Positions 1 through 64,000 of a stretch of DNA of 64,000 nt are shown here, one piece after another; the stretch's first letter is position 1; every line of letters starts with the position of its first letter. The notes beneath the pieces were generated by a model, which was not told the DNA's origin, ran no database searches, and saw only the letters and a program-made list of their open reading frames with translations. Source of the stretch: a virus (taxonomy: Duplodnaviria > Heunggongvirae > Uroviricota > Caudoviricetes). Made by a program: the position numbers and the translations under genes. Location of the stretch: IMG/VR virus record IMGVR_UViG_3300010049_000010, positions 749 through 64,748 of that record. The stretch is one strand, 5' to 3'.

Positions 1-1
1 A

Positions 2-1456
2 ATCGTTGATCATCCTGACCCTACAAAAATTGGTACGCAACAAACGGACCCTTTTGATTTAAAAGCTGGTACAAATGTAACTTTTGAAATGGAAGACCAT
101 CCAAATGGTTTCGTTGGAGCAGCTACAATTAATGTAGACACTTCAGATAAAATTGATATTCTAAATATTAGAAGATCTAATATAGATAAAGATAATAAGT
201 TCGTTGATAATGGCCCAGATGGTGATCCTCTTGATGAAGGAAGACGACAAGTTCTTACTGGACTTGGAACAGCAGTTAATGGTGATGTTATAAGTATCGC
301 AGCTTTTGCGTCCGATGTTGAAGAAGGTGATAAATATGTTAACATGTTATCACTTGTTGCAGGAAATGGTTTAAGTATTGACGGTTCAGGCTTAAATGAA
401 GTTGGTGAAGGTGCAATTATTATAAATAGCGATGACCATGGTTTCATGATTCCAAAAGCCGCAATTCATAAATCTGCAGTTAATAAAGATGGCGTTGGAG
501 TTTTATCAACTGATCCTACTGCAATACATCAAGTTCTTACAGGAATGGCAGTAGTACCAACTGATAACAGCAAATTATCAGTAAAAATATTTGGAAGTAA
601 TGTTGATGGTGATGGATCTGAAGAAGATGTTTATGTAAATAATTTTGATTTGGTTGCTGGTGCAGGTATATCTTTTGCTGATATTAGTAAAAATATCCCT
701 GGTAAAGGAAATTCAAGTTCTGCTGTTACAGCGACTATAGTTAATGCTGATCACCAAACTGTAAATGAATTGGTTACTAAAACACAATTAAGCGAAAATG
801 AAAAAGTTCTTGTTTGGAGAAATAATGGTTTAAGATCATTCCTCGAATTAAAACAAGAAGGAAATATAATTAAATTATTAGGTAGAGCAGTAGAAGGCAG
901 ACCAGGTAGAGGTGACAGAGACCAAATTGAAAGAGAAAATCTTGGACAAGTAGAACTTACAATTGGAACGTCAATTGCATATACAAAAGTTCTTAAATGG
1001 TCTACTGGAAATTTTGTTGGATATACAGGTGAACCTGATAGCGTAAAAGAAAATATCAAAAAAGCATTTACTGATAGTGTAACCGCTAGTAATAGAAAAG
1101 AAGGTGGTTATCTTGTTATTGGTTTCTATACAAAATCAAGTGCAAATCAAGCAGATTCTGATGCAACTATTAATTATACTTTTGCATTCCTTTCAGATTA
1201 TATTGTAGACCTCCAAGGAACTGATGGTATTGAAATTGAAGGTGGATTTGTAAAAGTTGATATTGATCCAGATTCAACTGGTGAATTAACAATTTCTGAA
1301 GATGATAGAAAACTTCTTTATAAACCTCTTTGGGACTTTAGTGTAAATAAATTTAATTCAAAATTTGATGATGACGGTTTAGTGCTTGGATATGAAGAAG
1401 GTGAACCGGTATTACCTGATGGTATTTATTATTGTGATGATGAAGACGACGAATAA
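2..1456 (+). CDS. Tail fibre/collar-like structural protein, 5'-truncated by the window edge
   Basis: The frame is open from nt 2, upstream of the listed ATG at 89. It has repeated (F/L)xLxAGxG(I/L/V)x(F/I) units (FDLKAGTNVTF, LSLVAGNGLSI, FDLVAGAGISF), two of them preceded by QVLTG. A terminator follows. Confidence 0.55.
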   Translation: MVDHPDPTKIGTQQTDPFDLKAGTNVTFEMEDHPNGFVGAATINVDTSDKIDILNIRRSNIDKDNKFVDNGPDGDPLDEGRRQVLTGLGTAVNGDVISIAAFASDVEEGDKYVNMLSLVAGNGLSIDGSGLNEVGEGAIIINSDDHGFMIPKAAIHKSAVNKDGVGVLSTDPTAIHQVLTGMAVVPTDNSKLSVKIFGSNVDGDGSEEDVYVNNFDLVAGAGISFADISKNIPGKGNSSSAVTATIVNADHQTVNELVTKTQLSENEKVLVWRNNGLRSFLELKQEGNIIKLLGRAVEGRPGRGDRDQIERENLGQVELTIGTSIAYTKVLKWSTGNFVGYTGEPDSVKENIKKAFTDSVTASNRKEGGYLVIGFYTKSSANQADSDATINYTFAFLSDYIVDLQGTDGIEIEGGFVKVDIDPDSTGELTISEDDRKLLYKPLWDFSVNKFNSKFDDDGLVLGYEEGEPVLPDGIYYCDDEDDE

Positions 1457-1475
1457 TTAAAATATAATTTAGAAG

Positions 1476-1502
1476 AAGGCAGCTGAAATATGCTGCCTTT
1501 TT
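1476..1502 (+). terminator. Rho-independent terminator
   Basis: AAGGCAGC-TGAAATAT-GCTGCCTT followed by TTT, just after the stop at 1456. Confidence 0.85.
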
Positions 1503-1533
1503 GATTTTAAAAACTAATTATTAGGAGATAGAT

Positions 1534-2283
1534 ATGAAAGGAATTTATCAAGTAAAAGATGGTGTAAAAAAATTAATGGCTGATGTTACTGATGCCGACG
1601 ATATTATAGATAGAGCAATATATGCAACAATAGAAGAATTAAAGAAGCTTCCAATAGTATTACATGGACATGAAGAAGGAAGCCCAGAGGGTCAAGTTCA
1701 TTGGAGAGATATAGAAGGCGCGCCTCCTATGGGTCCTGGAGGACCTATTGAATTGATTGACCATAATCACTCTGAAACACAAGGTGGATTTATTCCTTGG
1801 GAACATATTGAAGGTCGACCAACTTGGTTAGGCGGAGGCGGGATGTCTGAAGATGAGTATGAAAGAATTGCTGGAAACTTTAGATTAGGACAGATTATTA
1901 ATACGAATAATTCAACAGCTCCCGCGACTAATGGTCCATTTGGAAATAATATTTGCTATATAACTAGAATAGAATTTTTAGTTTATGTTACTCATATTAG
2001 AACAGCAACATCTGGTCTTTCAAATAATATGATTTTTGGAATGATTCCAGAAGGATATAGACCAAATCAAGATATTTTAACTAATGCTTCTGCACAAGGA
2101 CAGAGTGGAAATATGACAGGTAATGTTAGAATTAGACCAAATGGTGAAATGAGATGGGAAGGTGGATCGACTCCAACAGGTGGAAGTGGAACCACTGTAA
2201 TGTTTTCAACAATTTGGCTTTGTAATACTATGCCGCTCCCTCAACAACTTATTAATCCACTTTCAACAGGTGTAACTATTTAA
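1534..2283 (+). CDS. Tail fibre-related protein with HxH motifs
   Basis: SD AGGAG. Two related units (LHGHEEGSPEGQVHWRDIEGAP; DHNHSETQGGFIPWEHIEGRP) carry HxH motifs like those of metal-binding fibres. The C-terminal beta-rich segment (GMIPEGYRP...VRIRPNGEM) is typical of fibre-distal domains. Confidence 0.5.
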   Translation: MKGIYQVKDGVKKLMADVTDADDIIDRAIYATIEELKKLPIVLHGHEEGSPEGQVHWRDIEGAPPMGPGGPIELIDHNHSETQGGFIPWEHIEGRPTWLGGGGMSEDEYERIAGNFRLGQIINTNNSTAPATNGPFGNNICYITRIEFLVYVTHIRTATSGLSNNMIFGMIPEGYRPNQDILTNASAQGQSGNMTGNVRIRPNGEMRWEGGSTPTGGSGTTVMFSTIWLCNTMPLPQQLINPLSTGVTI

Positions 2284-3416
2284 TGAATGTAACAAGCCAA
2301 GTTGATGGAAAAACTATATTTTACAACTCTGAATTAGTTAGCAGTGCTAATAATGTCTGGCGATATAAAATAACGCCAGTAGAATCTAAGTTTAAAGTAA
2401 ATCTTAAATTAAGAGACGACCCGATTACTAATAAATATCGAGGGACAGTTTATGAAACTTGGTTAAACGATGTAGCTAGATTTTTTGAGAAAGTAATAAC
2501 TGGTCCAATACCTGAAATAGAAATCACTGTCGCGTTTGATACTGGGATGGATAATATTTGGGGACAAGGCGGACCAGGAGATATTGCTTTGAATGAAGGT
2601 GAATTTGATGTTTCTAAATTACCTGAAATTGTTGATGATTTAATAATAACAGATCATCATATGTTTCCATTTAAGTCATCTTGTAAATTTAATGCGGATG
2701 TTCATAAACATAATGAAAAAATTGATTCATTTTATTATTTAGCAATTCATGAATTTATGCATGCTTTTGGTTTTGGAGCATTATGGAATGGTGAACATAT
2801 TATCTTAATGAAGGTACCAAGAAGTATTTTAACTGATTGGATGTTACCTGATGTTATGAAAGGTTTACCTGGTGATTTAGTCAGACTTCCATATTTATTA
2901 AATAATATAAAAGCTTTTTCAGATTTTTTTAATGGTTCAATTGCCGGAACATTATTGGGATTAATTGATCCTATGATAGTAGAATTTGGAAAAATGTTGA
3001 AATATTTACTTAATTATAATCTTCATGGTAGAATAAATTATATTGGAAATCATACTAGTACTTCATATCCTAGATATACTGGACAAAATGGATTACAACA
3101 ATATAGATTAGATGTTCAACAAAATGCAACTCACATACAAATATATCCAACTATTACAAATGGAAATAGAGTAGAAAATAAACCATTACCAGAAACAGGC
3201 GGAACTGAATTAGTCCATTGGGATAAAACAACTGGAATTATAGATAAATTTGGTAGAAATCTCAATGATGAAATAATGGGATCTACTATTGAAGAGGGAG
3301 TTGGAAAATTAAATTGTTGGATGGGAACTTGGACTTTAGGCTCGCTCGCCGATATTGGATGGACTGTAGATTATACGCTACTCAATTGGCCATTATCCAG
3401 ATTTAAGTCAGTGTAA
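2283..3416 (+). CDS. Zinc metallopeptidase, leishmanolysin (M8)-like
   Basis: HEFMHAFGFG (HExxHxxGxG) at 2748-2777. Distal ETGGTELVHW...DEIM...TLGSLADIGWTVDY matches the M8 third-ligand His, Met-turn and C-terminal pattern. TAATG-coupled to the upstream gene. Confidence 0.75.
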   Translation: MNVTSQVDGKTIFYNSELVSSANNVWRYKITPVESKFKVNLKLRDDPITNKYRGTVYETWLNDVARFFEKVITGPIPEIEITVAFDTGMDNIWGQGGPGDIALNEGEFDVSKLPEIVDDLIITDHHMFPFKSSCKFNADVHKHNEKIDSFYYLAIHEFMHAFGFGALWNGEHIILMKVPRSILTDWMLPDVMKGLPGDLVRLPYLLNNIKAFSDFFNGSIAGTLLGLIDPMIVEFGKMLKYLLNYNLHGRINYIGNHTSTSYPRYTGQNGLQQYRLDVQQNATHIQIYPTITNGNRVENKPLPETGGTELVHWDKTTGIIDKFGRNLNDEIMGSTIEEGVGKLNCWMGTWTLGSLADIGWTVDYTLLNWPLSRFKSV

Positions 3417-3526
3417 TTTTTTGAGTTATATTTATGACTTCCAATATAAAACCATTTTTCATTATTATCTTCCCAGCTTGTTTCATAAATTGCAATTCCG
3501 TTTTCATACCAATAATTTTCTAACAT
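3371..3526 (-). CDS. Small 51-aa protein absent from the ORF track
   Basis: GGAGA SD at 3531-3535, ATG at 3526. Translation MLENYWYENGIAIYETSWEDNNEKWFYIGSHKYNSKNYTDLNLDNGQLSSV; TAA at 3371-3373. Confidence 0.55.
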   Translation of the reverse strand: MLENYWYENGIAIYETSWEDNNEKWFYIGSHKYNSKNYTDLNLDNGQLSSV

Positions 3527-3549
3527 ATTTTCTCCATTAACTAATTATT

Positions 3550-3606
3550 ATGATGTATATTTACACTACACCCTTATTATTTGGTATAGATTGGTGGGAG
3601 GGATAA
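3550..3606 (+). CDS. Putative 18-aa leader peptide upstream of the baseplate gene
   Basis: ACTAATTA-TT-ATG, the same context as several real genes. Translation MMYIYTTPLLFGIDWWEG*; its 3' end contains GGAGG. Confidence 0.3.
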   Translation: MMYIYTTPLLFGIDWWEG

Positions 3607-3628
3607 AACCGTTAAAAGATTTGATCAA

Positions 3629-6253
3629 TTGTCATTGACCCAGCGAATGATGCAACGACTTCAAATACAAGAAGATTGGGCAAACATATTAGGCGTTGGA
3701 ACTATTGGCAACTTAATTAACGTTATTGCAGAAGGTAATGCAGAGCTTGCTCGTTATCTTGAGTATCTATATAACGAAAAGAAATGGCGAAATGCCAGAA
3801 ATATGAGTTCGCTTACACACCAAGCTGATCTTATTTCTTATAAGAGACAACTTCCTAAATCAGCTATTGGTTACGTAGTTATTTCACACACAGACTTAAA
3901 TGGAATTACTAGACTTCCAAACTTTGGAACAGTATTTTTTGACTTAGATCAAACTTCTGACTTTGATGAATTGATTCAAAATCATAATGCGTCATACATA
4001 GAAAAATCTGCTCTTGTGCCTTGGACATCTGATCAAAATTATATTATACCTGAAGGAACTACTTTCAGAACTTCTAAAGGAGTGTCTTATTTTTCTATTG
4101 AGACAGTAGAATCGAGAGCATTAAAAGAACCATTTAGCGCTATTAAATCTAATCCAACTAAGTACGCAGACTTTATTAAAGGTGGAGGATGGAATGGAAT
4201 TAAATATATTAAAGTTCCAGTAATTCAAGGTAGAAAAGTAGATGTAAATTTTGGTAGGGCTAAAGGAACAAGATTTGAATCATTTTCAATAGACGCATTA
4301 AATATAGAGAATGCAAGCAACATAATCTCAGACAGATATTTCAAAGTAAAAGTTACGCCTATATTGATGCACCAAGGACAACAATCTGACCTTGTAACTG
4401 AAGTTTGGGAGAGAGTAGAAAATATCAGATTAGCTGGACCATACGATAAAGTATTTGAATCTAAAATATTGAATGATGAAAATAAAGTTTTAATTAAATT
4501 TGGTGATGGTATTACAGGGCAAATGCTACCAAAAAATGCTAATGTTACTGTAGATTATCTTGAAACTTTGGGTGAAAGAGGGAATGTAAATGAACGCTTC
4601 CAAATCACACAAATGATACTCCCACCTGGAATGACTCAAGTAGACCCTAGAATAAATGTGCAAACGAACTTTTTAGGAGTAACAAATATTGCGCCTATAA
4701 TGGGAGGAAAGGAAATAGAAAACGAAGATGAGATTAGAATGAATGCTCCTCCATCATATCTAACTTCTTACGCAATCGCCACTAAAGGATCTTATTATGA
4801 ACAAATACTTAAAAATAGTCCAGTAAACTTATTGCATTGTCGCATATTTCAATCTAATATATTTACTACAGATTCTTATGGTGTGGATGAAATAAAACAA
4901 ACATATGTTTCTAATATTGAAAATTCAGTATTACAAGAAATTAGCATGAATAAAAATGCATTGCTTATAACAGCAATTAGATCTAATGGAGAAAAATTAA
5001 TTGATGCTAGAAATGAATTGATTGAGCCTCTTATTAAAGCTTTTCAAGATTCTAAATCTCCTAATGATAGTTTTGATTATATTGAACCTAATATGATTGA
5101 AGTTAGACCAAATATTATAATAAACACTACAGAGACAATTACAGAGAATGAAATACAGCAAAATGTTGTGCCTAAAATATTAGAAAAATATAGCATATTT
5201 AATACTGGATTCGAAAAGCCATATTTTAAATCTGATATTATTGATATAGCTCAATCATTTGGATTTAACAAATATTCTGAAACTTTTTTAGAAGCTAAAA
5301 CTACTGCAAGTAATATTCCAATAATTTTAACAAGAGATAATTATGATATGATTTTATCTGATAGTGCTATTAATGAAAATAGAACATTGTTGGCATTTCC
5401 ATTTAAGTTCGACAGACTTTTTGCGCAAAACAAATTAAATCCAGGATTTAAGAATTATAAAGTTAAACAGCCTTATGTAATTAGAGCTGATATATTATAT
5501 AGAGAAGACCCAACAAATAATAGAACATTTTTCTTATTTGATGAAAGAACTGATTTACAAAAACGTCTTACATTAAAAGAAGCTGAAAGATATGGAATTG
5601 ATGAAGAAACACAAATACCAATTTTTGAAATATTAAAATATTCTAATTTTTCAGATGAACTTTTATTTTTTAATAATTTTTCAGAGTTCTTTTATAATCA
5701 GCAAGTTAGAACCGCACAATTTAATTTTATTGAAAGAATTACCTCACCTTCTTATTTATACCAAATGAAACAATTTAATATTGAACCTTATGAGTTGAGA
5801 CCATTATATATTGATGAGTTAGGTAAAAATAAAATATTTGATATTAGAGAAGTTCCGAATGGTGAAAAAGTTTCATTTAATTTAGAAACTAGAGATGATA
5901 TTATTGGACAACAATGTTTTAGAAAGAATAAACAATATGTAGATAAATGTAAACTTATATTTAATGAAAATTATGATGATCCAGATAGCTCACTCTATGC
6001 GAATGGATATTTAATTCTACCACTTGGAAAAGTTTTTAATAGCAGTAATATCAATACTTTAAGAATATTATTTCGTAATATGATTGAATTAGAACCTATG
6101 GCTTTAGAAATGGCGAAGCTTCTTAGTGATCAATTTACAATAAATGTTTATGCTCAACCAATGGAAGATAAATTAGAATGCGAAAATCCATTTGATATTA
6201 TTTATAGCAATAAAAATAACATATTAGTTCAAAAGAATTATCTCAAATCTTAA
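3629..6253 (+). CDS. Baseplate wedge protein (T4 gp6 / baseplate J-like)
   Basis: IKFGDGITGQMLPKNANVTVDYLETLGERGN and GGKEIENEDEIRMNAP match gp6-family motifs. The true start may be upstream (frame open from 3590). Confidence 0.8.
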   Translation: MSLTQRMMQRLQIQEDWANILGVGTIGNLINVIAEGNAELARYLEYLYNEKKWRNARNMSSLTHQADLISYKRQLPKSAIGYVVISHTDLNGITRLPNFGTVFFDLDQTSDFDELIQNHNASYIEKSALVPWTSDQNYIIPEGTTFRTSKGVSYFSIETVESRALKEPFSAIKSNPTKYADFIKGGGWNGIKYIKVPVIQGRKVDVNFGRAKGTRFESFSIDALNIENASNIISDRYFKVKVTPILMHQGQQSDLVTEVWERVENIRLAGPYDKVFESKILNDENKVLIKFGDGITGQMLPKNANVTVDYLETLGERGNVNERFQITQMILPPGMTQVDPRINVQTNFLGVTNIAPIMGGKEIENEDEIRMNAPPSYLTSYAIATKGSYYEQILKNSPVNLLHCRIFQSNIFTTDSYGVDEIKQTYVSNIENSVLQEISMNKNALLITAIRSNGEKLIDARNELIEPLIKAFQDSKSPNDSFDYIEPNMIEVRPNIIINTTETITENEIQQNVVPKILEKYSIFNTGFEKPYFKSDIIDIAQSFGFNKYSETFLEAKTTASNIPIILTRDNYDMILSDSAINENRTLLAFPFKFDRLFAQNKLNPGFKNYKVKQPYVIRADILYREDPTNNRTFFLFDERTDLQKRLTLKEAERYGIDEETQIPIFEILKYSNFSDELLFFNNFSEFFYNQQVRTAQFNFIERITSPSYLYQMKQFNIEPYELRPLYIDELGKNKIFDIREVPNGEKVSFNLETRDDIIGQQCFRKNKQYVDKCKLIFNENYDDPDSSLYANGYLILPLGKVFNSSNINTLRILFRNMIELEPMALEMAKLLSDQFTINVYAQPMEDKLECENPFDIIYSNKNNILVQKNYLKS

Positions 6254-6271
6254 TTGCATTACTATTTAATT

Positions 6272-6703
6272 ATGGAAGATACTCTAATTGTACAAGAAGA
6301 AAAATCTCTATTCCAAAAAAAGATAAATAAAATCTTGAAAGAAAATCCGGTTGAAGAAGTTATCAAGGATTTAATCAAGTTGCATTATTTAAGGCTCGCT
6401 TCTAAAAATGAAGATCAATATGTGTTGGTAGAAATTTATAATTTATTAGGCTCGGAATTATTTGCCGAACTTATTGAAGTCGTTAATGGAAGAAACGTCT
6501 CATTCCCCGATAGGGAATCCTTTAAAGAGACAGTTCAAATAGCCTTATGTTATTACTTTAAGTATATCAAGCATAAGAAATGGGATGAGATCAAAGAAAT
6601 ATTACAAGATGATGAAGTATCATCAATAAAATATGGTATAAATTGTAATAAAATGAATCAATTCATTACTGAAATGGCAGATAGAATCAAGAATGGAAAA
6701 TAA
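6272..6703 (+). CDS. Possible Mor/C-family transcription activator-like protein
   Basis: EIYNLLGSELFAELIEVVNGRNVSFP resembles the Mor-family LxxxIGxExxxxLxxxxGGxxxYxP pattern. The ATG at 6272 is preceded by ACTATTTA. Confidence 0.4.
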   Translation: MEDTLIVQEEKSLFQKKINKILKENPVEEVIKDLIKLHYLRLASKNEDQYVLVEIYNLLGSELFAELIEVVNGRNVSFPDRESFKETVQIALCYYFKYIKHKKWDEIKEILQDDEVSSIKYGINCNKMNQFITEMADRIKNGK

Positions 6704-6845
6704 TGAAGATTTATCTGACAGGGGATTCCAAGAACTTTGGCAAATATTAGAAGATTTAGAAACTGTTCCTGAATATAAAAAAGAAAATATGATGAAAATT
6801 ATATTAGAATATGTCGAAAGTTTCCTTATTAACGTTACTAAATAA
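6693..6845 (+). CDS. Small acidic 50-aa protein absent from the ORF track
   Basis: MENNEDLSDRGFQELWQILEDLETVPEYKKENMMKIILEYVESFLINVTK* fills the gap and overlaps the upstream stop. Confidence 0.6.
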   Translation: MENNEDLSDRGFQELWQILEDLETVPEYKKENMMKIILEYVESFLINVTK

Positions 6846-6846
6846 T

Positions 6847-7245
6847 ATGAAAAAGTTTTTATTTATTTCTATTTTAATTTTACTCACGACATTCGCATAT
6901 GCACAATATACAGTAACGGTGATTCATGGCAACGTTCAAAAAGAAGTTCGCCCTAATCAATGGCAAGCAGTAACTTTAAATGAAGTTTTAAATGGACAAA
7001 CTGTTTTACAGGTTCCAGTTGGCAGCAGAATTACTGTTAGACATAATAGTACTGGTGAGGTACATGTATTTCCAGCATTATCAGTTGGTATGATTATTGA
7101 CCTAATTGAAACAGCTCCCCGCGTAAGAATTGGCGGAAATATTTCTACTACTAATACAGATGCTATTCAAAGAAGAGGCGGACAAGTTCAAACTGCTAGC
7201 GCAAGAGCTTCAGATGCAGCTGCTGATGTAGAATTTGAAGAATAA
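6847..7245 (+). CDS. Signal-peptide protein with FecR-N-like beta segment
   Basis: The start is refined to the ATG at 6847 (ACTAAATA-AT-ATG). MKKFLFISILILLTTFAYA|Q is a classic Sec signal, followed by VTVIHGNVQK...LQVPVGSRITV. Confidence 0.6.
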   Translation: MKKFLFISILILLTTFAYAQYTVTVIHGNVQKEVRPNQWQAVTLNEVLNGQTVLQVPVGSRITVRHNSTGEVHVFPALSVGMIIDLIETAPRVRIGGNISTTNTDAIQRRGGQVQTASARASDAAADVEFEE

Positions 7246-7277
7246 AATCTCTTATTTTAACACCATATCTAATTAAT

Positions 7278-7994
7278 ATGGATATAGAATTATTAGAACA
7301 GATCAACGAAAAACTTGGTGACATAAAAGAAGAATATATTGTAAAGATGCTAACAATGCAATTTTACGCGTCATTTTTGATGAAGTATAAGCATGTTGTT
7401 GAGCAAGACGGGGAAGAGATTATAACGAATTTTCTCTATAAACATATAAATCTTTTAATAGAACAAAAAGAAGATAATCCGGCAGATTTAGAATTCCAAG
7501 ATCATTATATTGCGTATGTAGCAGCTATCATATATGACTTCGAAATCATTAATGATGAGGCAATCGCTGACTTTGTTATGAGACGATATATGGAATATAA
7601 AGTCATCAATTTAGAACAAGGAATATCAGAAGAAGAAGCCTGGAAAAATTGTTTTATCAAAGAATATGAAACACCCGAACATTTATTAGAAAATATGGGT
7701 CTTCTTTATAAAGAAATTACGCCTAGAATTTACAGAGATGCAGTTAAGTTTTTATTAAATAACTTAGAATATTTTGAATTGTGCAGTCCGCTAAACCAAG
7801 ATTTGATAATTGAGCTCATAAAAACTCTTTTTACGCCCAAAAATAAAAGATTTACAGCGCTATTTCATACAGAAATACCTCAAGTTCTTATTAAAATAGA
7901 AGGTGAATATAAACTCTCTGTGCCCAATTTAGTAATGGCTTGTATTGAATTATTTATAGAATATCAGCAAGAACGTATTATTGTTAACAGTTAA
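7278..7994 (+). CDS. Hypothetical acidic helical protein
   Basis: 238-aa ORF preceded by TCTAATTA-AT-ATG. Confidence 0.7.
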   Translation: MDIELLEQINEKLGDIKEEYIVKMLTMQFYASFLMKYKHVVEQDGEEIITNFLYKHINLLIEQKEDNPADLEFQDHYIAYVAAIIYDFEIINDEAIADFVMRRYMEYKVINLEQGISEEEAWKNCFIKEYETPEHLLENMGLLYKEITPRIYRDAVKFLLNNLEYFELCSPLNQDLIIELIKTLFTPKNKRFTALFHTEIPQVLIKIEGEYKLSVPNLVMACIELFIEYQQERIIVNS

Positions 7995-8006
7995 GACTAA
8001 CTATAT

Positions 8007-9230
8007 ATGAAAACTGCAATTATAAGCTTTTCAGGTGGAAACTCTTATATAAAAGACAGACAAATTGGACAAATTCTCAAAGAAGACGATGTAGTATATT
8101 TACATGAATGTAAAGATTATGATGAGTTAGATTTAGTTGCGCCTATATTGCGAGAGTTTAATATTCAAAAAATAGTTGTTCTTCATGAAGAATATAATAT
8201 TGATAGATTTGAACAAGCAGCAAGAATTGAATATGGTAGATTATTTGAAAAAATAGAAGTTATACCAGATTTTAGTAAATTAAGAGAAAATGAAGGAGCA
8301 GCAGCTTCTACAAATACGGAAGAAAAACCAAAAAAAGTTATTCAACATGTCGTTATTGTGCCATTCAATGCTCCGGTGAAAGGAACATTTGAAGCTTCTC
8401 CTCAATTTGAAAATATCATTTCAAGTAATGGTTTAGATTATAGAACTAACACACTTTTAGCAAGTCTTGTATTAAAACAAGGGGATTCTTCTTTTGAAGG
8501 ATTTTGGAATCGTAATCCATTATATATCGCAGGATTTTTAGGTGGGAATCATGGTGAAGCTCCTAATTCAATGATTTCAGGTGGAGCTGAATTAGAAAAT
8601 ATTTTACAGCAAAAAGAAGCTGTTAATTTACAAAATGTTACTTTACATATTCCTGGAAGATTAAAAGATAAATTAAACTTAAAATATATTACTAAAACAG
8701 TCCCTTTACAAAATATGGACACAGATGCTGGAATTTGTAATGAAGCGTTGGCACTTGGAAAACAAATTATAGATGATGTGATGCCGCTCATAAATGAAAA
8801 AGATTTAAAGAAAATAGAAGAAAAAATAAAAATAGATGATAATAAAGTATCAGAATGGAAAGGCACTGATAAAATGAAAATGGTTACTGCTCTCCTAGAA
8901 GACGTTCAAACATTTTATGCTATAAAGCCTGGTGAACACGTCCCTGCAGAAAAAAATAATGGAAAAGGAGATTGGAGAAAAGCTTTTTTACAAAATATCG
9001 GTGCAGCAGATGACGCAAAATCTATTGCAAATTCTTTAGAAAATATGGGTGTTCCTGTTTCTTTCTTCGCGGCGGTTGGTAAAGCTGTTGGAGATGCAGC
9101 TAAAGACTTAAAAAATAAAAATAAAGAAGAAGAAATAGATGGTGAAGCTTTATATATTTGTCATCCAAGTTTTGATGACTTTGTTAGTAAATTTGATGTA
9201 GATAAAGTTCAAAAGAAGGAAAAAGTATAA
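8007..9230 (+). CDS. Hypothetical protein, possibly head-internal
   Basis: 407-aa ORF preceded by ACTAACTA-TAT-ATG. Several LxE sites (LHE, LRE, LHE, LRE) in the N-terminal 100 aa. Confidence 0.65.
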   Translation: MKTAIISFSGGNSYIKDRQIGQILKEDDVVYLHECKDYDELDLVAPILREFNIQKIVVLHEEYNIDRFEQAARIEYGRLFEKIEVIPDFSKLRENEGAAASTNTEEKPKKVIQHVVIVPFNAPVKGTFEASPQFENIISSNGLDYRTNTLLASLVLKQGDSSFEGFWNRNPLYIAGFLGGNHGEAPNSMISGGAELENILQQKEAVNLQNVTLHIPGRLKDKLNLKYITKTVPLQNMDTDAGICNEALALGKQIIDDVMPLINEKDLKKIEEKIKIDDNKVSEWKGTDKMKMVTALLEDVQTFYAIKPGEHVPAEKNNGKGDWRKAFLQNIGAADDAKSIANSLENMGVPVSFFAAVGKAVGDAAKDLKNKNKEEEIDGEALYICHPSFDDFVSKFDVDKVQKKEKV

Positions 9231-9823
9231 TGAAATATTGGAATGATGATTACGCTACAAGATTACAAGAAAGTGAACCGTTTGGCGGGTATAGATTAAG
9301 AGAAGAAAATCCTCCTCAAACAGGGCAACAACCAGCAACTTCTCAAAATAATAAACCGCAAGAAAAAAAACAGCAAACAAATGAACAACCAGTTCAAAAT
9401 CATTTCTGTTTTTTTATTGTAAATATAAAAACGAATAAAGTAGAAAAAGCGGGTGAAATTATTGGCATTGAAGAAAAGAAAATTACGTTAAAATTATTTG
9501 ATGATGCAAATAATATAAAAGAAGAATATAGTAATCCAGAAGGATTTAATATTTCTAATATAAAAGGAATTAGAAAAGTTAACATTCCTAATGCAACAGT
9601 TCGTTCTCTTTATATTGTAGAATTTTCAGAAGATATAAAAAATATGAAACAGAAATTAGGTATTAAATCTGTTACAGATAAAAATAAAATTAAAGCTTCT
9701 TTTAAAGATTTAGAAAAAAACTTTAATAATGAAAATTGGGCAAATGCGATAGCTGATACAGCTATAGATGCGGGGCTCGGAGCAAGATCAGGCGGACCAG
9801 CCTTACAAAAAACTTGGTATTAG
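9230..9823 (+). CDS. Hypothetical protein, possibly head-internal
   Basis: TAATG-coupled; N-terminal RLQES and RLREE sites; Q/N-rich linker. Confidence 0.6.
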   Translation: MKYWNDDYATRLQESEPFGGYRLREENPPQTGQQPATSQNNKPQEKKQQTNEQPVQNHFCFFIVNIKTNKVEKAGEIIGIEEKKITLKLFDDANNIKEEYSNPEGFNISNIKGIRKVNIPNATVRSLYIVEFSEDIKNMKQKLGIKSVTDKNKIKASFKDLEKNFNNENWANAIADTAIDAGLGARSGGPALQKTWY

Positions 9824-9831
9824 GAGGATTA

Positions 9832-11442
9832 ATGTTTTTAACAAGTAAAGATTATAATATAGAAGATTTTTTACAAAGTCTAGGCTTTATATGTCCACAG
9901 GGATATAACGTAGCCTATTTCATAACGCCGCCTGGAAATGAGATTGCGCTTCCACAAGGAGCTCCATTTACAGTGCAGCAATTAAAAGACATGCCTCCTG
10001 ATGAGTCACAAGTATATATGCAAAATCCTCCAGCTCAGAAAATAGATCAAGCTGTAACGCCTGCAGAGTTCTCAGTTTGGGAACCTGGTGAATTAGGAAG
10101 AAGACAACCAACACCTAACATATTACCTGACATTACTGATCCTGGTGAACAAGAATTAGGAAGTCCATTTGTTAAGATGCTTTCTGAATCTAGGACTTAT
10201 GGCACTGATGTTCAACTTACGGAGAACTTTGGACCGTTTCCAAAAAATACATTGTTTCATTGCGTACCTAATAAATTATTAGAGTTTGGTGGAAATGAAT
10301 CAAATATTAAATGTGTAAATTGCTTAAATGGTACAATGTTCAAAATGGTTAAAGGATTACCTTTATGTGAAGAATGCTATAAAAGAAGATTTTTAATGAC
10401 TGAAGGAAAAATTGGAGACGCATTTTATAATAATCTTCCTAGTTGGGTTAGACCAGAACGCACAATACCTGGAACTATTGGAGGGGCTTTATTTGGATCG
10501 GGAGGGATTTCTAATTTAGTAGATGATTTAGGAGACCCTAGAAATGCTGGTTGGAATAGTAAAGATAAAGCAACGAGAGATTCTGTAAATATTGTAAGAG
10601 GGCGGCCAGAAGGTTATAGTCCTGCTGCATTAGCTGCATATAATAAATATAGAGACAGAGAAGACGCTTATGAAGCTGAACAAGCGGAAAAGTCTAAGAA
10701 TAAAGCGATTGCAAGAAATGCTAGATGGGAAGAAGGTAATCCAACATTTGGAGATAAAGTTGCTAGAACATTTAATTGGGATGAAGACGACGCAAAACAT
10801 ATGTCAGGAAATGCCAGAAAAAATAGAGTAAAAGTTTATGATAGACCGGGATTTTTTGGCTCACAACAAGCTGATATGTCAGCTAATTTTGACAGAGAAA
10901 TGTTAGAGATAGAACGAAAAGAATCTGGTGGACAAATGGACTTATTTGAATCCCTTGAAGATTTTGAACTCAAAGATATCGGCAAAAATCTTAAGAAAAT
11001 GTTTACTGGACACGGTTCAGATAAATGGCGAGTTAAAATGTTTGATAAAATTGAAGAATTATCAAATAATAATGAAATTACGCCTGATCAAGCTAAAGAG
11101 TATTTTGACAGAGTTAACGCAAGGGATGAAGAATTAGAATATGAACTTAAAACTTTATATGAAGCGGGATTTTTTGTGCCAGAAAAAGATAAAATTAGGG
11201 CTGAAAAAAAAGCTGAAAAACAATTAGCAAGCCGAAGAAAAAGAGGTGGAGGATTTGTTCCTGGGGATATCGTAAAAACACCATTAGGAATTGGTTACAT
11301 TTGTGGAGAACCTGATACTTTTTTTGATAATTTTCCAGTTCAATCATTTGATCCAGAAACAGGAAAAAAAGGTGAAGCTGGCTTTTTTAAGAAAAGACAA
11401 TTAGAATTGATAGAAAAACGTGACAAGAAAAAAGAATGGTAA
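9832..11442 (+). CDS. Multidomain putative internal head protein
   Basis: The start is refined to the ATG at 9832 (AGGAGGA SD). Repeated LxE junctions (LSES, LTEN, LCEE, MTEG, LFES), a CxxC...CxxC pair, and a C-terminal KOW/SH3-like segment (FVPGDIVKTPLGIGYI). Confidence 0.5.
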   Translation: MFLTSKDYNIEDFLQSLGFICPQGYNVAYFITPPGNEIALPQGAPFTVQQLKDMPPDESQVYMQNPPAQKIDQAVTPAEFSVWEPGELGRRQPTPNILPDITDPGEQELGSPFVKMLSESRTYGTDVQLTENFGPFPKNTLFHCVPNKLLEFGGNESNIKCVNCLNGTMFKMVKGLPLCEECYKRRFLMTEGKIGDAFYNNLPSWVRPERTIPGTIGGALFGSGGISNLVDDLGDPRNAGWNSKDKATRDSVNIVRGRPEGYSPAALAAYNKYRDREDAYEAEQAEKSKNKAIARNARWEEGNPTFGDKVARTFNWDEDDAKHMSGNARKNRVKVYDRPGFFGSQQADMSANFDREMLEIERKESGGQMDLFESLEDFELKDIGKNLKKMFTGHGSDKWRVKMFDKIEELSNNNEITPDQAKEYFDRVNARDEELEYELKTLYEAGFFVPEKDKIRAEKKAEKQLASRRKRGGGFVPGDIVKTPLGIGYICGEPDTFFDNFPVQSFDPETGKKGEAGFFKKRQLELIEKRDKKKEW

Positions 11443-11486
11443 AGATATGACATATTGCTTTACTAAATTATATATAGGAGAAAATA

Positions 11487-14237
11487 ATGGCATTTAACAA
11501 TCGAAGAAGTTGGAGATTAAAATTTATAGATATTGACAACTCATTTGTTTTATCTACAAATGAAAGCCAAATTAATGGATATATCGTTGCTCGAGCACCA
11601 AAAGGAACTCAAAGAGCTACGTATTTCCCACAAGGAAGTGCGCAAGCGATTGACGCGCTTATGGGTGTTGGATCAGCACATTGGCCTGATCTATTAGAAG
11701 CTAAATCCTTCAATGCAGAATATCCGTTGTATATATCTGCGCCTCCTGGAACAAGTAATGCTTATCCATCTGAATTAGGTGGATTTTATGTGACTAAAAA
11801 TGGTATTTATAAGTTTTACGGAATCACTGATAAACAAGAATTAGCTGAAAATGTTGGCAATGCATTCAAAGTAAAAGTACAGCCTGGTAGGGAACAGTAT
11901 TTTGACAGCAGCTTTGTTGGTTCAAGAAAAACACAAATAGTTATACAATCTCCTGAATTAGAAGATTATGAACCAGTTTTAGATGAACCTGGGGCAGGTA
12001 TTTTTAAATTAAAAAAAGGACCAGCATTACTCTCTATTCAAAAAGACAGAAGACTTCAAGTAACAGATTTAGATTATGACATGATGAAAAACGGACAAGT
12101 TTCTCCAGTAGGTACGATTAAAACTTTCTGGGGTGATAATAGCTTGCCTGTTAATGAAAGACTTTGGACATTCAATGGAAACTTAGCAACAATGAATGAT
12201 TTTGGTATGAAATATGAAGGTGATGACGAAAGAAATCCATTAAAAGATTTTATCGGCGAAACTAATTACGATTATTTCTTCCCAGAAGGACCAGACTCAG
12301 TAGACATAAATAAAGAAGGTTTTATGAAACTTATGGTAGATGGTTTCTATCAAAGTGAAGATGAAGATGATAATAGAACTTTCTATATTCCATTTGGAAT
12401 TCAAGATAACTTATCATATCTAGTAACACTCAGAAATGACACATATGCATATTTTATGCAAAAAGGTTGTACAGAAGTTCCAACATCTATTAAGTTGTCA
12501 ATGATTGGCTATGACAAATATAGATATGATAGTATTTTCGCATTTGCTGCTTATGACACTGCGATATTTAAAGCTAATGACACTAAAGGAAAAATCAGAA
12601 TCGTAGCAGATGATTTAGATGCTGCAGATCAAGCAGCTCTTAATAAAGCAATGGAAGATAATGAATATGTAGCATTTTTTGATCCAGTTAGACCTGGAAA
12701 AATTGAAATGATTGGTCAATATGTTGACGGAGAAGATTCAGATGATGCTGCGCCTTATTATAAAGACGTAACTGGAAACTTCACAACAAGATATTTTACT
12801 TGTCAAACTTTATTAGGAAAAGGCGAAAAAGAAGTTTATCATAAAATATTCTATGTTGAATCTGCAAGTTCAATAAATCACGTTCTTACTGAAGAAGAAA
12901 ACGTAGCTCTTTATGGACAAGATGGACTTGACGCATATGTAAAAGGTATCGCACAAGGTAAATCTGCTCCAAAAAATATTTGGTTCAACGCGATGACAAT
13001 TTCTTGTTCAGAACAAGTATACGTTGGTAGAACTACAAGCGGCGGAGAATTCACAGGTTCATTAGATGAAAGAGGAACTGACTCATTTGGCGGTGGAATA
13101 TTCTTCCCAGAAATTTTACAAGATGACGACGTATCATTTATTGAAGTAAGAGTGCTCAAAAAATTCGGTGATGATCAAGAAGATTTAGATGAAACTGGTT
13201 TCTGGACACACAAACGAATTGTAGATCCATTTGATATTTCAGGAACTGGAAGTTCAATTTCAGAAAGAAACTTTACAATAGAAGGCGATAGATATTGCAC
13301 ACTCGTTATGACAATGAATTTGTTAGAACAAAAAACTGGCGGTATCTGGAGACAAGAATATTTCCAAATTATTAAAGACGGTATTATGGAAGGTATGTTA
13401 CCTGAATATGATGACGTAATGATTTATATGGAGCCAACTGGACAAGAATTTTATAAAACAGATTTAGCAGATTTAAGCAGATCTAATGAATTAGCAGCAG
13501 TTATATCTCCAAAGATTTTAACACCAAATAGTCGAGGTGTATTTACTAACCAAATGGCAGAAAGAGTAATAGTTAACGGCAGAGTATCTACATTATGTAA
13601 TGCTCAGTATGCTGGTGAGTTTGAATTCTATGATGCGATTACATTTAAGAAATACTGGTGCCAACCAATTGGCGATGTCGGTTGTAACTTAATGAGAATT
13701 ATTGAAAAGAAATACGGTGGTTGGGCTCCTGCTTGGACTAATATTGCTGGTGATCTTGGTGGACAACTTAAGAGATCAGTTATTAGATCAAGATATCAAT
13801 TTGAAGATGAAGCAACAAAAACTTTAGACACTAAAGGTATAAATCCAATCGTATTTACTTCAGATGAAGGACTTATGATAGTTTCACAAAAAACTACACA
13901 AGATCCAAACTTTATTTCTGACTGGTCATATCTTGGTCACGCATTATCTTTTATACTTGTAAAACGAGAAATAAGAGACAATGTAATGAGACCACAAATT
14001 ATGAAACCAATCAATGAATATTGGATGAGCTTAAGACAAACACAGGTTGAAAATATTCTTTCTAAGAGAACTGGCGGAGCAAGTCCAATTTGGGCAGTTG
14101 CAGAATGCGATATTCTTGGACAAAATAATGCCATGACTAAAGCAGCTAGAAACTTCGTTATTAAAGTAAATATCAAAGTTTATACATTCTCTGAGACAGT
14201 AACATTAGTAATCGAGTATATGCCACAGAGCGCATAA
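11487..14237 (+). CDS. Tail sheath protein
   Basis: The C-terminal sheath motifs GINPIVF...GLMIVSQKT, KPINEYW and NFVIKVNIKV...ETVTLVI match the gp18 family. SD AGGAG; own terminator. Confidence 0.85.
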   Translation: MAFNNRRSWRLKFIDIDNSFVLSTNESQINGYIVARAPKGTQRATYFPQGSAQAIDALMGVGSAHWPDLLEAKSFNAEYPLYISAPPGTSNAYPSELGGFYVTKNGIYKFYGITDKQELAENVGNAFKVKVQPGREQYFDSSFVGSRKTQIVIQSPELEDYEPVLDEPGAGIFKLKKGPALLSIQKDRRLQVTDLDYDMMKNGQVSPVGTIKTFWGDNSLPVNERLWTFNGNLATMNDFGMKYEGDDERNPLKDFIGETNYDYFFPEGPDSVDINKEGFMKLMVDGFYQSEDEDDNRTFYIPFGIQDNLSYLVTLRNDTYAYFMQKGCTEVPTSIKLSMIGYDKYRYDSIFAFAAYDTAIFKANDTKGKIRIVADDLDAADQAALNKAMEDNEYVAFFDPVRPGKIEMIGQYVDGEDSDDAAPYYKDVTGNFTTRYFTCQTLLGKGEKEVYHKIFYVESASSINHVLTEEENVALYGQDGLDAYVKGIAQGKSAPKNIWFNAMTISCSEQVYVGRTTSGGEFTGSLDERGTDSFGGGIFFPEILQDDDVSFIEVRVLKKFGDDQEDLDETGFWTHKRIVDPFDISGTGSSISERNFTIEGDRYCTLVMTMNLLEQKTGGIWRQEYFQIIKDGIMEGMLPEYDDVMIYMEPTGQEFYKTDLADLSRSNELAAVISPKILTPNSRGVFTNQMAERVIVNGRVSTLCNAQYAGEFEFYDAITFKKYWCQPIGDVGCNLMRIIEKKYGGWAPAWTNIAGDLGGQLKRSVIRSRYQFEDEATKTLDTKGINPIVFTSDEGLMIVSQKTTQDPNFISDWSYLGHALSFILVKREIRDNVMRPQIMKPINEYWMSLRQTQVENILSKRTGGASPIWAVAECDILGQNNAMTKAARNFVIKVNIKVYTFSETVTLVIEYMPQSA

Positions 14238-14248
14238 TTAAAAATTAC

Positions 14249-14273
14249 AGCCCTTCTTCGGAAGGGCTTTTTT
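14249..14273 (+). terminator. Rho-independent terminator with cUUCGg loop
   Basis: AGCCCTTC-TTCG-GAAGGGCT followed by TTTTT. Confidence 0.92.
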
Positions 14274-14302
14274 ATCATTAGATAAAATCACATCTAAATA
14301 AT

Positions 14303-14584
14303 ATGGAAAAATTAACGGAAAAAGAATGGAAATTCTGTAAAAAACTTAGATTAGATATAATGAAAATGTCGTCACTAACTGAACAATATAGACAAGATAT
14401 AATAAATTATATAATAAAGAAATGCAATAAAAAATATAAATGTGAAATTCAATTTAAAATGGATGAAAAAGATTACAAGATATATGAGTTTAAACTTAAT
14501 GAAAAGATAAATTATCTCGTATTTGATGTATTTGGAAAACAAACTGCAAATATAGTTCCAGCCGGCTGTTTAAAGATTGACTAA
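14303..14584 (+). CDS. Hypothetical basic protein
   Basis: 93-aa ORF preceded by TCTAAATA-AT-ATG. Confidence 0.6.
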   Translation: MEKLTEKEWKFCKKLRLDIMKMSSLTEQYRQDIINYIIKKCNKKYKCEIQFKMDEKDYKIYEFKLNEKINYLVFDVFGKQTANIVPAGCLKID

Positions 14585-14589
14585 ATAAT

Positions 14590-15864
14590 ATGCAAAATGC
14601 AGCAGTACAAATCACATTAAATATGGTCACTGAAATACCTGTTGATAGGTATGATGGATTTTTTATAAAATCATCTATTGAAGAAGGACTTCCTTATGGG
14701 TGGGTTAAAATTCTTGATCCAGAAGGAGTAACATTAGCTCAATTTGAAAATCTGCAAATTGGTGCCGACATTAATCTTAAATTAACGGACACACAAAATG
14801 ACTTAAATATATTTGATTTTCCTCAATTTAAAGTTTTATATATAGAAGATGATTGTGAACTCAATTATTCTATGTTTGCAGGCAGTATTACTATTTGGTT
14901 TGGACACCCCTGGTTTCTTTATAAAGATATTAAAAATCACGCATATAAACCTATGGACGCTTCTGAACTTATTAAGAAAATTTTAACTGATAGAAGTCGT
15001 GGAATGAGGTTTACTGTTAAAGATGAAAATTTTGATGTTTGTGATGAAACAGAAATTGGTTCTTTTAAAATATGTGAATCAGATTGGGATTTTATTCATA
15101 ATAAAATATTACCATATACTTCTATAAATCAATTACCTGTTCATTTCTTTTGTAATCATGATAATCAATTCTTTTTAAGATCATTTGAAAATATGTTTAA
15201 ACAAAATCCCAAAGCTCTTTTAATGCCTGCTGAAGAATTAATTGCTGATGAAGATAATGCCAAAAATATGAAAAGTATTATTGATAATAATAATTTATTT
15301 TCTACATTTCAAATTAATGCAGCGTGGATTAAAATTGGAAATGAAAAAATTATTAAAGAATTATACCCTTCTTTTTATTTTGAAAATCTAGTAAATAATT
15401 CATTCGTTAATGGAAATAAAAAGCCTGCAAATAAATTAATGGAAAGAAATGGGGCTTTATTTGGTAATATACTTCCTTTAGATAAAAAGTTTATGGATTT
15501 TAATGAAGGAACTTCAGTTAAAGTAATTCATAATAGACCTTTAATAAGTTCAATGATATTATTATTTCAAACATCTAAAATTATTGATAATATGTTTGAA
15601 ATAACAGTATCAACAAATTTTACTGGTGAAGCTTTATCTATAGGAGACACCGTACATATTTATGTACCTATATTTCAAATCGAAAATGAAAAAAAGAAAA
15701 GTTGGATTAATGGTAAATGGATGATTAAACAATTAGATTTCATGTCTAGTGATAATGATAGATGTATGATTATTACTCAAATGACTTTAATGAGACCATC
15801 ATTTGTGGGTGATACTCAAGACACAACATTATCTATGCATCGTAATTTATATGTGTCACCATAG
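14590..15864 (+). CDS. Baseplate hub protein (gp27/GPD/VgrG-N-like)
   Basis: ESDWDFIHNKIL matches the ESDxxF+xRL hub motif; C-terminal GDTV...GKWMIKQL; located between the sheath and a spike-like gene. Confidence 0.6.
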   Translation: MQNAAVQITLNMVTEIPVDRYDGFFIKSSIEEGLPYGWVKILDPEGVTLAQFENLQIGADINLKLTDTQNDLNIFDFPQFKVLYIEDDCELNYSMFAGSITIWFGHPWFLYKDIKNHAYKPMDASELIKKILTDRSRGMRFTVKDENFDVCDETEIGSFKICESDWDFIHNKILPYTSINQLPVHFFCNHDNQFFLRSFENMFKQNPKALLMPAEELIADEDNAKNMKSIIDNNNLFSTFQINAAWIKIGNEKIIKELYPSFYFENLVNNSFVNGNKKPANKLMERNGALFGNILPLDKKFMDFNEGTSVKVIHNRPLISSMILLFQTSKIIDNMFEITVSTNFTGEALSIGDTVHIYVPIFQIENEKKKSWINGKWMIKQLDFMSSDNDRCMIITQMTLMRPSFVGDTQDTTLSMHRNLYVSP

Positions 15865-15872
15865 GAGGAATT

Positions 15873-16658
15873 ATGTTTCAAGAATTTAAAAATGATCCTT
15901 TAGATATGCAAAAAAGGCAACAAATTAGTTTCTCAGATGAATTTGTTTTTCGCAAAGCTAGAATTTATAAATGCATGGGTCCTGAAGATGATAGACTTCA
16001 AGTGCAAGTATTGCCTGAATTACAAGGTATAGATGAAGAAGAAATGGATGACATGCCAATTTATCCATCATTTTATAAAGGCACTGTTATTGTTGGAAAA
16101 GATTATGTAACACATGGTGATTCAGCTGAATTTGTTTGGGTTATTTGCACTGCTGATTTACAAGTTGGATATATTTTAGGTAAATCTAACATATTTGGAA
16201 AAATGAATGAACCTTATGCAGGTAGTTATTCTTATAAAGATATAAGAGATTATATAGCTCAAAGACAAGCATTACCAGCTGATTTTGATTACAAGCATCT
16301 TATGGTGACTCAGTGGACATCAACTGATCAGGGTGGGATGTTTCAATGTTATAATTACATGACAGGTGATTGGTTCTTATTAAACACCTCAGGTTCAATT
16401 ATTACAGTTCAACAACAAATGATTTATATGAGAGTTGGCACCCCACCTGACCCGCCAGAATCAGGGCCTGCTGCATTTAGCGCAATAACGATTACATCAG
16501 ATATTTTAACGTTAAAATCTCCTAACATAGTTCTTGACGGACAAGAAGTTTCCCTCGGTAGTCACGGATTAAAATTAGCTGCGATGTTAGGATCAATACC
16601 GGCAACTACTGGAAACGGTGGTGGAATGGTATTCCCAATAAGCAATATTTCTACTTAA
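15873..16658 (+). CDS. Baseplate spike protein (gp5/gpV OB-fold-like)
   Basis: DDRLQVQVLPEL...VWVI...GYILG fits the gp5 OB-fold pattern, followed by short beta repeats; lies immediately after the hub-like gene. Confidence 0.5.
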   Translation: MFQEFKNDPLDMQKRQQISFSDEFVFRKARIYKCMGPEDDRLQVQVLPELQGIDEEEMDDMPIYPSFYKGTVIVGKDYVTHGDSAEFVWVICTADLQVGYILGKSNIFGKMNEPYAGSYSYKDIRDYIAQRQALPADFDYKHLMVTQWTSTDQGGMFQCYNYMTGDWFLLNTSGSIITVQQQMIYMRVGTPPDPPESGPAAFSAITITSDILTLKSPNIVLDGQEVSLGSHGLKLAAMLGSIPATTGNGGGMVFPISNIST

Positions 16659-19600
16659 GAATTATATAAATCGCTATTTAACTCTTTATTTAAAGCAGGT
16701 ATATTATCTAAACCAATTCCTGGGGTTGGTGCTTCTTGTTTATTTGTAATTGGGTAGATAGTGTGAGCCATTGGACCTAATAGTGAAACCATTGAATCAG
16801 TTGGAGGTTCAAACTCTGGTGATTCACGTTCTTCGATTCTTTTAATTTTTAATTTCTTTTTATATCCTTCTGCTCTAGGCCAAATTGATTGTGGTATTTC
16901 TACTGTCCAAAAATCTGCTCCTTGTTCTACTAAACATACAAGTTCTTCTGGAGCTAATTGTGCTTTACTATATTCTAAAAGATTTGAAGTATTCACATTA
17001 CCAAAAACATCCCATCTAATTGGCGTTTGTCCTATGTTATCTCCCCATTCAATATTTAATTTTAATGTGTCAAAATCTTTAATTGGACGCGCTCTCTTAT
17101 CTGTATTTAATCTATTCCAAGTGATATTTTTTTCATTCTCAGTATATTCTTGAGAAAATAATTGATATAATCCATCCTCTGGTTTATGAGCATATTTAGC
17201 TTTAAATTTTTGTCGACCTTTTTTACCTTTAACTTTTTTCATTATTTTTACATAGTTATTACCATTAGGATTTTCAGTCTTATATTTTGTATAAACATCT
17301 TCATTTACCCATTTTATTTTTATATAAAGTTTATTTATTCTATCATCTTCAAGACCTGCATTAGTTAAAACAGCATGTCTTTTAGCTTCAGTAGAATTTT
17401 GTAATTCAAAAAATGCTACTCTATAAATTGGATTTTTATTAAATAATTTTAATATATCAGGAGCTCTTCCATCTCCTACAGATTCATTACAAACCATATC
17501 CATAATAGATTCGAGACATCTCATTATCCACATAGTGCCGTCTTCTTTATTAAATCGCTTTGCTACAAAGAAAAATCTATAATTATATAATATGTTAAGA
17601 TATGCAAATAAAAATTCATCAATTATACTAACTTTTGTTGTTTCTTTAGTTAAGTTTATCAAATTAAATATTTCTTTAACATCATTATAACTCCATTCAT
17701 CTACATCTTTATAGCAATAACTAATAAGACCTAAAGTTTCAACATCTTGTCCATTTACTTTTTTAACTGAATCTTCTAATATGCTATTTAATATGCTTAT
17801 TTTAGATTTAATTGCTTCTAATATTTCATTTTTTGTGCGGTCTAAATCATCTTGTAAACCAAATAAATCTACAGCACATTCGGTCCAATAATTATATAAG
17901 ACATGCTCATAATCAACTGCGATAAATTCGCCAGTATCTTCCATTCCATTAGCTTTAATAACAGCTTTATCAACGCATTCAAATAATGCATAATGCAAAG
18001 TATTAAAATCTATTCTCTTTACTAAATCTCTTAAAAACTCAAAAGATGATATTTGGCCAGCAATAATAGATACTAAGTTTCTAATTGGATAATCTAAACT
18101 TATAAATGTTGCTTGAAATTGTTGAGGTGAATAAAACTTAGCTCTTAAATAAAGATTCATTATAGAATTTTTTAATTCAGGACTCATATCATGTCTCGTA
18201 TATTGAGCATTTGTTAAATTACTGATTACATCTAAATCTCTATTTAAAGATGATGGAATAATACTTTTAGTTTGAAATGGAAGATTCCTAATTGGGATAT
18301 CTTCACAAGTTTCATTTCCCATTAATAATTGTAAATAATATTTATAATCTGTTGTTTTAGCATATTCACCATCATATGTAACATCACCCCAACTATCTTG
18401 AGGCATACCAATTGGATGAGATTTATCTTCTACTCGTGGATAAACTCCCTGTAATGTAGATAATAAACCAACCCCTCTAATTAATCTATTTCCTAAACCA
18501 GACCAAGTTACACCGATATTTGCTTCTTGATTACTTCTAAGAGGTGCAGTTATAGTCGCTGCAAATTGTGCGTTAGCATTTTGTGGAGAATTAGGTACTA
18601 CCCCGTCTCCCTGAGGACCCCATCCACCACTTCCTAATCCAGTTAACTTTGTAAAAATGTCAGCAGCGCTACTCGCTACTTTAGCTAAGAAAGATTGTTC
18701 ATGCGTTATTATTTCTCCTGCATATTCTGTTTCATCCCAAAAAGAAGGCTCTTTAAATTTTTGAATAATGTGGTCACAATATAAAGAAGATTTTCTCGTT
18801 TCAGTCATATCTTGAATATGAAGTGGAACATGTAAACCTGTTTTAGTTTTATTGGTAAGAATTTCTTCATCTAAACCATCTTCAAAAAAATCAACATTAG
18901 ATAAGTCTACATTTATAAATGGAATATCAAAATATTCAATTGATTGTAAAGTTCTAACAGGACCTAATAATAATCGTTCTTTATATTCCCATCTTTCTAT
19001 AACATCTTGATAATTTAATACTTCACATTCAGCTCTGAAAATACTATGAGGTCCGCCGCCGCTTGAGTTTCCTTCACAAAAAATCATTGATACTCTTTTT
19101 TTATTCGTATTTTTATCATGATCAAGATTTATATCATAATCAAGAATATATTTCATAAATTCATGTTCTTTTTCAGGATCTTCAAAATGTAATACGAAAT
19201 GATACATTCCAATTTTATCTCTAAATCTTTGAGCTATTCCATATCCCTCTTCTTTCATTAATGTTGAATTTGCCCAATTATGAAATGCTTCAGTTTCATC
19301 TGCACTATACATCGTATGTAAAGTAATTCTCCAAGCTGCATCGGGCATATCATGGAAAATGTGATTATTGTAAGGGTCAACTGCTCTATACATATAAGTT
19401 CCCCATCTAACAGGCATTGGAACTCTAGTAACATAAACCATATTTCCATTTTCATCAGGTTCATATTCTGATGTATGCGTTACATTAAGATATGAGGTGT
19501 ATTCATACCACCAATCTGAATCAGTCCAAGGACTTTCTGTTCTGTTAATTACGCGATCAACCATTTTTACTTCACCAGAATAAGTTATTGGAAGTCTTTG

Positions 19601-22600
19601 AACTGTATGGGTTGGAAAATGATAATTATATTTTTTAGGTTCTCTAGGTTTTATTGGTTCAGGAAACTCTTGTCCATTTAAACTATAAGGATTATATTTA
19701 TCATCATATAAAGTGCCTGATCTTAAAACTGAAGAAAGTTTTTGACTTGTTCCATGAACTACCGCACCACCGATTATAAGTGGCCAAATAAATGGGAGTA
19801 TTGGCAATAAAGAACCTAATACAATAGGACCGCAGATAGCAATAATAGCTGTTTGAATAATCCAATCAGTATCTCCCCAAAGATTTTTCATTCTGTTTTT
19901 AATTTTCTTTTCTGCATCCGCAATAGTTTTAAATATTCTTGCGATAGTACTAAAAGTATTTTTAAAAAATAAATATTTTTGGCGCCGTTGTGCATCACTA
20001 TAGTATTGTGCCATTCGAGCTTCGTAAGTTCTTTCTTCTTCTTCAAAAGATGTATTAAATGCTACTGAGCCTTCTATAAAATCAGATTGTTCTTTTTGTC
20101 CTGCATTATATCCAATAAAGAAACTATTGATTCCCTGAGTTAAAACTTTTAAGTTAGAATTAAACGAATTACCAATAGTTACTTTTTGTTTTGATTCATC
20201 TAATGTTGTAAAACTTAATTCATAACAATTATCTACATTAGAAAATTCGTCTTCTACATTCGATGATGTAAAAAATATCGCATTTTCTTCAGTATTTGAT
20301 TCATTCCCAGAAAGTCTTGGAATATTTCTTAAAAAGATATTTTCTCTTTCAAAATAACCTTGGATAGTATTTGGACTATAATTTGCTCCATGAGGTCCTC
20401 CAAATAATGCCGGAGCAAATCTATTTATTCCAGGAAATTTAGTTGCCATAGATGCGTCATTATTAAACTCATCTGCAAGCATTGCTTCCGCGGCGGACTG
20501 ACCTGGGTCTCCAATTACATCTAAATCTGTATTATTTAAAGTTTCATTAGCTTTATTTTTTCTTTCTTTTTTATCTTCTTTTCTTTGTTTTTTTGCGCAT
20601 TCTTCTGATCCATCCCCACTATCATCTTGTAATGCGTCCTGAATCGCGTGTCTTCCAGGTAATCCATCACCCCAACCTGCTGCAGCTGGCTGGCCAAAAT
20701 ATCCACCATTTGCCAACATTTCTTCTTTAGCTAAAGCAAGAAAATCATCCATACCAAGATTGTGTTCAGCAGCTGCTCCATGTTCACAACCAGCTGTTTC
20801 TCTAATCATCGAGTGAAATGTAATATCATAGTTTGTTAAATAATCTCCGCTCGTAGTATAAAATGCTTGATAATATTTTAAATTGAAATTAGGATGATGT
20901 CCTAATATTGTACCTAAATGATCTTGTTGTCGAATTATATCTAATAAATTATCTTTATATTCATATGGAAATGCAGCGTGTACAGTGTCATAAATATCCA
21001 TATATCTAATTATAAATGGTTGATCTCCCCAACTAACAGCATTAGAATTAATTGATTCACCACTCTCAGCGTCAGATATAATAAACTTACGCATATTCCA
21101 GTCTCTACCTTGTATTTGCGGAGTCCACCAAGTTGACATTGGATGGTCAGAAGGCCGCCAAAGTTTTTCATTGTCAAAAAATAATTTTGAAACAGCTGAC
21201 CCTGCGACATTGAAACATAGTGCTTTACTATTAAAATAATTTTTTTCTGAAGATATTGGATTATCATCTCTAACACGGTGGTTTAAATATACTTTTTTAA
21301 CGTGTCCTGCTGGGGTATAAGAAAATAGATGCTCTTGCATATATAAACTTAAATCCCATTCTGTAAGATATGTGCTTACAATTCCAGTGCATCCTTCAGT
21401 TACCCATTGTAGAAATTGTATATAATCGTTAATTGCTTTAAAACCAGGTCCTCTATAAGTAAAACCTTCTTTTCGAAGCATAAATGTATCGAGATTAAAA
21501 GATGCATCAGGTTTTTGTTCATAAATATCTTTCATTATAGAAGTGGGTGTGCCCACAGTACTATCTATTCCGATTTTATAAGGCGGAAAAAATAATGAAG
21601 AATAATATTCTTTCTTTTCAATTATTACATCGTTAGGGTTATCTATTAAATCATAGGAAATTGGATAAACTTGAATTATATTTCTGTCTTTACATTCATG
21701 TTTATCATTTATTAGGCCTAATTCAGAAGTTCTTAAAACTTTAATATATATTCTATATCCTTCTAATTCAGATTCATTTTTAATTTCTCCGTTTGTTAAA
21801 TCACTTAAAGAAATCATTAACCATCTAGTATCGCAAGGCACAAAATTATATAATAAAGCATAACTCTCATAAGTTCTTACATACTCAATATAATTATTGC
21901 GTTTCTCCTCTATAATTGCAGTTTTTTCATTAAAATCTTTGAAAAAATCAAATTCCTCATCTTCACTTTCAGGTTCAATATAATATGAATCAAATATATT
22001 TAAAAGTGTTATTTTTCCTTCCATATATTCTTCAAAATTAAGTTTCATAGAGTTTTCTAAAACGTTAGGTTTTCTTGAATAAAATTCATCTAAAACATCA
22101 AAAGAAAGATTTGTCTCTAATTTTTTTGCATTTATATTATTAGTTTTTTCTCTATCGTATTTATTTTTAGAAATTGTTTTGATAAATTTTTTATCTTTAT
22201 TTTTTATTAAAATAATTTTTAGATCTAAATCAACATTATTTTTTCTCGTTTCTCCGAAAATATAAAGATAATTATCATTTTTAGGCACTATAAATCCCAT
22301 TGTTGGATCTTTATCATAAATTAAATTTTTTCTAACAGTAACTTCATAAGAGCCATCATCATCTAATTCAAATAATTTTGTTTCTAATTCTCCTATAGAA
22401 GCTGGATAAAATCTAATAAAAGTATCTTGAGTTCCTTTATTAGCATGACCCCAAAATTTTCTAAGAGTTTCATCATATTTTACTTCTTTAATATAATTAT
22501 AATCAACAAATGAAATTTTATTACTGATTATAGAATCATAATTTAAATTTAAAATATTTATATATTTATCTCTATTTCTTATTTTTTTAAGATCATTATA

Positions 22601-23809
22601 ATAAGATTCTTCTTCATCTATAACGAAAAAATTTTCAACATCAATATCAGTTTCAATTTTTTCAAAATTTTCTAATTTTTCATCATTAATAAAAATATAC
22701 CACCAGTCGCGTGCTTCTTGTTGTTGTTTTTTTGAAATACTATGTTGTTCAGCTTCAGATATATTTAATGAAACGTGATATAAAATATCTGTTTCTGCAC
22801 CGCCTAAATATGTTTGAGAAGTTGATGGAAGACGTTCATAATCAGAACCAACATAAGCTGTTGAATAATGTGTTCTTACTTTAACTTTCTTTCCATAAAT
22901 TTTTATTTCAATATCATTTTTACTATTTATTACTATAAAATTAGATAATATATCTATATGCTCATCATCAATAATAATTTCTTCTTGATGTTCTTTTATA
23001 TCTAATAATAAAAATTCAAACTCTGATGCTGGAATAGTAATTTTACGTACAATTGTTGATTCTTCTATTTCATCAATTTTTAATGCCGCGCGTGGATCTG
23101 AAAAAGGTTCAATTATTTCTAAGTTTTCTTTCGTTTTTACATTAATTTTAATTGGAGTAATTTCAATTTTATTTTCTATAATAGTTTCAATTATTTCTTC
23201 ATTTATTATAATTTCTTTATATAAATTATCAGCATAATTTAATTCTATTATATCAGGTTTATCTATTTTTAAATTTATATTTCCATTATTAAATATTTTT
23301 TTAATATAAGGCAAAGCAAAACTTGTTCTAGTAAACATTTGTCCATTTTTAATCGTTCCCATTTCATCAGGAGTTGCATTATCCATAACTACGCCAGTAG
23401 TCGGACCTAATCTCCATTCTGAATCGGACATTTTTGGTGACATATATGCGTCAAAATACATTTGAAGAAATTTCTTTTTAGACTCATTCATCATTTGACG
23501 TAAGAGTTCTATCGCCTCATTGCCTAAATCAGGAGTTGAAGTAATATCACCTGTTAAACTATCAAATTCTTCTGAATTATGCAGCGTTTCAGATATTATT
23601 CTATCTTGTGATTCAATTTTTTTAGATTCTAATATATTAAAAAATGATAAATTTTTTCTTTCTCTTACCTCTTTAGTAGTGAGATATTTTTGAAGTAAAT
23701 TATAATTAGTGTTAACGTTAAATCTTTCAAACATAGTCGCAAAATTGCTAACATCTGTATAAGATTTCATCCGAATAAAATTTTCTGTATTAAATTTTCT
23801 TAAATCCAT
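16655..23809 (-). CDS. Giant 2384-aa protein of unknown function, probably virion-associated
   Basis: Uninterrupted ORF with one long hydrophobic stretch (IIQTAIIAICGPIVLGSLLPILPFIWPLIIGGAVV); no family recognised. Confidence 0.6.
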   Translation of the reverse strand: MDLRKFNTENFIRMKSYTDVSNFATMFERFNVNTNYNLLQKYLTTKEVRERKNLSFFNILESKKIESQDRIISETLHNSEEFDSLTGDITSTPDLGNEAIELLRQMMNESKKKFLQMYFDAYMSPKMSDSEWRLGPTTGVVMDNATPDEMGTIKNGQMFTRTSFALPYIKKIFNNGNINLKIDKPDIIELNYADNLYKEIIINEEIIETIIENKIEITPIKINVKTKENLEIIEPFSDPRAALKIDEIEESTIVRKITIPASEFEFLLLDIKEHQEEIIIDDEHIDILSNFIVINSKNDIEIKIYGKKVKVRTHYSTAYVGSDYERLPSTSQTYLGGAETDILYHVSLNISEAEQHSISKKQQQEARDWWYIFINDEKLENFEKIETDIDVENFFVIDEEESYYNDLKKIRNRDKYINILNLNYDSIISNKISFVDYNYIKEVKYDETLRKFWGHANKGTQDTFIRFYPASIGELETKLFELDDDGSYEVTVRKNLIYDKDPTMGFIVPKNDNYLYIFGETRKNNVDLDLKIILIKNKDKKFIKTISKNKYDREKTNNINAKKLETNLSFDVLDEFYSRKPNVLENSMKLNFEEYMEGKITLLNIFDSYYIEPESEDEEFDFFKDFNEKTAIIEEKRNNYIEYVRTYESYALLYNFVPCDTRWLMISLSDLTNGEIKNESELEGYRIYIKVLRTSELGLINDKHECKDRNIIQVYPISYDLIDNPNDVIIEKKEYYSSLFFPPYKIGIDSTVGTPTSIMKDIYEQKPDASFNLDTFMLRKEGFTYRGPGFKAINDYIQFLQWVTEGCTGIVSTYLTEWDLSLYMQEHLFSYTPAGHVKKVYLNHRVRDDNPISSEKNYFNSKALCFNVAGSAVSKLFFDNEKLWRPSDHPMSTWWTPQIQGRDWNMRKFIISDAESGESINSNAVSWGDQPFIIRYMDIYDTVHAAFPYEYKDNLLDIIRQQDHLGTILGHHPNFNLKYYQAFYTTSGDYLTNYDITFHSMIRETAGCEHGAAAEHNLGMDDFLALAKEEMLANGGYFGQPAAAGWGDGLPGRHAIQDALQDDSGDGSEECAKKQRKEDKKERKNKANETLNNTDLDVIGDPGQSAAEAMLADEFNNDASMATKFPGINRFAPALFGGPHGANYSPNTIQGYFERENIFLRNIPRLSGNESNTEENAIFFTSSNVEDEFSNVDNCYELSFTTLDESKQKVTIGNSFNSNLKVLTQGINSFFIGYNAGQKEQSDFIEGSVAFNTSFEEEERTYEARMAQYYSDAQRRQKYLFFKNTFSTIARIFKTIADAEKKIKNRMKNLWGDTDWIIQTAIIAICGPIVLGSLLPILPFIWPLIIGGAVVHGTSQKLSSVLRSGTLYDDKYNPYSLNGQEFPEPIKPREPKKYNYHFPTHTVQRLPITYSGEVKMVDRVINRTESPWTDSDWWYEYTSYLNVTHTSEYEPDENGNMVYVTRVPMPVRWGTYMYRAVDPYNNHIFHDMPDAAWRITLHTMYSADETEAFHNWANSTLMKEEGYGIAQRFRDKIGMYHFVLHFEDPEKEHEFMKYILDYDINLDHDKNTNKKRVSMIFCEGNSSGGGPHSIFRAECEVLNYQDVIERWEYKERLLLGPVRTLQSIEYFDIPFINVDLSNVDFFEDGLDEEILTNKTKTGLHVPLHIQDMTETRKSSLYCDHIIQKFKEPSFWDETEYAGEIITHEQSFLAKVASSAADIFTKLTGLGSGGWGPQGDGVVPNSPQNANAQFAATITAPLRSNQEANIGVTWSGLGNRLIRGVGLLSTLQGVYPRVEDKSHPIGMPQDSWGDVTYDGEYAKTTDYKYYLQLLMGNETCEDIPIRNLPFQTKSIIPSSLNRDLDVISNLTNAQYTRHDMSPELKNSIMNLYLRAKFYSPQQFQATFISLDYPIRNLVSIIAGQISSFEFLRDLVKRIDFNTLHYALFECVDKAVIKANGMEDTGEFIAVDYEHVLYNYWTECAVDLFGLQDDLDRTKNEILEAIKSKISILNSILEDSVKKVNGQDVETLGLISYCYKDVDEWSYNDVKEIFNLINLTKETTKVSIIDEFLFAYLNILYNYRFFFVAKRFNKEDGTMWIMRCLESIMDMVCNESVGDGRAPDILKLFNKNPIYRVAFFELQNSTEAKRHAVLTNAGLEDDRINKLYIKIKWVNEDVYTKYKTENPNGNNYVKIMKKVKGKKGRQKFKAKYAHKPEDGLYQLFSQEYTENEKNITWNRLNTDKRARPIKDFDTLKLNIEWGDNIGQTPIRWDVFGNVNTSNLLEYSKAQLAPEELVCLVEQGADFWTVEIPQSIWPRAEGYKKKLKIKRIEERESPEFEPPTDSMVSLLGPMAHTIYPITNKQEAPTPGIGLDNIPALNKELNSDLYNS

Positions 23810-23818
23810 TTTTAATCC

Positions 23819-25273
23819 TTAATCATTCACCATAAATGTTAATCCAGCAAATTGAGGACTATCAATCTCACCAGTGGCTGCTGATTTTGTAAGCATCGCT
23901 GCTCCTTCTTTGATTCCTTCCCATGCATCCATTACAGACCTAAGAGAATCAGTAAATATTGATTTAGCTTGAGAATACATTTCTAATGCAGCCCCTGCTT
24001 CAGGTGTATTTATAGCTCCTTTTAATATATCAATTCCCATCTGTTTCATTTGTCCGGGAATATCAGCAATATCATCTAAGAAATCATTTTTAATATTAGC
24101 CCAAGCTTCTTTTTTTGCGTTTGCTTCTTCCATTAATGCTTTAAGTGGACCCAATAAATCTAAATCAAGTTTATCTTTTAACATATTTACTGCTGATGGA
24201 TTAAATGCGCTCATAATGGAACTGAATGCTGATAATGCTTGTCTAATTTGAGCAATAATACTCATAGTTTGATCACATATACAATCCATATTTAAAAGAT
24301 TCCAAATATATTGAATAAGCATTGTAAGGAGCATTACAACAATTGCTACTACTATTTGAATAATTTTTTGAATTATAACTCCTACACTCGGAGGATTAAT
24401 CCACACGGATATTGCTAATTGAATTATTTCTATAATTGGAATTATAATTGATAAAACTAAATCTAAAATCATTTTTAATATTTTAATTATTCTAACAAGA
24501 ATAAGAATAATCTTTAACCATTTTATTTCTCTGTCAGCACAACTTTCAACATCATCGTCATCATCTCCTTCACCTCCAGTAGCTGATTCATCTTCCTCAC
24601 AAACACATGGATCCTCACCACATCTATCACAAGGTATAGCACCACAAGTGCAATCAGGCACTAATTTATCACAAACAGAACATCGAGGACAAGTGCATTC
24701 TTCAATTGATCTTTCACATTCAGGACAAAATTCACAAATACATGGGGCTTCACCACAAATTTCACAATACGTTTCATCATCGACATCATCAATATCTTCA
24801 AAATCTTCAGCGTCATCAAATTTAAATCTAATAAGAATTTCCTCACAATTTAGTTGTGGTGGTTCATCTAATAAATTTAATAATCGAGAAGCTGGAAAAG
24901 TTCCAATTTTTAATTCAAGTCCGGGCCCTAGTGGAAGTGGTTCTGTATTCATCGCTAATGTTGGAAATAAAACAGTGTTTCCAAATCCACCAGTTTGGGC
25001 AATTAATTTTTGTTTTGGAAATGGAATTCCGATTGGAAGAGATTCTCCACCTAAAGCCCTTCTTATTACTTCTTCTGGTTCTTCTTTTGGGGATATTTTT
25101 TTTCTAATTATATCATCAGTGACTTCTTGAAGTCTAGCAACTAATCTATCTAATTGGTCATAACTTATTTCACGTTTTGGATTAAGATTGGTGCTGTCTT
25201 CTGAGCCATAACTAAAGTCTTTATGATCATAACTATCATAAACTCGCTTAATCGTTAGATTAGTTTCTTCCAT
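23819..25273 (-). CDS. Membrane-associated protein with a 16-Cys repeat module
   Basis: Four CxxC-x(4-6)-CxC units, acidic flanks, then about 90 aa of Ile/Leu-rich helices; preceded by ACTAACTA-TT-ATG. Confidence 0.65.
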   Translation of the reverse strand: MEETNLTIKRVYDSYDHKDFSYGSEDSTNLNPKREISYDQLDRLVARLQEVTDDIIRKKISPKEEPEEVIRRALGGESLPIGIPFPKQKLIAQTGGFGNTVLFPTLAMNTEPLPLGPGLELKIGTFPASRLLNLLDEPPQLNCEEILIRFKFDDAEDFEDIDDVDDETYCEICGEAPCICEFCPECERSIEECTCPRCSVCDKLVPDCTCGAIPCDRCGEDPCVCEEDESATGGEGDDDDDVESCADREIKWLKIILILVRIIKILKMILDLVLSIIIPIIEIIQLAISVWINPPSVGVIIQKIIQIVVAIVVMLLTMLIQYIWNLLNMDCICDQTMSIIAQIRQALSAFSSIMSAFNPSAVNMLKDKLDLDLLGPLKALMEEANAKKEAWANIKNDFLDDIADIPGQMKQMGIDILKGAINTPEAGAALEMYSQAKSIFTDSLRSVMDAWEGIKEGAAMLTKSAATGEIDSPQFAGLTFMVND

Positions 25274-25294
25274 AATAGTTAGTTTTAAACAGAA

Positions 25295-25489
25295 TTAGTT
25301 ATTTTCTGAGAGATTATACTCCAACCTTTGAACAAATTCTTCTTGTTTGCCGTCGTTAAAGTTTTCTACAGGCCTGTAATAACCAGATACTCTAGTATAA
25401 ACTTCGGCAGTACCCTCACAAAGATGTGGATTATTTAACTTATCTTGTATTTCTTTTATTTGATTATCAATTTTTTCAATTTTAGACAT
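25295..25489 (-). CDS. nrdD: Separate glycyl-radical (C-terminal) module of class III RNR
   Basis: EVYTRVSGYYRPVENFNDGKQEEF is the NrdD Gly-radical loop; own GGAGGAG SD inside the upstream gene. Confidence 0.85.
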   Translation of the reverse strand: MSKIEKIDNQIKEIQDKLNNPHLCEGTAEVYTRVSGYYRPVENFNDGKQEEFVQRLEYNLSENN

Positions 25490-27323
25490 TTTCTCCTCCT
25501 ATTCCAAATCCTTCCATTACATGACATTGTGGTTCATTAACTAAATTTAATAATTCATTTTTCTTTGATTCTAAATCACGTAATTTAGTAGTATATCCTT
25601 CGATAGCTTCTTCTTTGCAATACGGGCATATTCCCCTCGTATTTCCCTTAATAAAACCATGTATTTGACAATGGCTAAAAGTAGGCGTTATAGTAAGATA
25701 TGGAAATTTTGTATTATACATTACTTTTTTAACGAACTCTTTAGTTTTTCTCCAATCATCTAATCCGTCGCCGATATAAGTATGAAATGTTGTTCCGCCT
25801 GTATAAAGCGTTTGTAAATCTTGTTGATGCATAATTGCATCCCAAGGATTATCAGAAAAATTTACAGGAAGATTAGACGAATTAGTATAATAAGGCCGCA
25901 TCATTGAGCCCGCGGTAATAATATTTGGATATTTTAACTTATCATGTTTTGCTAATCTGTATGAACAAGATTCAGCAGGACTTGATTCTAAATTATAGAG
26001 ATGTCCAGTTTCTTCCTGAAAATCTGAACATTTTTTTCGCATAAAATTTAATACGTCTATCGCTAATTGTTTTCCTTCTTTTGTAGAAATATCCCAATCT
26101 TTCTTTTTAGTATTACGGAAATAATTTCGGCAAAGCTCGTTCATACCAACTAAACCAATTGTGCTGAAATGATTTTCATATTTAGCTTTAAGATATCTTT
26201 TAGTATAAGGATATAATCCCCTGTCAAATAAATCATCTAATCTCACACGTTTCTGTTCAAGAGATTTTTTAGCGATTATCATTATAGTTTCAATACGTTC
26301 GAATAATTCTTCTTTTGTATGAGATAGAAATCCAACTTTTGGTAAATTAAGAGTAACGACGCCGACTGACCCAGTATTATCTCCGCTTCCAAATAATGAG
26401 CCATTTTTTCTTGTAAGTTCTCTTAAATCTAATCTTAACCTACAACACATAGATCTAGCATCTTCTGGTTTCATATCACTATTTACATAATTACTAAAAT
26501 AAAAAGAACCAAATTTTCCAGTAAGTCTATAAATGCGTTCTTCAACTTCTGGGTCTAAATGTTCAAAAAATGCGGGTGTGCAATTTAATGTTGGAATTGG
26601 ATATTGAAAAGTGTTTCCGGAAAAATCACCTGATTCAAAAACGTCAAAAAACGCCTTGTTAAATAAATTCATTTCATTTTGTAAATCACCATATTTAAAA
26701 GACATTTTTTTCCCGCCAATATTTGGATGTTTGTCTTTTAAATCTTCGGGCACTGTTAAATCTAAAGTGACATTACTAAACGGCGCCTGGCTCCCCCATC
26801 GAGAAGGAGTATTAATGCTAAAACAGAAAAATTGCATGCACTGTTTTACTTCTTCATAAGTCATATTATCTTTGCGTACGAATGGGGCGAGATAAGTATC
26901 AAAACCATTTAAGGCCTGAGCGCCATTCCATTCATTTTGAAGTATGCCCAAAAAGTTTACAAGTTGTTGAACAGCAGTATTAAGATGTTTAGGAGGTCCA
27001 CTATTTACTTTCCCCCTTACTCCGCCTAAACCTTCTTCCAAGACTGTCGCAATAGACCACCCAGCACAATAAGCTGCAACAATCTGTAAATCGTGAATAT
27101 GAAAATCACAACTCTTGTGCGCGTTTCTAACATCACTTGAATAAACTTTATTCAACCAATAATTAGCTGAAACAGTTCCGATTTGATGGAGCATTAATCC
27201 ACCAATACAATAACTTGACGTGCTATTTTCTTTAGTTCGCCAATCCGCCTTATCTAAATAAGAATCCGTAACTTTGATAGGATCTATAGTCACAGGACTA
27301 TAATCGTTTCCATTATCTGCCAT
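25482..27323 (-). CDS. nrdD: Anaerobic (class III) ribonucleoside-triphosphate reductase, catalytic part
   Basis: HIHDL, YCAGWS, SMCCRL, TGSVGVVTLNL, YNLESSPAES, YTGGT and CxxH...CPYC are present. The RVxGY loop and an ATP-cone are absent. Confidence 0.92.
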   Translation of the reverse strand: MADNGNDYSPVTIDPIKVTDSYLDKADWRTKENSTSSYCIGGLMLHQIGTVSANYWLNKVYSSDVRNAHKSCDFHIHDLQIVAAYCAGWSIATVLEEGLGGVRGKVNSGPPKHLNTAVQQLVNFLGILQNEWNGAQALNGFDTYLAPFVRKDNMTYEEVKQCMQFFCFSINTPSRWGSQAPFSNVTLDLTVPEDLKDKHPNIGGKKMSFKYGDLQNEMNLFNKAFFDVFESGDFSGNTFQYPIPTLNCTPAFFEHLDPEVEERIYRLTGKFGSFYFSNYVNSDMKPEDARSMCCRLRLDLRELTRKNGSLFGSGDNTGSVGVVTLNLPKVGFLSHTKEELFERIETIMIIAKKSLEQKRVRLDDLFDRGLYPYTKRYLKAKYENHFSTIGLVGMNELCRNYFRNTKKKDWDISTKEGKQLAIDVLNFMRKKCSDFQEETGHLYNLESSPAESCSYRLAKHDKLKYPNIITAGSMMRPYYTNSSNLPVNFSDNPWDAIMHQQDLQTLYTGGTTFHTYIGDGLDDWRKTKEFVKKVMYNTKFPYLTITPTFSHCQIHGFIKGNTRGICPYCKEEAIEGYTTKLRDLESKKNELLNLVNEPQCHVMEGFGIGGENV

Positions 27324-27356
27324 TCATTTTCCTTCTAAAATTAGTTAGTCGATCTT

Positions 27357-28496
27357 CTAAAATTTGTCATGAGCCCTGTTTACTTTTATGAAAGTTGTAC
27401 ATTTTCCAAAATGTTTTATTTCAGACGCTCCAATATAAGTTCCACAGCTTCTCAATCCACCTAATATATCATTTATCACGTTTTGTACTGGTCCAATATA
27501 TGGCACTTCATATTCAGCTCCTTCACTAGTTCTATATTCATTCATTCCGTTAAAATGTTTTTCTTGAGCAGTTTTACTTGACATTCCATACCAAGTTTTG
27601 TATTTTTTTTCAATAATATTTTCTTTAAATCCATAATGAATATCATTTCCGGGTAATCTGATTTTTTCATAGGTTCCATCATGTTCATATTTCGTAATTA
27701 TCTCGCCCTCACATTCATCTGTTCCCGCTAACATTCCACCAATCATAACAAAATCAGAATTAGCTCCAAATGCTTTTGCAATATCTGCTGGAGATCTCAT
27801 TCCACCGTCTAAACAAATAAATGCGTTAAGTCCATGCGCAACATCAGCGCATTCAATCGCTGCGCTAATTTGTGGATAGCCAACACCAGTTTTTAATCTT
27901 GTTGTGCATGCTGACCCAGGACCAATTCCAATTTTAATAATATCTGCGCCTGCAATAATTAACTCTTGAGTCATTTCTGGAGTGCATACATTGCCCGCCA
28001 TTATTAAATTTTTTGGATATCTATTTCTAATTTTTCTAATATGGTCTGCGAATGATTGCGAATAACCATTAGCAATATCTACACATATTTTCACATTATC
28101 AAATTCATCTTCATCTATTTTAGATAAACAAGCTAATTCATTGCGAAAATAATGAAGTCTGTCTAAATCTATTTCTTTATTACCAACTGTATAAAAACTG
28201 TTTTTAAGAAGTTTTAACAAATAATCTTTCTGTGATCTATTTTTTGCTATTTCCATCCATTGTTCATGATAATGTTTGGCGATTGCGACCAACATATTAT
28301 TCGCTGCGAATCGAGCTGACATCGCAAAATTACCACAAGTCATATTACTTGCGATAATTGGAATGCATTCAAATTCATATTCATGTTTAGTTTTAAATTT
28401 TCTTTCAAGTTTCACTTCTTTACGGGAAGACAATGTAGATCTCTTTGGTTGAATAAGCACATCAACCATGTCAAGTTTAGTTTCTCTGATTATCAT
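27357..28496 (-). CDS. guaC: GMP reductase
   Basis: KIGIGPGSACTTRLKTGVGYPQISA, DIANGYS, MAGNVCT, DGG, WYGMSS and GLRSCGTYIGA. Confidence 0.92.
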   Translation of the reverse strand: MIIRETKLDMVDVLIQPKRSTLSSRKEVKLERKFKTKHEYEFECIPIIASNMTCGNFAMSARFAANNMLVAIAKHYHEQWMEIAKNRSQKDYLLKLLKNSFYTVGNKEIDLDRLHYFRNELACLSKIDEDEFDNVKICVDIANGYSQSFADHIRKIRNRYPKNLIMAGNVCTPEMTQELIIAGADIIKIGIGPGSACTTRLKTGVGYPQISAAIECADVAHGLNAFICLDGGMRSPADIAKAFGANSDFVMIGGMLAGTDECEGEIITKYEHDGTYEKIRLPGNDIHYGFKENIIEKKYKTWYGMSSKTAQEKHFNGMNEYRTSEGAEYEVPYIGPVQNVINDILGGLRSCGTYIGASEIKHFGKCTTFIKVNRAHDKF

Positions 28497-28862
28497 TTAC
28501 GACTCGCTTATATTATCTACGACTTTATTTATAAAATTTTCTTGGAAAAATTGTATCATTCCATTATTATTTCCGGCTTTTAAATTTTTTATCACATCTT
28601 GAAAATTTTCATTTAATAAGATAAATTTATCAAACTCCGACTCACCATCATTAAATCTAAGTCTAATTTTTCCCAAATATGGAACAAGTATATCGTTTAT
28701 ATTTTTATCTTTCTGTTCTAATAAAGACAGATAAGTATTAAAAAACGTATACATCCAAACTTGTTTTATTATGTCTTGTTTTAACCCGCAAAGCGCTGAA
28801 ATTTTTGAAATCAATTCTTTTTGTTCAGCATCCTGTATAAATAATTTTTCTATGCTTTTCAT
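28497..28862 (-). CDS. Divergent HU/IHF-like DNA-binding protein
   Basis: ELISKISALCGLKQDIIKQVW...ILVPYLGKIRLR follows the HU helix-helix-beta layout. Confidence 0.45.
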   Translation of the reverse strand: MKSIEKLFIQDAEQKELISKISALCGLKQDIIKQVWMYTFFNTYLSLLEQKDKNINDILVPYLGKIRLRFNDGESEFDKFILLNENFQDVIKNLKAGNNNGMIQFFQENFINKVVDNISES

Positions 28863-28890
28863 TATAGCTATATTAACTCTTTAAAACAAC

Positions 28891-28914
28891 AATACCCGCT
28901 TTTCAGCGGGTATT
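28891..28914 (-). terminator. Hairpin terminator after the minus-strand secreted-protein gene
   Basis: On the minus strand AATACCCGCT-GAAA-AGCGGGTATT followed by GTTGTTTT. Confidence 0.75.
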
Positions 28915-28931
28915 ATTTGAAATAATGATTT

Positions 28932-29324
28932 TTAATTTGATCTTGCGACTGTCAGATTAGTATTATGCAATCCAATTGAAACTATGTTTCTAGATCCGCC
29001 CGGAAAAAATTCTCTAACATCCCAGCTTCTTGCAATTCGAGCGGCGTTTGTGTCTCCCGCTTTACTATAAATTGAAATTCTAACAGAGTTAGTTCTCTGT
29101 TCAATTAAAATTCCAATTCCCATTTCTCTGCAAATAATTACTGTTTGATAAGGCAATCCAGGAAAATTAAAATCTTCATGCGCATTTACAAAATTGTAAT
29201 TATAATGAAGATCCCGCTGTGCTGAGTCAAAATCTGACCCAAAAGCAACTCCGCCCATTGCAAACATTGCCGCGAGGAAAAATGCAGCAGCTGCAAACCA
29301 AGCCCACATCGTAGCTCTTGTCAT
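28932..29324 (-). CDS. Signal-peptide/membrane-anchored protein
   Basis: Hydrophobic N-terminus (MWAWFAAAAFFLAAMFAMGGVAFG); GGGAG SD; TATAAT upstream; own terminator. Confidence 0.65.
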   Translation of the reverse strand: MTRATMWAWFAAAAFFLAAMFAMGGVAFGSDFDSAQRDLHYNYNFVNAHEDFNFPGLPYQTVIICREMGIGILIEQRTNSVRISIYSKAGDTNAARIARSWDVREFFPGGSRNIVSIGLHNTNLTVARSN

Positions 29325-29465
29325 ATATCTCTCCCATATTAAGATATATTATTATAAGATTAACGGGAAATTCGTTCATTTCCGTTTAGTCGGCAAATTC
29401 TTGCATTTCTAAATTTATCTTTAAAAAGGAAAGAAAATTTCCACTAAGAAGTTAATTTAACTAAA

Positions 29466-30122
29466 ATGATAGTTATAGACGAAGTAGAAAAAGAAGTTCA
29501 GAAATTTATGCCGGATTATGAGATCTGCAGATATGGAGATATTCTTACTTCTAATTTTGAAATTCAGTACGATTTTACTTTTAAGGATCCAGTTTCTTGC
29601 TTTTATTTGAATATTAGAAGCAATAGAAGAAAGGATTTCTGTTATATTAAAGTAGATAAGAACGGAGGCCTATTAGAATTATATCCTTGGGTAGACAGTA
29701 ATCATACGATAAAAGATTCAATTCCAACTCATATGAATTATATGTTTCAAATAAGTATGCAAGCAGCAAAAAAATCATATTGTTCTTATAACGTTAGAAA
29801 TAAAACAGTAGAATCTATATATTATCCAGAAGAAGATGAATCAGAATGGAATGGGATAAAGTGCAATTACATAAAAAGATATGACAAATCAAGTCATAAT
29901 GAAACGAGAACTTATGTTAAAATAGATTCTCCTAATTTTGAACAATTTTTTAATCTTTTAATTGAAGGCGGAGAATCAGATAAAGCAGAATTATTAAGAA
30001 AATTAAATCCAAATACGATTATTTTATATATGAATGCTTTGGATAATCCATATAAATACTTATTAAGCTGGTGTGCTTTTAATCCTTCTTATTATGATGT
30101 TAAGAAGCAATATATTGCCTAA
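29466..30122 (+). CDS. Hypothetical protein
   Basis: 218-aa ORF; TTTAACTA-AA-ATG context. Confidence 0.6.
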   Translation: MIVIDEVEKEVQKFMPDYEICRYGDILTSNFEIQYDFTFKDPVSCFYLNIRSNRRKDFCYIKVDKNGGLLELYPWVDSNHTIKDSIPTHMNYMFQISMQAAKKSYCSYNVRNKTVESIYYPEEDESEWNGIKCNYIKRYDKSSHNETRTYVKIDSPNFEQFFNLLIEGGESDKAELLRKLNPNTIILYMNALDNPYKYLLSWCAFNPSYYDVKKQYIA

Positions 30123-30358
30123 TTAGTGGTGAAATGATATTTATTATTTTGATTATATGATGTATTATAACCCATATCTACATCAGCTTTAACCCAGGCC
30201 CATTCTCCAGATCTAATAGAAGTTTTTAATTGATATCCTTCATCATCAAAAATATCTTTTTCATCTAAAAATTCCCAGAGCTCTTTTCCAGTTTTAGTTG
30301 ATTTTTTTCCACCTATAACTACACTATATTTTTCATTTAGATTGAATGCTTTTTTCAT
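30119..30358 (-). CDS. Hypothetical protein
   Basis: 79-aa ORF preceded by ACTAATTA-TT-ATG. Confidence 0.65.
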   Translation of the reverse strand: MKKAFNLNEKYSVVIGGKKSTKTGKELWEFLDEKDIFDDEGYQLKTSIRSGEWAWVKADVDMGYNTSYNQNNKYHFTTN

Positions 30359-30386
30359 AATAATTAGTCTCTATTAACTAAATATT
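30359..30386. promoter_or_regulatory. Back-to-back class A motifs (ACTAANTA) in a 28-nt divergent gap
   Basis: ACTAATTA (minus, 30361-30368) and ACTAAATA (plus, 30377-30384), each 2 nt from its ATG. Confidence 0.75.
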
Positions 30387-33062
30387 ATGGAAGATAAATT
30401 TGAAGGCCAACAAATCTCAGCATTTGTTAAAAATACGGATAAAATTTGGGAAGGAATCCTTATTGTAAGAGATGATGGCACCCAAATAGTCCTCAATGAA
30501 ACTACAAAAAATTGGAAGAAACTCTCTGATTTAGAACATATTAGACTTATAGAAGAAGAAAACTTAGCTGATAAAATTAAAACTGCAAGTGATTCATGGG
30601 CAGGTTTATTAAGTACAACATTCGGTGATGTTGATAAAATTGATCCTTCTAAAATTAAACCAAATAGCGTGCAAAAAGCAACAAAAGACTTAACAGATAA
30701 AGCAGAAGCTACGGGCTTAGATACTCCTAAAACTCCAGAAGAGAGGGAAAAATCTGTAATTGATCATTTATCAAATGCATATATTAAAGGCGAAGAAACT
30801 AAATCAGCTGGAGATCAACAAAAAAATGTTGAAGCTGAAGAAAATATTAATCAATTTAAAAAAGAAATAGGAATGAAAATAGGTGAGTCTTTAAAATTAT
30901 TACATCCATTACTTCGAGAATCAGAAGACACTCATTATGAAATGGATGATGAAGATTTAGAAGAAACTAATGAAGAAACTGGAAATATTCCAGCAGAAGA
31001 AATTAGACAATTTGCTGTAGAAATATTATCAGATGACCAAGTAGATTTAAGAGACGCAATTGCTGATAAGTTTGATTTAGATGATGAAGCTGCAGAGAAA
31101 TATGCGATACAAGCAATGGAAGAATATTTATCCTCAATAGATGATGAAATAGAAGAAGATGAAGATGAAATAGAAAAAGATTTTGAAGAAACTATTGATG
31201 AATATGATGGCGATACAGATGGTCTTTTAGATTATCTTGTAGACACTTACGAAATAGATCCAGAAGAAGCTGAATTTATTTATGAAGAAAAAAGAGGAAA
31301 TCTTACCGAGTGTATTTATGCTTTTGTTGATGTAGTGAAAAAAAGATTAACAGAAGATATTGTTCGATTTATAAAAGATAATGAAAATTTAAGTCCAGAA
31401 GATAAAGAAGAAATAAATAATAAAGCTGGAAAATATCCAGAGAGATCTAAAAAAATAAATTGGCAATCAAAAGAAATAAAAGGTTGGACTAAAGATCAAT
31501 TTTTAGATATATTAGATCAAAAAACAGCATCACAAGAAAAAAGAGAAATTAAACAAGAAATTAAAAGTGGTGATTTAGAAGCAGCTTTTAAAAATACTAC
31601 AATAAAAACTTGGTATAAAGACGATAATATAATTTTAGCATCACCAACTACACATGCAGATTGTGTTTATCTTAATTCGTACAATTGTTTTGGTACAGGC
31701 GCTAAGTGGTGCATTGGCACAGAAGATAATTCGGCCTATTGGAATGATTACGTTTTTGACGAAGGAAAAATATTTATATTTATATATATTAAAAATATAA
31801 ATAAAAAACTTATGACATGTTCTGAATGGAATGGTCGAAAATTTAATATAGACTTTTTTGATGAAAAAGATGACGAATTTAATGCGTCCAGCTTTTCAGA
31901 TGTTTTTAATCAAATAAATGATCCAGAAAGCGGAGTACAAATCGACTCTTCAGAAGAAAAAGAAGAATATAATTATTATGATGATTTAGATTATGATTCA
32001 TGGGGATTAACTAAAGAAGAAATTGAAATAAAAGAACAAAAATCTTTCCCATTTCAAAAAATAAAACCGCTTCCCTCAAATTTATTAGATTCTATTCTTA
32101 AATCTGCTTATAAATTATTTAAAGAATTACCTAATGAAGTTTTAATAAAAGCAGAAAATGATGTAAAAGATGCTGTAAATAATGCTTTTAATAACAAAGA
32201 CAGTGTTACTATAGATGATTTTGAAACAAAAGTTAATGATATAAAATGCGGTGATGGTCTTGATTATGAAGATTGGGATAAAATATTTATTAAATATAAA
32301 GATCAAATAATTAATTATTATCATTATAGATTTATCAATTATCCTTCTGATTACGAAAAAATGTCATCAGGTCTTCTTTGGAATGATGTATTACACGAAA
32401 TATTAAATATTAATGAAAAAAATCTAAGAGCATTTTATAAAAATATTTTAATTGAAATTAAGAAAAAATTAAATATGAACTTTTATACAAATAATAAAAT
32501 GCGTATTGCAGCAGTACAACTTTTTATAAATCTTTTTTCATTACATAAATATGGTATTGATGATGCATCAAGAGCACATGAAAGATTACAATCTGATTAT
32601 GAAGAAAAAGTTAGATTAGCCATAAAAAAGCGCGGCTCTCGAAGTCCAAAAATTAGAGCTGAAGTTAAAGCTTCTATTCCATTACCTATTGATATTAAAG
32701 CCGCAGCATTAAAATTTTTACGAGCTCCAATTAAAGAATCTCGAATAGAAGAATATTTAGATAAAGTAGTTTTACGAGAAGGAGATTTGTTTATACATAA
32801 AGCGCTCAAAAATTCTCCATTACACCAAGCAGCTTCCGCGACATTATCAGGGCCTGGCCAATTAGGCTCAGCTATATTTGATAGACAATACGGAAAACAG
32901 AAGCCGGTTCAAACCGGTCCAAAATTTACTAAAGGAAGATTAGTTAGAAATGATAAATTTGGCGAAGGCATTATTGAAGATTTTTTAGGCAATGGAAAAT
33001 ATTCAGTTCATTTTTATGGGCCCAAGAAAACTAAAACAATGAAGGAAGGGGATCTTAAATAA
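30387..33062 (+). CDS. Multidomain putative prohead-core/internal head protein
   Basis: Acidic N-terminal third; many (L/I)xE junctions (LNET, LRES, LTEC, LTED, IKES, LREG); central SPTT...GTGAKWCIGT...YW module; C-terminal KOW-like segment. Confidence 0.5.
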   Translation: MEDKFEGQQISAFVKNTDKIWEGILIVRDDGTQIVLNETTKNWKKLSDLEHIRLIEEENLADKIKTASDSWAGLLSTTFGDVDKIDPSKIKPNSVQKATKDLTDKAEATGLDTPKTPEEREKSVIDHLSNAYIKGEETKSAGDQQKNVEAEENINQFKKEIGMKIGESLKLLHPLLRESEDTHYEMDDEDLEETNEETGNIPAEEIRQFAVEILSDDQVDLRDAIADKFDLDDEAAEKYAIQAMEEYLSSIDDEIEEDEDEIEKDFEETIDEYDGDTDGLLDYLVDTYEIDPEEAEFIYEEKRGNLTECIYAFVDVVKKRLTEDIVRFIKDNENLSPEDKEEINNKAGKYPERSKKINWQSKEIKGWTKDQFLDILDQKTASQEKREIKQEIKSGDLEAAFKNTTIKTWYKDDNIILASPTTHADCVYLNSYNCFGTGAKWCIGTEDNSAYWNDYVFDEGKIFIFIYIKNINKKLMTCSEWNGRKFNIDFFDEKDDEFNASSFSDVFNQINDPESGVQIDSSEEKEEYNYYDDLDYDSWGLTKEEIEIKEQKSFPFQKIKPLPSNLLDSILKSAYKLFKELPNEVLIKAENDVKDAVNNAFNNKDSVTIDDFETKVNDIKCGDGLDYEDWDKIFIKYKDQIINYYHYRFINYPSDYEKMSSGLLWNDVLHEILNINEKNLRAFYKNILIEIKKKLNMNFYTNNKMRIAAVQLFINLFSLHKYGIDDASRAHERLQSDYEEKVRLAIKKRGSRSPKIRAEVKASIPLPIDIKAAALKFLRAPIKESRIEEYLDKVVLREGDLFIHKALKNSPLHQAASATLSGPGQLGSAIFDRQYGKQKPVQTGPKFTKGRLVRNDKFGEGIIEDFLGNGKYSVHFYGPKKTKTMKEGDLK

Positions 33063-34508
33063 ATGAAATTGACAGTTAGATTGGGACAAACTGTCTCTTT
33101 ATTTGATGAATTAATAAGTGAATATGAAACTTCCCAATTAAACGAAAGAATATCAATAGAAGGAAATAAAGCTAGAGTTATTATAGATGATTTTCAATCA
33201 GTCCCACTATTACAGAACTTAAAAAAATTAGCTAAAATATCTAAAAACTTTTTAGAAGAAATAGAAAGAAATAAATATATTCAAGGAAAATACTTAAAAT
33301 ATTTTAGGTTGATTTCAGAAGACACGCAAAAAACTTCTAACTTTGCAGCTAAGAAAATGGCTCATGAATATTGGACTAAAAAAATACCTCATAAGATTTT
33401 AACTAAGGGAAGAGAAATTATAGATAAATTTGTTGAAGAAGTGAATATAATTTTATCATTTTTTAATAATAAGATTAGAAATCCTTCTGAACAAATTAGA
33501 TATGTACCAGAAATTAAGTGGATTCAAAAACGCCCACGATGGCAGGAGGAGAGTAAAATGAAAACGTTTGAACAAATATTAAGAGAAACCAAATACGGAA
33601 AAATAAATACAGAATGGCTTGAAAAATCTTTAGATGAATATAAAAAGATTGAAACGAATAATGTTGATGAAAATTACAAAAATATTGTAAAAATATTAAA
33701 AAATAATTGGCCATTTAAATTTCCAGTAAAGTTTGTTAAAGAAAACCTGTTTGCCAAGACAGCTGGTAGTATAAAAAGAAGACTTTTATTAGGTCCCAAA
33801 ATGAATTTATCTATTCCGTTTGGAGTTTTAAATCCAGCAGCTGATCAAAAAGATTTTAAATTATATAAAAATATGTATGATACAAAATCTAAAAAACAAG
33901 ATAAAATTGATGCTATGAATAACCATCGCGCGCAAATGGATTCTTTAAAAGATATTTGGCCACAAGAAACATGGGAAAGAGAAAAAAGAAAATTTATTAC
34001 TTTATTTGAACATGAATACACACATTATTTACAGATTAAAGATAAAGAATGGACACAAAAATACGGTGTAACATTTCAAAATTTTTGGAATAAAACATGT
34101 TTTGAATTATTTTCTAGACAATTTGGTGTTGACGTAAGAGAATCATATTTCTCATCTAATTTTGAATTAGAATCTTGGGCTATTGATGTAACACAAGCTT
34201 TATTAAAAGAATATGATTTAGATGAAATAATTAAAATGACTCATAATATACCAAATTTATTTGACGCAATAAGTGAAACAGGTATTGGAGATCATGAAAT
34301 ATCAGAAGAAGAAAATAATTTTTATAAAAGGAATACACCTAGAGGTCATTCTGATGATTTGGTTATAGATATAGAATCAAAATATGATATGCATAAAGAT
34401 AATTTATTACCGATACTTATTGGTATAAAAGAATATAATCCAGAAAAATTTGAATTATTTATAAATCATATTAGAGATTACATAGAGGATAATTATGAAA
34501 TCATTTAA
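33063..34508 (+). CDS. Zincin-motif protein; probably two genes, the second starting at 33558
   Basis: HEYTH plus a distal ELES(WA); internal AGGAGGAG SD and in-frame ATG at 33558 giving MKTFEQILRE. Confidence 0.6.
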   Translation: MKLTVRLGQTVSLFDELISEYETSQLNERISIEGNKARVIIDDFQSVPLLQNLKKLAKISKNFLEEIERNKYIQGKYLKYFRLISEDTQKTSNFAAKKMAHEYWTKKIPHKILTKGREIIDKFVEEVNIILSFFNNKIRNPSEQIRYVPEIKWIQKRPRWQEESKMKTFEQILRETKYGKINTEWLEKSLDEYKKIETNNVDENYKNIVKILKNNWPFKFPVKFVKENLFAKTAGSIKRRLLLGPKMNLSIPFGVLNPAADQKDFKLYKNMYDTKSKKQDKIDAMNNHRAQMDSLKDIWPQETWEREKRKFITLFEHEYTHYLQIKDKEWTQKYGVTFQNFWNKTCFELFSRQFGVDVRESYFSSNFELESWAIDVTQALLKEYDLDEIIKMTHNIPNLFDAISETGIGDHEISEEENNFYKRNTPRGHSDDLVIDIESKYDMHKDNLLPILIGIKEYNPEKFELFINHIRDYIEDNYEII

Positions 34509-35133
34509 TCAAATATATGAATCAACACTACCATCATCAAGTGAAATGTTAACAATGTTAAATATGGGCCCAGAAAAACGACAATCACTTCATGTAGGCG
34601 GAAAAGTTAGATTAAAAAATAGTCCAGAAACGAGAGCGATTATTGAAGAATTTTTTACCAAAGACCTCGGTGGAACTCCTTCAGAATATTGTAAAGTAAA
34701 GTGGTTAATAAAACCTGAATGGAGCAATGTTAAAGATGAGATGCATATTGATAATTTTGAACAAGTACCTTTTGGATTATTTGAGCAAATATTAAAAGAA
34801 GGTCTCTTTGATAAACAACCAAAACTTTGGAGTGAAAAAGGTTTCGATTATTGGAGAGAATCTGATGTTCATGATTGGGTTAAGACTGTAATAATGAGAG
34901 GCACTACTGATCACGGAAGATCTTATACAGATCAAAGCGTAGGTGATACTCATCTCAGTCCAAAAATTGATCCAGGAAAATCACCTAGATGTGCCCATTG
35001 GGTTGGAGTAATAAATAGATTAAAAAAATCTGAATATAGTTTAGAAGAAATTCAAGATGTTATGAAACGAGCTTATATTGGATTAGATGATTTACAAATA
35101 GAACGAGTAGTAAAATACGTCAAGGATTCATAA
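34495..35133 (+). CDS. Putative capsid-targeted internal protein
   Basis: N-terminus MKSFNQIYES; internal FEQILKE at 34780-34800. Confidence 0.55.
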   Translation: MKSFNQIYESTLPSSSEMLTMLNMGPEKRQSLHVGGKVRLKNSPETRAIIEEFFTKDLGGTPSEYCKVKWLIKPEWSNVKDEMHIDNFEQVPFGLFEQILKEGLFDKQPKLWSEKGFDYWRESDVHDWVKTVIMRGTTDHGRSYTDQSVGDTHLSPKIDPGKSPRCAHWVGVINRLKKSEYSLEEIQDVMKRAYIGLDDLQIERVVKYVKDS

Positions 35134-35154
35134 TGAAATCATTTAATCAAATAT
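34495..35154 (+). repeat. 22-nt direct repeat at the starts of two adjacent genes (34495-34516 and 35133-35154)
   Basis: ATGAAATCATTTAATCAAATAT occurs at both gene starts. Confidence 0.9.
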
Positions 35155-35945
35155 GTGAAAGTTCAATTAAAATGAATTCAAATCAATTTAAATTATATAA
35201 TGAACGCCTTGAGAAAAGTTTATACGATAAACTTTTTTTTATGAAACATATTTTTGATTTCGATTTATTTGTAGATTTTGGTTGCGCTAACGGCAGCCTC
35301 ATAAAAGCAGTATTGCCATATCATGATGCAGATTATTTCGGTTACGATTTATCAGAAGATATGGTGTCAGCAGCAAGAAATAATGTGTCAGAAGCTCAAT
35401 TTACGAGCGATTGGTCAGTTATAGAAAAAAGAGTGAAAGAATGCAAAGGAAAATCCGTATTAAATCTCAGCTCAATAATTCACGAAGTTTATTCTTACGG
35501 TGATGAAAGCGATATTAAAACATTTTGGGATAGAGTTCTTAATTCCGGCTTTGATTATATTTCTATACGAGATATGACAATGACTAAAGAAGATTTTGCA
35601 AAACCTGAACCAAAAGATTGGGAAGAAATTAAAGAAGTTTTATATCATACTGAAAATGGTAAAGAAAAAATAGAAATGTTTGAGGATGTATGGGGTCCAA
35701 TTTTATGCCACGGAGAATTTGTTCACTTAATGATGAAATGGAATTACTGGAATAATTACAAACGTGAAGTTAATGAAGAATATCTTGTTACAACAGGTGA
35801 AATAATGGGTCACATAAATAGGTCTGATTATAATATAAAATATAAAAAAGCGTTTGTATTAGAATATCTAAGAGATTATGTTAAAGATTTAACGGATGTG
35901 ACTATAACTACTCCAACGCATATAAAATTAATTTTAGTCAAATAA
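35133..35945 (+). CDS. Class I SAM-dependent methyltransferase with CTS-like N-terminus
   Basis: Motif I VDFGCANG, motif II YFGYDLSEDM, then LSSIIHEVYSY...IRD; N-terminus MKSFNQICES. Confidence 0.8.
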   Translation: MKSFNQICESSIKMNSNQFKLYNERLEKSLYDKLFFMKHIFDFDLFVDFGCANGSLIKAVLPYHDADYFGYDLSEDMVSAARNNVSEAQFTSDWSVIEKRVKECKGKSVLNLSSIIHEVYSYGDESDIKTFWDRVLNSGFDYISIRDMTMTKEDFAKPEPKDWEEIKEVLYHTENGKEKIEMFEDVWGPILCHGEFVHLMMKWNYWNNYKREVNEEYLVTTGEIMGHINRSDYNIKYKKAFVLEYLRDYVKDLTDVTITTPTHIKLILVK

Positions 35946-36338
35946 ATAAGAATCTTTTATAAATTCTTCTACTTGTTTTTTAAACCTTTTTAGATTTCCC
36001 AAATCAGTAGTTATTTGCTCAATATGTTTTTCTAATTCCCGAATTCTTTTTCCTTGTTCATAAACAGTATTCGCATCTGCATAACTATTTCCAACACCTA
36101 CAGCTCCAGTTGAATAAGAACTTCCTGTTCCATAATCTATGCGACCAACTAAAGTATCGGGAAAAACTTGATTGACTTGCGCTAATCCATCATTTATTGT
36201 TATTTGAATATCATCAGGAGCAGGAACGTTTTTATATGATACAGTAAATTTACTTGGGTCATCTTTATCTCTAACAACACTTGAGATAGCTGTTCCTTCA
36301 AAAGCTTTATGTGATTTTAATAAGTCTTCTATGTCCAT
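35934..36338 (-). CDS. Hypothetical protein with C-terminal coiled coil
   Basis: 134-aa ORF preceded by GTTAATATA-N5-ATG. Confidence 0.6.
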   Translation of the reverse strand: MDIEDLLKSHKAFEGTAISSVVRDKDDPSKFTVSYKNVPAPDDIQITINDGLAQVNQVFPDTLVGRIDYGTGSSYSTGAVGVGNSYADANTVYEQGKRIRELEKHIEQITTDLGNLKRFKKQVEEFIKDSYLFD

Positions 36339-36354
36339 TAAAATATATTAACCA

Positions 36355-36382
36355 ATAAAAAAGCCCGACCGAAGTCGGGCTT
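36355..36382 (-). terminator. Terminator after the major capsid gene (cUUCGg loop)
   Basis: On the minus strand AAGCCCGAC-TTCG-GTCGGGCTT followed by TTTT. Confidence 0.92.
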
Positions 36383-36402
36383 GTATTATCTAATCTTAAC
36401 CA

Positions 36403-38322
36403 TTATGGTCTGGCTCTATTGCCTCTTTTTTGGTTGTGATCTTTTAAGTTATCAATTGCGATAAGCGCAAGATATCTTCTGTTAAGAACTGCCCAGTCAC
36501 CATAAGTTGCGATACCAGCTTCTTTGTAGAAGTTCTTTCTTTGGATAATACCAGTGCTGAAGAAAGGAATTAAAGTACCGAATGCGATACTTACGTCATT
36601 TTCAACTGCATCGTTTTTCCAGATACAAAGTAATTCGTTCGTTGGAATGATGTTACTTGGTACTTTAAACAATGGAATACCATCGAGTTCGCCAAATTGG
36701 TGTGAACCAGTTTGATTTTGTTTACCTTTGTTGCTATAACCTGCATTTAAGTGCATATAAGAACAAGCTGATGGACCAGCTACGAGTCGGCTTACGCCTC
36801 CTCTGTTGATTTCATCATAGATTATGTCGCCAACTGCATCAATCGCGTTAACGAATGTTTGTGCGTTGTCTCTATAACCGTCTTTTGTTCCTACTGGATT
36901 CATTTCAGGCTCAACACCAACGTTTGTTGTGTTATAAGCTGCATCAAATACATAGTAGTAGTTAGGGTTATGTTTTGCGTTAGTTTTTGCTACCGCGTAA
37001 GCTAATCTGATTGCTCTGTAGTCTAATTGTGCTCTGATTTCTTGTGAAGCATAACTTACAAGATATTCTTCCGCGCTGATATTAAAGCTTGTGTCAAGTG
37101 TAATTTCAGTTAATTGTGACCAAGAAACACCGATTGAAGTTGGAGAAGGTCTGAACATATATTCATCCATTCTTAATTCTACTTCACCGAGGTAATTACC
37201 TTCGAAATCACTTTCTGAGTTGTATCTACCAAATGCTCTTAATTCAGTTGTTCCTGCTGTAAACCATGCTGGTTTCTTTGCTTCGTCAACGTCAATTTTT
37301 ACAATAAATGTACCAGTAGAAGCTAATTCAGTTGCTAATGCTCCGCCGTCTGTGCCAACTGGATCGTCCCAGTGTGCGCTGTTTCCAGGACCAACTTTTG
37401 GAGGTGCTACTAAGAACTTATCTCTTACTGAAGGTGACTTAACAATAGTTACTGTGAAACCTTCTGCTGCAAAGAATTGGCCTGAGCCTTTGTCTTGAAG
37501 CGCGATTACTTGTTGTTCTACTCTTTCAGCTTTATCTCCAGGATTATATCCATAAAGATAAGTATATCCGTCCATATAAAGCGCGCCATCTGCACCCCAT
37601 TTGCCAGATTCAAAAGCTGCTTCTTGTGTGCATCCTGCAAATCCTGCTGGAACTTTCTTAAATAAGATACCTGCAGTTGTAGATACGCCGAGAGGGCCTA
37701 ATCTTGCTGTCGCACCTTCATTTACGATCATACCGTTCGCCAATTCTTGGTTAATTCGGTCTCTTGTATCTTCATAAAGTGCTTTTCTGAAATCGTCTCC
37801 GTTAAATTCTCCGCCGAGTCCGTATCCCCAAGGATCGTATTCTTCTTTGCCGTAAGCTGAGAGTTGTCCAGGTGTGTCATTAAAACCATCATAATCAGCT
37901 GATTTATCGTTTAATGGGTGTCCATTAGCTGTTTTGCTGAAGAATGGTCTGATGTATTTAATAGAATCTTTTGTTGTTTCCAACGCAAACTCTGTAAATA
38001 CCTTGTTACGAATAATGTTAGGCATAGCAAGTCGTACGAGTCTTAACATATTTTCTGGTGTGAAATCATTCAACGCTGTTGCGAGTTGTGATTCTCGAAG
38101 ACCCTGCATGAAAGCAGTTTGTCTGTCTAAGTTGATAGCGACATTTCGAGCATCTGCGATTGGCATAGTTTTGAGGCCTGCTCCAATTTCTGGAATTCTT
38201 GACCAAGCTTCTACTAATCTGTCAGCTCTAAATTTCTTATCTTCTTTATATAATTGCATTGTAGCATTTTCTCTAAGTCTAGCGTCTGCTTCTTTAGCTG
38301 CTACTCTTTCTTTTAAAGACAT
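36403..38322 (-). CDS. Major capsid protein (T4 gp23-like, HK97 fold)
   Basis: MLRLVRLAMPNIIRNKV, EITLDTSFNISAEEYLVSYASQEIRAQLDYRAI and FGELDGIPLF...AFGTLIPF fit the gp23-family layout. LRE sites lie in the N-terminal arm. Strong SD and terminator. Confidence 0.85.
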   Translation of the reverse strand: MSLKERVAAKEADARLRENATMQLYKEDKKFRADRLVEAWSRIPEIGAGLKTMPIADARNVAINLDRQTAFMQGLRESQLATALNDFTPENMLRLVRLAMPNIIRNKVFTEFALETTKDSIKYIRPFFSKTANGHPLNDKSADYDGFNDTPGQLSAYGKEEYDPWGYGLGGEFNGDDFRKALYEDTRDRINQELANGMIVNEGATARLGPLGVSTTAGILFKKVPAGFAGCTQEAAFESGKWGADGALYMDGYTYLYGYNPGDKAERVEQQVIALQDKGSGQFFAAEGFTVTIVKSPSVRDKFLVAPPKVGPGNSAHWDDPVGTDGGALATELASTGTFIVKIDVDEAKKPAWFTAGTTELRAFGRYNSESDFEGNYLGEVELRMDEYMFRPSPTSIGVSWSQLTEITLDTSFNISAEEYLVSYASQEIRAQLDYRAIRLAYAVAKTNAKHNPNYYYVFDAAYNTTNVGVEPEMNPVGTKDGYRDNAQTFVNAIDAVGDIIYDEINRGGVSRLVAGPSACSYMHLNAGYSNKGKQNQTGSHQFGELDGIPLFKVPSNIIPTNELLCIWKNDAVENDVSIAFGTLIPFFSTGIIQRKNFYKEAGIATYGDWAVLNRRYLALIAIDNLKDHNQKRGNRARP

Positions 38323-38450
38323 TTTTTTCTCCTATTAATATATCTTTCGAAGAAATAAGTTTAACTTTTGTTCGATCATATTAAAATCTAAGTTTGGCAT
38401 ATTTAACCAAAAGTCGCATATTAATAACTTCTTTCCTTCTGTTTCTTATT

Positions 38451-38458
38451 TATTTAGT
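38451..38458 (-). promoter_or_regulatory. Class A motif ACTAAATA upstream of the major capsid gene
   Basis: Same octamer as at other gene starts, 128 nt upstream of the MCP ATG. Confidence 0.6.
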
Positions 38459-38475
38459 TATTTTTATTGTAACAA

Positions 38476-39075
38476 CTATATAGTTCCCATAATCGTTAAA
38501 GTTCCCTCATCAACAGCAATTTCACATTTAGTGATATTTGCTTTACAAGGCTTAATTTTTTCTAACACATAATTTGCGTCATGCTGAATTGCTGTTACAT
38601 CTATATCCATTCCAATCCAAGATTCAACTGAATACTGGAAAGTAAATTCAATACTAATCTTTCCCTGATTATCAAATGCTGGTTGACATTGTCCAACTGC
38701 TCTTTTATACATTGAATTACTTCCAAGTAACTCTATCATAGCCACTTCAATAAGGGGGACTAATGTTTGAGTTAGTTGAGCAGTTTTATCGTTAATTACT
38801 TTTGGCAAGCCCATTACTGTTTGATAGTTACCTTGCGCGAACTTAATTTGCGCATTACCTATTGGATCTAACGCGTCATATTGGCCTTGTGTAATACCCT
38901 GAGAGTCTTGGGGAACTGCTCCGTCTTGAACGGGCATAAATTTTTCATCTGTAAGAACAGGTTGATTATCTTGGTCTAAAGGTTTATCAACAAAGGAATG
39001 ATTACCTTGTTCAACACCAGTATCTTCTCCACCTTCTTCTTTTTCTTCTTGTTCTTCGTTATTCTGATCTGCCAT
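38476..39075 (-). CDS. Hypothetical protein, acidic N-terminus
   Basis: 199-aa ORF preceded by ACTAAATA-ATT-ATG. Confidence 0.65.
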   Translation of the reverse strand: MADQNNEEQEEKEEGGEDTGVEQGNHSFVDKPLDQDNQPVLTDEKFMPVQDGAVPQDSQGITQGQYDALDPIGNAQIKFAQGNYQTVMGLPKVINDKTAQLTQTLVPLIEVAMIELLGSNSMYKRAVGQCQPAFDNQGKISIEFTFQYSVESWIGMDIDVTAIQHDANYVLEKIKPCKANITKCEIAVDEGTLTIMGTI

Positions 39076-40408
39076 AATTATTTAGTATCTGATTTGAGAA
39101 CGTCTTTCCTACCAAATTAGACATTAAAGTTTTGCCTAATACTGGTTCTCCTGTAGTTTTTATAATAAGTTTATAAGTATTTTTTACAAAGTTTTTAGAT
39201 GTTACTGAAAGCGCGCACTCATATGTAGATCCTGGATATAGATCTTTTATTTCAAATTGATTAGTGTCTAAAGAACTTATCTTATCCCTTACAATTCCCG
39301 GAACATAAATAACGATACTTTCAAAATTATTTTCATATTGTTGTAATACTTTCCAACCAATAGTGATAGTGTTATCAGTAGTAAGTTCATCTATTTGACG
39401 ATATTCTTCTAAGATACAATCAGGTTCTTCTTCAAAATAACCTTCAACTACATCTGAGATAGTTTCTTCAATAACGTCTTTAGTAAATCTTCCATCATTT
39501 TTCAGATGTTCAGATATTATAATCTCTTCTCCATTTATCTGTATTGGAGCTCTAACTTGAGGTTTCTGTGTAATATTTTGTGGAAGATGAATTTCAGCCC
39601 CTTCTCCATCTGGTGGATTAAAATTATATCCAGAAAATATTGGATTAGGACCAAACTTATTATCTCCCCAAATAAGAGAAGTTTTGTGCGTAAATACTAC
39701 TTCATTATTTTTATTATAACCATAAAGTCCACTAAATCTTACAGGTAATTCTAATCCATCATCTATTTGTTCTATAAGTGTTTGATATGACCTAATAGTG
39801 AATTCACACTTAATTGGAAATATTTTAGATTTTTCTAGCCAATCTTTTTCATTATATTCTACATTACTATCAAAAGAATCTAAAGTGATAAAAACTGGAA
39901 TATCAATTGGATGCCCGCATAAATCATGTTCAACTATAAAATATAATGGGAATTTTGGCTGAGATTCCCAATAGAGTAGTTGACTAGCAATATTTACATC
40001 ATCCCTTCTAGCAAAGAAAACTGTCGCGTTATATTTTATTTTTACAGCTGCAGCTTTAAGAATTAATCCAGTATCTGGGTTCATTTGGCCTAAAACTATT
40101 TGTCCCGCTTGTTGAGTCGCACCTCTATCATCAGCTTCATAAGTTCCAGTTTGAGAATATGCGGCAAATGGTAAACCTAAATTTATGTAATTATAATCTT
40201 GATTTTTAATATCTCCTTGACCAACAGTTTCTACTCGTCTTCTAAAAGCGATGTCTTCTTTTGAATAAACTACTCTGTTTAAATCACCATTAAATAATAA
40301 TTGAGAAAGATAAAATTCCATTCCAAATTTACACATTAAATTTGTATCAATGAAATTATTATTTCTAAGAGATTGATAATATGAGTTTACTTTTACTTCT
40401 TGTGCCAT
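39059..40408 (-). CDS. Tail terminator/completion protein (gp15-like) with C-terminal FN3 domain
   Basis: DIPVFITLDSFDSNVEY...IKCEFTIRSY resembles gp15; NTITIGWK...IKDLYPGSTYECALSV is FN3-like. Confidence 0.55.
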   Translation of the reverse strand: MAQEVKVNSYYQSLRNNNFIDTNLMCKFGMEFYLSQLLFNGDLNRVVYSKEDIAFRRRVETVGQGDIKNQDYNYINLGLPFAAYSQTGTYEADDRGATQQAGQIVLGQMNPDTGLILKAAAVKIKYNATVFFARRDDVNIASQLLYWESQPKFPLYFIVEHDLCGHPIDIPVFITLDSFDSNVEYNEKDWLEKSKIFPIKCEFTIRSYQTLIEQIDDGLELPVRFSGLYGYNKNNEVVFTHKTSLIWGDNKFGPNPIFSGYNFNPPDGEGAEIHLPQNITQKPQVRAPIQINGEEIIISEHLKNDGRFTKDVIEETISDVVEGYFEEEPDCILEEYRQIDELTTDNTITIGWKVLQQYENNFESIVIYVPGIVRDKISSLDTNQFEIKDLYPGSTYECALSVTSKNFVKNTYKLIIKTTGEPVLGKTLMSNLVGKTFSNQILNNYGRSE

Positions 40409-43400
40409 TATGCTATTTCCTCTAATAATAATGAATAACTTATATGATTTAAATTACTTCTATATTGGGCTATTGGGTGAGTTAAATAAGCTACCAATTC
40501 TCCCCTTCTATTAAATAATCCCATCTCAGTAATATCTACAACTCCATATTCTCTATCTCGTTTGTCTAATACATTTTCTTTAGTGTTTAAATAAAATGAT
40601 AAATTTATCTTATTCTGTAATTCTATTTTTGAAGACCAAATATCTCCATATTCTCCGCTTATACCATAAAATGAATTGAGATACTTAATACCATACAAGA
40701 ATTTATATTTATCGTATTGATAATCATCTGGAGGACCATTTACTATAAAGTTTATTATTCCCTCAGTATGATCTATAATTTCAATACTAGATTTTTGAAT
40801 TAGTTTATTTTCTATAAAATTATATTCATATTGTATTGAATTATCTATATCAGATAAATAAGAATTAGTAACAGGCATTTGAATAAAATTATCGCCTTGT
40901 TTTGTTGGCACTGTTAAACTTAAAGATGTGATAAAATCTTTAAATTTTTCATCATAATTATCTTTTATATTGATATTAATGACGAATGGATTTATTTCTT
41001 TTCCTTCAATATAATATTCTGATTTGAACCAATCAATAGTAGTTTTATAAAGAGGCTCTAATAAATTAAGTCTAGGATCAGTAGTTCCATAAATTTCATT
41101 TCGACAATCCCCATATTCATTTCCAACAGGAGACCATTGAATTTGCCCATTTTGAACCCACGGTTTAATAAATATACCATTTTCATCACTTAAGAAAATT
41201 TTAAATCCATCTTTATTAGTCCAGTTATTATTTAAATACATTGGTAATGAATTATTATTATAAATTACATTTCGTATAGTAACAGGCGGAGGTGGATATA
41301 TTTCTGTATTTATAAAAATTCTATCAAATCCAAATAATTTTGTTTCTAAATAACTTACTTCTTGAACATAATCAGGATTATTTAAGTATTTAATTTGAGG
41401 ATAAATAGTATTAAGAGGTAATAATTTCATTCTAATAAAATGGTTTTCACCATCATTTAATTTATCTTCTTTTTCTCCAATTAAATTAAATAAATTGAAA
41501 CGAGAAAAATCATTAGCGATATAGGAAATTTCATTTATATCTTTTCCTTTATATTCTCCTAATATTATTCTTTCTTTAAATTCTATAATACTTCCTTTAA
41601 CATCAGTTAATTCTTTAAAATTTTCAAAAGTAGGTTTATTAAATAAAACATTTCCAAAAAGACCATCAATTAAAATTGGAGTTGTATGAGTTAAGATTTC
41701 TTTCAATTCATTTGGTATTCTTGTAAAAATATATTTTCCTGTCGTAAAATAATCTATTTCAAAAGGAATCGCAGTAACTACATTTAATTTTTTAATAATA
41801 GTATTTCCATTCATTATTACTGACATCATATTATCATTCATAATCATATATTTTTGTCCAGTATATAATTGATCTTTAGAATAAACTTCATATCTTATAG
41901 AATTTCCAATTATCCAATCTTTATTAGTTAAAATTTCTAATTCGTAATTTCTAATATCAAGATTAAAGTTTTCATTATTATTAGTAATTCTAAGATTTCT
42001 TAATGATTGTTCATAATTAATCATTGGAATTGATATAGTTAAATCTTCTGGAATGCCATAACTGTCAACTCTAATAGAATCACTAAAACTTATTAAAGAG
42101 AAATCAATTGAAGAAAGAACTATGTTTCTGCTTATTGTTCTACCATCAAATTTGATATTTGCTATATTATTTCCAAAGAATTCTTCTCTATTAAAATCAA
42201 TAACATCAATATCAACTATTTTTCCGATTTCTTTTAAATAACTAACATCTAACTCATGGGTAGTTAATTTATTATTTTCATCTGTTACGTGAATAAATAA
42301 TTTATTATTTTCAATAGAAGGAATATTAAAATCTTTGCAGTTAAATAAAACTTGTTGATTTTCTATATCATATTCGAATCCTTCAATACTATTATCTAAG
42401 AAATCCATAAATTCTATATTATAAAAATCCCTAATTTTTGTTGAACTTATAGAAATACCAGCTTTACTTAATCTCATTAAAGTAAGCATAATTTTATCTT
42501 CATTAAGTTGGTCTCTTGTTATATCTCGATATAAATAAACAGTTTTCTTTGGAGTATATATATTTAATGGAGCTGATTCTAATTTATAAAGATTATATTC
42601 TACGAAATTATTTTTTTCATATTCTTCTTCAGTTTTATAAAATTTAATTTTATTTTCTTTTTTAATTAAATTTCCATAATCAAATTTCGTGTCTTCATGT
42701 GGGTTAAGCCAAAATAATCCATTTTTGGAATTCATTTTATTACCATACTTATCTGTTAAATAAACATATTCATCAAATCTATTTTTCACTAATTTTCTTT
42801 TAAATGCATGATGGTCTATGTGTTCTGGTCTTTCTAATACGAAATTTTTATTTAAAAGCGAGCCACCATATCCTTTTGGTTTAATATAAATACCATTTAT
42901 TTCTAATCCTTCTTCAACAGGTAATATTATATCTTCAAAGAAATTAAAATTTTCATTATAAAATGAAGTTTGTTCACTATTAAACTCATAAGGCATAGAT
43001 ATATTAAGATAAAAATTAATGTTTCCTTTTATAAATAAAGTTGAATTAGAAGTGTCTAATACATAATATTTATTATTATATAAATAAGGAGCAAATCTCA
43101 TACTTAAATTTTTCTTATAATACGGACCAAACGGACCATCTTTCCGCTCAATATCACTTACTAAGTCAATAAAAGATTGATTAATTTTAATAGGATTTAA
43201 TTCTTTTCTTCTAATTCTATAAGGATTTAATTGAGGATCATCAGTATCTCTGTCCATTTGTGATGCAGTAATAATTTGGTTATCTTCAGTTGGCCATTCA
43301 TATAAAAGATTATTATCTATTAAGAAATTAATTACTTTAGAAATATCATTATTAACATCTATTTGTAAATCTGGATTATTTCTATTAAAGTTTAAATTAT

Positions 43401-46400
43401 GAATTTGTTTAACATCAATTTCAGCCATTAATATTTGGAAATCATCTTGATTTTCTTCTGGTTTATAATCACTTTTTAATAATGGAGCTCTTAATAATGT
43501 TCTATAATCTATATTTTCTGTAATTAGGTCCTTCATCGTAAAATTAGTATCTTGATGATACCAAGGATCTAACATTCTCATATAGTCACCTTTTATATCA
43601 CAAAGATAAATTGGTTGATTTTCATAATTTAAGGATTCTCTGTAATTATGAACTTCTTCATTATTTGCATCTACAAAAGTATCATACTCATATGTATATC
43701 TATTAGTATCTTCAGAAATTGCAGGGATTCCGCGTTTATCTTCTAATCTTAATTCAGGCGTTAAATTTTCTCTTGGAGAATATAATCTATTAGCAAACTT
43801 AGGATCATCTACTTTAATAAATGATCTTACTAAAAAATCTCCATTTGAATCTAAATATTCATTTTTGAATTCTAAAAATCTTGTTGGATTTTCAATTAAA
43901 TTAGAAGATTCAATAGATACTAAAACGTGAACAAATTCAGAACTATTAGCTGGTGTAACTGAGGAAACATATTCAATTATATCATCTCCAACTTTAGTAA
44001 TTCTCGTTCCTCGTTCAATATTAAAATTAAATGGAAGTTCTAAACAGAATTTTTTACTATAGCTTATTTCTAAATTATCTGAATTAAGATATCCATTGCA
44101 TAATACACCATTGTAATTTTCTAATCTAAAATTTTTCCAAGTAGCTTTTAAATCACCAAGTTTTACATTAGACATATTTTTAAGTTGTCCGTCATTAATT
44201 ATGCTATCACCAACTAACATAAGAGTCATAAAACCTAAATCACTAGATCCATTATTAGTACCGCTCTTAAACATTATTCTTATTTCATTGCCAGTTCTAT
44301 ATATAGAATCAGCAAAGATATTTAATGACCCGATTGCATTTAATGAAGGTATAGCTCCAGTTGTTGGTATGTTTACTTCATAAAAAGTTTTTCCTTCGTT
44401 ATCACTAAAGAAAACTACTGGATATTTATTTGAAACAATTCTTGTACCATCACTTGGTAAGAAATTAATTAAAGTTTCTCTTTCAATTCTTCCATCTTCA
44501 GTATCATTTAATCTATTACATTCACTTATTGGAGCTGAAATATAACCTGAGTATATTTGGAAATTATCATTTATGTATTTTCCCATTATAGTAAAATATT
44601 TTGCTACATTTCCAGAAGGATAAACGCCAAAAGGTCTATATTGATTTCCAAAACCAACTGTTTGAGTTTTAATATTTGTAGAAGTTAATCCGTAAACATA
44701 ATTAGTTCCTAAGTTTGTAATATTCCAATTATTATAATTTTCAATATTATCTCTTGATGTCGCTTTTTCTAATGGAAATGTTATTATATCATCTTTATTA
44801 GTTTGAATAATTAATTGCGTATTTGTTAACGTTACATCTTTTATAGTATCATGATTAAAGAAATAATCAACACGTTCTCCTGAACATATAGCTGAGTAAT
44901 AATCCATTAAATATCTGATATAATTTTGTTTTACCATATATTTAGAAACAGTATATCCTAATTCATAAAAAGTTTCTTGAGGACTTGACCATTTTGTTAT
45001 TGCAGCAGTTCTAAAATTAGGAATTTTTCCATTTTCTGTATGATGGAATTCAATTCCATTTAAAGTTATTTCTCTAGGAATATTATCTTCTACAGGGAAC
45101 TCCAAAACATCATTTGCTGTTATCCAAGCCTTAATTGTTTGAGCATCTCCAGATCTATTTCCTAAATATTTCAAGTAAATATCTCTTTGTAATTTTACAA
45201 ACCTATATGCTTGGCTTAAATTTAATTCATCAAATAATTTATAAGTAACATTTATACTTGATGGTAGTCTTGCTCGTTTCCAGTGATAATTATCTGTTAA
45301 TCCATTAGGCAATAAAGCTCTTTCTCTTCCGTCAGTAGTTGGATTTTTTAAGTCCTTTGATATATAACAATTTGTTTTAGTATAAAAGAAAATATCTCTT
45401 CCACTTATAATTACTTGATTATTAAGTGAATTATATGCGGTCCATTTTTTAGCTCTATTCTCATTGTCATTTCCAGTTAATATTTGATACGGTCCTTCTG
45501 TATAAAATTGTGGGACATTTGTAATCGTATTTGTTGTTCCATATTCAGGTATATTATGCGTTAAAATTCTTTTTGGATCTTTAACAGAGAAATCATAAAT
45601 ATGATAACAATTAGGTGTGGCTTGGGCTATATTTATTTCAAATCTAGCACTTGTCACCCCAGGCGCGAGTACAATTGCCGCGATATTTATATTTTGAGAT
45701 ATTTCTGCTCGAGGTAATTTCCATAAAAATTGTCCAGCAATAAGACTATTATAAATATCAGTATGACTATCTTTTGAAAATCTACCAAAATTATGTCCAA
45801 CAACATAAGTTGTTACTTTCGTTTCTTCTAAATTTGTATTATTAGTAATAAAGTTTGTTGATAATATTGGATTTTCTGATACTATCCATCTTTGAAGACT
45901 ATGATTATATATCCAAACTTGATGAACTTGGTCTGTTCCATTAGTTGACAATCTGTTTAATATACCAAAAGAAATTGAAGTTTCTTGTGTTGTCGCAACT
46001 TTTTTGAATGAAAAATCAATTACTTTATAATTATCTAAACCTATTCCTGTTATATTAAAATCTCTTCTAACGGAAATATTATTAGTTCCATTTCCAGTCC
46101 CACTTATAATAAAGCTTTGTTTTTGCGGTCCTGCATCTCTGTCATGGGGTGTCTGAGATCCAGTTCCAGACCACGTAATAGCTTGAGCCGGCTCAACATA
46201 ACTTATCTCGCTAAAAGCGACGTCTCTTGTTATTACATTTTTATAATTTTTTATTAAGTTATCATGTCTTTCATCACCAACATAATTATCTCTAATTTGT
46301 ATAGATTCATAAGTATTTAAGTCTCCACCTTCGAATGGCGCAGCATATATTCTTTCAAGTTTATAATCACTTGCATCTATAGGATCTATTCTCACTGAGA

Positions 46401-49400
46401 ATATTACAGGAAAATCTTGCTGATTAGTAACAGCTTCTTTTTTATAAGCGCCTATTATCCATAAGTTCTTTTTTAAGTCCCAAGATAATGAGTTGGCTGA
46501 ATATATATTGTTTGTTCCGGTTTCCGTTAAAGTAAAACTTGCTCCAGGAAGACGATTTTCCCCCGTTAATTCTAATCTATCAGGTATTCTTAATAATGGC
46601 GTTTTATAATAGAATATTTTGTCTTGCTGGTCTATTACGAATAAAATTCCCCTTCTATAATCCATAAATTTAATATCACTTGGAGTAGTAGCTACTTCTC
46701 CTGAAAATTCATAAGTTTTATAATCATTGAATGTAGAAGATGAGATGCTAATTAAATCTTTAATATCATCATTTTTTCTAACATAAGTTAATGCGTCTCC
46801 TAATTTTGGATTATTATTAAAATAAATTTTTGATGGTTCAGAAATATCAATCTCACCTTCTAATACAAGTAAGTTTCTAAAATATATAAAAGTATTCATT
46901 CCATCTGTTAAAGACTTTGTTATTCTCATATCTCTTATATTAGGAGTATAAATTAATGATCCGTCTTGCCATCTTGATTCACCAAAATTTATTTCATTTT
47001 CAGGATAAAGAATACTTTCATTATTTATAATTTTAACTGGTTGTAATTTTTGTATTTCTGTTAAAAACTTCATTTTGTTAGAAGTATGTATAGGCTCTCT
47101 ATCATATTTATAATTAACGCTTAAATATTGTTTATTATTAGCGAAATCAATATAAATGCCTTTAAATAATCCTTCAATATTACAATAATTTGAAAATAAA
47201 ACAGATTCTAAGTTAACATTATATGGAGACCTAACATTTACTTGTTCTATTTGAAGAATTCTATCAAATAAACTTAAATCGTTAGAATTAAATCTAATTC
47301 CTTCAATACCGGAAATAACAGCTTGATCAGCTACTACCCCATCAACCATAGCTTCAATTTTTTGATATTGTCCGTAAATATATAAAAGATTTTTGAAATA
47401 TTTATTATTTTGCTGATCAATAGCAAATTTTTTTCTTTCATTATTTATCGTATTATATGAATATAAAGTATCATAATTTTTATCATAATAAATTTTATCT
47501 TCAGTAATGTCTAGGAAATGTCTTATTTCTTCTTTCGCAATATCATTTAAATTTTCCCATTCTTCTAAATCAACTTTTATTATATTTCCATCTTCATCTT
47601 CCACTTCTTTTTCCGGGTCGAATTTAATATCAGTTCTTTGGCCATCTGTTCCTAATTTATAATAGTAACTAATATCTTCATTATAATCTATTTCATCATT
47701 TTCATCATAAAAATAACCTTTCACTTTAAATTTTGGTATAACTGAAAATTTAATATCAGTAGTGCCTCTTAATATATTTTTATACCCCAAATCAATTTTA
47801 TTTTTATATTTATTTATAATCTCTATTGGAAATATATTCTTATCTTTAGTATATCCATATCTTCCTACAAAAGTAAGATATTCAAAATTTCTAATTGTAG
47901 CCATTCTATAACTATGATCAATTAAAAAGAACATCTTATTAGTATTTATAAAGATTAAATTAAACTTATTATTAATTAAAACAAGTCCCATATTTTGACC
48001 ATTTCCAATAAAACATTTATTAAAATGATCTTGACCATTATATTTGTCATAACCGCAAGTGTAATTAAACCAAAGTATATCGTGTTCATTAATATTATAA
48101 ATATTATTAAAATTAATTGGAAATGCGTCAATTTTTTCTTGAGAAGGATTATTATCTAAGTCACTAATTGTAATTTCAGTGCCATTTATTACGTTTAAAT
48201 AAATTTTCGTAAGTTCATTTTCTGAATATAATGCTAAATTTTGTTCACTTGATTTTATTATACCTAAATTCATTATTGTTTTTACAAGAAGCTTGTGTAA
48301 TAATGTTTTATCATTAAACATAACACCAGGTATAATAGAGTTTCCAATAGTAACTCTCGTTTCTTCATCTCCGGGAGGTGGAAGAACTATTTTATTAAGT
48401 TCAGATTGTAACCCATAAAGTCCATTAAAGATAAAATCTTTTATTTCCCATTTGTTATTAAAATTATTATATAATAATATTGTGCCGGCTTTATATGAAA
48501 AGTTTGCTATTTCTCTTCCATCGATAGTGTAATTTGTTCCTAATCTTTCATCAAGAGGAGTAGGACATTTTTGCATATCAATTACATTAGTAAGATTTGT
48601 ATTTTCCGTTATTACGTAATAATAGTTTGCATCTAAAAATTCTGGAGCTGGCGGATATCCTATAATATAATCATTTTCACATTTAACACTTTTAGGAATC
48701 CATATTCCTTTATAACTAAACACTGAAGTTTGTTCAGGTTTAATTATTTCTACATCACCAATAAATCTATTATTATTTGCTATATTCTTAAATAAATCTA
48801 ATTCAAAAAATCTTCTATTTAAGATATTTATATCTTCTTCATTCATTTTTGAAAGATCTTTAAATACTTGTTTTATTATAGAAAATTGAACAGTTGTAAA
48901 TACTCTATTTAAGTAACCATCAAAATCAATATTTTTTTGAACTTCGTATTCTCCAAGATAAACTCTCATTATTGGTTTATGAATACTATAAATTGGATCA
49001 TAAGCTCTTTCATCATTTACATCAAATTCTTTTACAAAATAAGTAGACCTCTCTATTTTAGATGGATCTAATCCTCGAGCTTTTAATTCTTCGTTGGTCA
49101 TTGAACTTATATCAGTATTATCATACACATCATAATTCCAATAAGCCTTTGGTTCCATACTTTCATACTGAGCTTCCAAGTCTTTTTTTCTGAAAATATC
49201 ATCACTCAATTTTCCAATTCCAATATCAACATAATATGGCATTGTTCTAGAATTCCAACCATAAGTTCTAAATGAAGAATCTATATTATTATCTCTAGTA
49301 GCTACTCCATTAGTATAAGTAAATGCATTTATATTTACTCCAATACTTACTTCATCTGAAGCCCTAGATATTTCTCCAACATAATTTTGGAAATAATCTA

Positions 49401-52400
49401 AGATTTCTTTTTTCATTATATATTCTCTACCACGATTAAAATTAAATATACCTTGAGGACTATTTAATTCTCGTTGTTTTAATCTATCTAATTCTTTGTA
49501 AGTTCTATGGGCTGTTAGTTCATAATATAGATTATTATTAGCATTTATAATTGATGGCATTACATAATTATCTGCCAAGTTAATATTTTTTGCATATAAA
49601 TCAACCACATGCTCATTAAAAAATCTTGTATAATCAGTAGCTTTTTTAAGATTTTTCGTCAAGTTATCTTTAAATTTAGAAACATCAATAGTGCTATTTA
49701 CAAATGTTAAAGATGGCCATTGTCCTTGTAATATATGTTTAATCATTGAACCGGAATCTATAACAGAATTTCTTGAAAGTTCTTTTCTATATTTAAAGAA
49801 TTGTTTACTATTATCTTTAGCGAATATATTTAATTTACAGAGATAAGTTAAAACTATATCTACTGATGTATTTAATTTTTTATTTAATGTGATACAATTT
49901 TTTTCAGAGTTTATTTCCATTATAAATGTGTCATTTTCTATAGTCGGACCAATTACTTGATCTCCTGTAGATAAACTTTGCATTCTATACATTGATTCAC
50001 TATCAATAAAACTTATAACATCTGAATCAGCCACGCATATACTTCTAATTTCTACTTTATGAGTTTGTCCAACTTCACCCATTATGTTATTTATTTTATC
50101 GTCAGGTAAAAATATTTCTAAAAATTGAGGTGTAGCATATGCGAATTTTCTTGGGTCAAAACTTCTATCAATAGCAATATAAATATCTCTATTAAGGGCT
50201 TTATATTTTAAAGTTGGTGAATAATCATAAATTTCTAAAAATTCTTTTTGTAAACATGAAAAATTTTCTTCTGGTACTGTATCAACATCTTTATCATTAT
50301 TAATAATTGACACTGTATTAAGAGAACCCATGCTATACTCTTCAATTACACCTTCTTTTCCATAGTAAGCTTCATTTTTATAAATAACCATTTCATCATA
50401 ATTATCTAAAGAAATAGATAATATATTTAAGAAATTGTCCCTATTTTCTAATATTGAATAAGAAGATTCTTTATCACTTGAAGTAGTCATGTAAATATTT
50501 TCTTGATTTAAAGGTTTTAATAAAAATCCTCTATTAGGTAAATAATCAGCTAATATGTTATCAGTTCTTAAAATATTATTATATATAAGTCTTTCCTCTG
50601 AAGTAAGGCCGCCTAAATTTCTATAATAACTTGTATTAAGGTCTGCTGCTAATTCTAACGCTAACCATTTAAAATAAACTGTATTATATTCTTCATAAAT
50701 ATCTATAATTTCATTGAGATTTTTTACTATTTCGTCTTCTTTAATAATTTGAGTTAAATTATTAAGTCTTGTATTAAATATAGATAATTTTTTAAATTTT
50801 TCTGGGGCAAGTTTTGAATAATTAGAGGCAATAATTTCTGCTAATCTCATAGATTCAGTGAAAGCAGATGCAGCCTTACCTAAAAAAGTTTTTATAAGAT
50901 TTTGTAAATTTGTCGTTTCTGCAATTAATTCATTAAAATATGCTAATATAACTGGATTTGAATTTATTAAATCTTGATTGGTACTACCATTTCTAAAAGA
51001 TGTAACTATATCAATTAAAACTCCAGGCTCATTAGAATAAGCATTTGTTCTATGTGTATCATTATTAAAAAATGGTATAATTATATTAAGTTGATTTTGA
51101 AATGATGTTCTAAAACTATTAAATCTTGAATTAAAACCATCTAAATTAAATTTTTCTGCTCTTATAAAATCCATTTCGGTAATTATTTTAACAATTACAG
51201 AAATAATTCTTTCAAGTAAAATTTTATTAACTTCAGAATCCTTTTCATCTGATAATCTTTTAAGAAGTTTATCATAATTATTTTTAACAATAGATATAAA
51301 TTGGTCAAATGCAGAAATATCAGATGTTATATTTTCATCTATAAATCCTCTTATATTCAATCTTAAACTTTCAGTTATTTGTAGAAATTCTTCATCAATA
51401 AATTCTTTTTCACTGATTATATCATTTGAGAAAGTTATTATTTCCTCTGATATTTCTAATATTGGATTAAGTAAATTTATATTTAAATTTTTAAGTAATT
51501 CTTTATCATTTTCAAAAGAAATTTTAATTTCTTTAAATTTATCTGTTTCATCTAATATAGAAGTTAACCTTAAATTTCTTAAAGTTATAGACATTCTTTC
51601 TAATATTCTATTTATTTGATTTAAGTCTGACCCGGTATATTCGTGTAAAAATCTATTTGATGCAGTTACAAAAGTTCCATAAAATTTTTGAAGTTCTACA
51701 AGTTGTTTATCTCTTATTGCCTCTGTTGACAAACTTACGCCTAAAAATTCATTATAAAGTGTTTCTAAGCCTCTTTGTCTAATTCTTAAAGATTGATATA
51801 TATCTAAGTCTCTTGAGAATATGTTTTGTATTCTTTGTAAACTTGATGTAGAATTCGTATTATATGTAGTTATATCAGATAAAATGCCATTATAAATTGG
51901 AATAAGTAACTTAAAATTAGTGTCACAATTATTCCACGCGGCATAATGATCTACATATTTTGGACTTCCAACTCTCCCTGTAGTTCCACTTCTAAATAAA
52001 CTTACAAGATCTTTAAATTTTTGTGTAGCTAATCCAGAAAAATCTGAATAAATAGCATCTAACATCATACTGTCTTTAACACGTGGAATAGCGTCTATAT
52101 AAAAAATAAAATTATTTAAGTTATACATTGATCTGTTATCTGGACCACCAAAATTATCTTCTACGAGCGGCTCAAATTTTCCAAAGAAAACTACTTTTTT
52201 ACCAACATAATCAGGACTATTATTTTTTCCGAATTCCATAACTAGACCATAATGTTCAGCTAATTTTCTACCTGGCGTTCCAACTGGTTCATCTGTAGAA
52301 TTATCAATAAGTGCTCTCATTCTATTAAAATCTATTTTTACGATATTATTGATTTTAACTTTTAATTCTCCACTTCCAATTCCAACTATTTCCGAAGCAA

Positions 52401-54117
52401 ATAATTCACTATTTTTAGTGTAAGATATTATATTTCGTTCATTAACATATCCATCATCAGGAATTGAAATTGGTCCATATTCTATAACTCTATGTTCCGG
52501 AACTCCAGTTTCTTGATCATATTCAATTGTTTTTATATTTATATTTAATTCATCTTGATATAAAGTTAAAAATTGATTTGCTGACATATATAAAGTTCCA
52601 TCTTGATATGGATTTAAAGTAAATTTTCCTTCTTTAATATTTGAAGATTTTAAGAATTCTTTATAAATTGTTGTTAACGCATTTGGTTCACCTACAGCGT
52701 CATTAAAAAATTTATCTGTAAAAGTAGTATTTTTTATTAAGTTTTCTAAGCTATCTGTAATTCTGAAACTCATAAAAATTGGATTTAAATTTTTATCAAT
52801 TTTTACTTTAGTTATTAAATCAATAATAGGATCTGTAATACTTTCTGTTTTATTTAATTCAAGTCCAGAAGGTTTTTCTAAATATTCTAAATCAATTCTA
52901 ACTTTATAAGCATTTTCTTTAATAATATAATTTATATATGATGAGATAGTTTCAGCTTGTCCATTTTCATTTATGGTATTAAGATAAATTTTTTGTCCTG
53001 CATAAAAGTCATTAAACATCGTAGTTGGTGTTCTATGAGGATATCTGCTAATTGGATATTCATATAAATCATTGAGTGAAAATGGAGTTGGATATGCAGT
53101 TCCGTGAACTTTAACCGGCGGCTGATATTCATTTAAATAATCATAAGAAGAATTATCCCAGTCAATTAAGCGAAATTGTTTTCTAAATAAATTATGAAAT
53201 TGATTTACTGATCTATCATCTATAGTATCTGGTTTTGGGTCTAAATCACTAAACCATCTAAGTTTTTTACTAGCATTTAAATTTTTTATTACATTATTTT
53301 CTCTTTCATATGGAAGAATTGGAAGATATTGCGCGACTGGATGAACAGCGACATGCTGAAAAATTTCACTTCCAAATTGTAAATAACCAGATTTTGCGCC
53401 ATATAATTTTCTTCTAAATGCGTGATTAGTAAGATTTCTTACTTTCATTTTAAGAGCTTCTTCTTGATTAGCTCTCGTTTCTTCGTCCATATCTTCTAAA
53501 TCAGAATTAAGTTCTGTTACTATCCAATCAAAGAAAAGACAATCTGGGTTATAGTGTATAAGAGAACCTGCATGAATTATTTCATCATTTATTTCATTAG
53601 TTGTTAAAATTTCTGTATAGTCTGGATGGTCGGGATATAAAACGTTAAGATATCTATAACCTTCATGAAGCATAAAATCTATTTCAGGCAATAAACAACC
53701 TTGAATTTCAATTCTATGATATTCTGGATTTATTAGTTCTATACCATTTTTAGTGTAATTATAATACGGCACAGGTCCATAATCTTTTGCTCTAACACCG
53801 TTCACATATTTAGTAATAGATGGAACTATAACAATACCATCTTCATCAAAATATTCTACTCCATCTTCTGTTCCATAAAGAGGATCTTTGGGATCTTTGG
53901 GGGCGATATAATATTCTTGGTCATATGAAATGCTTGATGATCCTAAAAACCATTTCCACATGTCATTTTTCATTTTAGAATGCACCATATCATATAAGTC
54001 AATAGGTGGCATTTCATTGTTAGAGTGAACTCTTTTATTGGCTACAAATTCATCACTTGATGTGAAATTATTTAAATTCTTTTTATAATATCGTTCGTTT
54101 GGAGCAAAATATTCCAT
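40408..54117 (-). CDS. Giant 4569-aa baseplate/tail structural protein (gp7-like termini)
   Basis: N-terminal RNLTNHAFRRKLYGAKSG (baseplate gpI/gp7-type); C-terminal ITEMGLFNRRGELVAY (tail-collar/baseplate-type); internal coiled-coil region; one Asp-box (FFSDNEGKTF). Confidence 0.6.
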   Translation of the reverse strand: MEYFAPNERYYKKNLNNFTSSDEFVANKRVHSNNEMPPIDLYDMVHSKMKNDMWKWFLGSSSISYDQEYYIAPKDPKDPLYGTEDGVEYFDEDGIVIVPSITKYVNGVRAKDYGPVPYYNYTKNGIELINPEYHRIEIQGCLLPEIDFMLHEGYRYLNVLYPDHPDYTEILTTNEINDEIIHAGSLIHYNPDCLFFDWIVTELNSDLEDMDEETRANQEEALKMKVRNLTNHAFRRKLYGAKSGYLQFGSEIFQHVAVHPVAQYLPILPYERENNVIKNLNASKKLRWFSDLDPKPDTIDDRSVNQFHNLFRKQFRLIDWDNSSYDYLNEYQPPVKVHGTAYPTPFSLNDLYEYPISRYPHRTPTTMFNDFYAGQKIYLNTINENGQAETISSYINYIIKENAYKVRIDLEYLEKPSGLELNKTESITDPIIDLITKVKIDKNLNPIFMSFRITDSLENLIKNTTFTDKFFNDAVGEPNALTTIYKEFLKSSNIKEGKFTLNPYQDGTLYMSANQFLTLYQDELNINIKTIEYDQETGVPEHRVIEYGPISIPDDGYVNERNIISYTKNSELFASEIVGIGSGELKVKINNIVKIDFNRMRALIDNSTDEPVGTPGRKLAEHYGLVMEFGKNNSPDYVGKKVVFFGKFEPLVEDNFGGPDNRSMYNLNNFIFYIDAIPRVKDSMMLDAIYSDFSGLATQKFKDLVSLFRSGTTGRVGSPKYVDHYAAWNNCDTNFKLLIPIYNGILSDITTYNTNSTSSLQRIQNIFSRDLDIYQSLRIRQRGLETLYNEFLGVSLSTEAIRDKQLVELQKFYGTFVTASNRFLHEYTGSDLNQINRILERMSITLRNLRLTSILDETDKFKEIKISFENDKELLKNLNINLLNPILEISEEIITFSNDIISEKEFIDEEFLQITESLRLNIRGFIDENITSDISAFDQFISIVKNNYDKLLKRLSDEKDSEVNKILLERIISVIVKIITEMDFIRAEKFNLDGFNSRFNSFRTSFQNQLNIIIPFFNNDTHRTNAYSNEPGVLIDIVTSFRNGSTNQDLINSNPVILAYFNELIAETTNLQNLIKTFLGKAASAFTESMRLAEIIASNYSKLAPEKFKKLSIFNTRLNNLTQIIKEDEIVKNLNEIIDIYEEYNTVYFKWLALELAADLNTSYYRNLGGLTSEERLIYNNILRTDNILADYLPNRGFLLKPLNQENIYMTTSSDKESSYSILENRDNFLNILSISLDNYDEMVIYKNEAYYGKEGVIEEYSMGSLNTVSIINNDKDVDTVPEENFSCLQKEFLEIYDYSPTLKYKALNRDIYIAIDRSFDPRKFAYATPQFLEIFLPDDKINNIMGEVGQTHKVEIRSICVADSDVISFIDSESMYRMQSLSTGDQVIGPTIENDTFIMEINSEKNCITLNKKLNTSVDIVLTYLCKLNIFAKDNSKQFFKYRKELSRNSVIDSGSMIKHILQGQWPSLTFVNSTIDVSKFKDNLTKNLKKATDYTRFFNEHVVDLYAKNINLADNYVMPSIINANNNLYYELTAHRTYKELDRLKQRELNSPQGIFNFNRGREYIMKKEILDYFQNYVGEISRASDEVSIGVNINAFTYTNGVATRDNNIDSSFRTYGWNSRTMPYYVDIGIGKLSDDIFRKKDLEAQYESMEPKAYWNYDVYDNTDISSMTNEELKARGLDPSKIERSTYFVKEFDVNDERAYDPIYSIHKPIMRVYLGEYEVQKNIDFDGYLNRVFTTVQFSIIKQVFKDLSKMNEEDINILNRRFFELDLFKNIANNNRFIGDVEIIKPEQTSVFSYKGIWIPKSVKCENDYIIGYPPAPEFLDANYYYVITENTNLTNVIDMQKCPTPLDERLGTNYTIDGREIANFSYKAGTILLYNNFNNKWEIKDFIFNGLYGLQSELNKIVLPPPGDEETRVTIGNSIIPGVMFNDKTLLHKLLVKTIMNLGIIKSSEQNLALYSENELTKIYLNVINGTEITISDLDNNPSQEKIDAFPINFNNIYNINEHDILWFNYTCGYDKYNGQDHFNKCFIGNGQNMGLVLINNKFNLIFINTNKMFFLIDHSYRMATIRNFEYLTFVGRYGYTKDKNIFPIEIINKYKNKIDLGYKNILRGTTDIKFSVIPKFKVKGYFYDENDEIDYNEDISYYYKLGTDGQRTDIKFDPEKEVEDEDGNIIKVDLEEWENLNDIAKEEIRHFLDITEDKIYYDKNYDTLYSYNTINNERKKFAIDQQNNKYFKNLLYIYGQYQKIEAMVDGVVADQAVISGIEGIRFNSNDLSLFDRILQIEQVNVRSPYNVNLESVLFSNYCNIEGLFKGIYIDFANNKQYLSVNYKYDREPIHTSNKMKFLTEIQKLQPVKIINNESILYPENEINFGESRWQDGSLIYTPNIRDMRITKSLTDGMNTFIYFRNLLVLEGEIDISEPSKIYFNNNPKLGDALTYVRKNDDIKDLISISSSTFNDYKTYEFSGEVATTPSDIKFMDYRRGILFVIDQQDKIFYYKTPLLRIPDRLELTGENRLPGASFTLTETGTNNIYSANSLSWDLKKNLWIIGAYKKEAVTNQQDFPVIFSVRIDPIDASDYKLERIYAAPFEGGDLNTYESIQIRDNYVGDERHDNLIKNYKNVITRDVAFSEISYVEPAQAITWSGTGSQTPHDRDAGPQKQSFIISGTGNGTNNISVRRDFNITGIGLDNYKVIDFSFKKVATTQETSISFGILNRLSTNGTDQVHQVWIYNHSLQRWIVSENPILSTNFITNNTNLEETKVTTYVVGHNFGRFSKDSHTDIYNSLIAGQFLWKLPRAEISQNINIAAIVLAPGVTSARFEINIAQATPNCYHIYDFSVKDPKRILTHNIPEYGTTNTITNVPQFYTEGPYQILTGNDNENRAKKWTAYNSLNNQVIISGRDIFFYTKTNCYISKDLKNPTTDGRERALLPNGLTDNYHWKRARLPSSINVTYKLFDELNLSQAYRFVKLQRDIYLKYLGNRSGDAQTIKAWITANDVLEFPVEDNIPREITLNGIEFHHTENGKIPNFRTAAITKWSSPQETFYELGYTVSKYMVKQNYIRYLMDYYSAICSGERVDYFFNHDTIKDVTLTNTQLIIQTNKDDIITFPLEKATSRDNIENYNNWNITNLGTNYVYGLTSTNIKTQTVGFGNQYRPFGVYPSGNVAKYFTIMGKYINDNFQIYSGYISAPISECNRLNDTEDGRIERETLINFLPSDGTRIVSNKYPVVFFSDNEGKTFYEVNIPTTGAIPSLNAIGSLNIFADSIYRTGNEIRIMFKSGTNNGSSDLGFMTLMLVGDSIINDGQLKNMSNVKLGDLKATWKNFRLENYNGVLCNGYLNSDNLEISYSKKFCLELPFNFNIERGTRITKVGDDIIEYVSSVTPANSSEFVHVLVSIESSNLIENPTRFLEFKNEYLDSNGDFLVRSFIKVDDPKFANRLYSPRENLTPELRLEDKRGIPAISEDTNRYTYEYDTFVDANNEEVHNYRESLNYENQPIYLCDIKGDYMRMLDPWYHQDTNFTMKDLITENIDYRTLLRAPLLKSDYKPEENQDDFQILMAEIDVKQIHNLNFNRNNPDLQIDVNNDISKVINFLIDNNLLYEWPTEDNQIITASQMDRDTDDPQLNPYRIRRKELNPIKINQSFIDLVSDIERKDGPFGPYYKKNLSMRFAPYLYNNKYYVLDTSNSTLFIKGNINFYLNISMPYEFNSEQTSFYNENFNFFEDIILPVEEGLEINGIYIKPKGYGGSLLNKNFVLERPEHIDHHAFKRKLVKNRFDEYVYLTDKYGNKMNSKNGLFWLNPHEDTKFDYGNLIKKENKIKFYKTEEEYEKNNFVEYNLYKLESAPLNIYTPKKTVYLYRDITRDQLNEDKIMLTLMRLSKAGISISSTKIRDFYNIEFMDFLDNSIEGFEYDIENQQVLFNCKDFNIPSIENNKLFIHVTDENNKLTTHELDVSYLKEIGKIVDIDVIDFNREEFFGNNIANIKFDGRTISRNIVLSSIDFSLISFSDSIRVDSYGIPEDLTISIPMINYEQSLRNLRITNNNENFNLDIRNYELEILTNKDWIIGNSIRYEVYSKDQLYTGQKYMIMNDNMMSVIMNGNTIIKKLNVVTAIPFEIDYFTTGKYIFTRIPNELKEILTHTTPILIDGLFGNVLFNKPTFENFKELTDVKGSIIEFKERIILGEYKGKDINEISYIANDFSRFNLFNLIGEKEDKLNDGENHFIRMKLLPLNTIYPQIKYLNNPDYVQEVSYLETKLFGFDRIFINTEIYPPPPVTIRNVIYNNNSLPMYLNNNWTNKDGFKIFLSDENGIFIKPWVQNGQIQWSPVGNEYGDCRNEIYGTTDPRLNLLEPLYKTTIDWFKSEYYIEGKEINPFVININIKDNYDEKFKDFITSLSLTVPTKQGDNFIQMPVTNSYLSDIDNSIQYEYNFIENKLIQKSSIEIIDHTEGIINFIVNGPPDDYQYDKYKFLYGIKYLNSFYGISGEYGDIWSSKIELQNKINLSFYLNTKENVLDKRDREYGVVDITEMGLFNRRGELVAYLTHPIAQYRSNLNHISYSLLLEEIA

Positions 54118-54148
54118 AATAATTAGTTAAGAATAGAAAGGACCGAAT

Positions 54149-54493
54149 TTAGATGATTTTTAAATCAATATGACCAGCATCTCTGGAAAAATGGGCGTCT
54201 TGAATAGCGATTCTAAGATTCCGCGAATTATCAAAATAATTCTCTGATAATTCACATCTTATATTAGTGTGTGTAATTCTTTTAGCTGTATCAACTATTC
54301 TATTTAGCATATATTCACAATTATACATTAATCTAGCGTCTTTTCTCTGAAAATATAAATGAGGAATAATGTATAATTCAAAGATTATCTCAAACGTTTC
54401 TAACATGTCATTAATAAAATCTCTTTTAGGAGGCAATTCCATAATATCTTCAAAGCCTCTGCAAATATTTCTATATTCTAATTCCGATAACAT
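54149..54493 (-). CDS. Hypothetical protein
   Basis: 114-aa ORF preceded by GTTAATATA-N5-ATG. Confidence 0.6.
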   Translation of the reverse strand: MLSELEYRNICRGFEDIMELPPKRDFINDMLETFEIIFELYIIPHLYFQRKDARLMYNCEYMLNRIVDTAKRITHTNIRCELSENYFDNSRNLRIAIQDAHFSRDAGHIDLKII

Positions 54494-54515
54494 ATTAGTA
54501 TATTAACTATTTAAT

Positions 54516-54998
54516 ATGGAAGAAATAATTACAACCAACGAAATTGTTGCAGTCGAGACTATTAAAGAACTCGCTAATTTAGATAAAGAAGAACATTCTT
54601 CAGTTAAACTTATAGAAGATTCGCTTGCTGGATTTTTGGGTAAAACTTTTCAAATGGCTATTGATGAAGATGATTATCAAAAACAGATTAAAGACGCTAT
54701 AATAGCGAAGTTACCAGATATGAAACCATCTGAATTAATTGCTTTGGCGACTAGCGCATCAACTAATAAAAATGATCTCATATCTAAACTTGTAACTCCA
54801 ACGATGCAGCTTTTAACTGCTGCCCAACAAAATGAATTATCATTAAGACAGCAGGAAAAGCAGCCAGTATTATCACAAACTAATATTCGTGAAATAAATC
54901 ATGCAGCCCCTGGAGAGATACTCCAAGGACTGCAAGCACTTTTTCATGTAGCAACTACACTTAAACAAAAAGACGATTTTATAGAGACGGTGTCCTAA
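54516..54998 (+). CDS. Hypothetical helical protein
   Basis: 160-aa ORF preceded by ACTATTTA-AT-ATG. Confidence 0.65.
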   Translation: MEEIITTNEIVAVETIKELANLDKEEHSSVKLIEDSLAGFLGKTFQMAIDEDDYQKQIKDAIIAKLPDMKPSELIALATSASTNKNDLISKLVTPTMQLLTAAQQNELSLRQQEKQPVLSQTNIREINHAAPGEILQGLQALFHVATTLKQKDDFIETVS

Positions 54999-55266
54999 TA
55001 CTACCAGATGATGGCATGCGCGGCATGCTTGATTTTGCTTGACTCATCATTGAACTCATATTTGGCATAGATGAACTTTGTCCATCTTGTTGTTTCTTTT
55101 GTTCTTCGTTTTCTTTTTCAATTACGCCTTTCTTTGCATTCCATAAGCCTATCAATATATGAGTAGGCATTTTCATCATTTCATTATAACCAAAGCCACA
55201 ATCCCTAGACAAGAGAAATAGTAGTCTTAGTAGTTCCTGTGTCTCTAATGGCCGTGAGTAAATCAA
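54979..55266 (-). CDS. gp51-like/tail-chaperone C-terminal extension, probably reached by frameshift
   Basis: LFLLSRDCGFGYNEMMKMP...LWN matches the pattern of chaperone second frames; no SD-linked ATG; overlaps the upstream gene in the +1 frame. Confidence 0.55.
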   Translation of the reverse strand: MIYSRPLETQELLRLLFLLSRDCGFGYNEMMKMPTHILIGLWNAKKGVIEKENEEQKKQQDGQSSSMPNMSSMMSQAKSSMPRMPSSGSIRTPSL

Positions 55267-56323
55267 TGAGTTGAAAGGTATATTTCCGTGTAACGACTTT
55301 TTCTAAAATGGGGTCGCGTACGGTTATATCCTCCTTATACCCAAATTGTAATTCACTAAATTTATCTTGAACCATCTTAAATGTAGTATAGTCCAATCTT
55401 GCATCTTTTGCTAATTGTAATTTCCTTTCTAAAGTCCAACCTGAAACATCTTCTCCGTCAAACTCAGCAAGATATAAAGCTTTAGAAGCTGTAATGCTAA
55501 ACAAAGATTTTTCCGTTTCAAATTCTTTAAATTTATCATATTCAGTTTTGGGCACTTGAGGAATAGAAGCAAGATTTACGTTCTCACCATTCTGTAATTT
55601 TTCTTCCATTTCTCTTCTAAATTTAATCATTTCTGCAATTCTTGCGAATTTTCTATCTTCTTCTTTGTAAATAGAATCTATAAAAAACTTAAGCGTGATA
55701 AAATCACCAAATTTTGGAAGCGTAAATACTGCGCTGAAGTTCTTACCGGCAAAATCCCTATTTATTTTAGCTCTAACTTTAAAATCATCTGGAAGTTCGT
55801 GGAATTCTAATTTAGATATATCAATATCAAAAGTTGGTTTCCAAACTTTAGTTTTAAGAGCTCTTTCTCTTTCTCTGAATTCATCTGAATCAGGCCCACC
55901 ATGTTGAGCCTTTAAGAAATCCCAATCTTCCTCAGTTAAAATCCATTCTTGATTTGGGAATATTGTCGTATAAAAAGTTTCATAGAGTAAAAGCAATAAT
56001 TCTATTACTTCTTTTTCGTGAAAGTTTTTAACAGATAATGCAGGATCATTACTTGGATTAAAAATTAAACTGTCTAAGACTTTAATAAGCTTAATTGGAA
56101 CATCTTCTTGATCTGATAATCCTAGATTCATTAAATCTTCTGGACTAAAGTTTCTAATATAGAATTTTGAGGGAGCTCCAATTTTTCCTTTAGTTGATAA
56201 AACAACTTCTATATATCCTTCCGGCGCCGACATTTTATCTTCAAATTCTTGTCTAGCTCTACTTAACTTTTTTTCTAAGTTAGGATTGGTGCCTTCTCCA
56301 CCAATTTCGTTAAATTCTGCCAT
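55205..56323 (-). CDS. Baseplate hub/tail assembly chaperone (gp26-like)
   Basis: IEVVLSTKGKIGAPSKFYIRNFSPEDL and VFTLPKFGD match the gp26-family duplicated motifs; AAGGAG SD. Confidence 0.6.
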   Translation of the reverse strand: MAEFNEIGGEGTNPNLEKKLSRARQEFEDKMSAPEGYIEVVLSTKGKIGAPSKFYIRNFSPEDLMNLGLSDQEDVPIKLIKVLDSLIFNPSNDPALSVKNFHEKEVIELLLLLYETFYTTIFPNQEWILTEEDWDFLKAQHGGPDSDEFRERERALKTKVWKPTFDIDISKLEFHELPDDFKVRAKINRDFAGKNFSAVFTLPKFGDFITLKFFIDSIYKEEDRKFARIAEMIKFRREMEEKLQNGENVNLASIPQVPKTEYDKFKEFETEKSLFSITASKALYLAEFDGEDVSGWTLERKLQLAKDARLDYTTFKMVQDKFSELQFGYKEDITVRDPILEKVVTRKYTFQLIDLLTAIRDTGTTKTTISLV

Positions 56324-56559
56324 TTTTTACTCCTTGTAATTTTAGAATTATAATTTTGTTCATAGAAATCTTTTAAATCTTTGATATTCATACCGTAAGA
56401 AAAATATGCGAACATAAGATCATTAACAGGTATTTTTTCTTCAAGACTTCTTCTTATGTAATATCTTGAAATGTTTAACATCTTCGCTGCGACACTCTCA
56501 TTAATAAAAACTTTCTCACTTCCGAGTTCTATAATTTGAGTTCTTATTCTATTTGTCAT
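56275..56559 (-). CDS. NUMOD1/HTH-like DNA-binding module of the homing endonuclease
   Basis: KVFINESVAAKMLNISRYYIRRSL; GAGGT SD; ATGA overlap with the nuclease ORF. Confidence 0.45.
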   Translation of the reverse strand: MTNRIRTQIIELGSEKVFINESVAAKMLNISRYYIRRSLEEKIPVNDLMFAYFSYGMNIKDLKDFYEQNYNSKITRSKKWQNLTKLVEKAPILT

Positions 56560-57113
56560 CTTATACCTCTTAAAGCATTTCCAACAATATCTGACTTATT
56601 TACAGAAAAACTTCCAACATTTATATCATTTTTTGGTTTTTCATTAATAAATATACCTACATTATTAAGGTCTTCTTTCCAATGAATATTTGAACAACTA
56701 TCCATTTTTTCTAAACCCTTTTTTATAGCTTTTTCAAAAGTTAAAATAAACTCTTGTTTATAAAAACCCATTGTGTAAAGTTTTCTTTTCTTTTCCTTAA
56801 ATTGATTAGACTTAAAATATCCACCATATCCTCCTGGAATTATATTTAATAATAATGGGTCATTTTTTTCAAGCAAAGGACTAATATATTTCTCCTCTAA
56901 TTTTCCTAATTCATATCTTGAATAAGCCCATTCTAAAATTTCTATTGATAATAATGATTTATCGAACCAATATTGAATACACTTACCTGACCCAAAATAT
57001 TTTGGATCAAAACATGAACTTTTATGTAAACCAATATAATATGGAATTCCTATTCTATCATAAGCATTTTCTGGAAAAGTAGTTTTATAAATATATCCAT
57101 AAGGTGATTTCAT
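56556..57113 (-). mobile_element. Free-standing GIY-YIG (Seg-like) homing endonuclease
   Basis: YGYIYKTT...YYIGLH...YFGSG and EILE...ELGKLEEKYI...N are the GIY-YIG catalytic motifs. Confidence 0.8.
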
Positions 57114-57204
57114 ATTATTTAGTTACATTTGTAAAAATCTTAAATTTCTATGAAGATTTACAATTATTTACAATAAAAATCTTATACTTTCCTTATTGTA
57201 AATT

Positions 57205-57212
57205 ACTAAATA
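57205..57212 (+). promoter_or_regulatory. Class A motif ACTAAATA followed by an SD-led gene
   Basis: ACTAAATA-AAATAAGGAG...ATG at 57231. Confidence 0.6.
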
Positions 57213-57230
57213 AAATAAGGAGAATAAATT

Positions 57231-58283
57231 ATGCAAGCAATGACGCATGTTAAGTTTCCTGGACCTCCAGGATTTCATTTGCCAGGACATGGCGACCCAA
57301 TAAAAGACCCAAACGATTTAGATGCTTCTAATAATAAAAAACCACCAAAACATAATGGTGCGGAAGAGATTAGACACTTAAATCAATATATGGGTTATTT
57401 TACAACACCAGAAGGAGATGTTCCTGTATCAGTAGTAGCTGACTCAATTAAAGAAGCAGCGAAAATATTACAAATGCCTGGCGTATATGGTGAAGACACA
57501 ACTGAGCCATCAACAATTAAATTAGTGAAAGGAAGAATTGCAGTTTCCGTTCCAGTTAGAATGTCTGGATTTAGAGTTAGAATTAATCCAAAAGGCGCGG
57601 AGGAATCAGGCGCATATGCAACACCTGCCCATGCAGACGTAAAAAATGGCACTGAAGTTATTTTTACAGCCCACGAACCATTCGCTTGGAAATTTAGAGG
57701 TTGGTATAAAAATGGACAATTACTTTCAACAGCAAAGGTTTCAACAATTGAAGTTTATGACCCGTATTCTTCACTCATTGAATATGAAGCAAGATATGAT
57801 TTTGACCCACAATTAAGAAACGGAAGATATCTCGAACTCGGACACGGTTGGTATTTTGATTTTAAATTTGATGGATGGGCAGCTGATGATATGGGCAATC
57901 CATTTAAAGGCAAAGTAGTAACTTATATGAATTACTCACCTGGCCTTTATTATGATCCAAAAACAATTCCAGTTCCGGGCGGCGCGCCTCACGAAAATCC
58001 GCCGCCAAGATCAGAATGGCTTCCAACAGCTGATTATCATTACGTAATTAATGATTATGTAGTAATGGAAGATGGTAGATCAAGACTTACACTTATTGCT
58101 AATCCTTCAATGGTACAAGATCCAGTTGGATGTGGAATGACTTTAATTCTTACACCATCTGCAATTGGATTTAACCTAGCGGTCGAGCATATTCAAGTAG
58201 ATAATCCATTTGGTATAATTGCTGGACAACAACTCGCTCTTAAATGGGTTGGAGATCACAACAAGTTAATGAATAACTTATAA
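57231..58283 (+). CDS. Putative head decoration/surface protein with a bacterial-repeat (InlB B-repeat-like) domain
   Basis: VIFTAHEPFAWKFRGWYKNG...YEARY; own motif, AAGGAG SD and terminator. Confidence 0.4.
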   Translation: MQAMTHVKFPGPPGFHLPGHGDPIKDPNDLDASNNKKPPKHNGAEEIRHLNQYMGYFTTPEGDVPVSVVADSIKEAAKILQMPGVYGEDTTEPSTIKLVKGRIAVSVPVRMSGFRVRINPKGAEESGAYATPAHADVKNGTEVIFTAHEPFAWKFRGWYKNGQLLSTAKVSTIEVYDPYSSLIEYEARYDFDPQLRNGRYLELGHGWYFDFKFDGWAADDMGNPFKGKVVTYMNYSPGLYYDPKTIPVPGGAPHENPPPRSEWLPTADYHYVINDYVVMEDGRSRLTLIANPSMVQDPVGCGMTLILTPSAIGFNLAVEHIQVDNPFGIIAGQQLALKWVGDHNKLMNNL

Positions 58284-58288
58284 TTTAC

Positions 58289-58313
58289 AAGCCCGGGTAA
58301 CACCGGGCTTTTT
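58289..58313 (+). terminator. Rho-independent terminator
   Basis: AAGCCCGG-GTAACA-CCGGGCTT followed by TTT. Confidence 0.88.
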
Positions 58314-58327
58314 ATTTACTAATTATT

Positions 58328-59539
58328 ATGTCAAAAGATATGCATTCATATTTAATACAATGTGACCCAGATACGATATACCAGCACTGGCAATCAATGG
58401 GAAATGTTGTCGTTAATAAAAATACAAAATATTACGCAAAAGATTCTGTAATTAGAATCGACTGTTCTAATGGTGATTGGAGATCTCCAGCGCCTTTGCA
58501 TAATCACTTTATTTATGTCGCTCACAACTATATCGTCGATAATCATTTAAGAATGCCAGTTGATTGGTCTATAATGCAAATTGACGACGTAAGAGGACAA
58601 TACACCGCTATAGAAGGAGTAATGGTTCCTTACTTCGTAGTATTGCCGGCTAAATGGCTAGCTTCTTTTATGCCTGATCCTAACTTTATTCCATTCAGTA
58701 ATAATGAAATAACAGTTGATAATGGCTGTATAAATATTGATGATGATGAATTGGAGACAATACTTACAGCAGTTGGTTTTCCATTTATTACTTTCGCTGA
58801 TTCTGAACTTGCAAAAAATGAAATTATAAAATACTGTATTAAACCGGCAATGCAAAGATATTTCACATTCAGACCAATCATAGAAGAACAAGCTGGTATT
58901 CATATAGCTCGAGGAGCTCAGTTTAGCGTGCCTTATCCAATAGACGCATATATGTGCGTTCCATATTATACTGTTCCCGGAGGAAGTGCGGGATTTGGAG
59001 GAACATCAGGTTCACCATTCGCGTTCCACAATGAACAAGTCATGATGGGCGGCATGTCTATGGGTGGAATGGGTGGAGGAAGATTCGGACGTGGTGTTAG
59101 ATATCACGGAAAGCAAGTTCCAGGATTTGTTGGATTAGACAATAAAAATGCGATGATTGACCAAATGCTTGCTAATCAGGGATTTCTTAATTTCTTTAGA
59201 AGAGAAAAATATAGTCGCAGAAAAATTGACGGTAAATGGTATGCTGAAGGATTTAGCTCTATTGGCGGAAATCTCAATTTTAAATGGTTAAAAACTAGCC
59301 GGAATTGGGATGATGTGAAATTTGAAGATCTTGAAACTATAGCAAGACCAATGGCAAGAATTGAAGTATTAAATAACTTTGCTATGATTAGAAGCTTAAT
59401 TAAACAAGATATAGCGGGACAACTTGACCCAACAGTATTACAAAACAGAGCTGAAAAACTTGAAGAAAAAGTTACTGCAATCATTAACAGCATCGGAATT
59501 ACTGGCGTGCTTGCAATGGGTCGCGGTGGCGGGAATTAG
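58328..59539 (+). CDS. Neck/head-tail adaptor protein (gp13-like)
   Basis: LETILTAVGFPFI...EL...IKPAMQRYF and C-terminal IAGQLDPTVLQNRAEKLEEKV fit the gp13 layout. Confidence 0.5.
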   Translation: MSKDMHSYLIQCDPDTIYQHWQSMGNVVVNKNTKYYAKDSVIRIDCSNGDWRSPAPLHNHFIYVAHNYIVDNHLRMPVDWSIMQIDDVRGQYTAIEGVMVPYFVVLPAKWLASFMPDPNFIPFSNNEITVDNGCINIDDDELETILTAVGFPFITFADSELAKNEIIKYCIKPAMQRYFTFRPIIEEQAGIHIARGAQFSVPYPIDAYMCVPYYTVPGGSAGFGGTSGSPFAFHNEQVMMGGMSMGGMGGGRFGRGVRYHGKQVPGFVGLDNKNAMIDQMLANQGFLNFFRREKYSRRKIDGKWYAEGFSSIGGNLNFKWLKTSRNWDDVKFEDLETIARPMARIEVLNNFAMIRSLIKQDIAGQLDPTVLQNRAEKLEEKVTAIINSIGITGVLAMGRGGGN

Positions 59540-59540
59540 A

Positions 59541-59549
59541 GTTAATATA
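59541..59549 (+). promoter_or_regulatory. Class B motif GTTAATATA (sigma70 -10-like)
   Basis: Five copies before gene starts: 59541 and 61113 (plus); 28869, 36344 and 54499 (minus). Confidence 0.6.
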
Positions 59550-59554
59550 TTACT

Positions 59555-59806
59555 ATGTCTATGTCTTATGTAAAACGCAAAAATAAAGCGATTAAAAATG
59601 CTAAAGAATTAGGTATCGTTTTTAACGAAGATGCCATAAACTCAGTAAGTATGTCAACATTAGAATTAGCTAATAAATTAACAAAAAAACATGGTCCAAC
59701 TATTTATGCTAATATGGAAAAAAGAAGACAAGCTCAAGCATTAGGAATAGACACATCGTTGATGTCGGCTGAAGATATTGATAAGGCTTTAGTTAATTTA
59801 AAATAA
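59555..59806 (+). CDS. Hypothetical protein
   Basis: 83-aa ORF preceded by GTTAATATA-N5-ATG. Confidence 0.6.
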   Translation: MSMSYVKRKNKAIKNAKELGIVFNEDAINSVSMSTLELANKLTKKHGPTIYANMEKRRQAQALGIDTSLMSAEDIDKALVNLK

Positions 59807-59809
59807 ATT

Positions 59810-60361
59810 ATGTTATACACGTGGCGAGATATACCTACATTATCTCAATATTATCTTGAACAATACGCAAAAAATCTCAATGGAAATTCTCAAGAATTAT
59901 TAGACTTAGTTGCTGAAATTGGACAACAAATGTATGATGAAATTTATAAAGAAATTGATGAAGAATTAAAATATGAATTAGAAAATGATAGACATGAAAT
60001 TCATTCTAATGGTTATGATGAAGGATATAATGACGCGAAAAATGTAGATGAGGATGAATTAATAGAACGGGCAAAAAGAATGGCTAAAGAAGATGCCGAA
60101 AGAGAATTGCGAAATAAATTAAAATATAATTATATTTATAAAAGTACTGCGAAAGAAATAGTTGGGACTGCCTTTGAAAAAGGTTATGAAAGAGGTTACA
60201 AAGTAGGTGTAAATTGGAATACGCCTGAGTTTAAAAACGTAACAGATGATATGAAAAAATCTTCATTAGAAGATGATATAGAAAAAATAAAATATTTCAT
60301 TTACAAGGAAGAGTCTGATTTTAGAAATATTGACGAACCTATAGATGACATACCATTTTAA
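59810..60361 (+). CDS. Hypothetical acidic helical protein with GxxxG repeats
   Basis: GYDEGY and FEKGYERGYKVG repeats (FliH-like pattern). Confidence 0.55.
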   Translation: MLYTWRDIPTLSQYYLEQYAKNLNGNSQELLDLVAEIGQQMYDEIYKEIDEELKYELENDRHEIHSNGYDEGYNDAKNVDEDELIERAKRMAKEDAERELRNKLKYNYIYKSTAKEIVGTAFEKGYERGYKVGVNWNTPEFKNVTDDMKKSSLEDDIEKIKYFIYKEESDFRNIDEPIDDIPF

Positions 60362-60369
60362 GGAGAATT

Positions 60370-60873
60370 ATGAAAACTTTAACGAATGATGAATTTAAGA
60401 TTTGGGTAAATGGCGGCAACATCGATGAGAAAATATATTTTGTAGTTATTAAAACTGCGTCTTGTCCAAAATGTGAGATATTAAAGAACAATGCTGAAAA
60501 AGCTTTTGGTGAGTTAAAAAACAACGTTGGTTGGTTTGTTTTCGGTCCACAAGCTGTTAACGTAGCAGATATCTTCGCAAACTTAAATATTACAAGCGCG
60601 CCCGCTTTAATCTATCGTTGTCAAGTAGAAGGACAGTGGAGAGTAAATACGATATATTGGTCTGATGCTGATTATACAGATCTTCGATGCATAATGGATG
60701 CTATTAAAGACAATGATCAATCATTCTTTGACTTTAATGAGTTTGATGAATATATAGGCACAAGTGAAACTGCTGATTTAGGAATGAATAGATTACTACA
60801 TTTAATCCATGGTGAAATTGATCCTGATAAACTAAGAGATCGTCGGGCTTTTAAGAAAAATATAACTATTTAA
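60370..60873 (+). CDS. Thioredoxin-fold protein
   Basis: KTASCPKCEIL CxxC after a beta strand; NITSAPALI cis-Pro loop; AAGGAG SD. Confidence 0.7.
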   Translation: MKTLTNDEFKIWVNGGNIDEKIYFVVIKTASCPKCEILKNNAEKAFGELKNNVGWFVFGPQAVNVADIFANLNITSAPALIYRCQVEGQWRVNTIYWSDADYTDLRCIMDAIKDNDQSFFDFNEFDEYIGTSETADLGMNRLLHLIHGEIDPDKLRDRRAFKKNITI

Positions 60874-60886
60874 TAAGGAGATAAAT

Positions 60887-61096
60887 ATGGTACTAAGAGA
60901 AGTGAATGGAGAAAACGAAAGATTAAATAGTAATAATGTGCAAGCTACCTTGGCTCCACAGAGATTAGTCGAAGTAAAAAATGCGGGAGCAATATCACAA
61001 ATGAGCCGCGAAGAAGTAGACGCATTAAAAGAAAGAAATGATATCCGTATTCATGATGAAGGCGACAAAGCGACAGTTTTAAATCGACTTCGATAA
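60887..61096 (+). CDS. Hypothetical protein
   Basis: 69-aa ORF with AAGGAG SD. Confidence 0.65.
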   Translation: MVLREVNGENERLNSNNVQATLAPQRLVEVKNAGAISQMSREEVDALKERNDIRIHDEGDKATVLNRLR

Positions 61097-61179
61097 CGAA
61101 ATAAAAAACTAAGTTAATATATAATAAGGAAAAGATATGTAGGACACATATCTTTTTCGTGTTTTAAAGGAGCGATATA

Positions 61180-62157
61180 TTGACTTACGACAGAATACTT
61201 TTAGATTCAGCAAACTTATTTTATAGATTAAAAAAGAACTTAAGAACTTCATTAGAAATAGTGAAGAGAATGATCAATTACACAGAAGGCGAAATTAAAT
61301 CACGTCTCAAAAAAGACGGCATCGTTTATATCTTATTTGATCCAGTTTCATATTCAGATTTAGGAGAATCAAAAAACTTCTATTTTTCTATCAATGAACG
61401 AAAAAAGATATTATCAGATTACAAAGCTAACCGTATATATTCTAATCTCTATTTAGAAACTATAGAATTATATAGAAAATATTATATTTATAGAGGAGAT
61501 CAAATCAAGCTTATCTATTCAGATGAGCATGAAGCAGATGATTATGTTGAGCCTCTTATTAAATCTTTTAATGGAGAAAAATCAGTCGCAATCGTGACAA
61601 CAGATTATGACTTAGCAGGTTACATGTCTGATAAGCCTAAAATCCACATGATCAATGAGGGGTGGGACAAACCATTCACATCAGCTGACTTTGAAAAATT
61701 ATTTCAATTTAAACCCACTCCAGGCGCTAACATATTATATAAATCTTTATTTGGTGACAAAAGCGATAATATAGTTGGCGCAATATTTATGAAAAAAGCT
61801 AAATTTAATATGAACGTTAAATTATTATGCAGAGATTATTTGAAATATGTAGCTGATAATAATTTAACTATTGACGAAATAACGAAAGAGTTTAAGACAG
61901 GTAATTTTCAAGAGTCAACCAAAAGACAAACGAAGACTCCTTTTGATGCGCTGTTCTTAGCTCTGTCTATTGTAGACTTAAAAGTTCCAATAATGGAAAA
62001 ATTATATACGAATATTAGAGTAATTAGGTCGTCATTAACAGATAAAACTATTGAGCCATTTATTCACTGTAATGCTGAAAATGCAACAATAAATGATGTG
62101 ATTCATAAGGCGATATTTGGCCAGCCATTTTCTAATACTTTTGGCAAAGTAAAGTAA
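61180..62157 (+). CDS. 5'-3' exonuclease/flap endonuclease (T4 RNase H-like)
   Basis: LLDSANL, HEADD, TTDYDL and LFGDKSDNIVG acidic motifs; TTG start with AAGGAG SD. Confidence 0.85.
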   Translation: MTYDRILLDSANLFYRLKKNLRTSLEIVKRMINYTEGEIKSRLKKDGIVYILFDPVSYSDLGESKNFYFSINERKKILSDYKANRIYSNLYLETIELYRKYYIYRGDQIKLIYSDEHEADDYVEPLIKSFNGEKSVAIVTTDYDLAGYMSDKPKIHMINEGWDKPFTSADFEKLFQFKPTPGANILYKSLFGDKSDNIVGAIFMKKAKFNMNVKLLCRDYLKYVADNNLTIDEITKEFKTGNFQESTKRQTKTPFDALFLALSIVDLKVPIMEKLYTNIRVIRSSLTDKTIEPFIHCNAENATINDVIHKAIFGQPFSNTFGKVK

Positions 62158-62189
62158 GTTTTAAAATTCCGTCTTTTAAACTTATTATT

Positions 62190-63209
62190 ATGACGGAATT
62201 AAATCTATATACATCTAATATAAAATTATATAATAATGACAGTTTATCATTACTTAAAAATATTGCAGACTGTTCAATAAACTGCATAATAGCAGACCCG
62301 CCGTATGGCATAAAATTCAATAATAAGTTCCACAATAAAAATGAATCTGATTGGGACACGTTCAGAACAAGTAAAGATTTTATAAATTTTACTACTGAAT
62401 GGCTTAATGAAGCTTATAGAGTTCTTAGTCCAACTGGAACTCTTTGGATATTTTTTGGGCCGACCCGAATTCATGAAATGTTTGAAGCGATTGCTGCTAC
62501 ACAATTTATTAATCATCTTGAAAACTGGGCAGTATATGCAAGAGAGTCGGGCAGGGGAACAACTAAGAAACTTAAGTCATTAAGAGAAGACATATTTCAC
62601 TTAACTAAAGACCCAAAAAATTACACTTGGAATTCAGCTGAATATCTTAGAAAAGTAATTGCGCCTTACAAGATGGCTGGCGGAATAAAACGAGGTTGGG
62701 ATTATGGCCCTGATGGAAAAACACCATTACGATTTACGTCTCTTGGAAATATAATGGCATTTTCAAGTGAGTGTCAATTTGAAGAAACTTCTGCTAAAAA
62801 GGGAACTGTATGTGATATCGCTTCAGGCCTGCCGCTTAAATTTGATGGTTATCCTTCTGATGTCACATTTTTCGTAAACCCAAGTTACAACAATAAATTT
62901 GACAAACAACAGCACAGCTGCCAAAAACCTATTTTATTATTATCAATGTTAACGATGATTTCTTCTTTAGAGGGGGAGCAAATTCTTGATCCATTTATGG
63001 GAAGTGGAAGCAGCGCAATCGCATCAATACTTTGTAATAGAAATTATATTGGAATTGAAAGGGAAAAAGAAACTTTTAAATCAGCGACAAAATGGATAAA
63101 AGAATTTCCATACGAAACTGCTGAAAAATATATTAAGGGACATATTAGTTCTAATGAGAAGGGTTTTAAATTTGGACAGGAAAATAGAATAGTTTGTTCT
63201 AAAAATTAA
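62190..63209 (+). CDS. N6-adenine/N4-cytosine DNA methyltransferase, beta class
   Basis: Catalytic DPPY precedes the SAM-binding LDPFMGSGS; HSCQKP is present; no cognate restriction gene is adjacent. Confidence 0.88.
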   Translation: MTELNLYTSNIKLYNNDSLSLLKNIADCSINCIIADPPYGIKFNNKFHNKNESDWDTFRTSKDFINFTTEWLNEAYRVLSPTGTLWIFFGPTRIHEMFEAIAATQFINHLENWAVYARESGRGTTKKLKSLREDIFHLTKDPKNYTWNSAEYLRKVIAPYKMAGGIKRGWDYGPDGKTPLRFTSLGNIMAFSSECQFEETSAKKGTVCDIASGLPLKFDGYPSDVTFFVNPSYNNKFDKQQHSCQKPILLLSMLTMISSLEGEQILDPFMGSGSSAIASILCNRNYIGIEREKETFKSATKWIKEFPYETAEKYIKGHISSNEKGFKFGQENRIVCSKN

Positions 63210-63475
63210 ACGTCATTTTCATCTAGAAGATCGTCGTAATTATCTTCTACAAGTATTTGCGCATCGTTTTCTTCTTCTTCAAAAAGGTCATCATCAAATA
63301 AATCTTCTTTATCTGCAAGAAAATCTAAATCATCAATTAAATTCAATACAGAGTTGTAAACAAATTTGAATGCTTTCGTTTTATCAAAAGAATCTTCATT
63401 CATTCCTTCTGCTTGATTTTTAATAGCGAGAAGTTTTGTTCGCATTTCTTCAATATCTATTTTTTTTCTTTTCAT
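63206..63475 (-). CDS. Hypothetical protein, acidic tail
   Basis: 89-aa ORF coupled to the upstream gene. Confidence 0.6.
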   Translation of the reverse strand: MKRKKIDIEEMRTKLLAIKNQAEGMNEDSFDKTKAFKFVYNSVLNLIDDLDFLADKEDLFDDDLFEEEENDAQILVEDNYDDLLDENDV

Positions 63476-63696
63476 GTTAAATCTTGAAATTCGTTTTTTC
63501 GTGGTAAATCATTCCACGCTTCTTCAGCTGCCTTCTGATCTACATGATCACAATGAGCATCAATTCTCCCACCATTCATTTGAGGGCCCGTCATTAAACA
63601 TTTATTACATTGAATGTAAACATACGCATTTCGTAAATCTTCACTTCCACAATTTGGACATTCTTTTAATTGCATATTCCCTGCCTTTCTCCCCAC
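63472..63696 (-). CDS. Lar-like restriction-alleviation zinc-ribbon protein
   Basis: LKECPNCG...YIQCNKC...GP...AAEEAWN matches the Lar family pattern; the likely start is MQLKE. Confidence 0.6.
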   Translation of the reverse strand: MGRKAGNMQLKECPNCGSEDLRNAYVYIQCNKCLMTGPQMNGGRIDAHCDHVDQKAAEEAWNDLPRKNEFQDLT

Positions 63697-63899
63697 TCAA
63701 TTTCCGTTTCGTTGGGGAATTTTTTCCTGTAAAATATGTTTTGAGCGGCTTCAAGAATTTCGTCTAAAAAGTGCTCGATGTCATCTTCTCCAAAACCAAC
63801 ATCTGGCATTGATTCTTGAATTAAGATTGATAATTTTGACTGCATTTTTCTTTCAAGAATTTCTATTCTCTGTTTATTAATCATCGTCTTCCTCATCAA
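63666..63899 (-). CDS. Hypothetical protein
   Basis: ORF in a run of coupled small genes; the likely start is the ATG at 63883. Confidence 0.55.
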   Translation of the reverse strand: MMRKTMINKQRIEILERKMQSKLSILIQESMPDVGFGEDDIEHFLDEILEAAQNIFYRKKFPNETEIEWGERQGICN

Positions 63900-63999
63900 A
63901 TTCTAATCCAAACTCTTCATTGATTTTCATCAATTCAGTTTCGAGCACTGCAATCAAATTTTCATAATCAGAAGATCTTGCTCTTTTACAAACTTCATC
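63877..63999 (-). CDS. 3' end of a gene truncated by the window edge
   Basis: DEVCKRARSSDYENLIAVLETELMKINEEFGLEFDEEDDD* with TAA at 63877-63879. Confidence 0.6.
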   Translation of the reverse strand, partial: DEVCKRARSSDYENLIAVLETELMKINEEFGLEFDEEDDD

Positions 64000-64000
64000 T

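Follow-up and report, generated by a model that had tools for sequence, protein, structure and literature searches.

For decades, class III ribonucleotide reductase (RNR) has been studied as one chain with a radical domain that has to swing out for activation and that O2 destroys. According to a 2026 review, the radical glycine is where O2 cleaves glycyl-radical enzymes, and GrcA/YfiD of E. coli is an autonomous glycyl-radical cofactor that serves as a spare part for pyruvate formate-lyase (PFL); this agrees with the background given in an earlier note made on the present DNA from its letters. The same review treats the existence of spare-part proteins for glycyl-radical enzymes beyond PFL as an open question. 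RNR chains divided between genes have been described for other classes of the enzyme. The class Ia catalytic subunit of Aeromonas phage Aeh1 is encoded as NrdA-a and NrdA-b; at the break each half has a new tail, C-terminal on one and N-terminal on the other, and these tails are indispensable and serve as domains for protein interaction (Crona et al. 2011, PMC3045599). A class II chain extends over two consecutive genes, NrdJa and NrdJb, in P. aeruginosa (PMC4520616) and in Thermus phage YS40. For class III, nrdD was 'split' in six cases among cultured phages, more often than any other RNR gene (Dwivedi et al. 2013, PMC3653736); introns, inteins or unexplained, recent fragmentation account for these, and in no case is a separate, conserved radical peptide that docks through helices described.

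The phage considered here is a giant phage from the termite gut, and the window is the whole 64,000-nucleotide stretch of its record that was analysed. Class III RNR is encoded in it as two proteins of 613 and 64 amino acids (Table 1). The earlier note had stated that the large NrdD ORF ends after the Zn ribbon in a heptad-like tail, and that the RVSGYYR loop lies in a 64-residue ORF with its own GGAGGAG and an amphipathic N-terminus; both statements were confirmed at the positions listed in Table 1. The overlap of the small ORF's start with the large ORF's stop suggests a layout for translational coupling. A scan of positions 23700-28700 found promoter-like sites at chance level and no terminator-like sites, a result compatible, if only weakly, with one operon.

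Table 1. Features of the split nrdD locus (positions are those of the window)
Feature	Position	Strand	Remarks
IMPDH/GMP-reductase-like gene, upstream neighbour	27357..28496	-	Pfam IMPDH, 203 bits; gene order shared with the 329-kb relative
nrdD large piece, 613 aa	25482..27323	-	barrel, Zn ribbon and helical tail; no ATP cone, no glycyl-radical loop
Finger-loop Cys pair C293-C294	26442..26447	-	motif M-C-C-R-L; aligned to C-C-R-L of 4COI
Predicted Zn ribbon C552-x2-H555 ... C566-P-Y-C569	25617..25670	-	C-terminal part of the body
Tail helix, residues 570-595	25539..25616	-	a/d positions I574, Y577, L581, L584, K588, L591, V595
Last 18 residues of the body, 596-613	25485..25538	-	variable; one Cys and one His; predicted disordered
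Shine-Dalgarno GGAGGAG	25493..25499	-	3 bases 5' of the small ORF's ATG; read from the sequence
ATGTCTAA	25482..25489	-	small ORF ATG overlapping the large ORF stop (TAA), 8-nt overlap
Small piece, 64 aa	25295..25489	-	N-terminal helix, apparent relic of second Zn knuckle, glycyl-radical hairpin
Head helix, residues 2-19	25433..25486	-	a/d positions I4, I7, I11, I14, L18
P21-H-L-C24	25418..25429	-	C24 nine residues before R33
Radical loop R33-V-S-G36-Y-Y-R-P	25370..25393	-	G36 codon 25382-25384; tip of beta hairpin

The large piece (the body) matches the Pfam family NRDD (PF13597) over profile positions 1-536 of 562 (507 bits, cut-off 26) and NCBIfam NF006126 (854 bits, cut-off 548), and it aligns with the T. 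maritima NrdD (4COI) as far as the Zn ribbon. The finger-loop cysteines C293 and C294, invariant in 17 split-type large pieces, are the expected thiyl-radical site, as assigned by homology; C552, H555, C566 and C569 of the predicted ribbon are invariant across split and fused relatives. The glycyl-radical motif R-V-x-G-Y is absent from the 613-residue ORF, and the two ORFs together supply this feature. AlphaFold 2 (AF2) modelling of the body alone predicted a helix at residues 567-595 (pLDDT 83-88), with low confidence at the surfaces that the peptide covers in the model of the complex. The last 18 residues have a pLDDT below 50 and are not conserved among relatives; the small ORF has its ribosome-binding region in the DNA that encodes them.

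The small piece (the peptide) matches the NRDD profile at positions 527-562 of 562 (31.7 bits, cut-off 26.2), and the two proteins thus match adjoining stretches of one profile. Homologues of the peptide at 66-68% identity are 61-69 residues long, and its relatives overall comprise 55-90 residues. When folded alone (AF2), the peptide was predicted to form a helix at residues 3-18 (pLDDT 91-95), followed by hairpin strands 31-34 and 37-40 with G36 at the tip. The spacing from C24 to R33 equals that of the last Zn-ribbon cysteine in fused NrdDs (C-P-H-C-G-x3-E-V-Y-S-R), and P21-H-L-C24 appears to be a vestigial copy of the second Zn knuckle; a ligand role for C24 is unlikely, since the cysteine is not universal in the peptide family. 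Searches of Pfam and NCBIfam matched the peptide and the body to NRDD-type families only, with no homology to the PFL C-terminus (Gly_radical), and by this comparison the peptide is not a member of the GrcA family. GrcA is likewise a small free-standing glycyl-radical domain preceded by an N-terminal segment, which in GrcA matters for activation; however, GrcA is a homologue of the PFL tail, its N-terminus is disordered whereas that of the phage peptide is a heptad helix, and it replaces the radical domain of PFL only after damage, while the phage body never had such a domain.

The truncated body is a property of a whole group of phages. Sixteen cone-less phage NrdDs at 57-83% identity constitute one clade (SH-aLRT 99), and all 16 bodies of this clade stop before the radical loop, after C-P-x-C and a tail with hydrophobic residues at matching positions; fused relatives continue as C-P-x-C-G-x3-E-V-Y-S-R-I-T-G-Y-Y-R-P. 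Both helices and the hairpin are under purifying selection (pN 0.2-0.4 with pS saturated; pN/pS of the peptide about 0.25-0.5). Hydrophobic residues recur with a periodicity of 100 degrees per residue in 18 tails and 102 degrees in 23 heads, and the heptad pattern of tails and heads, judged from the sequences, exceeds chance.

Modelling of the body together with the peptide gave an ipSAE of 0.88 (0.87-0.88 in three runs), and the best of three controls reached 0.00; in the calibration of this score, 58 of 80 solved complexes attained the mark, as did 2 of 110 mismatched pairs, counts that hold only roughly here because the model used author-built alignments. The runs had at least 93% of contacts in common, with a partner pLDDT of at least 84. 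In the predicted complex, body residues 569-592 contact peptide residues 3-18, and peptide residues 23-61 rest on the Zn ribbon and the barrel with the radical hairpin in the canonical site. The tail helix (about 567-595) is thus modelled as pairing with the head helix (3-18) in a two-helix tether; together with the heptad periodicity, this prediction favours the suggestion of the earlier note that complementary amphipathic ends dock in trans. The hairpin part resembles one-chain NrdDs, so its successful docking may reflect memory of solved structures. Only the helix-helix part of the modelled complex is new, and amphipathic helices pair easily in silico.

We consider it likely that the body and the peptide form a working two-subunit class III RNR held together by helices, with the peptide as a regular, obligatory subunit; with no radical loop in the body, it would be a subunit and not a spare. 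This reading builds on the gene structure, the conservation, the selection and the helix periodicity, with the docking taken from the model, while activation, activity and the orientation of the helices are what we infer. The barrel lies in the 613-residue body, as do the finger-loop cysteines and the Zn ribbon, and the separately translated 64-residue peptide would supply the glycyl-radical hairpin. The body's helix of about 27 residues and the peptide's helix of about 16 residues may zip as an antiparallel coiled coil projecting from the Zn ribbon. Such a coil would stand in for the covalent four-residue linker of fused NrdDs, holding the hairpin on a tether from which it can enter the barrel. 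A radical-SAM activase would then place the radical on G36, from where it would pass to the finger-loop cysteine as in ordinary NrdD. A candidate for this activase is a 255-residue NrdG2-like radical-SAM protein encoded elsewhere in the phage, about 144 kb from nrdD; it has a C-x3-C-x2-C motif and matches Pfam Radical_SAM and Fer4_12, and its match to NrdG2 (72 bits) lies below the curated cut-off of 131.

The barrel, C-C-R-L, the C-x2-H...C-x2-C ribbon and the R-V-x-G-Y-Y-R-P hairpin are shared with one-chain NrdD (4COI/4U3E, NF006126), and the chemistry is presumably that of the one-chain NrdD/NrdG class III RNR. In contrast to one-chain NrdD, the break in the phage chain falls after the Zn ribbon and before the hairpin, with the two helices borne on separate proteins, and the body has neither an ATP cone nor a C-terminal glutaredoxin-like domain. 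As a precedent for a fragmented RNR held together by tails, Aeh1 NrdA-a/NrdA-b comes closest, its phage catalytic subunit likewise being divided over two genes; however, it belongs to another class with another break point, its split is confined to one phage and was caused by the resident endonuclease gene mobE, whereas no such gene is present here, the split is clade-wide and the small piece, a peptide of 64 residues, bears the cofactor. NrdJa/NrdJb share the splitting of an RNR catalytic chain, the second chain carrying the C-terminal part with the Zn finger, but they too represent another class, their small chain bears no protein radical and coiled-coil ends have not been reported for them. 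A natural separate radical peptide on an apparent helical clip means that activation, docking and damage can be studied separately.

Perhaps the peptide is instead an exchangeable cartridge that leaves after O2 has cleaved it at G36, a fresh one zipping on in its place, and the peptide genes of phages would then service the bodies of hosts or phages. The analogy with O2 cleavage at the radical glycine, and with the rescue of PFL by GrcA/YfiD, speaks for such a scheme, and a non-covalent coiled coil is reversible in principle. A 24-kb provirus, rated 85% complete and lacking the large piece, also has a peptide gene, flanked by HNH and terminase genes, and lone peptide genes occur on two other phage contigs. 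Yet a body devoid of a radical loop needs the peptide from the outset, the phage record (about 79% complete) contains a single peptide gene, and the lone-peptide contigs are fragments or may carry an ordinary extra copy for a split host enzyme; we regard replacement after damage as unlikely, exchange being possible given the free-standing copies such as that of the provirus. It is similarly doubtful that the heptad helices are an address code by which peptide-only phages and proviruses plug their own cartridge into the split NrdD body of the host; if true, such cartridges would be the first spare-part system beyond PFL, traded between viruses and hosts. The two-piece NrdD permits a direct test of spare parts beyond PFL.

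The 8-nt overlap could alternatively be a site of programmed frameshifting or read-through that yields one fused protein. The strong SD-like GGAGGAG lies just 5' of the stop, and the prfB +1 frameshift site likewise has an SD-like sequence before its stop. However, the third frame and the frame of the small ORF are both closed across the junction, with a TAG three codons before the small ORF's ATG; any shift is thereby confined to six codons, and these contain neither a slippery pattern nor a re-pairing codon. The relatives speak against fusion as well. In the complete 329-kb relative (L003), the body is followed by a 95-residue ORF and then by the peptide gene with its own SD; elsewhere the peptide gene lies 22 nt or 76 nt downstream in another frame, 3.8 kb downstream or 2.5 kb upstream. 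These varied positions indicate that body and peptide are separate proteins in the clade, and with genes either adjacent or kilobases apart, fusion by frameshifting or read-through cannot hold in general; for the present phage it is highly improbable. The 95-residue ORF of L003 matched no family in Pfam, NCBIfam or PHROGs, and the junction DNA is too AT-rich and too diverged from that relative for gain or loss of this ORF to be traced.

The AT-rich DNA, the A run near the junction and the origin of the record in a metagenome assembly could point to an artefact of assembly or sequencing, or to a pseudogene in decay. Checking of the junction, proposed in the earlier note, revealed Logan contigs from two termite-gut runs that cover 24900-26100 with 0 indels and one substitution (25704 A>C), and the same junction in this second assembly is supported at about 13x depth; the contigs are not independent, since they may derive from the window's own source sample. 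Moreover, 16 related clusters, drawn from several samples, show the split as well, purifying selection acts on both pieces and the catalytic residues are invariant, so that an artefact or decay appears very improbable; the conserved tails of the clade and the varied spacing of the genes instead bear out the view, already expressed in the earlier note, that the split is evolved and not a frameshift error. Ligation of the pieces after translation by a split intein is hardly credible: RNR genes are favoured intein sites and two close relatives of the body carry the intein domain PF14890, but neither end matches an intein family in Pfam or NCBIfam, the extra residues (about 45 plus 20) are plain heptad helix and too few for an intein fold, C569 is followed by no nucleophile (C/S at +1), and the peptide has no H-N before C/S/T.

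The phage two-piece NrdD is a real, new form of a known enzyme, and no paper describing a split NrdD with a separate radical peptide was found. Nucleotide and protein searches of phage collections returned only distant NrdD matches and no close relative; in a contig profile search with the peptide alignment, fused clostridial NrdD C-termini dominated, and no match to the helix was present at any of the 80 loci retained. Annotation also needs correction, as genes of 50-90 residues often go uncalled or lack a name and the label of complete NrdD is given to truncated bodies. The phylogeny recommended in the earlier note as a way to the donor lineage resolved the phage body clade apart from the cellular sequences sampled, and no donor can be named from it. 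The two-piece design is old, being common to this large-phage clade and, in a sister form, to many spirochaetes, in whose genomes the earlier note had placed such NrdDs; the spirochaete sample included about 51 genomes with helix-type small ORFs versus 14 with fused genes, and since split outnumbers fused there, the two-piece form is a mainstream, so far undescribed architecture.

The split NrdD is a real, conserved variant of class III ribonucleotide reductase (RNR), in which the large piece (body) ends in a helical tail after the Zn ribbon and the radical loop is carried by a separate short peptide. The variant is apparently undescribed, and full-text literature searches did not uncover any account of an NrdD radical peptide as a protein of its own. 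The source record is a linear virus of 261 kb (completeness about 79%), and two termite-gut metagenome runs contain the same DNA as the window. The genes (table) are arranged exactly as the earlier note had read them. The body ORF ends in G-G-E-N-V-stop, the stop is overlapped by the peptide ATG (ATGTCTAA) with its own GGAGGAG, a TAG lies three codons upstream of this ATG in the peptide's own frame, and the third frame at the junction contains many stops. The NCBIfam model NF006126 matched the body with 854 bits (cut-off 548).

Features of the split nrdD locus, of the same virus record (G000:C1) and of related loci
Feature	Coordinates	Strand	Remark
IMPDH/GMP-reductase-like gene	27357..28496	-	First in operon-like row
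NrdD body ORF, 613 aa	25482..27323	-	Pfam NRDD positions 1-536 of 562
Shine-Dalgarno-like GGAGGAG	25493-25499	-	Precedes ATG of peptide ORF
Peptide ORF, 64 aa	25295..25489	-	Pfam NRDD positions 527-562
484-aa ORF, then 2384-aa ORF	After peptide ORF in same row	-	2384-aa ORF located in next row
Giant ORF, 2384 aa	16655..23809	-	
Giant ORF, 4569 aa	40408..54117	-	
Radical-SAM ORF, 255 aa	G000:C1:169623-170210		Outside the window
Complete 329-kb phage with terminal repeats (L003)			Body 598 aa, then 95-aa ORF, then 61-aa peptide with own AAGGAG
95-aa ORF of L003	L003:4684-4971		
Related contig L103			Peptide gene 22 nt downstream of body
Related contig L105	L105:7826-8018 (peptide gene)		Peptide gene 76 nt downstream of body, in-frame TAG
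Related contig L104			Peptide gene 3.8 kb downstream of body, at contig end
Related contig L106			Peptide gene 2.5 kb upstream of body, interrupted by group I intron
Intron of L106 (body P0009)	L106:3324-3558		235 nt, ORF-less, Rfam RF00028, 98.7 bits
Provirus peptide, helix-type, 72-84 aa	L010:3956-4210 = L119:3001-3219		GCA_000191825.1, contig GL872364.1

The split had been thought to be evolved rather than a frameshift error, which is borne out by the assembled contigs, by a clade with a common tail and by the varied gene spacing in relatives. Logan contigs of two runs span positions 24900–26100, including the junction at 25480–25500, with no indel and one substitution (25704); they possibly derive from the window's own source sample and so document concordant assemblers rather than independent evidence. 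Stronger evidence came from a protein search that recovered 18 NrdD bodies without the radical motif, all of which pass from C-P-x-C into a tail with hydrophobic residues at matching positions, where fused relatives instead continue C-P-x-C-G-x3-E-V-Y-S-R-I-T-G-Y-Y-R-P. Maximum-likelihood analysis placed 16 of these bodies in one clade (SH-aLRT 99), all cone-less, 57–83% identical to the window's body and located on contigs as long as 329 kb. One spirochaete sequence, which has an ATP cone, grouped inside the fused Thermotogota/Fusobacteriota, reflecting a second origin or else a long-branch effect. When the window is compared with five homologues, non-synonymous differences amount to 0.2–0.4 per site and synonymous ones are saturated at 0.6–1.0, and both the helix and the radical segment show this pattern.

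What is new here is the pair of matching heptad helices on the two sides of the break, which conservation and modelling support. The hydrophobic fraction of the 18 tails is about 1.0 at positions 4/5, 8, 12, 15 and 22/23 past the final Cys of the Zn ribbon, and the heptad position in between and the residue preceding it are occupied by a conserved Lys pair (K587–K588); 23 peptide heads show a fraction of about 1.0 at five positions with 3-4-3-4 spacing, and the Fourier peaks of tail and head hydrophobicity (100 and 102 degrees) have the coiled-coil value. AlphaFold2 modelling of the body alone predicted a helix at 567–595 (pLDDT 83–88), disorder at 598–613 and low confidence at 272–282, 298–315, 473–491 and 549–560, and the peptide folded alone contained a helix at 3–18 (pLDDT 91–95) and a hairpin (31–34/37–40) with G36 at its tip.

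The docking of the radical module through the two helices, proposed in the earlier note, is also predicted by the heterodimer model based on our own alignments, where tail and head pair. The ipSAE of the complex was 0.87–0.88 over three runs, while the highest-scoring of three controls reached 0.00; 58 of 80 solved complexes attain this mark, as do 2 of 110 mismatched pairs. At least 93% of contacts are common to the runs, and the partner pLDDT is at least 84. The predicted helix pair involves body residues 569–570, 573–574, 577–578, 580–581, 584–585, 587–588 and 591–592 and peptide residues 3–4, 7–8, 10–11, 14–15 and 17–18. Modelled peptide residues 23–61 rest on strand 548–552, the Zn ribbon and barrel segments, largely the regions of low confidence in the lone body. 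Since peptide residues 27–28 contact body residues 564–569, at the base of the tail helix, we infer from the model contacts that the helices would be antiparallel. The hairpin part of the model is similar to solved one-chain NrdDs, which the predictor may have memorised; for the pairing of the helices no solved precedent exists, yet amphipathic helices pair easily in silico.

Beyond the helix, several split-clade bodies (among P0009, P0013, P0014, P0015 and P0016) terminate in a short, acidic segment that contains a Cys-Cys pair, and others have one Cys there (Q-C-H in the window, 25485–25538). The Cys-Cys tails resemble the redox-active C-terminal Cys pairs of class I/II RNRs and, by analogy, might substitute for the glutaredoxin-like domain that fused bacterial relatives have.

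The peptide also seems to bear a degenerate second copy of the Zn knuckle: its P21-H-L-C24 is followed by E-G-T-A-E-V-Y-T-R, the equivalent stretch of fused relatives being C-P-H-C-G-E-K-T-E-V-Y-S-R, and C24 lies exactly nine residues ahead of the Arg, like the last Zn ligand in these relatives, while the body retains the complete C/H/C/C set. It may point to partial duplication, or to insertion at the break site, as the origin. C24 is probably not a Zn ligand, since A, G or V replaces it in some family members.

The invariant finger loop C293–C294, the Zn ribbon and the radical hairpin are all present in the body/peptide pair and, as read from the sequence, the catalytic set is intact. The most economical reading is a two-subunit enzyme with a coiled coil in place of the covalent link; as a speculation, a separate but tethered radical domain might exit the barrel more readily when it is to be activated. 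Split forms are already known for RNRs of classes I and II. Those of class II consist of two chains, as in NrdJa/NrdJb of P. aeruginosa (PMC4520616) and in nrdJ-a/nrdJ-b of Thermus phage YS40. The closest precedent is NrdA-a/NrdA-b of Aeh1, where the tails at the break are indispensable and serve as interaction domains (PMC3045599). Dwivedi et al. (2013) described six interrupted nrdD genes of cultured phages, with introns, inteins or unexplained recent fragmentation (PMC3653736). A candidate activase is a 255-aa radical-SAM ORF with C-x3-C-x2-C (C-P-L-S-C-K-Y-C), about 144 kb from nrdD, which is the phage's best NrdG2-like match at 72 bits (curated cut-off 131); larger radical-SAM ORFs (447, 443 and 302 aa) gave weak matches too.

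The hypothesis that the peptide is a replaceable part, exchanged after oxygen damage, appears improbable: with no radical loop in the body, the peptide counts as a regular subunit. What speaks for the hypothesis are the peptide genes that stand alone on a provirus and on two further phage contigs. According to a 2026 review, spare-part proteins are known for formate lyases only, the question being open for other glycyl-radical enzymes. The 24-kb provirus (85% complete) sits inside a 1.4-Mb bacterial contig and has no large piece; its peptide gene is flanked by HNH and terminase genes, and a gene near it shows a weak DUF261 match.

A four-peptide profile, run against a set of 1.84 billion protein representatives, yielded 3032 matches, of which the best 150 are nearly all 46–230 aa long and comprise helix-type peptides like the window's, helix-type peptides with V-x-G-T-x-T-E-V-Y-T, often with a glutaredoxin-like domain, and short proteins beginning M-x-C-G-x2-C-E-V-Y-S. 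M-x-C-G-x2-C-E-V-Y-S-R proteins form a large class (46–90 aa) with the break inside the Zn ribbon, so that the second knuckle goes with the radical loop; such ORFs occur in many genomes of the spirochaete sample, some in multiple copies. Two-piece NrdDs, which the earlier note had mentioned for spirochaetes, were indeed found there. In a sample of 301 genomes from the phylum to which a Spirochaetales MAG belongs, 149 had a match; our count of the 150 matches listed gave 51 helix-type small ORFs (55–235 aa) and 14 fused genes of at least 700 aa, the remainder being short ORFs without the helix. Among 12 loci read, six have a body ending C-P-x-C-K-x-E-K-E followed by a helix, with the peptide gene 30–60 nt downstream; one is fused and five yielded the peptide ORF alone. 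A groundwater Spirochaetes MAG carries nrdR, nrdD (705 aa, helical tail) and a 175-aa peptide with a glutaredoxin-like end, in this order. A spirochaete host for the termite-gut phage is plausible; neither the maximum-likelihood tree of bodies nor the spirochaete genome sample allowed a donor lineage of the split nrdD to be named.

Frameshift or read-through fusion as a route to the enzyme is excluded for the clade, since the position of the peptide gene varies among relatives. The window and the 329-kb relative have the order peptide, 484-aa ORF, 2384-aa ORF in common. In its middle the 484-aa ORF is acidic and rich in Cys; it also contains a hydrophobic stretch, and its tape-measure match is faint. 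The 95-aa ORF of L003 matched no known family; its second half looks helical, and the window has no counterpart. In L105, the TAG of the peptide gene lies inside the helix (...A-V-E-TAG-K-L-N-D-P-H-L-C...) and the body also stops at TAG, with TGA two codons later; this phage may translate TAG as an amino acid. The L106 intron lies one base after the radical-glycine codon, with boundaries (U before, G at end) read by eye; with ...GGG T at the end of exon 1 and AT TAT AGA CCA at the start of exon 2, splicing restores R-V-S-G-Y-Y-R-P. Two close body relatives, P0015 (1046 aa) and P0023, contain the intein domain PF14890, which, together with the L106 intron, indicates that mobile elements are active in this NrdD gene family.

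Follow-up and report, generated by a model that had tools for sequence, protein, structure and literature searches.

A 12-base box abutting start codons is a probable compact promoter, with candidate leaderless mRNAs, in an uncultivated termite-gut phage

In an uncultivated termite-gut phage of ~330 kb, a conserved 12-base box, TAACTAAWTAWT, directly abuts the ATG in about one gene in six, and comparisons of sequence within and between genomes indicate that this box is very likely a promoter. Five tests favour that view, namely the depletion of antisense copies inside genes, the enrichment of the box at the heads of divergent units, a junction shared by copies that precede an ATG and copies that precede a Shine-Dalgarno (SD) sequence, conservation upstream of the capsid gene, and spacings that shift together in a sister clade. 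In the explanation proposed here, the box (T-A-A-C-T-A-A-W-T-A-W-T) would act as a compact promoter without a -35 element, and transcription would start at the purine that follows its near-invariant T(-1). For ~48 genes this purine would be the A of the ATG, so that leaderless mRNAs would arise, including that of a 4569-aa gene, and these would be translated without an SD site; for ~11 further genes it would be the first base of an (A)AGGAG leader, and for the capsid gene it would head a 130-nt leader. The box would be read by the host RNA polymerase redirected by a phage factor, in the manner of T4 gp55. We put the probability of this compact-promoter explanation as a whole at about two in three; within it, we infer the late timing, the leaderless translation, the identity of the polymerase and its factor, and the exact start point.

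The stretch analyzed here (the window) comprises 64,000 nt, bases 749-64748 of a 261-kb IMG/VR phage record (~31% GC; completeness estimate 79%). Termite-gut metagenomes contain DNA of this phage, megablast against cultured phages returned no match, and tblastn with the capsid protein gave two weak matches only. Genes were called throughout with a custom simple picker that takes the longest ORF from its first ATG, and with this picker the genome (G000) has a coding density of 95% under the standard code. It was compared with the relatives G001 (complete, 329 kb, with terminal repeats), G002 and G003 (large fragments), with G006, a complete 386-kb phage of a sister clade whose capsid protein is 60% identical, and with four distant relatives (L150-L153) fetched via the capsid protein (capsid identity 47-68%). 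A literature search with the box sequence returned unrelated primers only, and no paper on promoters of this clade was found. RNA came from one termite-gut metatranscriptome, which shares 10-12% of words with the phage and was compared over positions 44001-64000; its contigs measure 161-675 nt, about half of those listed carry many differences (other strains) and none ends at a box site. Because they are short and mostly from related strains, these contigs are uninformative on start sites.

An alignment of 134 box-fused sites from four genomes (G000-G003) gives the full box as T(-12) A A C T A A W T A W T(-1) ATG, which is longer than the octamer ACTAANTA at its core. T occupies -1 in 133 of the 134 sites, G is absent at -5 and -2 in all of them, and there is no information upstream of -12. 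This genome holds 81 octamers, with an ATG exactly 2 nt downstream of 36 and 3 nt downstream of 7, and among its ~296 genes there are ~48 fused and ~11 SD-led copies. Strong SD sites are found in ~128 genes of the phage, while the box-fused ATGs are without one. The whole 261-kb record contains 36 copies of the pattern ACTAANTANNATG, and G001, G002 and G003 contain 43, 33 and 22, respectively, against 0 for the reversed pattern in each case. A comparison with shuffled sequence, proposed as a check in the earlier note, shows enrichment in the window, where WCTAWNTANNATG occurs 12 times compared with 1.97 +/- 1.5 in 100 dinucleotide shuffles (top shuffle 7). A comparison of start-codon usage (ATG vs GTG/TTG) was uninformative, since ATG dominates everywhere.

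A separate regularity concerns box positions -5 and -2, which are interdependent (chi-square 54.6, p = 4e-11; 134 sites, G000-G003). The pair counts are TT 43, AA 38, AT 19, CA 15, CT 9, TC 7 and TA 2, and orthologues swap AATAAT and ATTATT as one unit.

The earlier note had listed 16 sites in the window at which the octamer lies 2-3 nt before an SD-less ATG, and the arrangement is present at all 16. On the plus strand, the box is fused to the ATG of an 18-codon mini-ORF (box and ATG, 3540-3552), to an ATG opening 132 codons (6837-6849), and to the ATGs of a 424-aa gene (14580-14592) and a 403-aa gene (58318-58330), the last with a terminator-like hairpin and T run directly before it. Variants on the same strand are fused to the ATGs of genes of 238 aa (TCTAATTA / TCTAATTAAT, 7268-7280), 93 aa (TCTAAATA / TCTAAATAAT, 14293-14305) and 160 aa (ACTATTTA / ACTATTTAAT, 54506-54518) and of the DNA methyltransferase gene of 339 aa (ACTTATTA / ACTTATTATT, 62180-62192). 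On the minus strand, boxes are fused to the ATGs of the 484-aa gene (25271-25283), the 4569-aa gene (54115-54127) and a 185-aa gene (57111-57123). A 3-nt spacer separates the variant ACTATTTA from the ATG of a 143-aa gene (6261-6274, +), ACTAACTA from that of a 407-aa gene (7996-8009, +) and ACTAAATA from that of a 199-aa gene (39073-39086, -). The back-to-back pair reported at 30359-30386 is likewise real: two outward-facing boxes (30356-30389 with their start codons) fill the 28-nt gap between a 79-aa gene, whose arm reads ACTAATTATT + ATG (30356-30368, -), and an 891-aa gene, whose arm reads (TA)ACTAAATATT + ATG (30377-30389, +). SD-led copies are also where they were reported. The octamer is followed after 2 nt by AGGAG of a 249-aa gene (1513-1520, +), after 4 nt by AAGGAG of a 350-aa gene (57205-57212, +) and after 7 nt by AAGGA of the NrdD gene (27342-27349, -), and another copy lies ~130 nt upstream of the capsid gene (38451-38458, -).

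Two of these sites bear on how the start codons are read. At 3540, octamer and ATG are present as described, but the ATG opens only the 18-codon mini-ORF (3550-3606) and not the 874-aa baseplate-region gene that lies ~80-100 nt downstream; the mini-ORF could be an upstream ORF, or its ATG could be kept merely as part of the promoter. At 6837, the ATG adjacent to the box (6847) is 12 codons downstream of the first in-frame ATG (6811) of a 144-aa ORF, and because the box is fused to the inner codon, 6847 rather than 6811 is probably the true start. The 12-base box could serve more generally to correct start-codon calls of this kind.

The earlier note had argued for a promoter rather than only a ribosome signal, and each of the computational tests able to tell a promoter in the DNA from a signal in the mRNA points to the promoter. 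Measured against synonymous-codon shuffles of this genome, the octamer occurs inside genes 3 times in antisense orientation vs 21 expected, and 17 times in sense orientation vs 19.6 expected; for antisense depletion it ranks first among 105 permutations of the same composition, the next lowest ratio being 0.60. Antisense copies also rank first in G001 (13 vs 32.6 expected) and in G006 (3 vs 18.5 expected). Such an antisense bias points to a DNA promoter, a directional element that is avoided mainly where antisense RNA would arise, whereas a signal acting at the level of mRNA predicts the opposite, namely avoidance on the sense strand. Sense copies inside genes are also depleted in G001 (ratio 0.61) and G006 (0.34), and therefore some sense-strand selection exists.

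The position of the box among genes leads in the same direction. In this genome, 17 of the 42 genes that head a divergent unit are box-fused, compared with 31 of the 252 other genes (odds ratio 4.8, p = 4e-5), and in G001 the figures are 20 of 54 and 33 of 327 (p = 2.5e-6); SD-only genes are depleted at such heads (p = 2e-5). Since each head gene needs its own promoter, this enrichment argues for a promoter. Four divergent gaps, 21-30 nt long, are made up of a pair of box copies facing outward, and in two gaps of 22 nt the studied box is paired with a box of a second class, GTTAATATA; one of these gaps holds the 54506 box (+) together with its second-class partner (-).

The SD-led copies share the junction of the fused ones. 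Among 37 such copies in four genomes, the SD begins 2, 3 or 4 nt past the octamer in 18, at the WT|A junction where the ATG otherwise sits, and in copies directly before an SD the distance from box to ATG is 11-18 nt. The box is also kept over evolutionary distance: 13-14 orthologous box/box pairs between G000 and G001 retain it, although their proteins are only 28-74% identical and the flanks are unalignable, and one gene has a box and SD leader in this genome and a box and ATG in G001.

The capsid locus extends the comparison to distant relatives. The 639-aa protein encoded at 36403-38322 (-) is a Gp23-type major capsid protein (Atlas search score 0.96); PF07068 is present in many of its 388 homologues. 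Its gene has an SD and a ~130-nt leader that opens with the octamer, both here and in G001, and ACTAANTA is found 130-230 nt upstream of the capsid ATG in this genome, in G001 and in 4 of 4 distant relatives. At one of the distant capsid loci, of 58% GC, the capsid-upstream octamer is the sole octamer in 22 kb; other octamer copies in the distant relatives precede genes with SD leaders of 22-40 nt.

The capsid leader itself measures 130-230 nt (window 38323-38458, -; G001; L150-L153), with blocks conserved between G000 and G001, and may act as a regulatory RNA or in the control of translation. In L153 (GCA_019973075.1, capsid 47% identical), a gene for ribosomal protein bS21 lies near the capsid gene, at 18289-18480 (-), which links the family to published bS21 phages; a bS21 gene was not found in G000-G003.

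Two other readings have to be weighed against a promoter. First, the box could lie inside the mRNA and act in translation, either by loading ribosomes without an SD or as an operator over the AUG for a translational regulator, comparable to the T4 RegA sites, with transcription starting further upstream. This would suit a box that is A/U-rich and abuts SD-less start codons, as well as the A that directly follows the ATG in 97 of the 134 sites and the somewhat depleted sense copies in G001 and G006. We nevertheless regard it as improbable, given that the strongest and most consistent depletion falls on antisense copies, which are never present in mRNA, that the box also stands directly before SD sequences at 11-18 nt from the ATG, and that a box 130-230 nt upstream of the capsid ATG cannot load ribosomes there. 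In the divergent gaps of 21-30 nt, moreover, a further promoter would not fit unless it lay within the neighbouring ORF. Second, a phage or host endoribonuclease could cut longer transcripts after the near-invariant U and thereby create leaderless or SD-first ends; MazF-type enzymes are known to make leaderless mRNAs. RNA processing would explain both the fixed junction common to ATG-fused and SD-led copies and the T at -1. However, genes would be expected to avoid a cleavage site in sense orientation, whereas in this genome sense copies are near expectation (17 vs 19.6) and antisense copies are almost absent, and divergent pairs would still need promoters although no other conserved element is present, which leaves processing a slim chance.

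If the box is a promoter, a likely start point can be proposed. The box-adjacent ATG is taken to be a real start codon because an in-frame stop lies within 10 codons upstream of it in 97 of the 134 sites and because, in 25 of 37 alignments of orthologues, the aligned part opens no later than residue 10 in either protein. With the ATG 2 nt, or the SD 2-4 nt, past the octamer, transcription would have to start within 3 nt, so that the octamer would span about -10 to -3. Transcription start sites follow a pyrimidine(-1)/purine(+1) rule, and the near-invariant T(-1)/A(+1) junction fits it, which points to that purine as the start. A point against this placement is that we know of no sigma-type -10 element as close to the start as -10 to -3.

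The sister clade allows a comparison at this junction. In G006, 28 octamer copies are fused to an ATG at a spacing of exactly 4 nt, with a pyrimidine at -1 in 28 of 28 and no constraint from -4 to -2, and SD leaders begin at least 6 nt past the octamer, bar one outlier at 0 nt that probably does not function. Between clades, the spacing to the ATG thus shifts together with the minimum distance to the SD, as would be expected if both marked the RNA 5' end. A start at the ATG followed by leaderless translation is, on this evidence, the probable outcome for the fused genes; that their translation would be leaderless follows from the proposed start point and from the missing SD.

The geometry had been claimed earlier to differ from that of T4, and the spacings agree with this, as with a box at -13 to -6 the first transcribed base would fall past the ATG or, in SD-led copies, within the SD. 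A late promoter of T4 geometry, with the start 5-6 nt past the octamer and the ATG serving as part of the promoter, would accommodate the match of the octamer to T4 TATAAATA at 6 of 8 positions and the Aeh1 motif CTAAATA that it contains, the Gp23-type capsid protein, and the 3540 copy whose ATG opens only 18 codons, but for this clade it is highly improbable given that orthologues align from residue 1-10 with in-frame stops just upstream of the ATG, that no downstream SD or alternative start is evident, and that the SD of 13 SD-led copies, which begins 2-3 nt past the octamer, would be cut off.

Promoters set against SD-less ATGs and late promoters of the T4 type are both already known, and the compact promoter proposed here shares features with each. 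The T4 late promoter, read by gp55, is TATAAATA at -13 to -6, and Aeromonas phage Aeh1 has a predicted consensus CTAAATA from -12 (PMC1524935, PMC2988020). Like these, the present box is an 8-bp A/T-rich element without a -35 element (octamer ACTAAWTA), the form ACTAAATA contains the Aeh1 consensus, and the box is found ahead of the gene for a Gp23-type capsid protein and of further probable virion genes, in a phage with T4-like head features. It differs in its position, which would be about -10 to -3 here and about -12 to -5 in G006, in conservation that runs to -1, in the many copies fused to an ATG without a leader, and in that no gp55 homologue is detectable here. Late promoters of phage AR9 read AACA-N6-T-A/G(+1) and are recognized by a non-virion multisubunit RNA polymerase (PMC5312081, PMC9209446). 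If the start is the A of the ATG, the present box reads A(-11) A(-10) C(-9) T(-8), N6, T(-1) A(+1), which would place its AAC, the T at -1 and the purine at +1 in the AR9 register, and neither has a -35 element; T here nonetheless replaces A at -8, no multisubunit polymerase genes were found (no DFDGD motif in complete relatives), and AR9 leaders measure 26-491 nt, with none leaderless. Finally, '-10 adjacent to ORF' promoters of Deinococcus-Thermus give leaderless mRNAs (PMC12340547), and most middle and late mRNAs of Thermus phage phiYS40 are leaderless (reviewed in PMC3594737). There too, in a large share of genes, a promoter element stands only a few bases ahead of an ATG that has no SD. 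That element, however, is a sigma70-type TANNNT hexamer 6-7 nt before the ATG, a register in which the sequence of the studied box is TAACTA and the T expected at -7 is an A, while the second class (GTTAATATA-N5-ATG) fits. A further difference is that an SD is found at nearly half of the genes of this phage, and the host therefore evidently reads SD sites.

What appears to be new is the 12-base box, its predicted position, nearer to the start than that of the T4 box by ~3 nt, a spacing that differs between clades, and the scale of its use. A wider and more tentative reading, which we consider possible but rather doubtful, is that a large family of uncultivated jumbo phages with Gp23-type capsids, including the bS21 phages, shares one promoter core, ACTAANTA, read by a phage factor or polymerase, with a start distance that shifts between clades and with leaderless genes. 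Under that family-wide reading, the distance from core to start would be +3 here, +5 in G006 and +6/7 in T4, and about one-fifth of the genes of the termite-gut clade would be leaderless, including the 4569-codon ORF, in an SD-using host. If the compact-promoter explanation is true, the box would at once chart the transcription units in a clade of 330-kb phages that cannot be cultured, late promoters of the T4 'TATA-box' type would be far wider in distribution and more plastic than cultured T4-like phages suggest, and there would be phages that rely on leaderless translation for many genes, giant ORFs among them, in a host that reads SD sites. The 2-nt and 4-nt spacings of the two clades would then amount to a natural experiment on start-site distance, which predicts a specificity factor that co-varies with them.

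A distinct sigma factor or RNA polymerase specificity had also been proposed in the earlier note, from the geometry unlike that of T4; the search for a gp55-like sigma factor or phage RNA polymerase found none. Pfam RNA_pol_Rpb2_6 (PF00562), Rpb1_2 (PF00623) and T7-type RNA_pol gave no matches in this genome or the complete relatives, although the T7-family negative is a weak one because its control matched in no control genome. Sigma70_r2 and r4 likewise had no match in this genome or the complete relatives, and no RNA polymerase- or sigma-like proteins were found in this genome, in complete G001, in G006 or in G007-G009. The PHROG late-sigma families phrog_234 (eight genomes) and phrog_12791 (four genomes) were without a match, and phmmer returned nothing below E = 0.2 with T4 gp55 and nothing with T7 RNA polymerase. 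As gp55 evolves fast, a distant analogue is possible. A six-frame regular-expression search for the D-F/Y-D-G-D catalytic loop in this genome, complete G001 and G006 produced only a false lead, a 'TADYDGD' match in G006 that belongs to a tail-fibre-like repeat protein. It is because no phage RNA polymerase is detectable that the host enzyme is the likeliest reader of the box.

About 15 small proteins end in ...(E/D)LFD(D/E)EEL (G000 95442-98703, -, and scattered), and these tails resemble the clamp-binding tails of T4 gp55, gp33 and gp43 (T4 gp55 ends ...SLDFLYEAND). The small proteins ending in ...ELFD(D/E)EEL were considered as possible clamp-binding gp55/gp33 analogues and set aside, with no informative PHROG match and no link of any of them to transcription. 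A weak match to the gp19 tail tube accompanies the T4-like head with its Gp23-type capsid.

The genes that carry the box have few recognizable relatives. The 19 largest box-fused genes are almost without family matches; one resembles a terminase weakly, and a glycosyltransferase and a homing endonuclease are recognizable. For the giant proteins of 4569, 2384 and 2416 aa, Pfam gave no match and comparison with solved structures gave nothing meaningful. The box also precedes NrdD, GIY-YIG endonuclease, glycosyltransferase and methyltransferase genes and is thus not purely structural in its distribution. By gene content, the box would fit a late, virion-gene class, an assignment that is not clean because NrdD and methyltransferase genes also carry it.

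A second class of box, (A)GTTAAT(A/T/C)TA, with 54 + 24 copies in four genomes, precedes SD-less ATGs by 5-6 nt and in the window is found at 54499 (-), 59541 (+), 36344 (-), 28869 (-) and 61113 (+). Its layout is that of an extended -10 sigma70 promoter, with the hexamer TAATAT ending 6-7 nt before the A of the ATG, and its antisense copies inside genes are depleted (5 vs 12.9). Genes of replication and metabolism carry it: among the ten largest with GTTAATNTA-N5/6-ATG are both halves of a family-A DNA polymerase, together with genes for a PIF1-type helicase, an SbcC-like ATPase, a DnaC-like ATPase, a SAM synthetase and a radical-SAM enzyme. For this SAM synthetase (G000 137457-138617, -), the nearest homologues from bacteria are those of Spirochaetales and Treponema MAGs (66-69% identical, vs at most 64% for others), and this sequence affinity provides a weak hint of a Treponema host.

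A third element, CTTATAWT, often directly follows GTTAAT and lies 3-8 nt before an ATG or a short SD leader; it is found at G000 173561-175240 (-), at 29680-30072 (-) and at ~10 other genes, and may represent an early promoter class of the host type. The first of these genes encodes a 559-aa protein with eukaryotic-type topoisomerase IB domains (PF01028, PF02919, PF14370), which is unusual for a phage, and it adjoins the gene of an 823-aa GHKL-ATPase protein.

Follow-up and report, generated by a model that had tools for sequence, protein, structure and literature searches.

The operon at 30387-35945 of the analysed DNA encodes reading units from unrelated families that share a short N-terminal peptide, and we think it likely that the window (the whole stretch of 64,000 nucleotides) belongs to a jumbo phage of a distant T4-like kind and carries one of its several variable cargo cassettes, in which these tags load cargo for injection. 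The tag is presumably the version of the T4 capsid-targeting sequence MKTYQEFIAE used in this lineage, and the cargo is probably packed in the virus particle and injected together with the DNA. An earlier note on this DNA had proposed a cassette of capsid-targeted proteins; the gp23-type neighbour with its L-x-E site, the gp21-type protease, the gene fusions, a relative with other cargo and the leaders of the methyltransferase family are new. Should the tag function as it does in T4, one could read from the genome of an uncultivated giant phage which proteins it injects, and the tag would be a short, portable loading signal that lends itself to trials in the T4 packaging system. Among these proteins would be a methyltransferase, a probable metallopeptidase and proteins resembling ADP-ribosyltransferases, which could act on the host before phage transcription. 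The T4 internal proteins would be linked to the "polyvalent protein" effector repertoire, both of which have so far been treated separately, and one methyltransferase family would have been repeatedly given short leaders by different phages.

Tags and tag-bounded modules

Three tagged starts and one internal copy (FEQILKE) had been described before. All four sites were verified in the letters, and the identity of the first 22 nucleotides of the second and third units also held on recheck. The features of the cassette and its surroundings are the following:

30377..30386, plus strand: aactaaatat, a promoter-like box directly before the ATG of the operon's first gene
30387..33062, plus strand: first operon gene, for an acidic mosaic protein of 891 aa
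33063..33557, plus strand: conserved 165-aa domain, directly upstream of and in frame with tag 1
33558..33587, plus strand: tag 1, MKTFEQILRE; predicted cut after LRE
33588..34508, plus strand: putative zincin-like cargo, about 306 aa; HEYTH (HExxH) at 34011-34025, ELE-W downstream
34495..34521, plus strand: tag 2, MKSFNQIYE; predicted cut after IYE
34522..34779, plus strand: module 2a, about 86 aa, between tag 2 and the relic tag
34780..34800, plus strand: FEQILKE, an internal tag left as a relic where two modules are fused; predicted cut after LKE
34801..35133, plus strand: module 2b; its homologue in a relative is a tagged gene that stands alone
35133..35159, plus strand: tag 3, MKSFNQICE; first 22 nucleotides as in tag 2
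35160..35945, plus strand: class I SAM-dependent methyltransferase, putative cargo; motif I VDFGCANG (SAM binding) at 35271-35294
35934..36338, minus strand: gene of 134 aa that follows the capsid gene and converges on the cassette end with a 12-nt overlap; product ends ...DSYLFD
36361..36382, minus strand: intrinsic terminator just after the capsid gene; 9-bp stem with 6 GC pairs, then TTTTTATT
36403..38322, minus strand: major capsid protein of the T4 gp23 family, 639 aa
38092..38100, minus strand: predicted capsid maturation site L75-R-E77, then S78

Tag 1 starts at ATG 33558 behind a strong ribosome-binding site (GGAGGAG, 33542-33548), MKSFNQIYES opens an ORF of 212 aa at ATG 34495 and MKSFNQICES one of 270 aa at ATG 35133. 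The three reading units thus do have tagged starts, but they are partly fusions of tag-delimited modules and not simple genes. Contrary to the earlier description, the first unit is no free-standing ORF: ATG 33558 is in frame, without an intervening stop, with an ORF that is open from 33063 and comprises 481 aa in total, including the upstream 165-aa domain. This domain is related to a 175-aa protein of the relative L011 (51% identity, E 7e-56) and to a 140-aa protein of L012 (28% identity, E 1e-16). The C-termini of these two proteins are tag-like (SFEDIYNESIE and TLFEEVFLKMKLAEGS, respectively, each directly before the stop), and a purely N-terminal leader model would fail to explain such motifs. 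The second ORF consists of two fused tagged modules, with FEQILKE as the relic tag; residues 110-209 align with a 131-aa protein of L011 (33% identity, E 3e-14) that has an N-terminal tag of its own, MKTFKQIYES. At the sensitivity used, the 212-aa ORF had no database relatives and only the pairwise comparison with the relative G001 was informative; for module 2a, the homologue search returned only the protein itself and family searches gave no match. Family searches were also without a match for the 891-aa protein, the N-terminal part of which is conserved in L011 (640 aa) and L012 (391 aa). Boxes similar to that in front of the operon (actaaataat or aactaattat) abut the ATGs of minus-strand genes of the capsid module at 39075 and 54117, which hints at a co-regulation of operon and capsid module; the box also precedes other genes and is not specific to structural genes.

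A genome-wide scan, as proposed in the earlier note, detected M[KRQ][ST]F.[QE]I at the N-terminus of 9 of the 279 crude gene calls of the 261-kb genome, compared to a chance level of 0.014 (mean of 5000 shuffles of the N-terminus columns; maximum 2). The shared start is far beyond chance. Across the genome there are about 14 tagged modules; the tag is not special to the cassette. Away from N-termini, 81,780 aa contained just two copies of the core [ST]F.[QE]I, and each of them was part of a complete MK-tag located where modules are fused. The tag consensus of the lineage is M-K-[S/T]-F-x-Q-I-[L/Y]-x-E, an amphipathic peptide of 9-10 residues that usually ends with hydrophobic-x-Glu (ILRE, IYE, ICE, ILQE, ILKE, PLRE, SLQE and HLKE); IFRE and LVRE in this genome and IYNE in G001 deviate from this. 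The IYNE and IFRE ends appear to misfit a strict rule of leucine or isoleucine at P3 and count against cleavage by the head protease, and as [I/L]-x-E is frequent in a proteome rich in Lys, Glu and Ile, the motif by itself would say little about cleavage. In the AlphaFold model, tag 1 forms a short detached helix (residues 2-11), and in the model of the methyltransferase residues 1-12 with tag 3 are detached from the fold (pLDDT < 50).

The complete 329-kb genome of G001 has the same tag at no fewer than 14 sites and different cargo; four tagged genes and a C-terminal tag relic lie beside its capsid gene. Behind the same tag, G001 and L013 have cargo that differs from that of the present genome (G000) and a different gene order, and tag-bounded modules are reordered and fused between G000 and G001. 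Searches of the phage collection by blastn and tblastn gave nothing useful. One tagged protein outside the window matches LPD3 (38.9 bits, above the cut-off), and three tagged proteins with YYHGS have weak, sub-threshold matches to ART-PolyVal. Such domains are predicted to be delivered with DNA (PMC5512222), which counts for a loading function of the tag.

Predicted enzymes and head genes

Only three relatives of the HExxH protein were present among 1.84 billion representatives. H152, E153, H156, E203 and E205 are invariant in this family (n = 3 members), and the ELE-W motif, 50 residues downstream of HExxH, is conserved as well. Both clear relatives (P0244 and P0245) carry the tag, one of them in a doubled form. 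The relatives show sub-threshold matches to MPTase-PolyVal (E 0.096) and Peptidase_Mx (E 0.013) over the HExxH region; the protein of the window had no curated peptidase family match in a Pfam-type family search and no match to solved structures by sequence, neither with the single sequence nor with a profile. Its model reached a pLDDT of 56, with the motif in a helix (136-161) of this low-confidence model, and fold searches with it yielded weak helical matches only. The earlier claim of a zincin has behind it the conserved HExxH and two sub-threshold Pfam matches; the fold model is too poor to speak for or against a zincin fold. We tentatively assume that the protein is a zincin-like metallopeptidase.

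The product of the 270-aa ORF is a class I SAM-dependent methyltransferase, as had been suggested. In addition to motif I, it matches Methyltransf_25 above the cut-off (27.5 bits versus 27) and also Methyltransf_12. Structure prediction, another proposal of the earlier note, gave a confident Rossmann-like model with a class I fold (pLDDT 89, pTM 0.84). At least 500 PDB entries matched this fold with E <= 0.001, and all that were listed are class I methyltransferases; the best matches (TM about 0.5) act on small molecules (MppJ, MrsA, UbiG), a peptide (BamL), protein (PKMT1) or RNA (Hen1). Family and structure searches gave no equivalog, and sequence searches of solved structures (single and profile) gave no match. 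Among 174 homologues found, the starts of 120 were compared: about 85 begin at the conserved core and are leaderless, and about 27 have leaders of 10-14 residues, for example MKILNWQLFLEE before LVGE. The nearest relative bears the tag MKTFEQIYRLKE; the tag is kept on this relative and on those of the HExxH protein, so that a lack of conservation on orthologues, which the earlier note would have taken as a refutation, was not observed. A leader that was apparently added onto a mostly leaderless family counts for the assumption that the tag serves for loading.

The 639-aa neighbour is a capsid protein of the T4 gp23 type. Its nearest Atlas clusters are Gp23 (score 0.96, 218 of 256 features), and it has more than 388 homologues on contigs of up to 442 kb, many of which, at 46-78% identity, carry PF07068; searches of solved structures by sequence, single or with a profile, gave no match. 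[L/M]-x-E is invariant in 106 capsid homologues, with x being variable, and is located 22 residues before ENMLRLVRLAMPN. In T4 gp23, LTE/AEIGG (the slash marks the cut) precedes MVRRAIPNLIA. The predicted L-R-E site thus sits where the maturation cut of T4 gp23 is placed, a match that was made by eye and not by an alignment tool. The earlier note had the cassette convergent on the major capsid gene; the gp23-type neighbour is there, but the 134-aa gene and a strong terminator lie in between. Family searches with the neighbouring 449-aa, 199-aa and 134-aa genes were without a match. For the 449-aa protein a weak FN3 match only was seen.

The genome encodes a head protease of the gp21 family (genome positions 245077-247203), in one polypeptide with a long coiled-coil scaffold region. 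It surfaced only with a custom HMM of seven gp21 proteins and with filters switched off (E 5.4e-9) and was confirmed by hmmscan of the isolated domain, which matched phrog_207, the family of T4 gp21 (E 1.5e-10), and Pfam S77 below the cut-off (E 0.009). The segments NGNKRVYP, GLADHP, TSSSGFG and DLVLNPS match T4 motifs, LADLV is aligned as well, and the aligned His, Ser and Asp, predicted to be catalytic, are conserved. Profile searches of G000 and G001 with PF03420, PF07068 and phrog_207 gave no match, nor did phmmer with single T4 proteins match head genes. The kinship to T4 is based on the PHROG match, the custom HMM and transitive homology, with Pfam S77 and PF07068 below their cut-offs. 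A portal of the T4 type (PF07230) was weakly matched in G001 (E 5e-5, below the cut-off). By eye, a likely counterpart of this portal was located in G000. Proteins that are tagged or rich in L-x-E, acidic scaffold-like ones included, adjoin the portal and protease genes.

Proposed head loading and alternatives

From these genes we infer a sequence of docking, cleavage, packaging, injection and action on host targets. The operon (30387-35945) would be expressed and, through the tag, its proteins would dock to the scaffold core as the prohead assembles. The gp21-type serine protease with its coiled-coil scaffold fusion would then cut the cargo after the glutamate of [I/L]-x-E, and the capsid protein likewise at L-R-E. 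After trimming, the class I SAM methyltransferase, the two small modules and the probable zincin-like metallopeptidase would stay in the head, enter the host with the DNA and act before phage transcription. Because tags are present at in-frame junctions (165-aa domain and zincin-like module; modules 2a and 2b), some cargo probably arises as a small polyprotein that is cleaved into its parts inside the head; where an internal ATG has a ribosome-binding site of its own, the tagged module may in addition be translated alone. The number of cargo species, 14 or more and several of them with metabolic-looking neighbours (HD, nucleotidyltransferase), is high for head cargo and counts against this model.

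The proposal can be extended to a universal "cut-and-load" joint: with N-terminal, internal and C-terminal copies the tag would serve for building, shuffling and fusing effector modules, the head protease would turn mosaic precursors into a sequence-predictable set of injected enzymes, and the methyltransferase family would have been independently fitted with own leaders by several unrelated phage lineages. Taken jointly, we regard this extension as possible yet doubtful. If it were true, lists of tagged genes from metagenomes would represent a catalogue of injected phage effectors.

Two other functions of the shared start have to be weighed against loading into the head. The tag could be a docking or processing peptide for a partner outside the prohead (a hub protein or a chaperone) or a regulatory N-terminal propeptide, taken off by the protease or by another enzyme, with the proteins acting in the infected cell and not being injected. 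We consider this unlikely. Terminal docking peptides would be a habit of this phage, since the genome has at least two further terminal peptides on unrelated proteins, a ...LFD tail and a radical-SAM-linked N-terminus; tag-like motifs at C-termini and the position of several tagged genes among metabolic-looking genes also fit to such a partner. However, the T4 capsid-targeting sequence is matched position by position, the phage possesses the matching protease family as well as a capsid protein that has a site of this kind, and acidic scaffold-like proteins beside the portal and protease genes carry tags.

Even less probable, in our opinion, is a shared start that is mainly a DNA or RNA element (a recombination linker or a translation-initiation region) with a peptide of no targeting role. 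The identity of tags 2 and 3 over 22 nucleotides and the reordering and fusion of tag-bounded modules between G000 and G001 would fit to recombination at the tags, but such recombination is also expected under targeting, as the variable internal-protein genes of T-even phages illustrate (PMC3012670). Synonymous codons vary among the tags; the other 12 differ freely while F4, I7 and the terminal Glu are kept, which indicates selection on the peptide, and an account by DNA only was rejected for the variation at synonymous sites. A/U-rich starts would also not fix Phe, Ile and Glu. A single paralogous family that has diverged and left these N-termini behind, or chance, is hardly conceivable as an explanation. 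Only the shared start speaks for it. The proteins behind the tags (class I methyltransferase, LPD3, HD fusion, HExxH protein, acidic proteins) come from unrelated folds or families, on which ground the paralogue account was rejected; 9 starts were observed where 0.014 are expected, and most methyltransferase homologues lack a leader. Loading of the tagged proteins into the prohead is the explanation that we prefer.

Comparison with known systems

[quoted passage not shown] According to the T4 record, ipII and ipIII start with MKTYQEFIAE/A, as the earlier note had stated. This start shares M, K, T and the final E with the tag, and positions 4 (aromatic), 7 and 8 are hydrophobic in both. Internal proteins and Alt are loaded in T4 by means of this sequence, with gp21 cleaving behind the Glu (PMC3012670, PMC5694885). 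Both systems share an N-terminal tag of about 10 residues on unrelated proteins, a set that varies between related phages, a gp21-family protease and a gp23-family capsid protein, here with L-x-E; Alt, an enzyme loaded by such a tag, is a precedent for enzymes as cargo. However, the present phage is only remotely T4-like, with the Pfam models of gp21 and gp23 below their cut-offs, and at least 14 tagged modules compare to a handful in T4. The predicted cargo includes a methyltransferase and zincin-like, LPD3 and ART-PolyVal-like proteins in contrast to the small basic internal proteins of T4, further tags lie within ORFs, where modules meet, or form C-terminal tails, and the protease has a long coiled-coil scaffold region as its fusion partner.

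Polyvalent proteins of phages and conjugative elements were described by Iyer, Burroughs, Anand, de Souza and Aravind in 2017 (PMC5512222). A zincin-like metallopeptidase and an ADP-ribosyltransferase of the H-Y type (both putative here), LPD3 and, as a broad class, a methylase are common to both repertoires, as is the predicted role of effectors that are delivered with the DNA, freed by proteolysis and active in the first moments of invasion. In contrast to one giant polypeptide, most of the cargo here is encoded by separate genes for small tagged proteins, with few two-module fusions (the 481-aa and 212-aa ORFs each join two small modules), and release is proposed to occur by the head protease at tag sites instead of an embedded MPTase.

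The jumbo phages phiKZ, 201phi2-1 and SPN3US have ejection proteins with propeptides (PMC5694885, PMC7411985, PMC10052503) and pack many internal proteins that are cut after Glu by a gp21-related protease. Their propeptides mostly exceed 100 residues and have the motif A/S/G-x-E, whereas those proposed here comprise 9-10 residues with the T4-type [I/L]-x-E.

In phage P1, the Dar system (the methyltransferase-helicase DarB and DdrB) is packaged in the head (PMC5512222). DarB is a large fusion of a DNA adenine methylase and a helicase that is loaded via DarA/Hdf without a short cleavable tag, and the enzyme of the present phage, a class I methyltransferase of 260 aa without a DNA-methylase signature, is not of this type. 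DarB is nevertheless a virion-carried methyltransferase that acts on entry, as the present enzyme would be, and, although of another family, provides a precedent for what the earlier note had regarded as unusual (PMC5512222).

The tagged operon and its modules in relatives

The source virus record has 261,131 bp (31% G+C, CheckV completeness 79%), and a contig of 328,413 bp is a second version of the same phage. On the strand opposite to that of the capsid gene lies an operon of four open reading frames (window positions):

30387-33062, plus strand, ORF of 891 aa, first in a head-to-tail run of four
33063-34508, plus strand, ORF of 481 aa, contains ATG 33558 in frame
34495-35133, plus strand, ORF of 212 aa, opens MKSFNQIYES
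35133-35945, plus strand, ORF of 270 aa, opens MKSFNQICES

The tag, an N-terminal peptide of 9-10 residues (M-K-[S/T]-F-x-Q-I-[L/Y]-x-E), was placed by the earlier note at starts 33558, 34495 and 35133, with an internal copy, FEQILKE, at 34780-34800 within the 212-aa ORF. All of these are present, and the second and third starts do share their first 22 nt. The claim of three consecutive units holds for the starts; the first is not a separate unit, since ATG 33558 (MKTFEQILRE, with GGAGGAG seven bases 5') is in frame inside the 481-aa ORF, where 165 codons without a stop precede it. The box aactaaatat directly abuts the first ATG of the operon as well as the ATGs of the capsid-module genes at 39075 and 54117, and boxes of this type are also found before other genes. 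A strong terminator is located 3' of the capsid gene. Scans of the neighbouring genes against Pfam and PHROG returned almost nothing. Side observations in the window are:

16655-23809, minus strand, giant ORF of 2384 aa, tag-like LSFFNILE/S near residue 58 (slash after Glu, here and below)
25482-27323, minus strand, NrdD-like anaerobic ribonucleotide reductase
27357-28496, minus strand, dehydrogenase
35934-36338, minus strand, 134-aa protein 3' of the capsid gene, ends ...KDSYLFD
40408-54117, minus strand, giant ORF of 4569 aa in the capsid module, headed by the same promoter-like box
56556-57113, minus strand, homing endonuclease
62190-63209, plus strand, DNA methyltransferase (phrog_67, E 2e-53)

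A complete 329-kb relative (G001), whose capsid protein is 82% identical to that of the window, carries a cassette of different gene content beside its capsid gene.

Cassette by the capsid gene of G001 (start, product)
MKTFEQIFES, 65 aa
MKTFNEILKEA, 144 aa
MKLFERVFKSS, YYHGS protein
MKTFKQIYES, 131 aa
MKTFNEIYLLNE, 183 aa
Last gene, homologue of the 165-aa domain

Since the 131-aa protein aligns to residues 110-209 of the 212-aa ORF (33% identity, E 3e-14), the latter is a fusion of two tagged modules, in which FEQILKE represents the tag of the second module minus Met-Lys. The 165-aa domain (window 33063-33557) is 51% identical to a G001 protein (L011:12459-12986, minus strand; E 7e-56) and 28% identical to a protein of another relative (L012:3729-4151; E 1e-16). 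In all three phages its C-terminal end bears a tag-like motif, followed directly by the stop in two of them (SFEDIYNESIE and TLFEEVFLKMKLAEGS); a purely N-terminal leader model leaves these tails unexplained. By the portal, an acidic and a 'KHW' module form separate genes in the studied genome (L001:3435-5023) and one reverse-order fused gene in G001 (L020:17903-19042, minus strand), with a tag-like motif at every joint.

Capsid protein and prohead protease

The neighbouring gene, taken for the major capsid gene in the earlier note, encodes a 639-aa protein (36403-38322, minus strand). Its nearest Atlas clusters are Gp23 (score 0.96, 218 of 256 features), and among more than 388 homologues, on contigs of up to 442 kb, many at 46-78% identity bear PF07068; on these grounds it is assigned as a T4 gp23-type major capsid protein. 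The 106 homologues of 45-100% identity share a site, [L/M]-x-E then [S/A/T/N/M]-Q, 22 residues N-terminal to ENMLRLVRLAMPN, in which L and E are invariant and x is one of R, K, N, T, S and D. Here it reads L75-R-E77/S, and L-R-E also ends the first tag. T4 gp23, aligned by eye, has ...FLTE/AEIGG... upstream of MVRRAIPNLIA, and on that reading the site would be equivalent to LTE/A. G001 has a weak match to a T4-type portal (PF07230, E 5e-5, below cut-off), and L001:7736-9997 is its likely counterpart in the studied genome, judged by eye from the ORFs.

A gp21 protease was missed in both genomes by PF03420 and phrog_207 profile searches, and also by phmmer with single T4 proteins. A custom HMM of seven gp21 proteins (T4, RsoM2USA, S-RIM2, JA15, RaK2, TH47 and OC), run over every ORF of the two genomes with all filters off, matched one ORF in each (E 5.4e-9 in the studied phage, E 4.3e-7 for the G001 counterpart):

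Genome 245077-247203 (L010:3946-6072; matched ORF 245056-247200), outside the window, 708 aa, gp21-type protease by the custom HMM

Aligned with the T4 motifs, the protein retains NGNKRVYP, GLADHP (His), TSSSGFG (Ser) and LADLVLNPS (Asp). In hmmscan the isolated domain matched phrog_207, to which T4 gp21 belongs, at E 1.5e-10, and Pfam S77, below its cut-off, at E 0.009. Because the C-terminal ~450 residues are coiled coil, the gene product is a gp21-type protease fused to a scaffold. It starts MEKLRE/S and the next gene MAKRLRE/D. The second gene upstream of it, in the same orientation, is a tagged one (MKTFRQIYQINKLQE), and the G001 protease gene likewise has a tagged gene close upstream.

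We consider it probable that the tag is a T4-type capsid-targeting and cleavage sequence on variable cargo modules: it would bring the cargo to the capsid and then be cleaved, as in T4, and some modules would be made as small polyproteins. Its main rival takes the same peptide as a docking or processing signal for a partner outside the head; beside the predicted protease and the capsid site, we regard this as unlikely.

Frequency and codon usage of the tag

Synonymous codon choice varies among the tags, so that the peptide is the conserved entity; the exception is the second and third tags, which look like a recent copy. A purely nucleic-acid role of the shared start fits poorly and is, in our judgement, very unlikely. 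A genome-wide scan of the kind proposed by the earlier note found M[KRQ][ST]F.[QE]I starts in 9 of 279 genes (crude gene set), against a mean of 0.014 and a maximum of 2 in 5000 trials with residues shuffled within each N-terminal column; paralogy or chance likewise fits poorly and has next to no probability.

Counting looser variants, the genome holds ~14 tagged modules, with starts such as MRTFKQILREA, MKSFSEILQE, MKSFKQILREA, MRTFKQILQES, MKTFAEIYGKPLRE, MKLFENIYNQSLQE, MQTFSEIHKQHLKE and MTFQQIYE. Inside proteins, 81,780 residues contain the core [ST]F.[QE]I at just two places, window 33558 and genome 108322; each is a complete MK-tag at an in-frame junction with its own ribosome-binding site. 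Both AlphaFold models show the tag as a short, low-confidence helix that stands apart from the domain.

Tagged proteins, the proposed cargo, and the T4 internal proteins

The HExxH protein has three relatives only among 1.84 billion representatives. Two of these are clear relatives (44% and 37% identity); both retain the tag, one of them with two in tandem, in line with conservation on orthologues. Throughout the family H152, E153 and H156 do not vary, nor does an ELE-W further downstream. Of the proposed zincin assignment the conserved HExxH stands; the family matches of the relatives over this region are weak only (MPTase-PolyVal, E 0.096; Peptidase_Mx, E 0.013), the fold model has pLDDT 56, and we lean towards a zincin.

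The 270-aa ORF carries motif I VDFGCANG and matches Pfam Methyltransf_25/12; no NCBIfam equivalog was found. Its model (pLDDT 89, pTM 0.84) has class I methyltransferases, with mixed substrates, as all its listed fold matches; the structure prediction agrees with the predicted class I methyltransferase of the earlier note. Conservation of the tag on its orthologues is confirmed in part, for the nearest relative. There are 174 homologues, and ~85 of 120, one from a Lachnospiraceae MAG, start directly at the conserved core. A leader of 10-14 residues is found in ~27 of 120, among them MKTFEQIYRLKE in a related termite-gut phage, where the gene adjoins another tagged gene, and MKSFKQFVTEE. A large group of these leader-bearing homologues, on other large contigs, has M[KR]ILNW[QK]LFLEE/LVGE (L014:10001-10837 and ~20 database proteins, P0030, P0053 and others); this may be the loading tag of another lineage, and it is not shared by neighbouring genes on L014. 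On the related termite-gut contig an S-adenosylmethionine decarboxylase gene (PF02675, L013:3600-3986) directly precedes the tagged methyltransferase.

Outside the window, tagged proteins include one with LPD3 above cut-off, three YYHGS proteins with weak ART-PolyVal matches and one HD-domain fusion. Such domains are part of the 'polyvalent protein' repertoire, for which delivery together with the DNA has been predicted (PMC5512222). What this analysis adds is the gp21-type protease, the site conserved in the capsid protein, the make-up of the fusions, and a methyltransferase family some of whose members bear leaders.

In T4 the capsid-targeting sequence directs internal proteins, otherwise highly diverse, to the scaffold core, and gp21 takes it off by cleavage after Glu (PMC3012670, PMC5694885). 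In the T4 record ipII and ipIII start MKTYQEFIAE/A, in agreement with the earlier note; T4 gp24 starts MAKINELLRE/S. The tags described here share M1, K2, T3 and E10 with ipII and ipIII and are alike in the aromatic residue at position 4 and the hydrophobic residues at 7 and 8. Even nearer to the T4 tag are the starts of genes beside the capsid gene on a 289-kb MAG contig from a more distant clade member (L015; capsid protein 47% identical), MFKTYQELIE/S and MHKTYASLVKE/V, these genes being:

6603, plus strand, MFKTYQELIES
8819, minus strand, MHKTYASLVKEV
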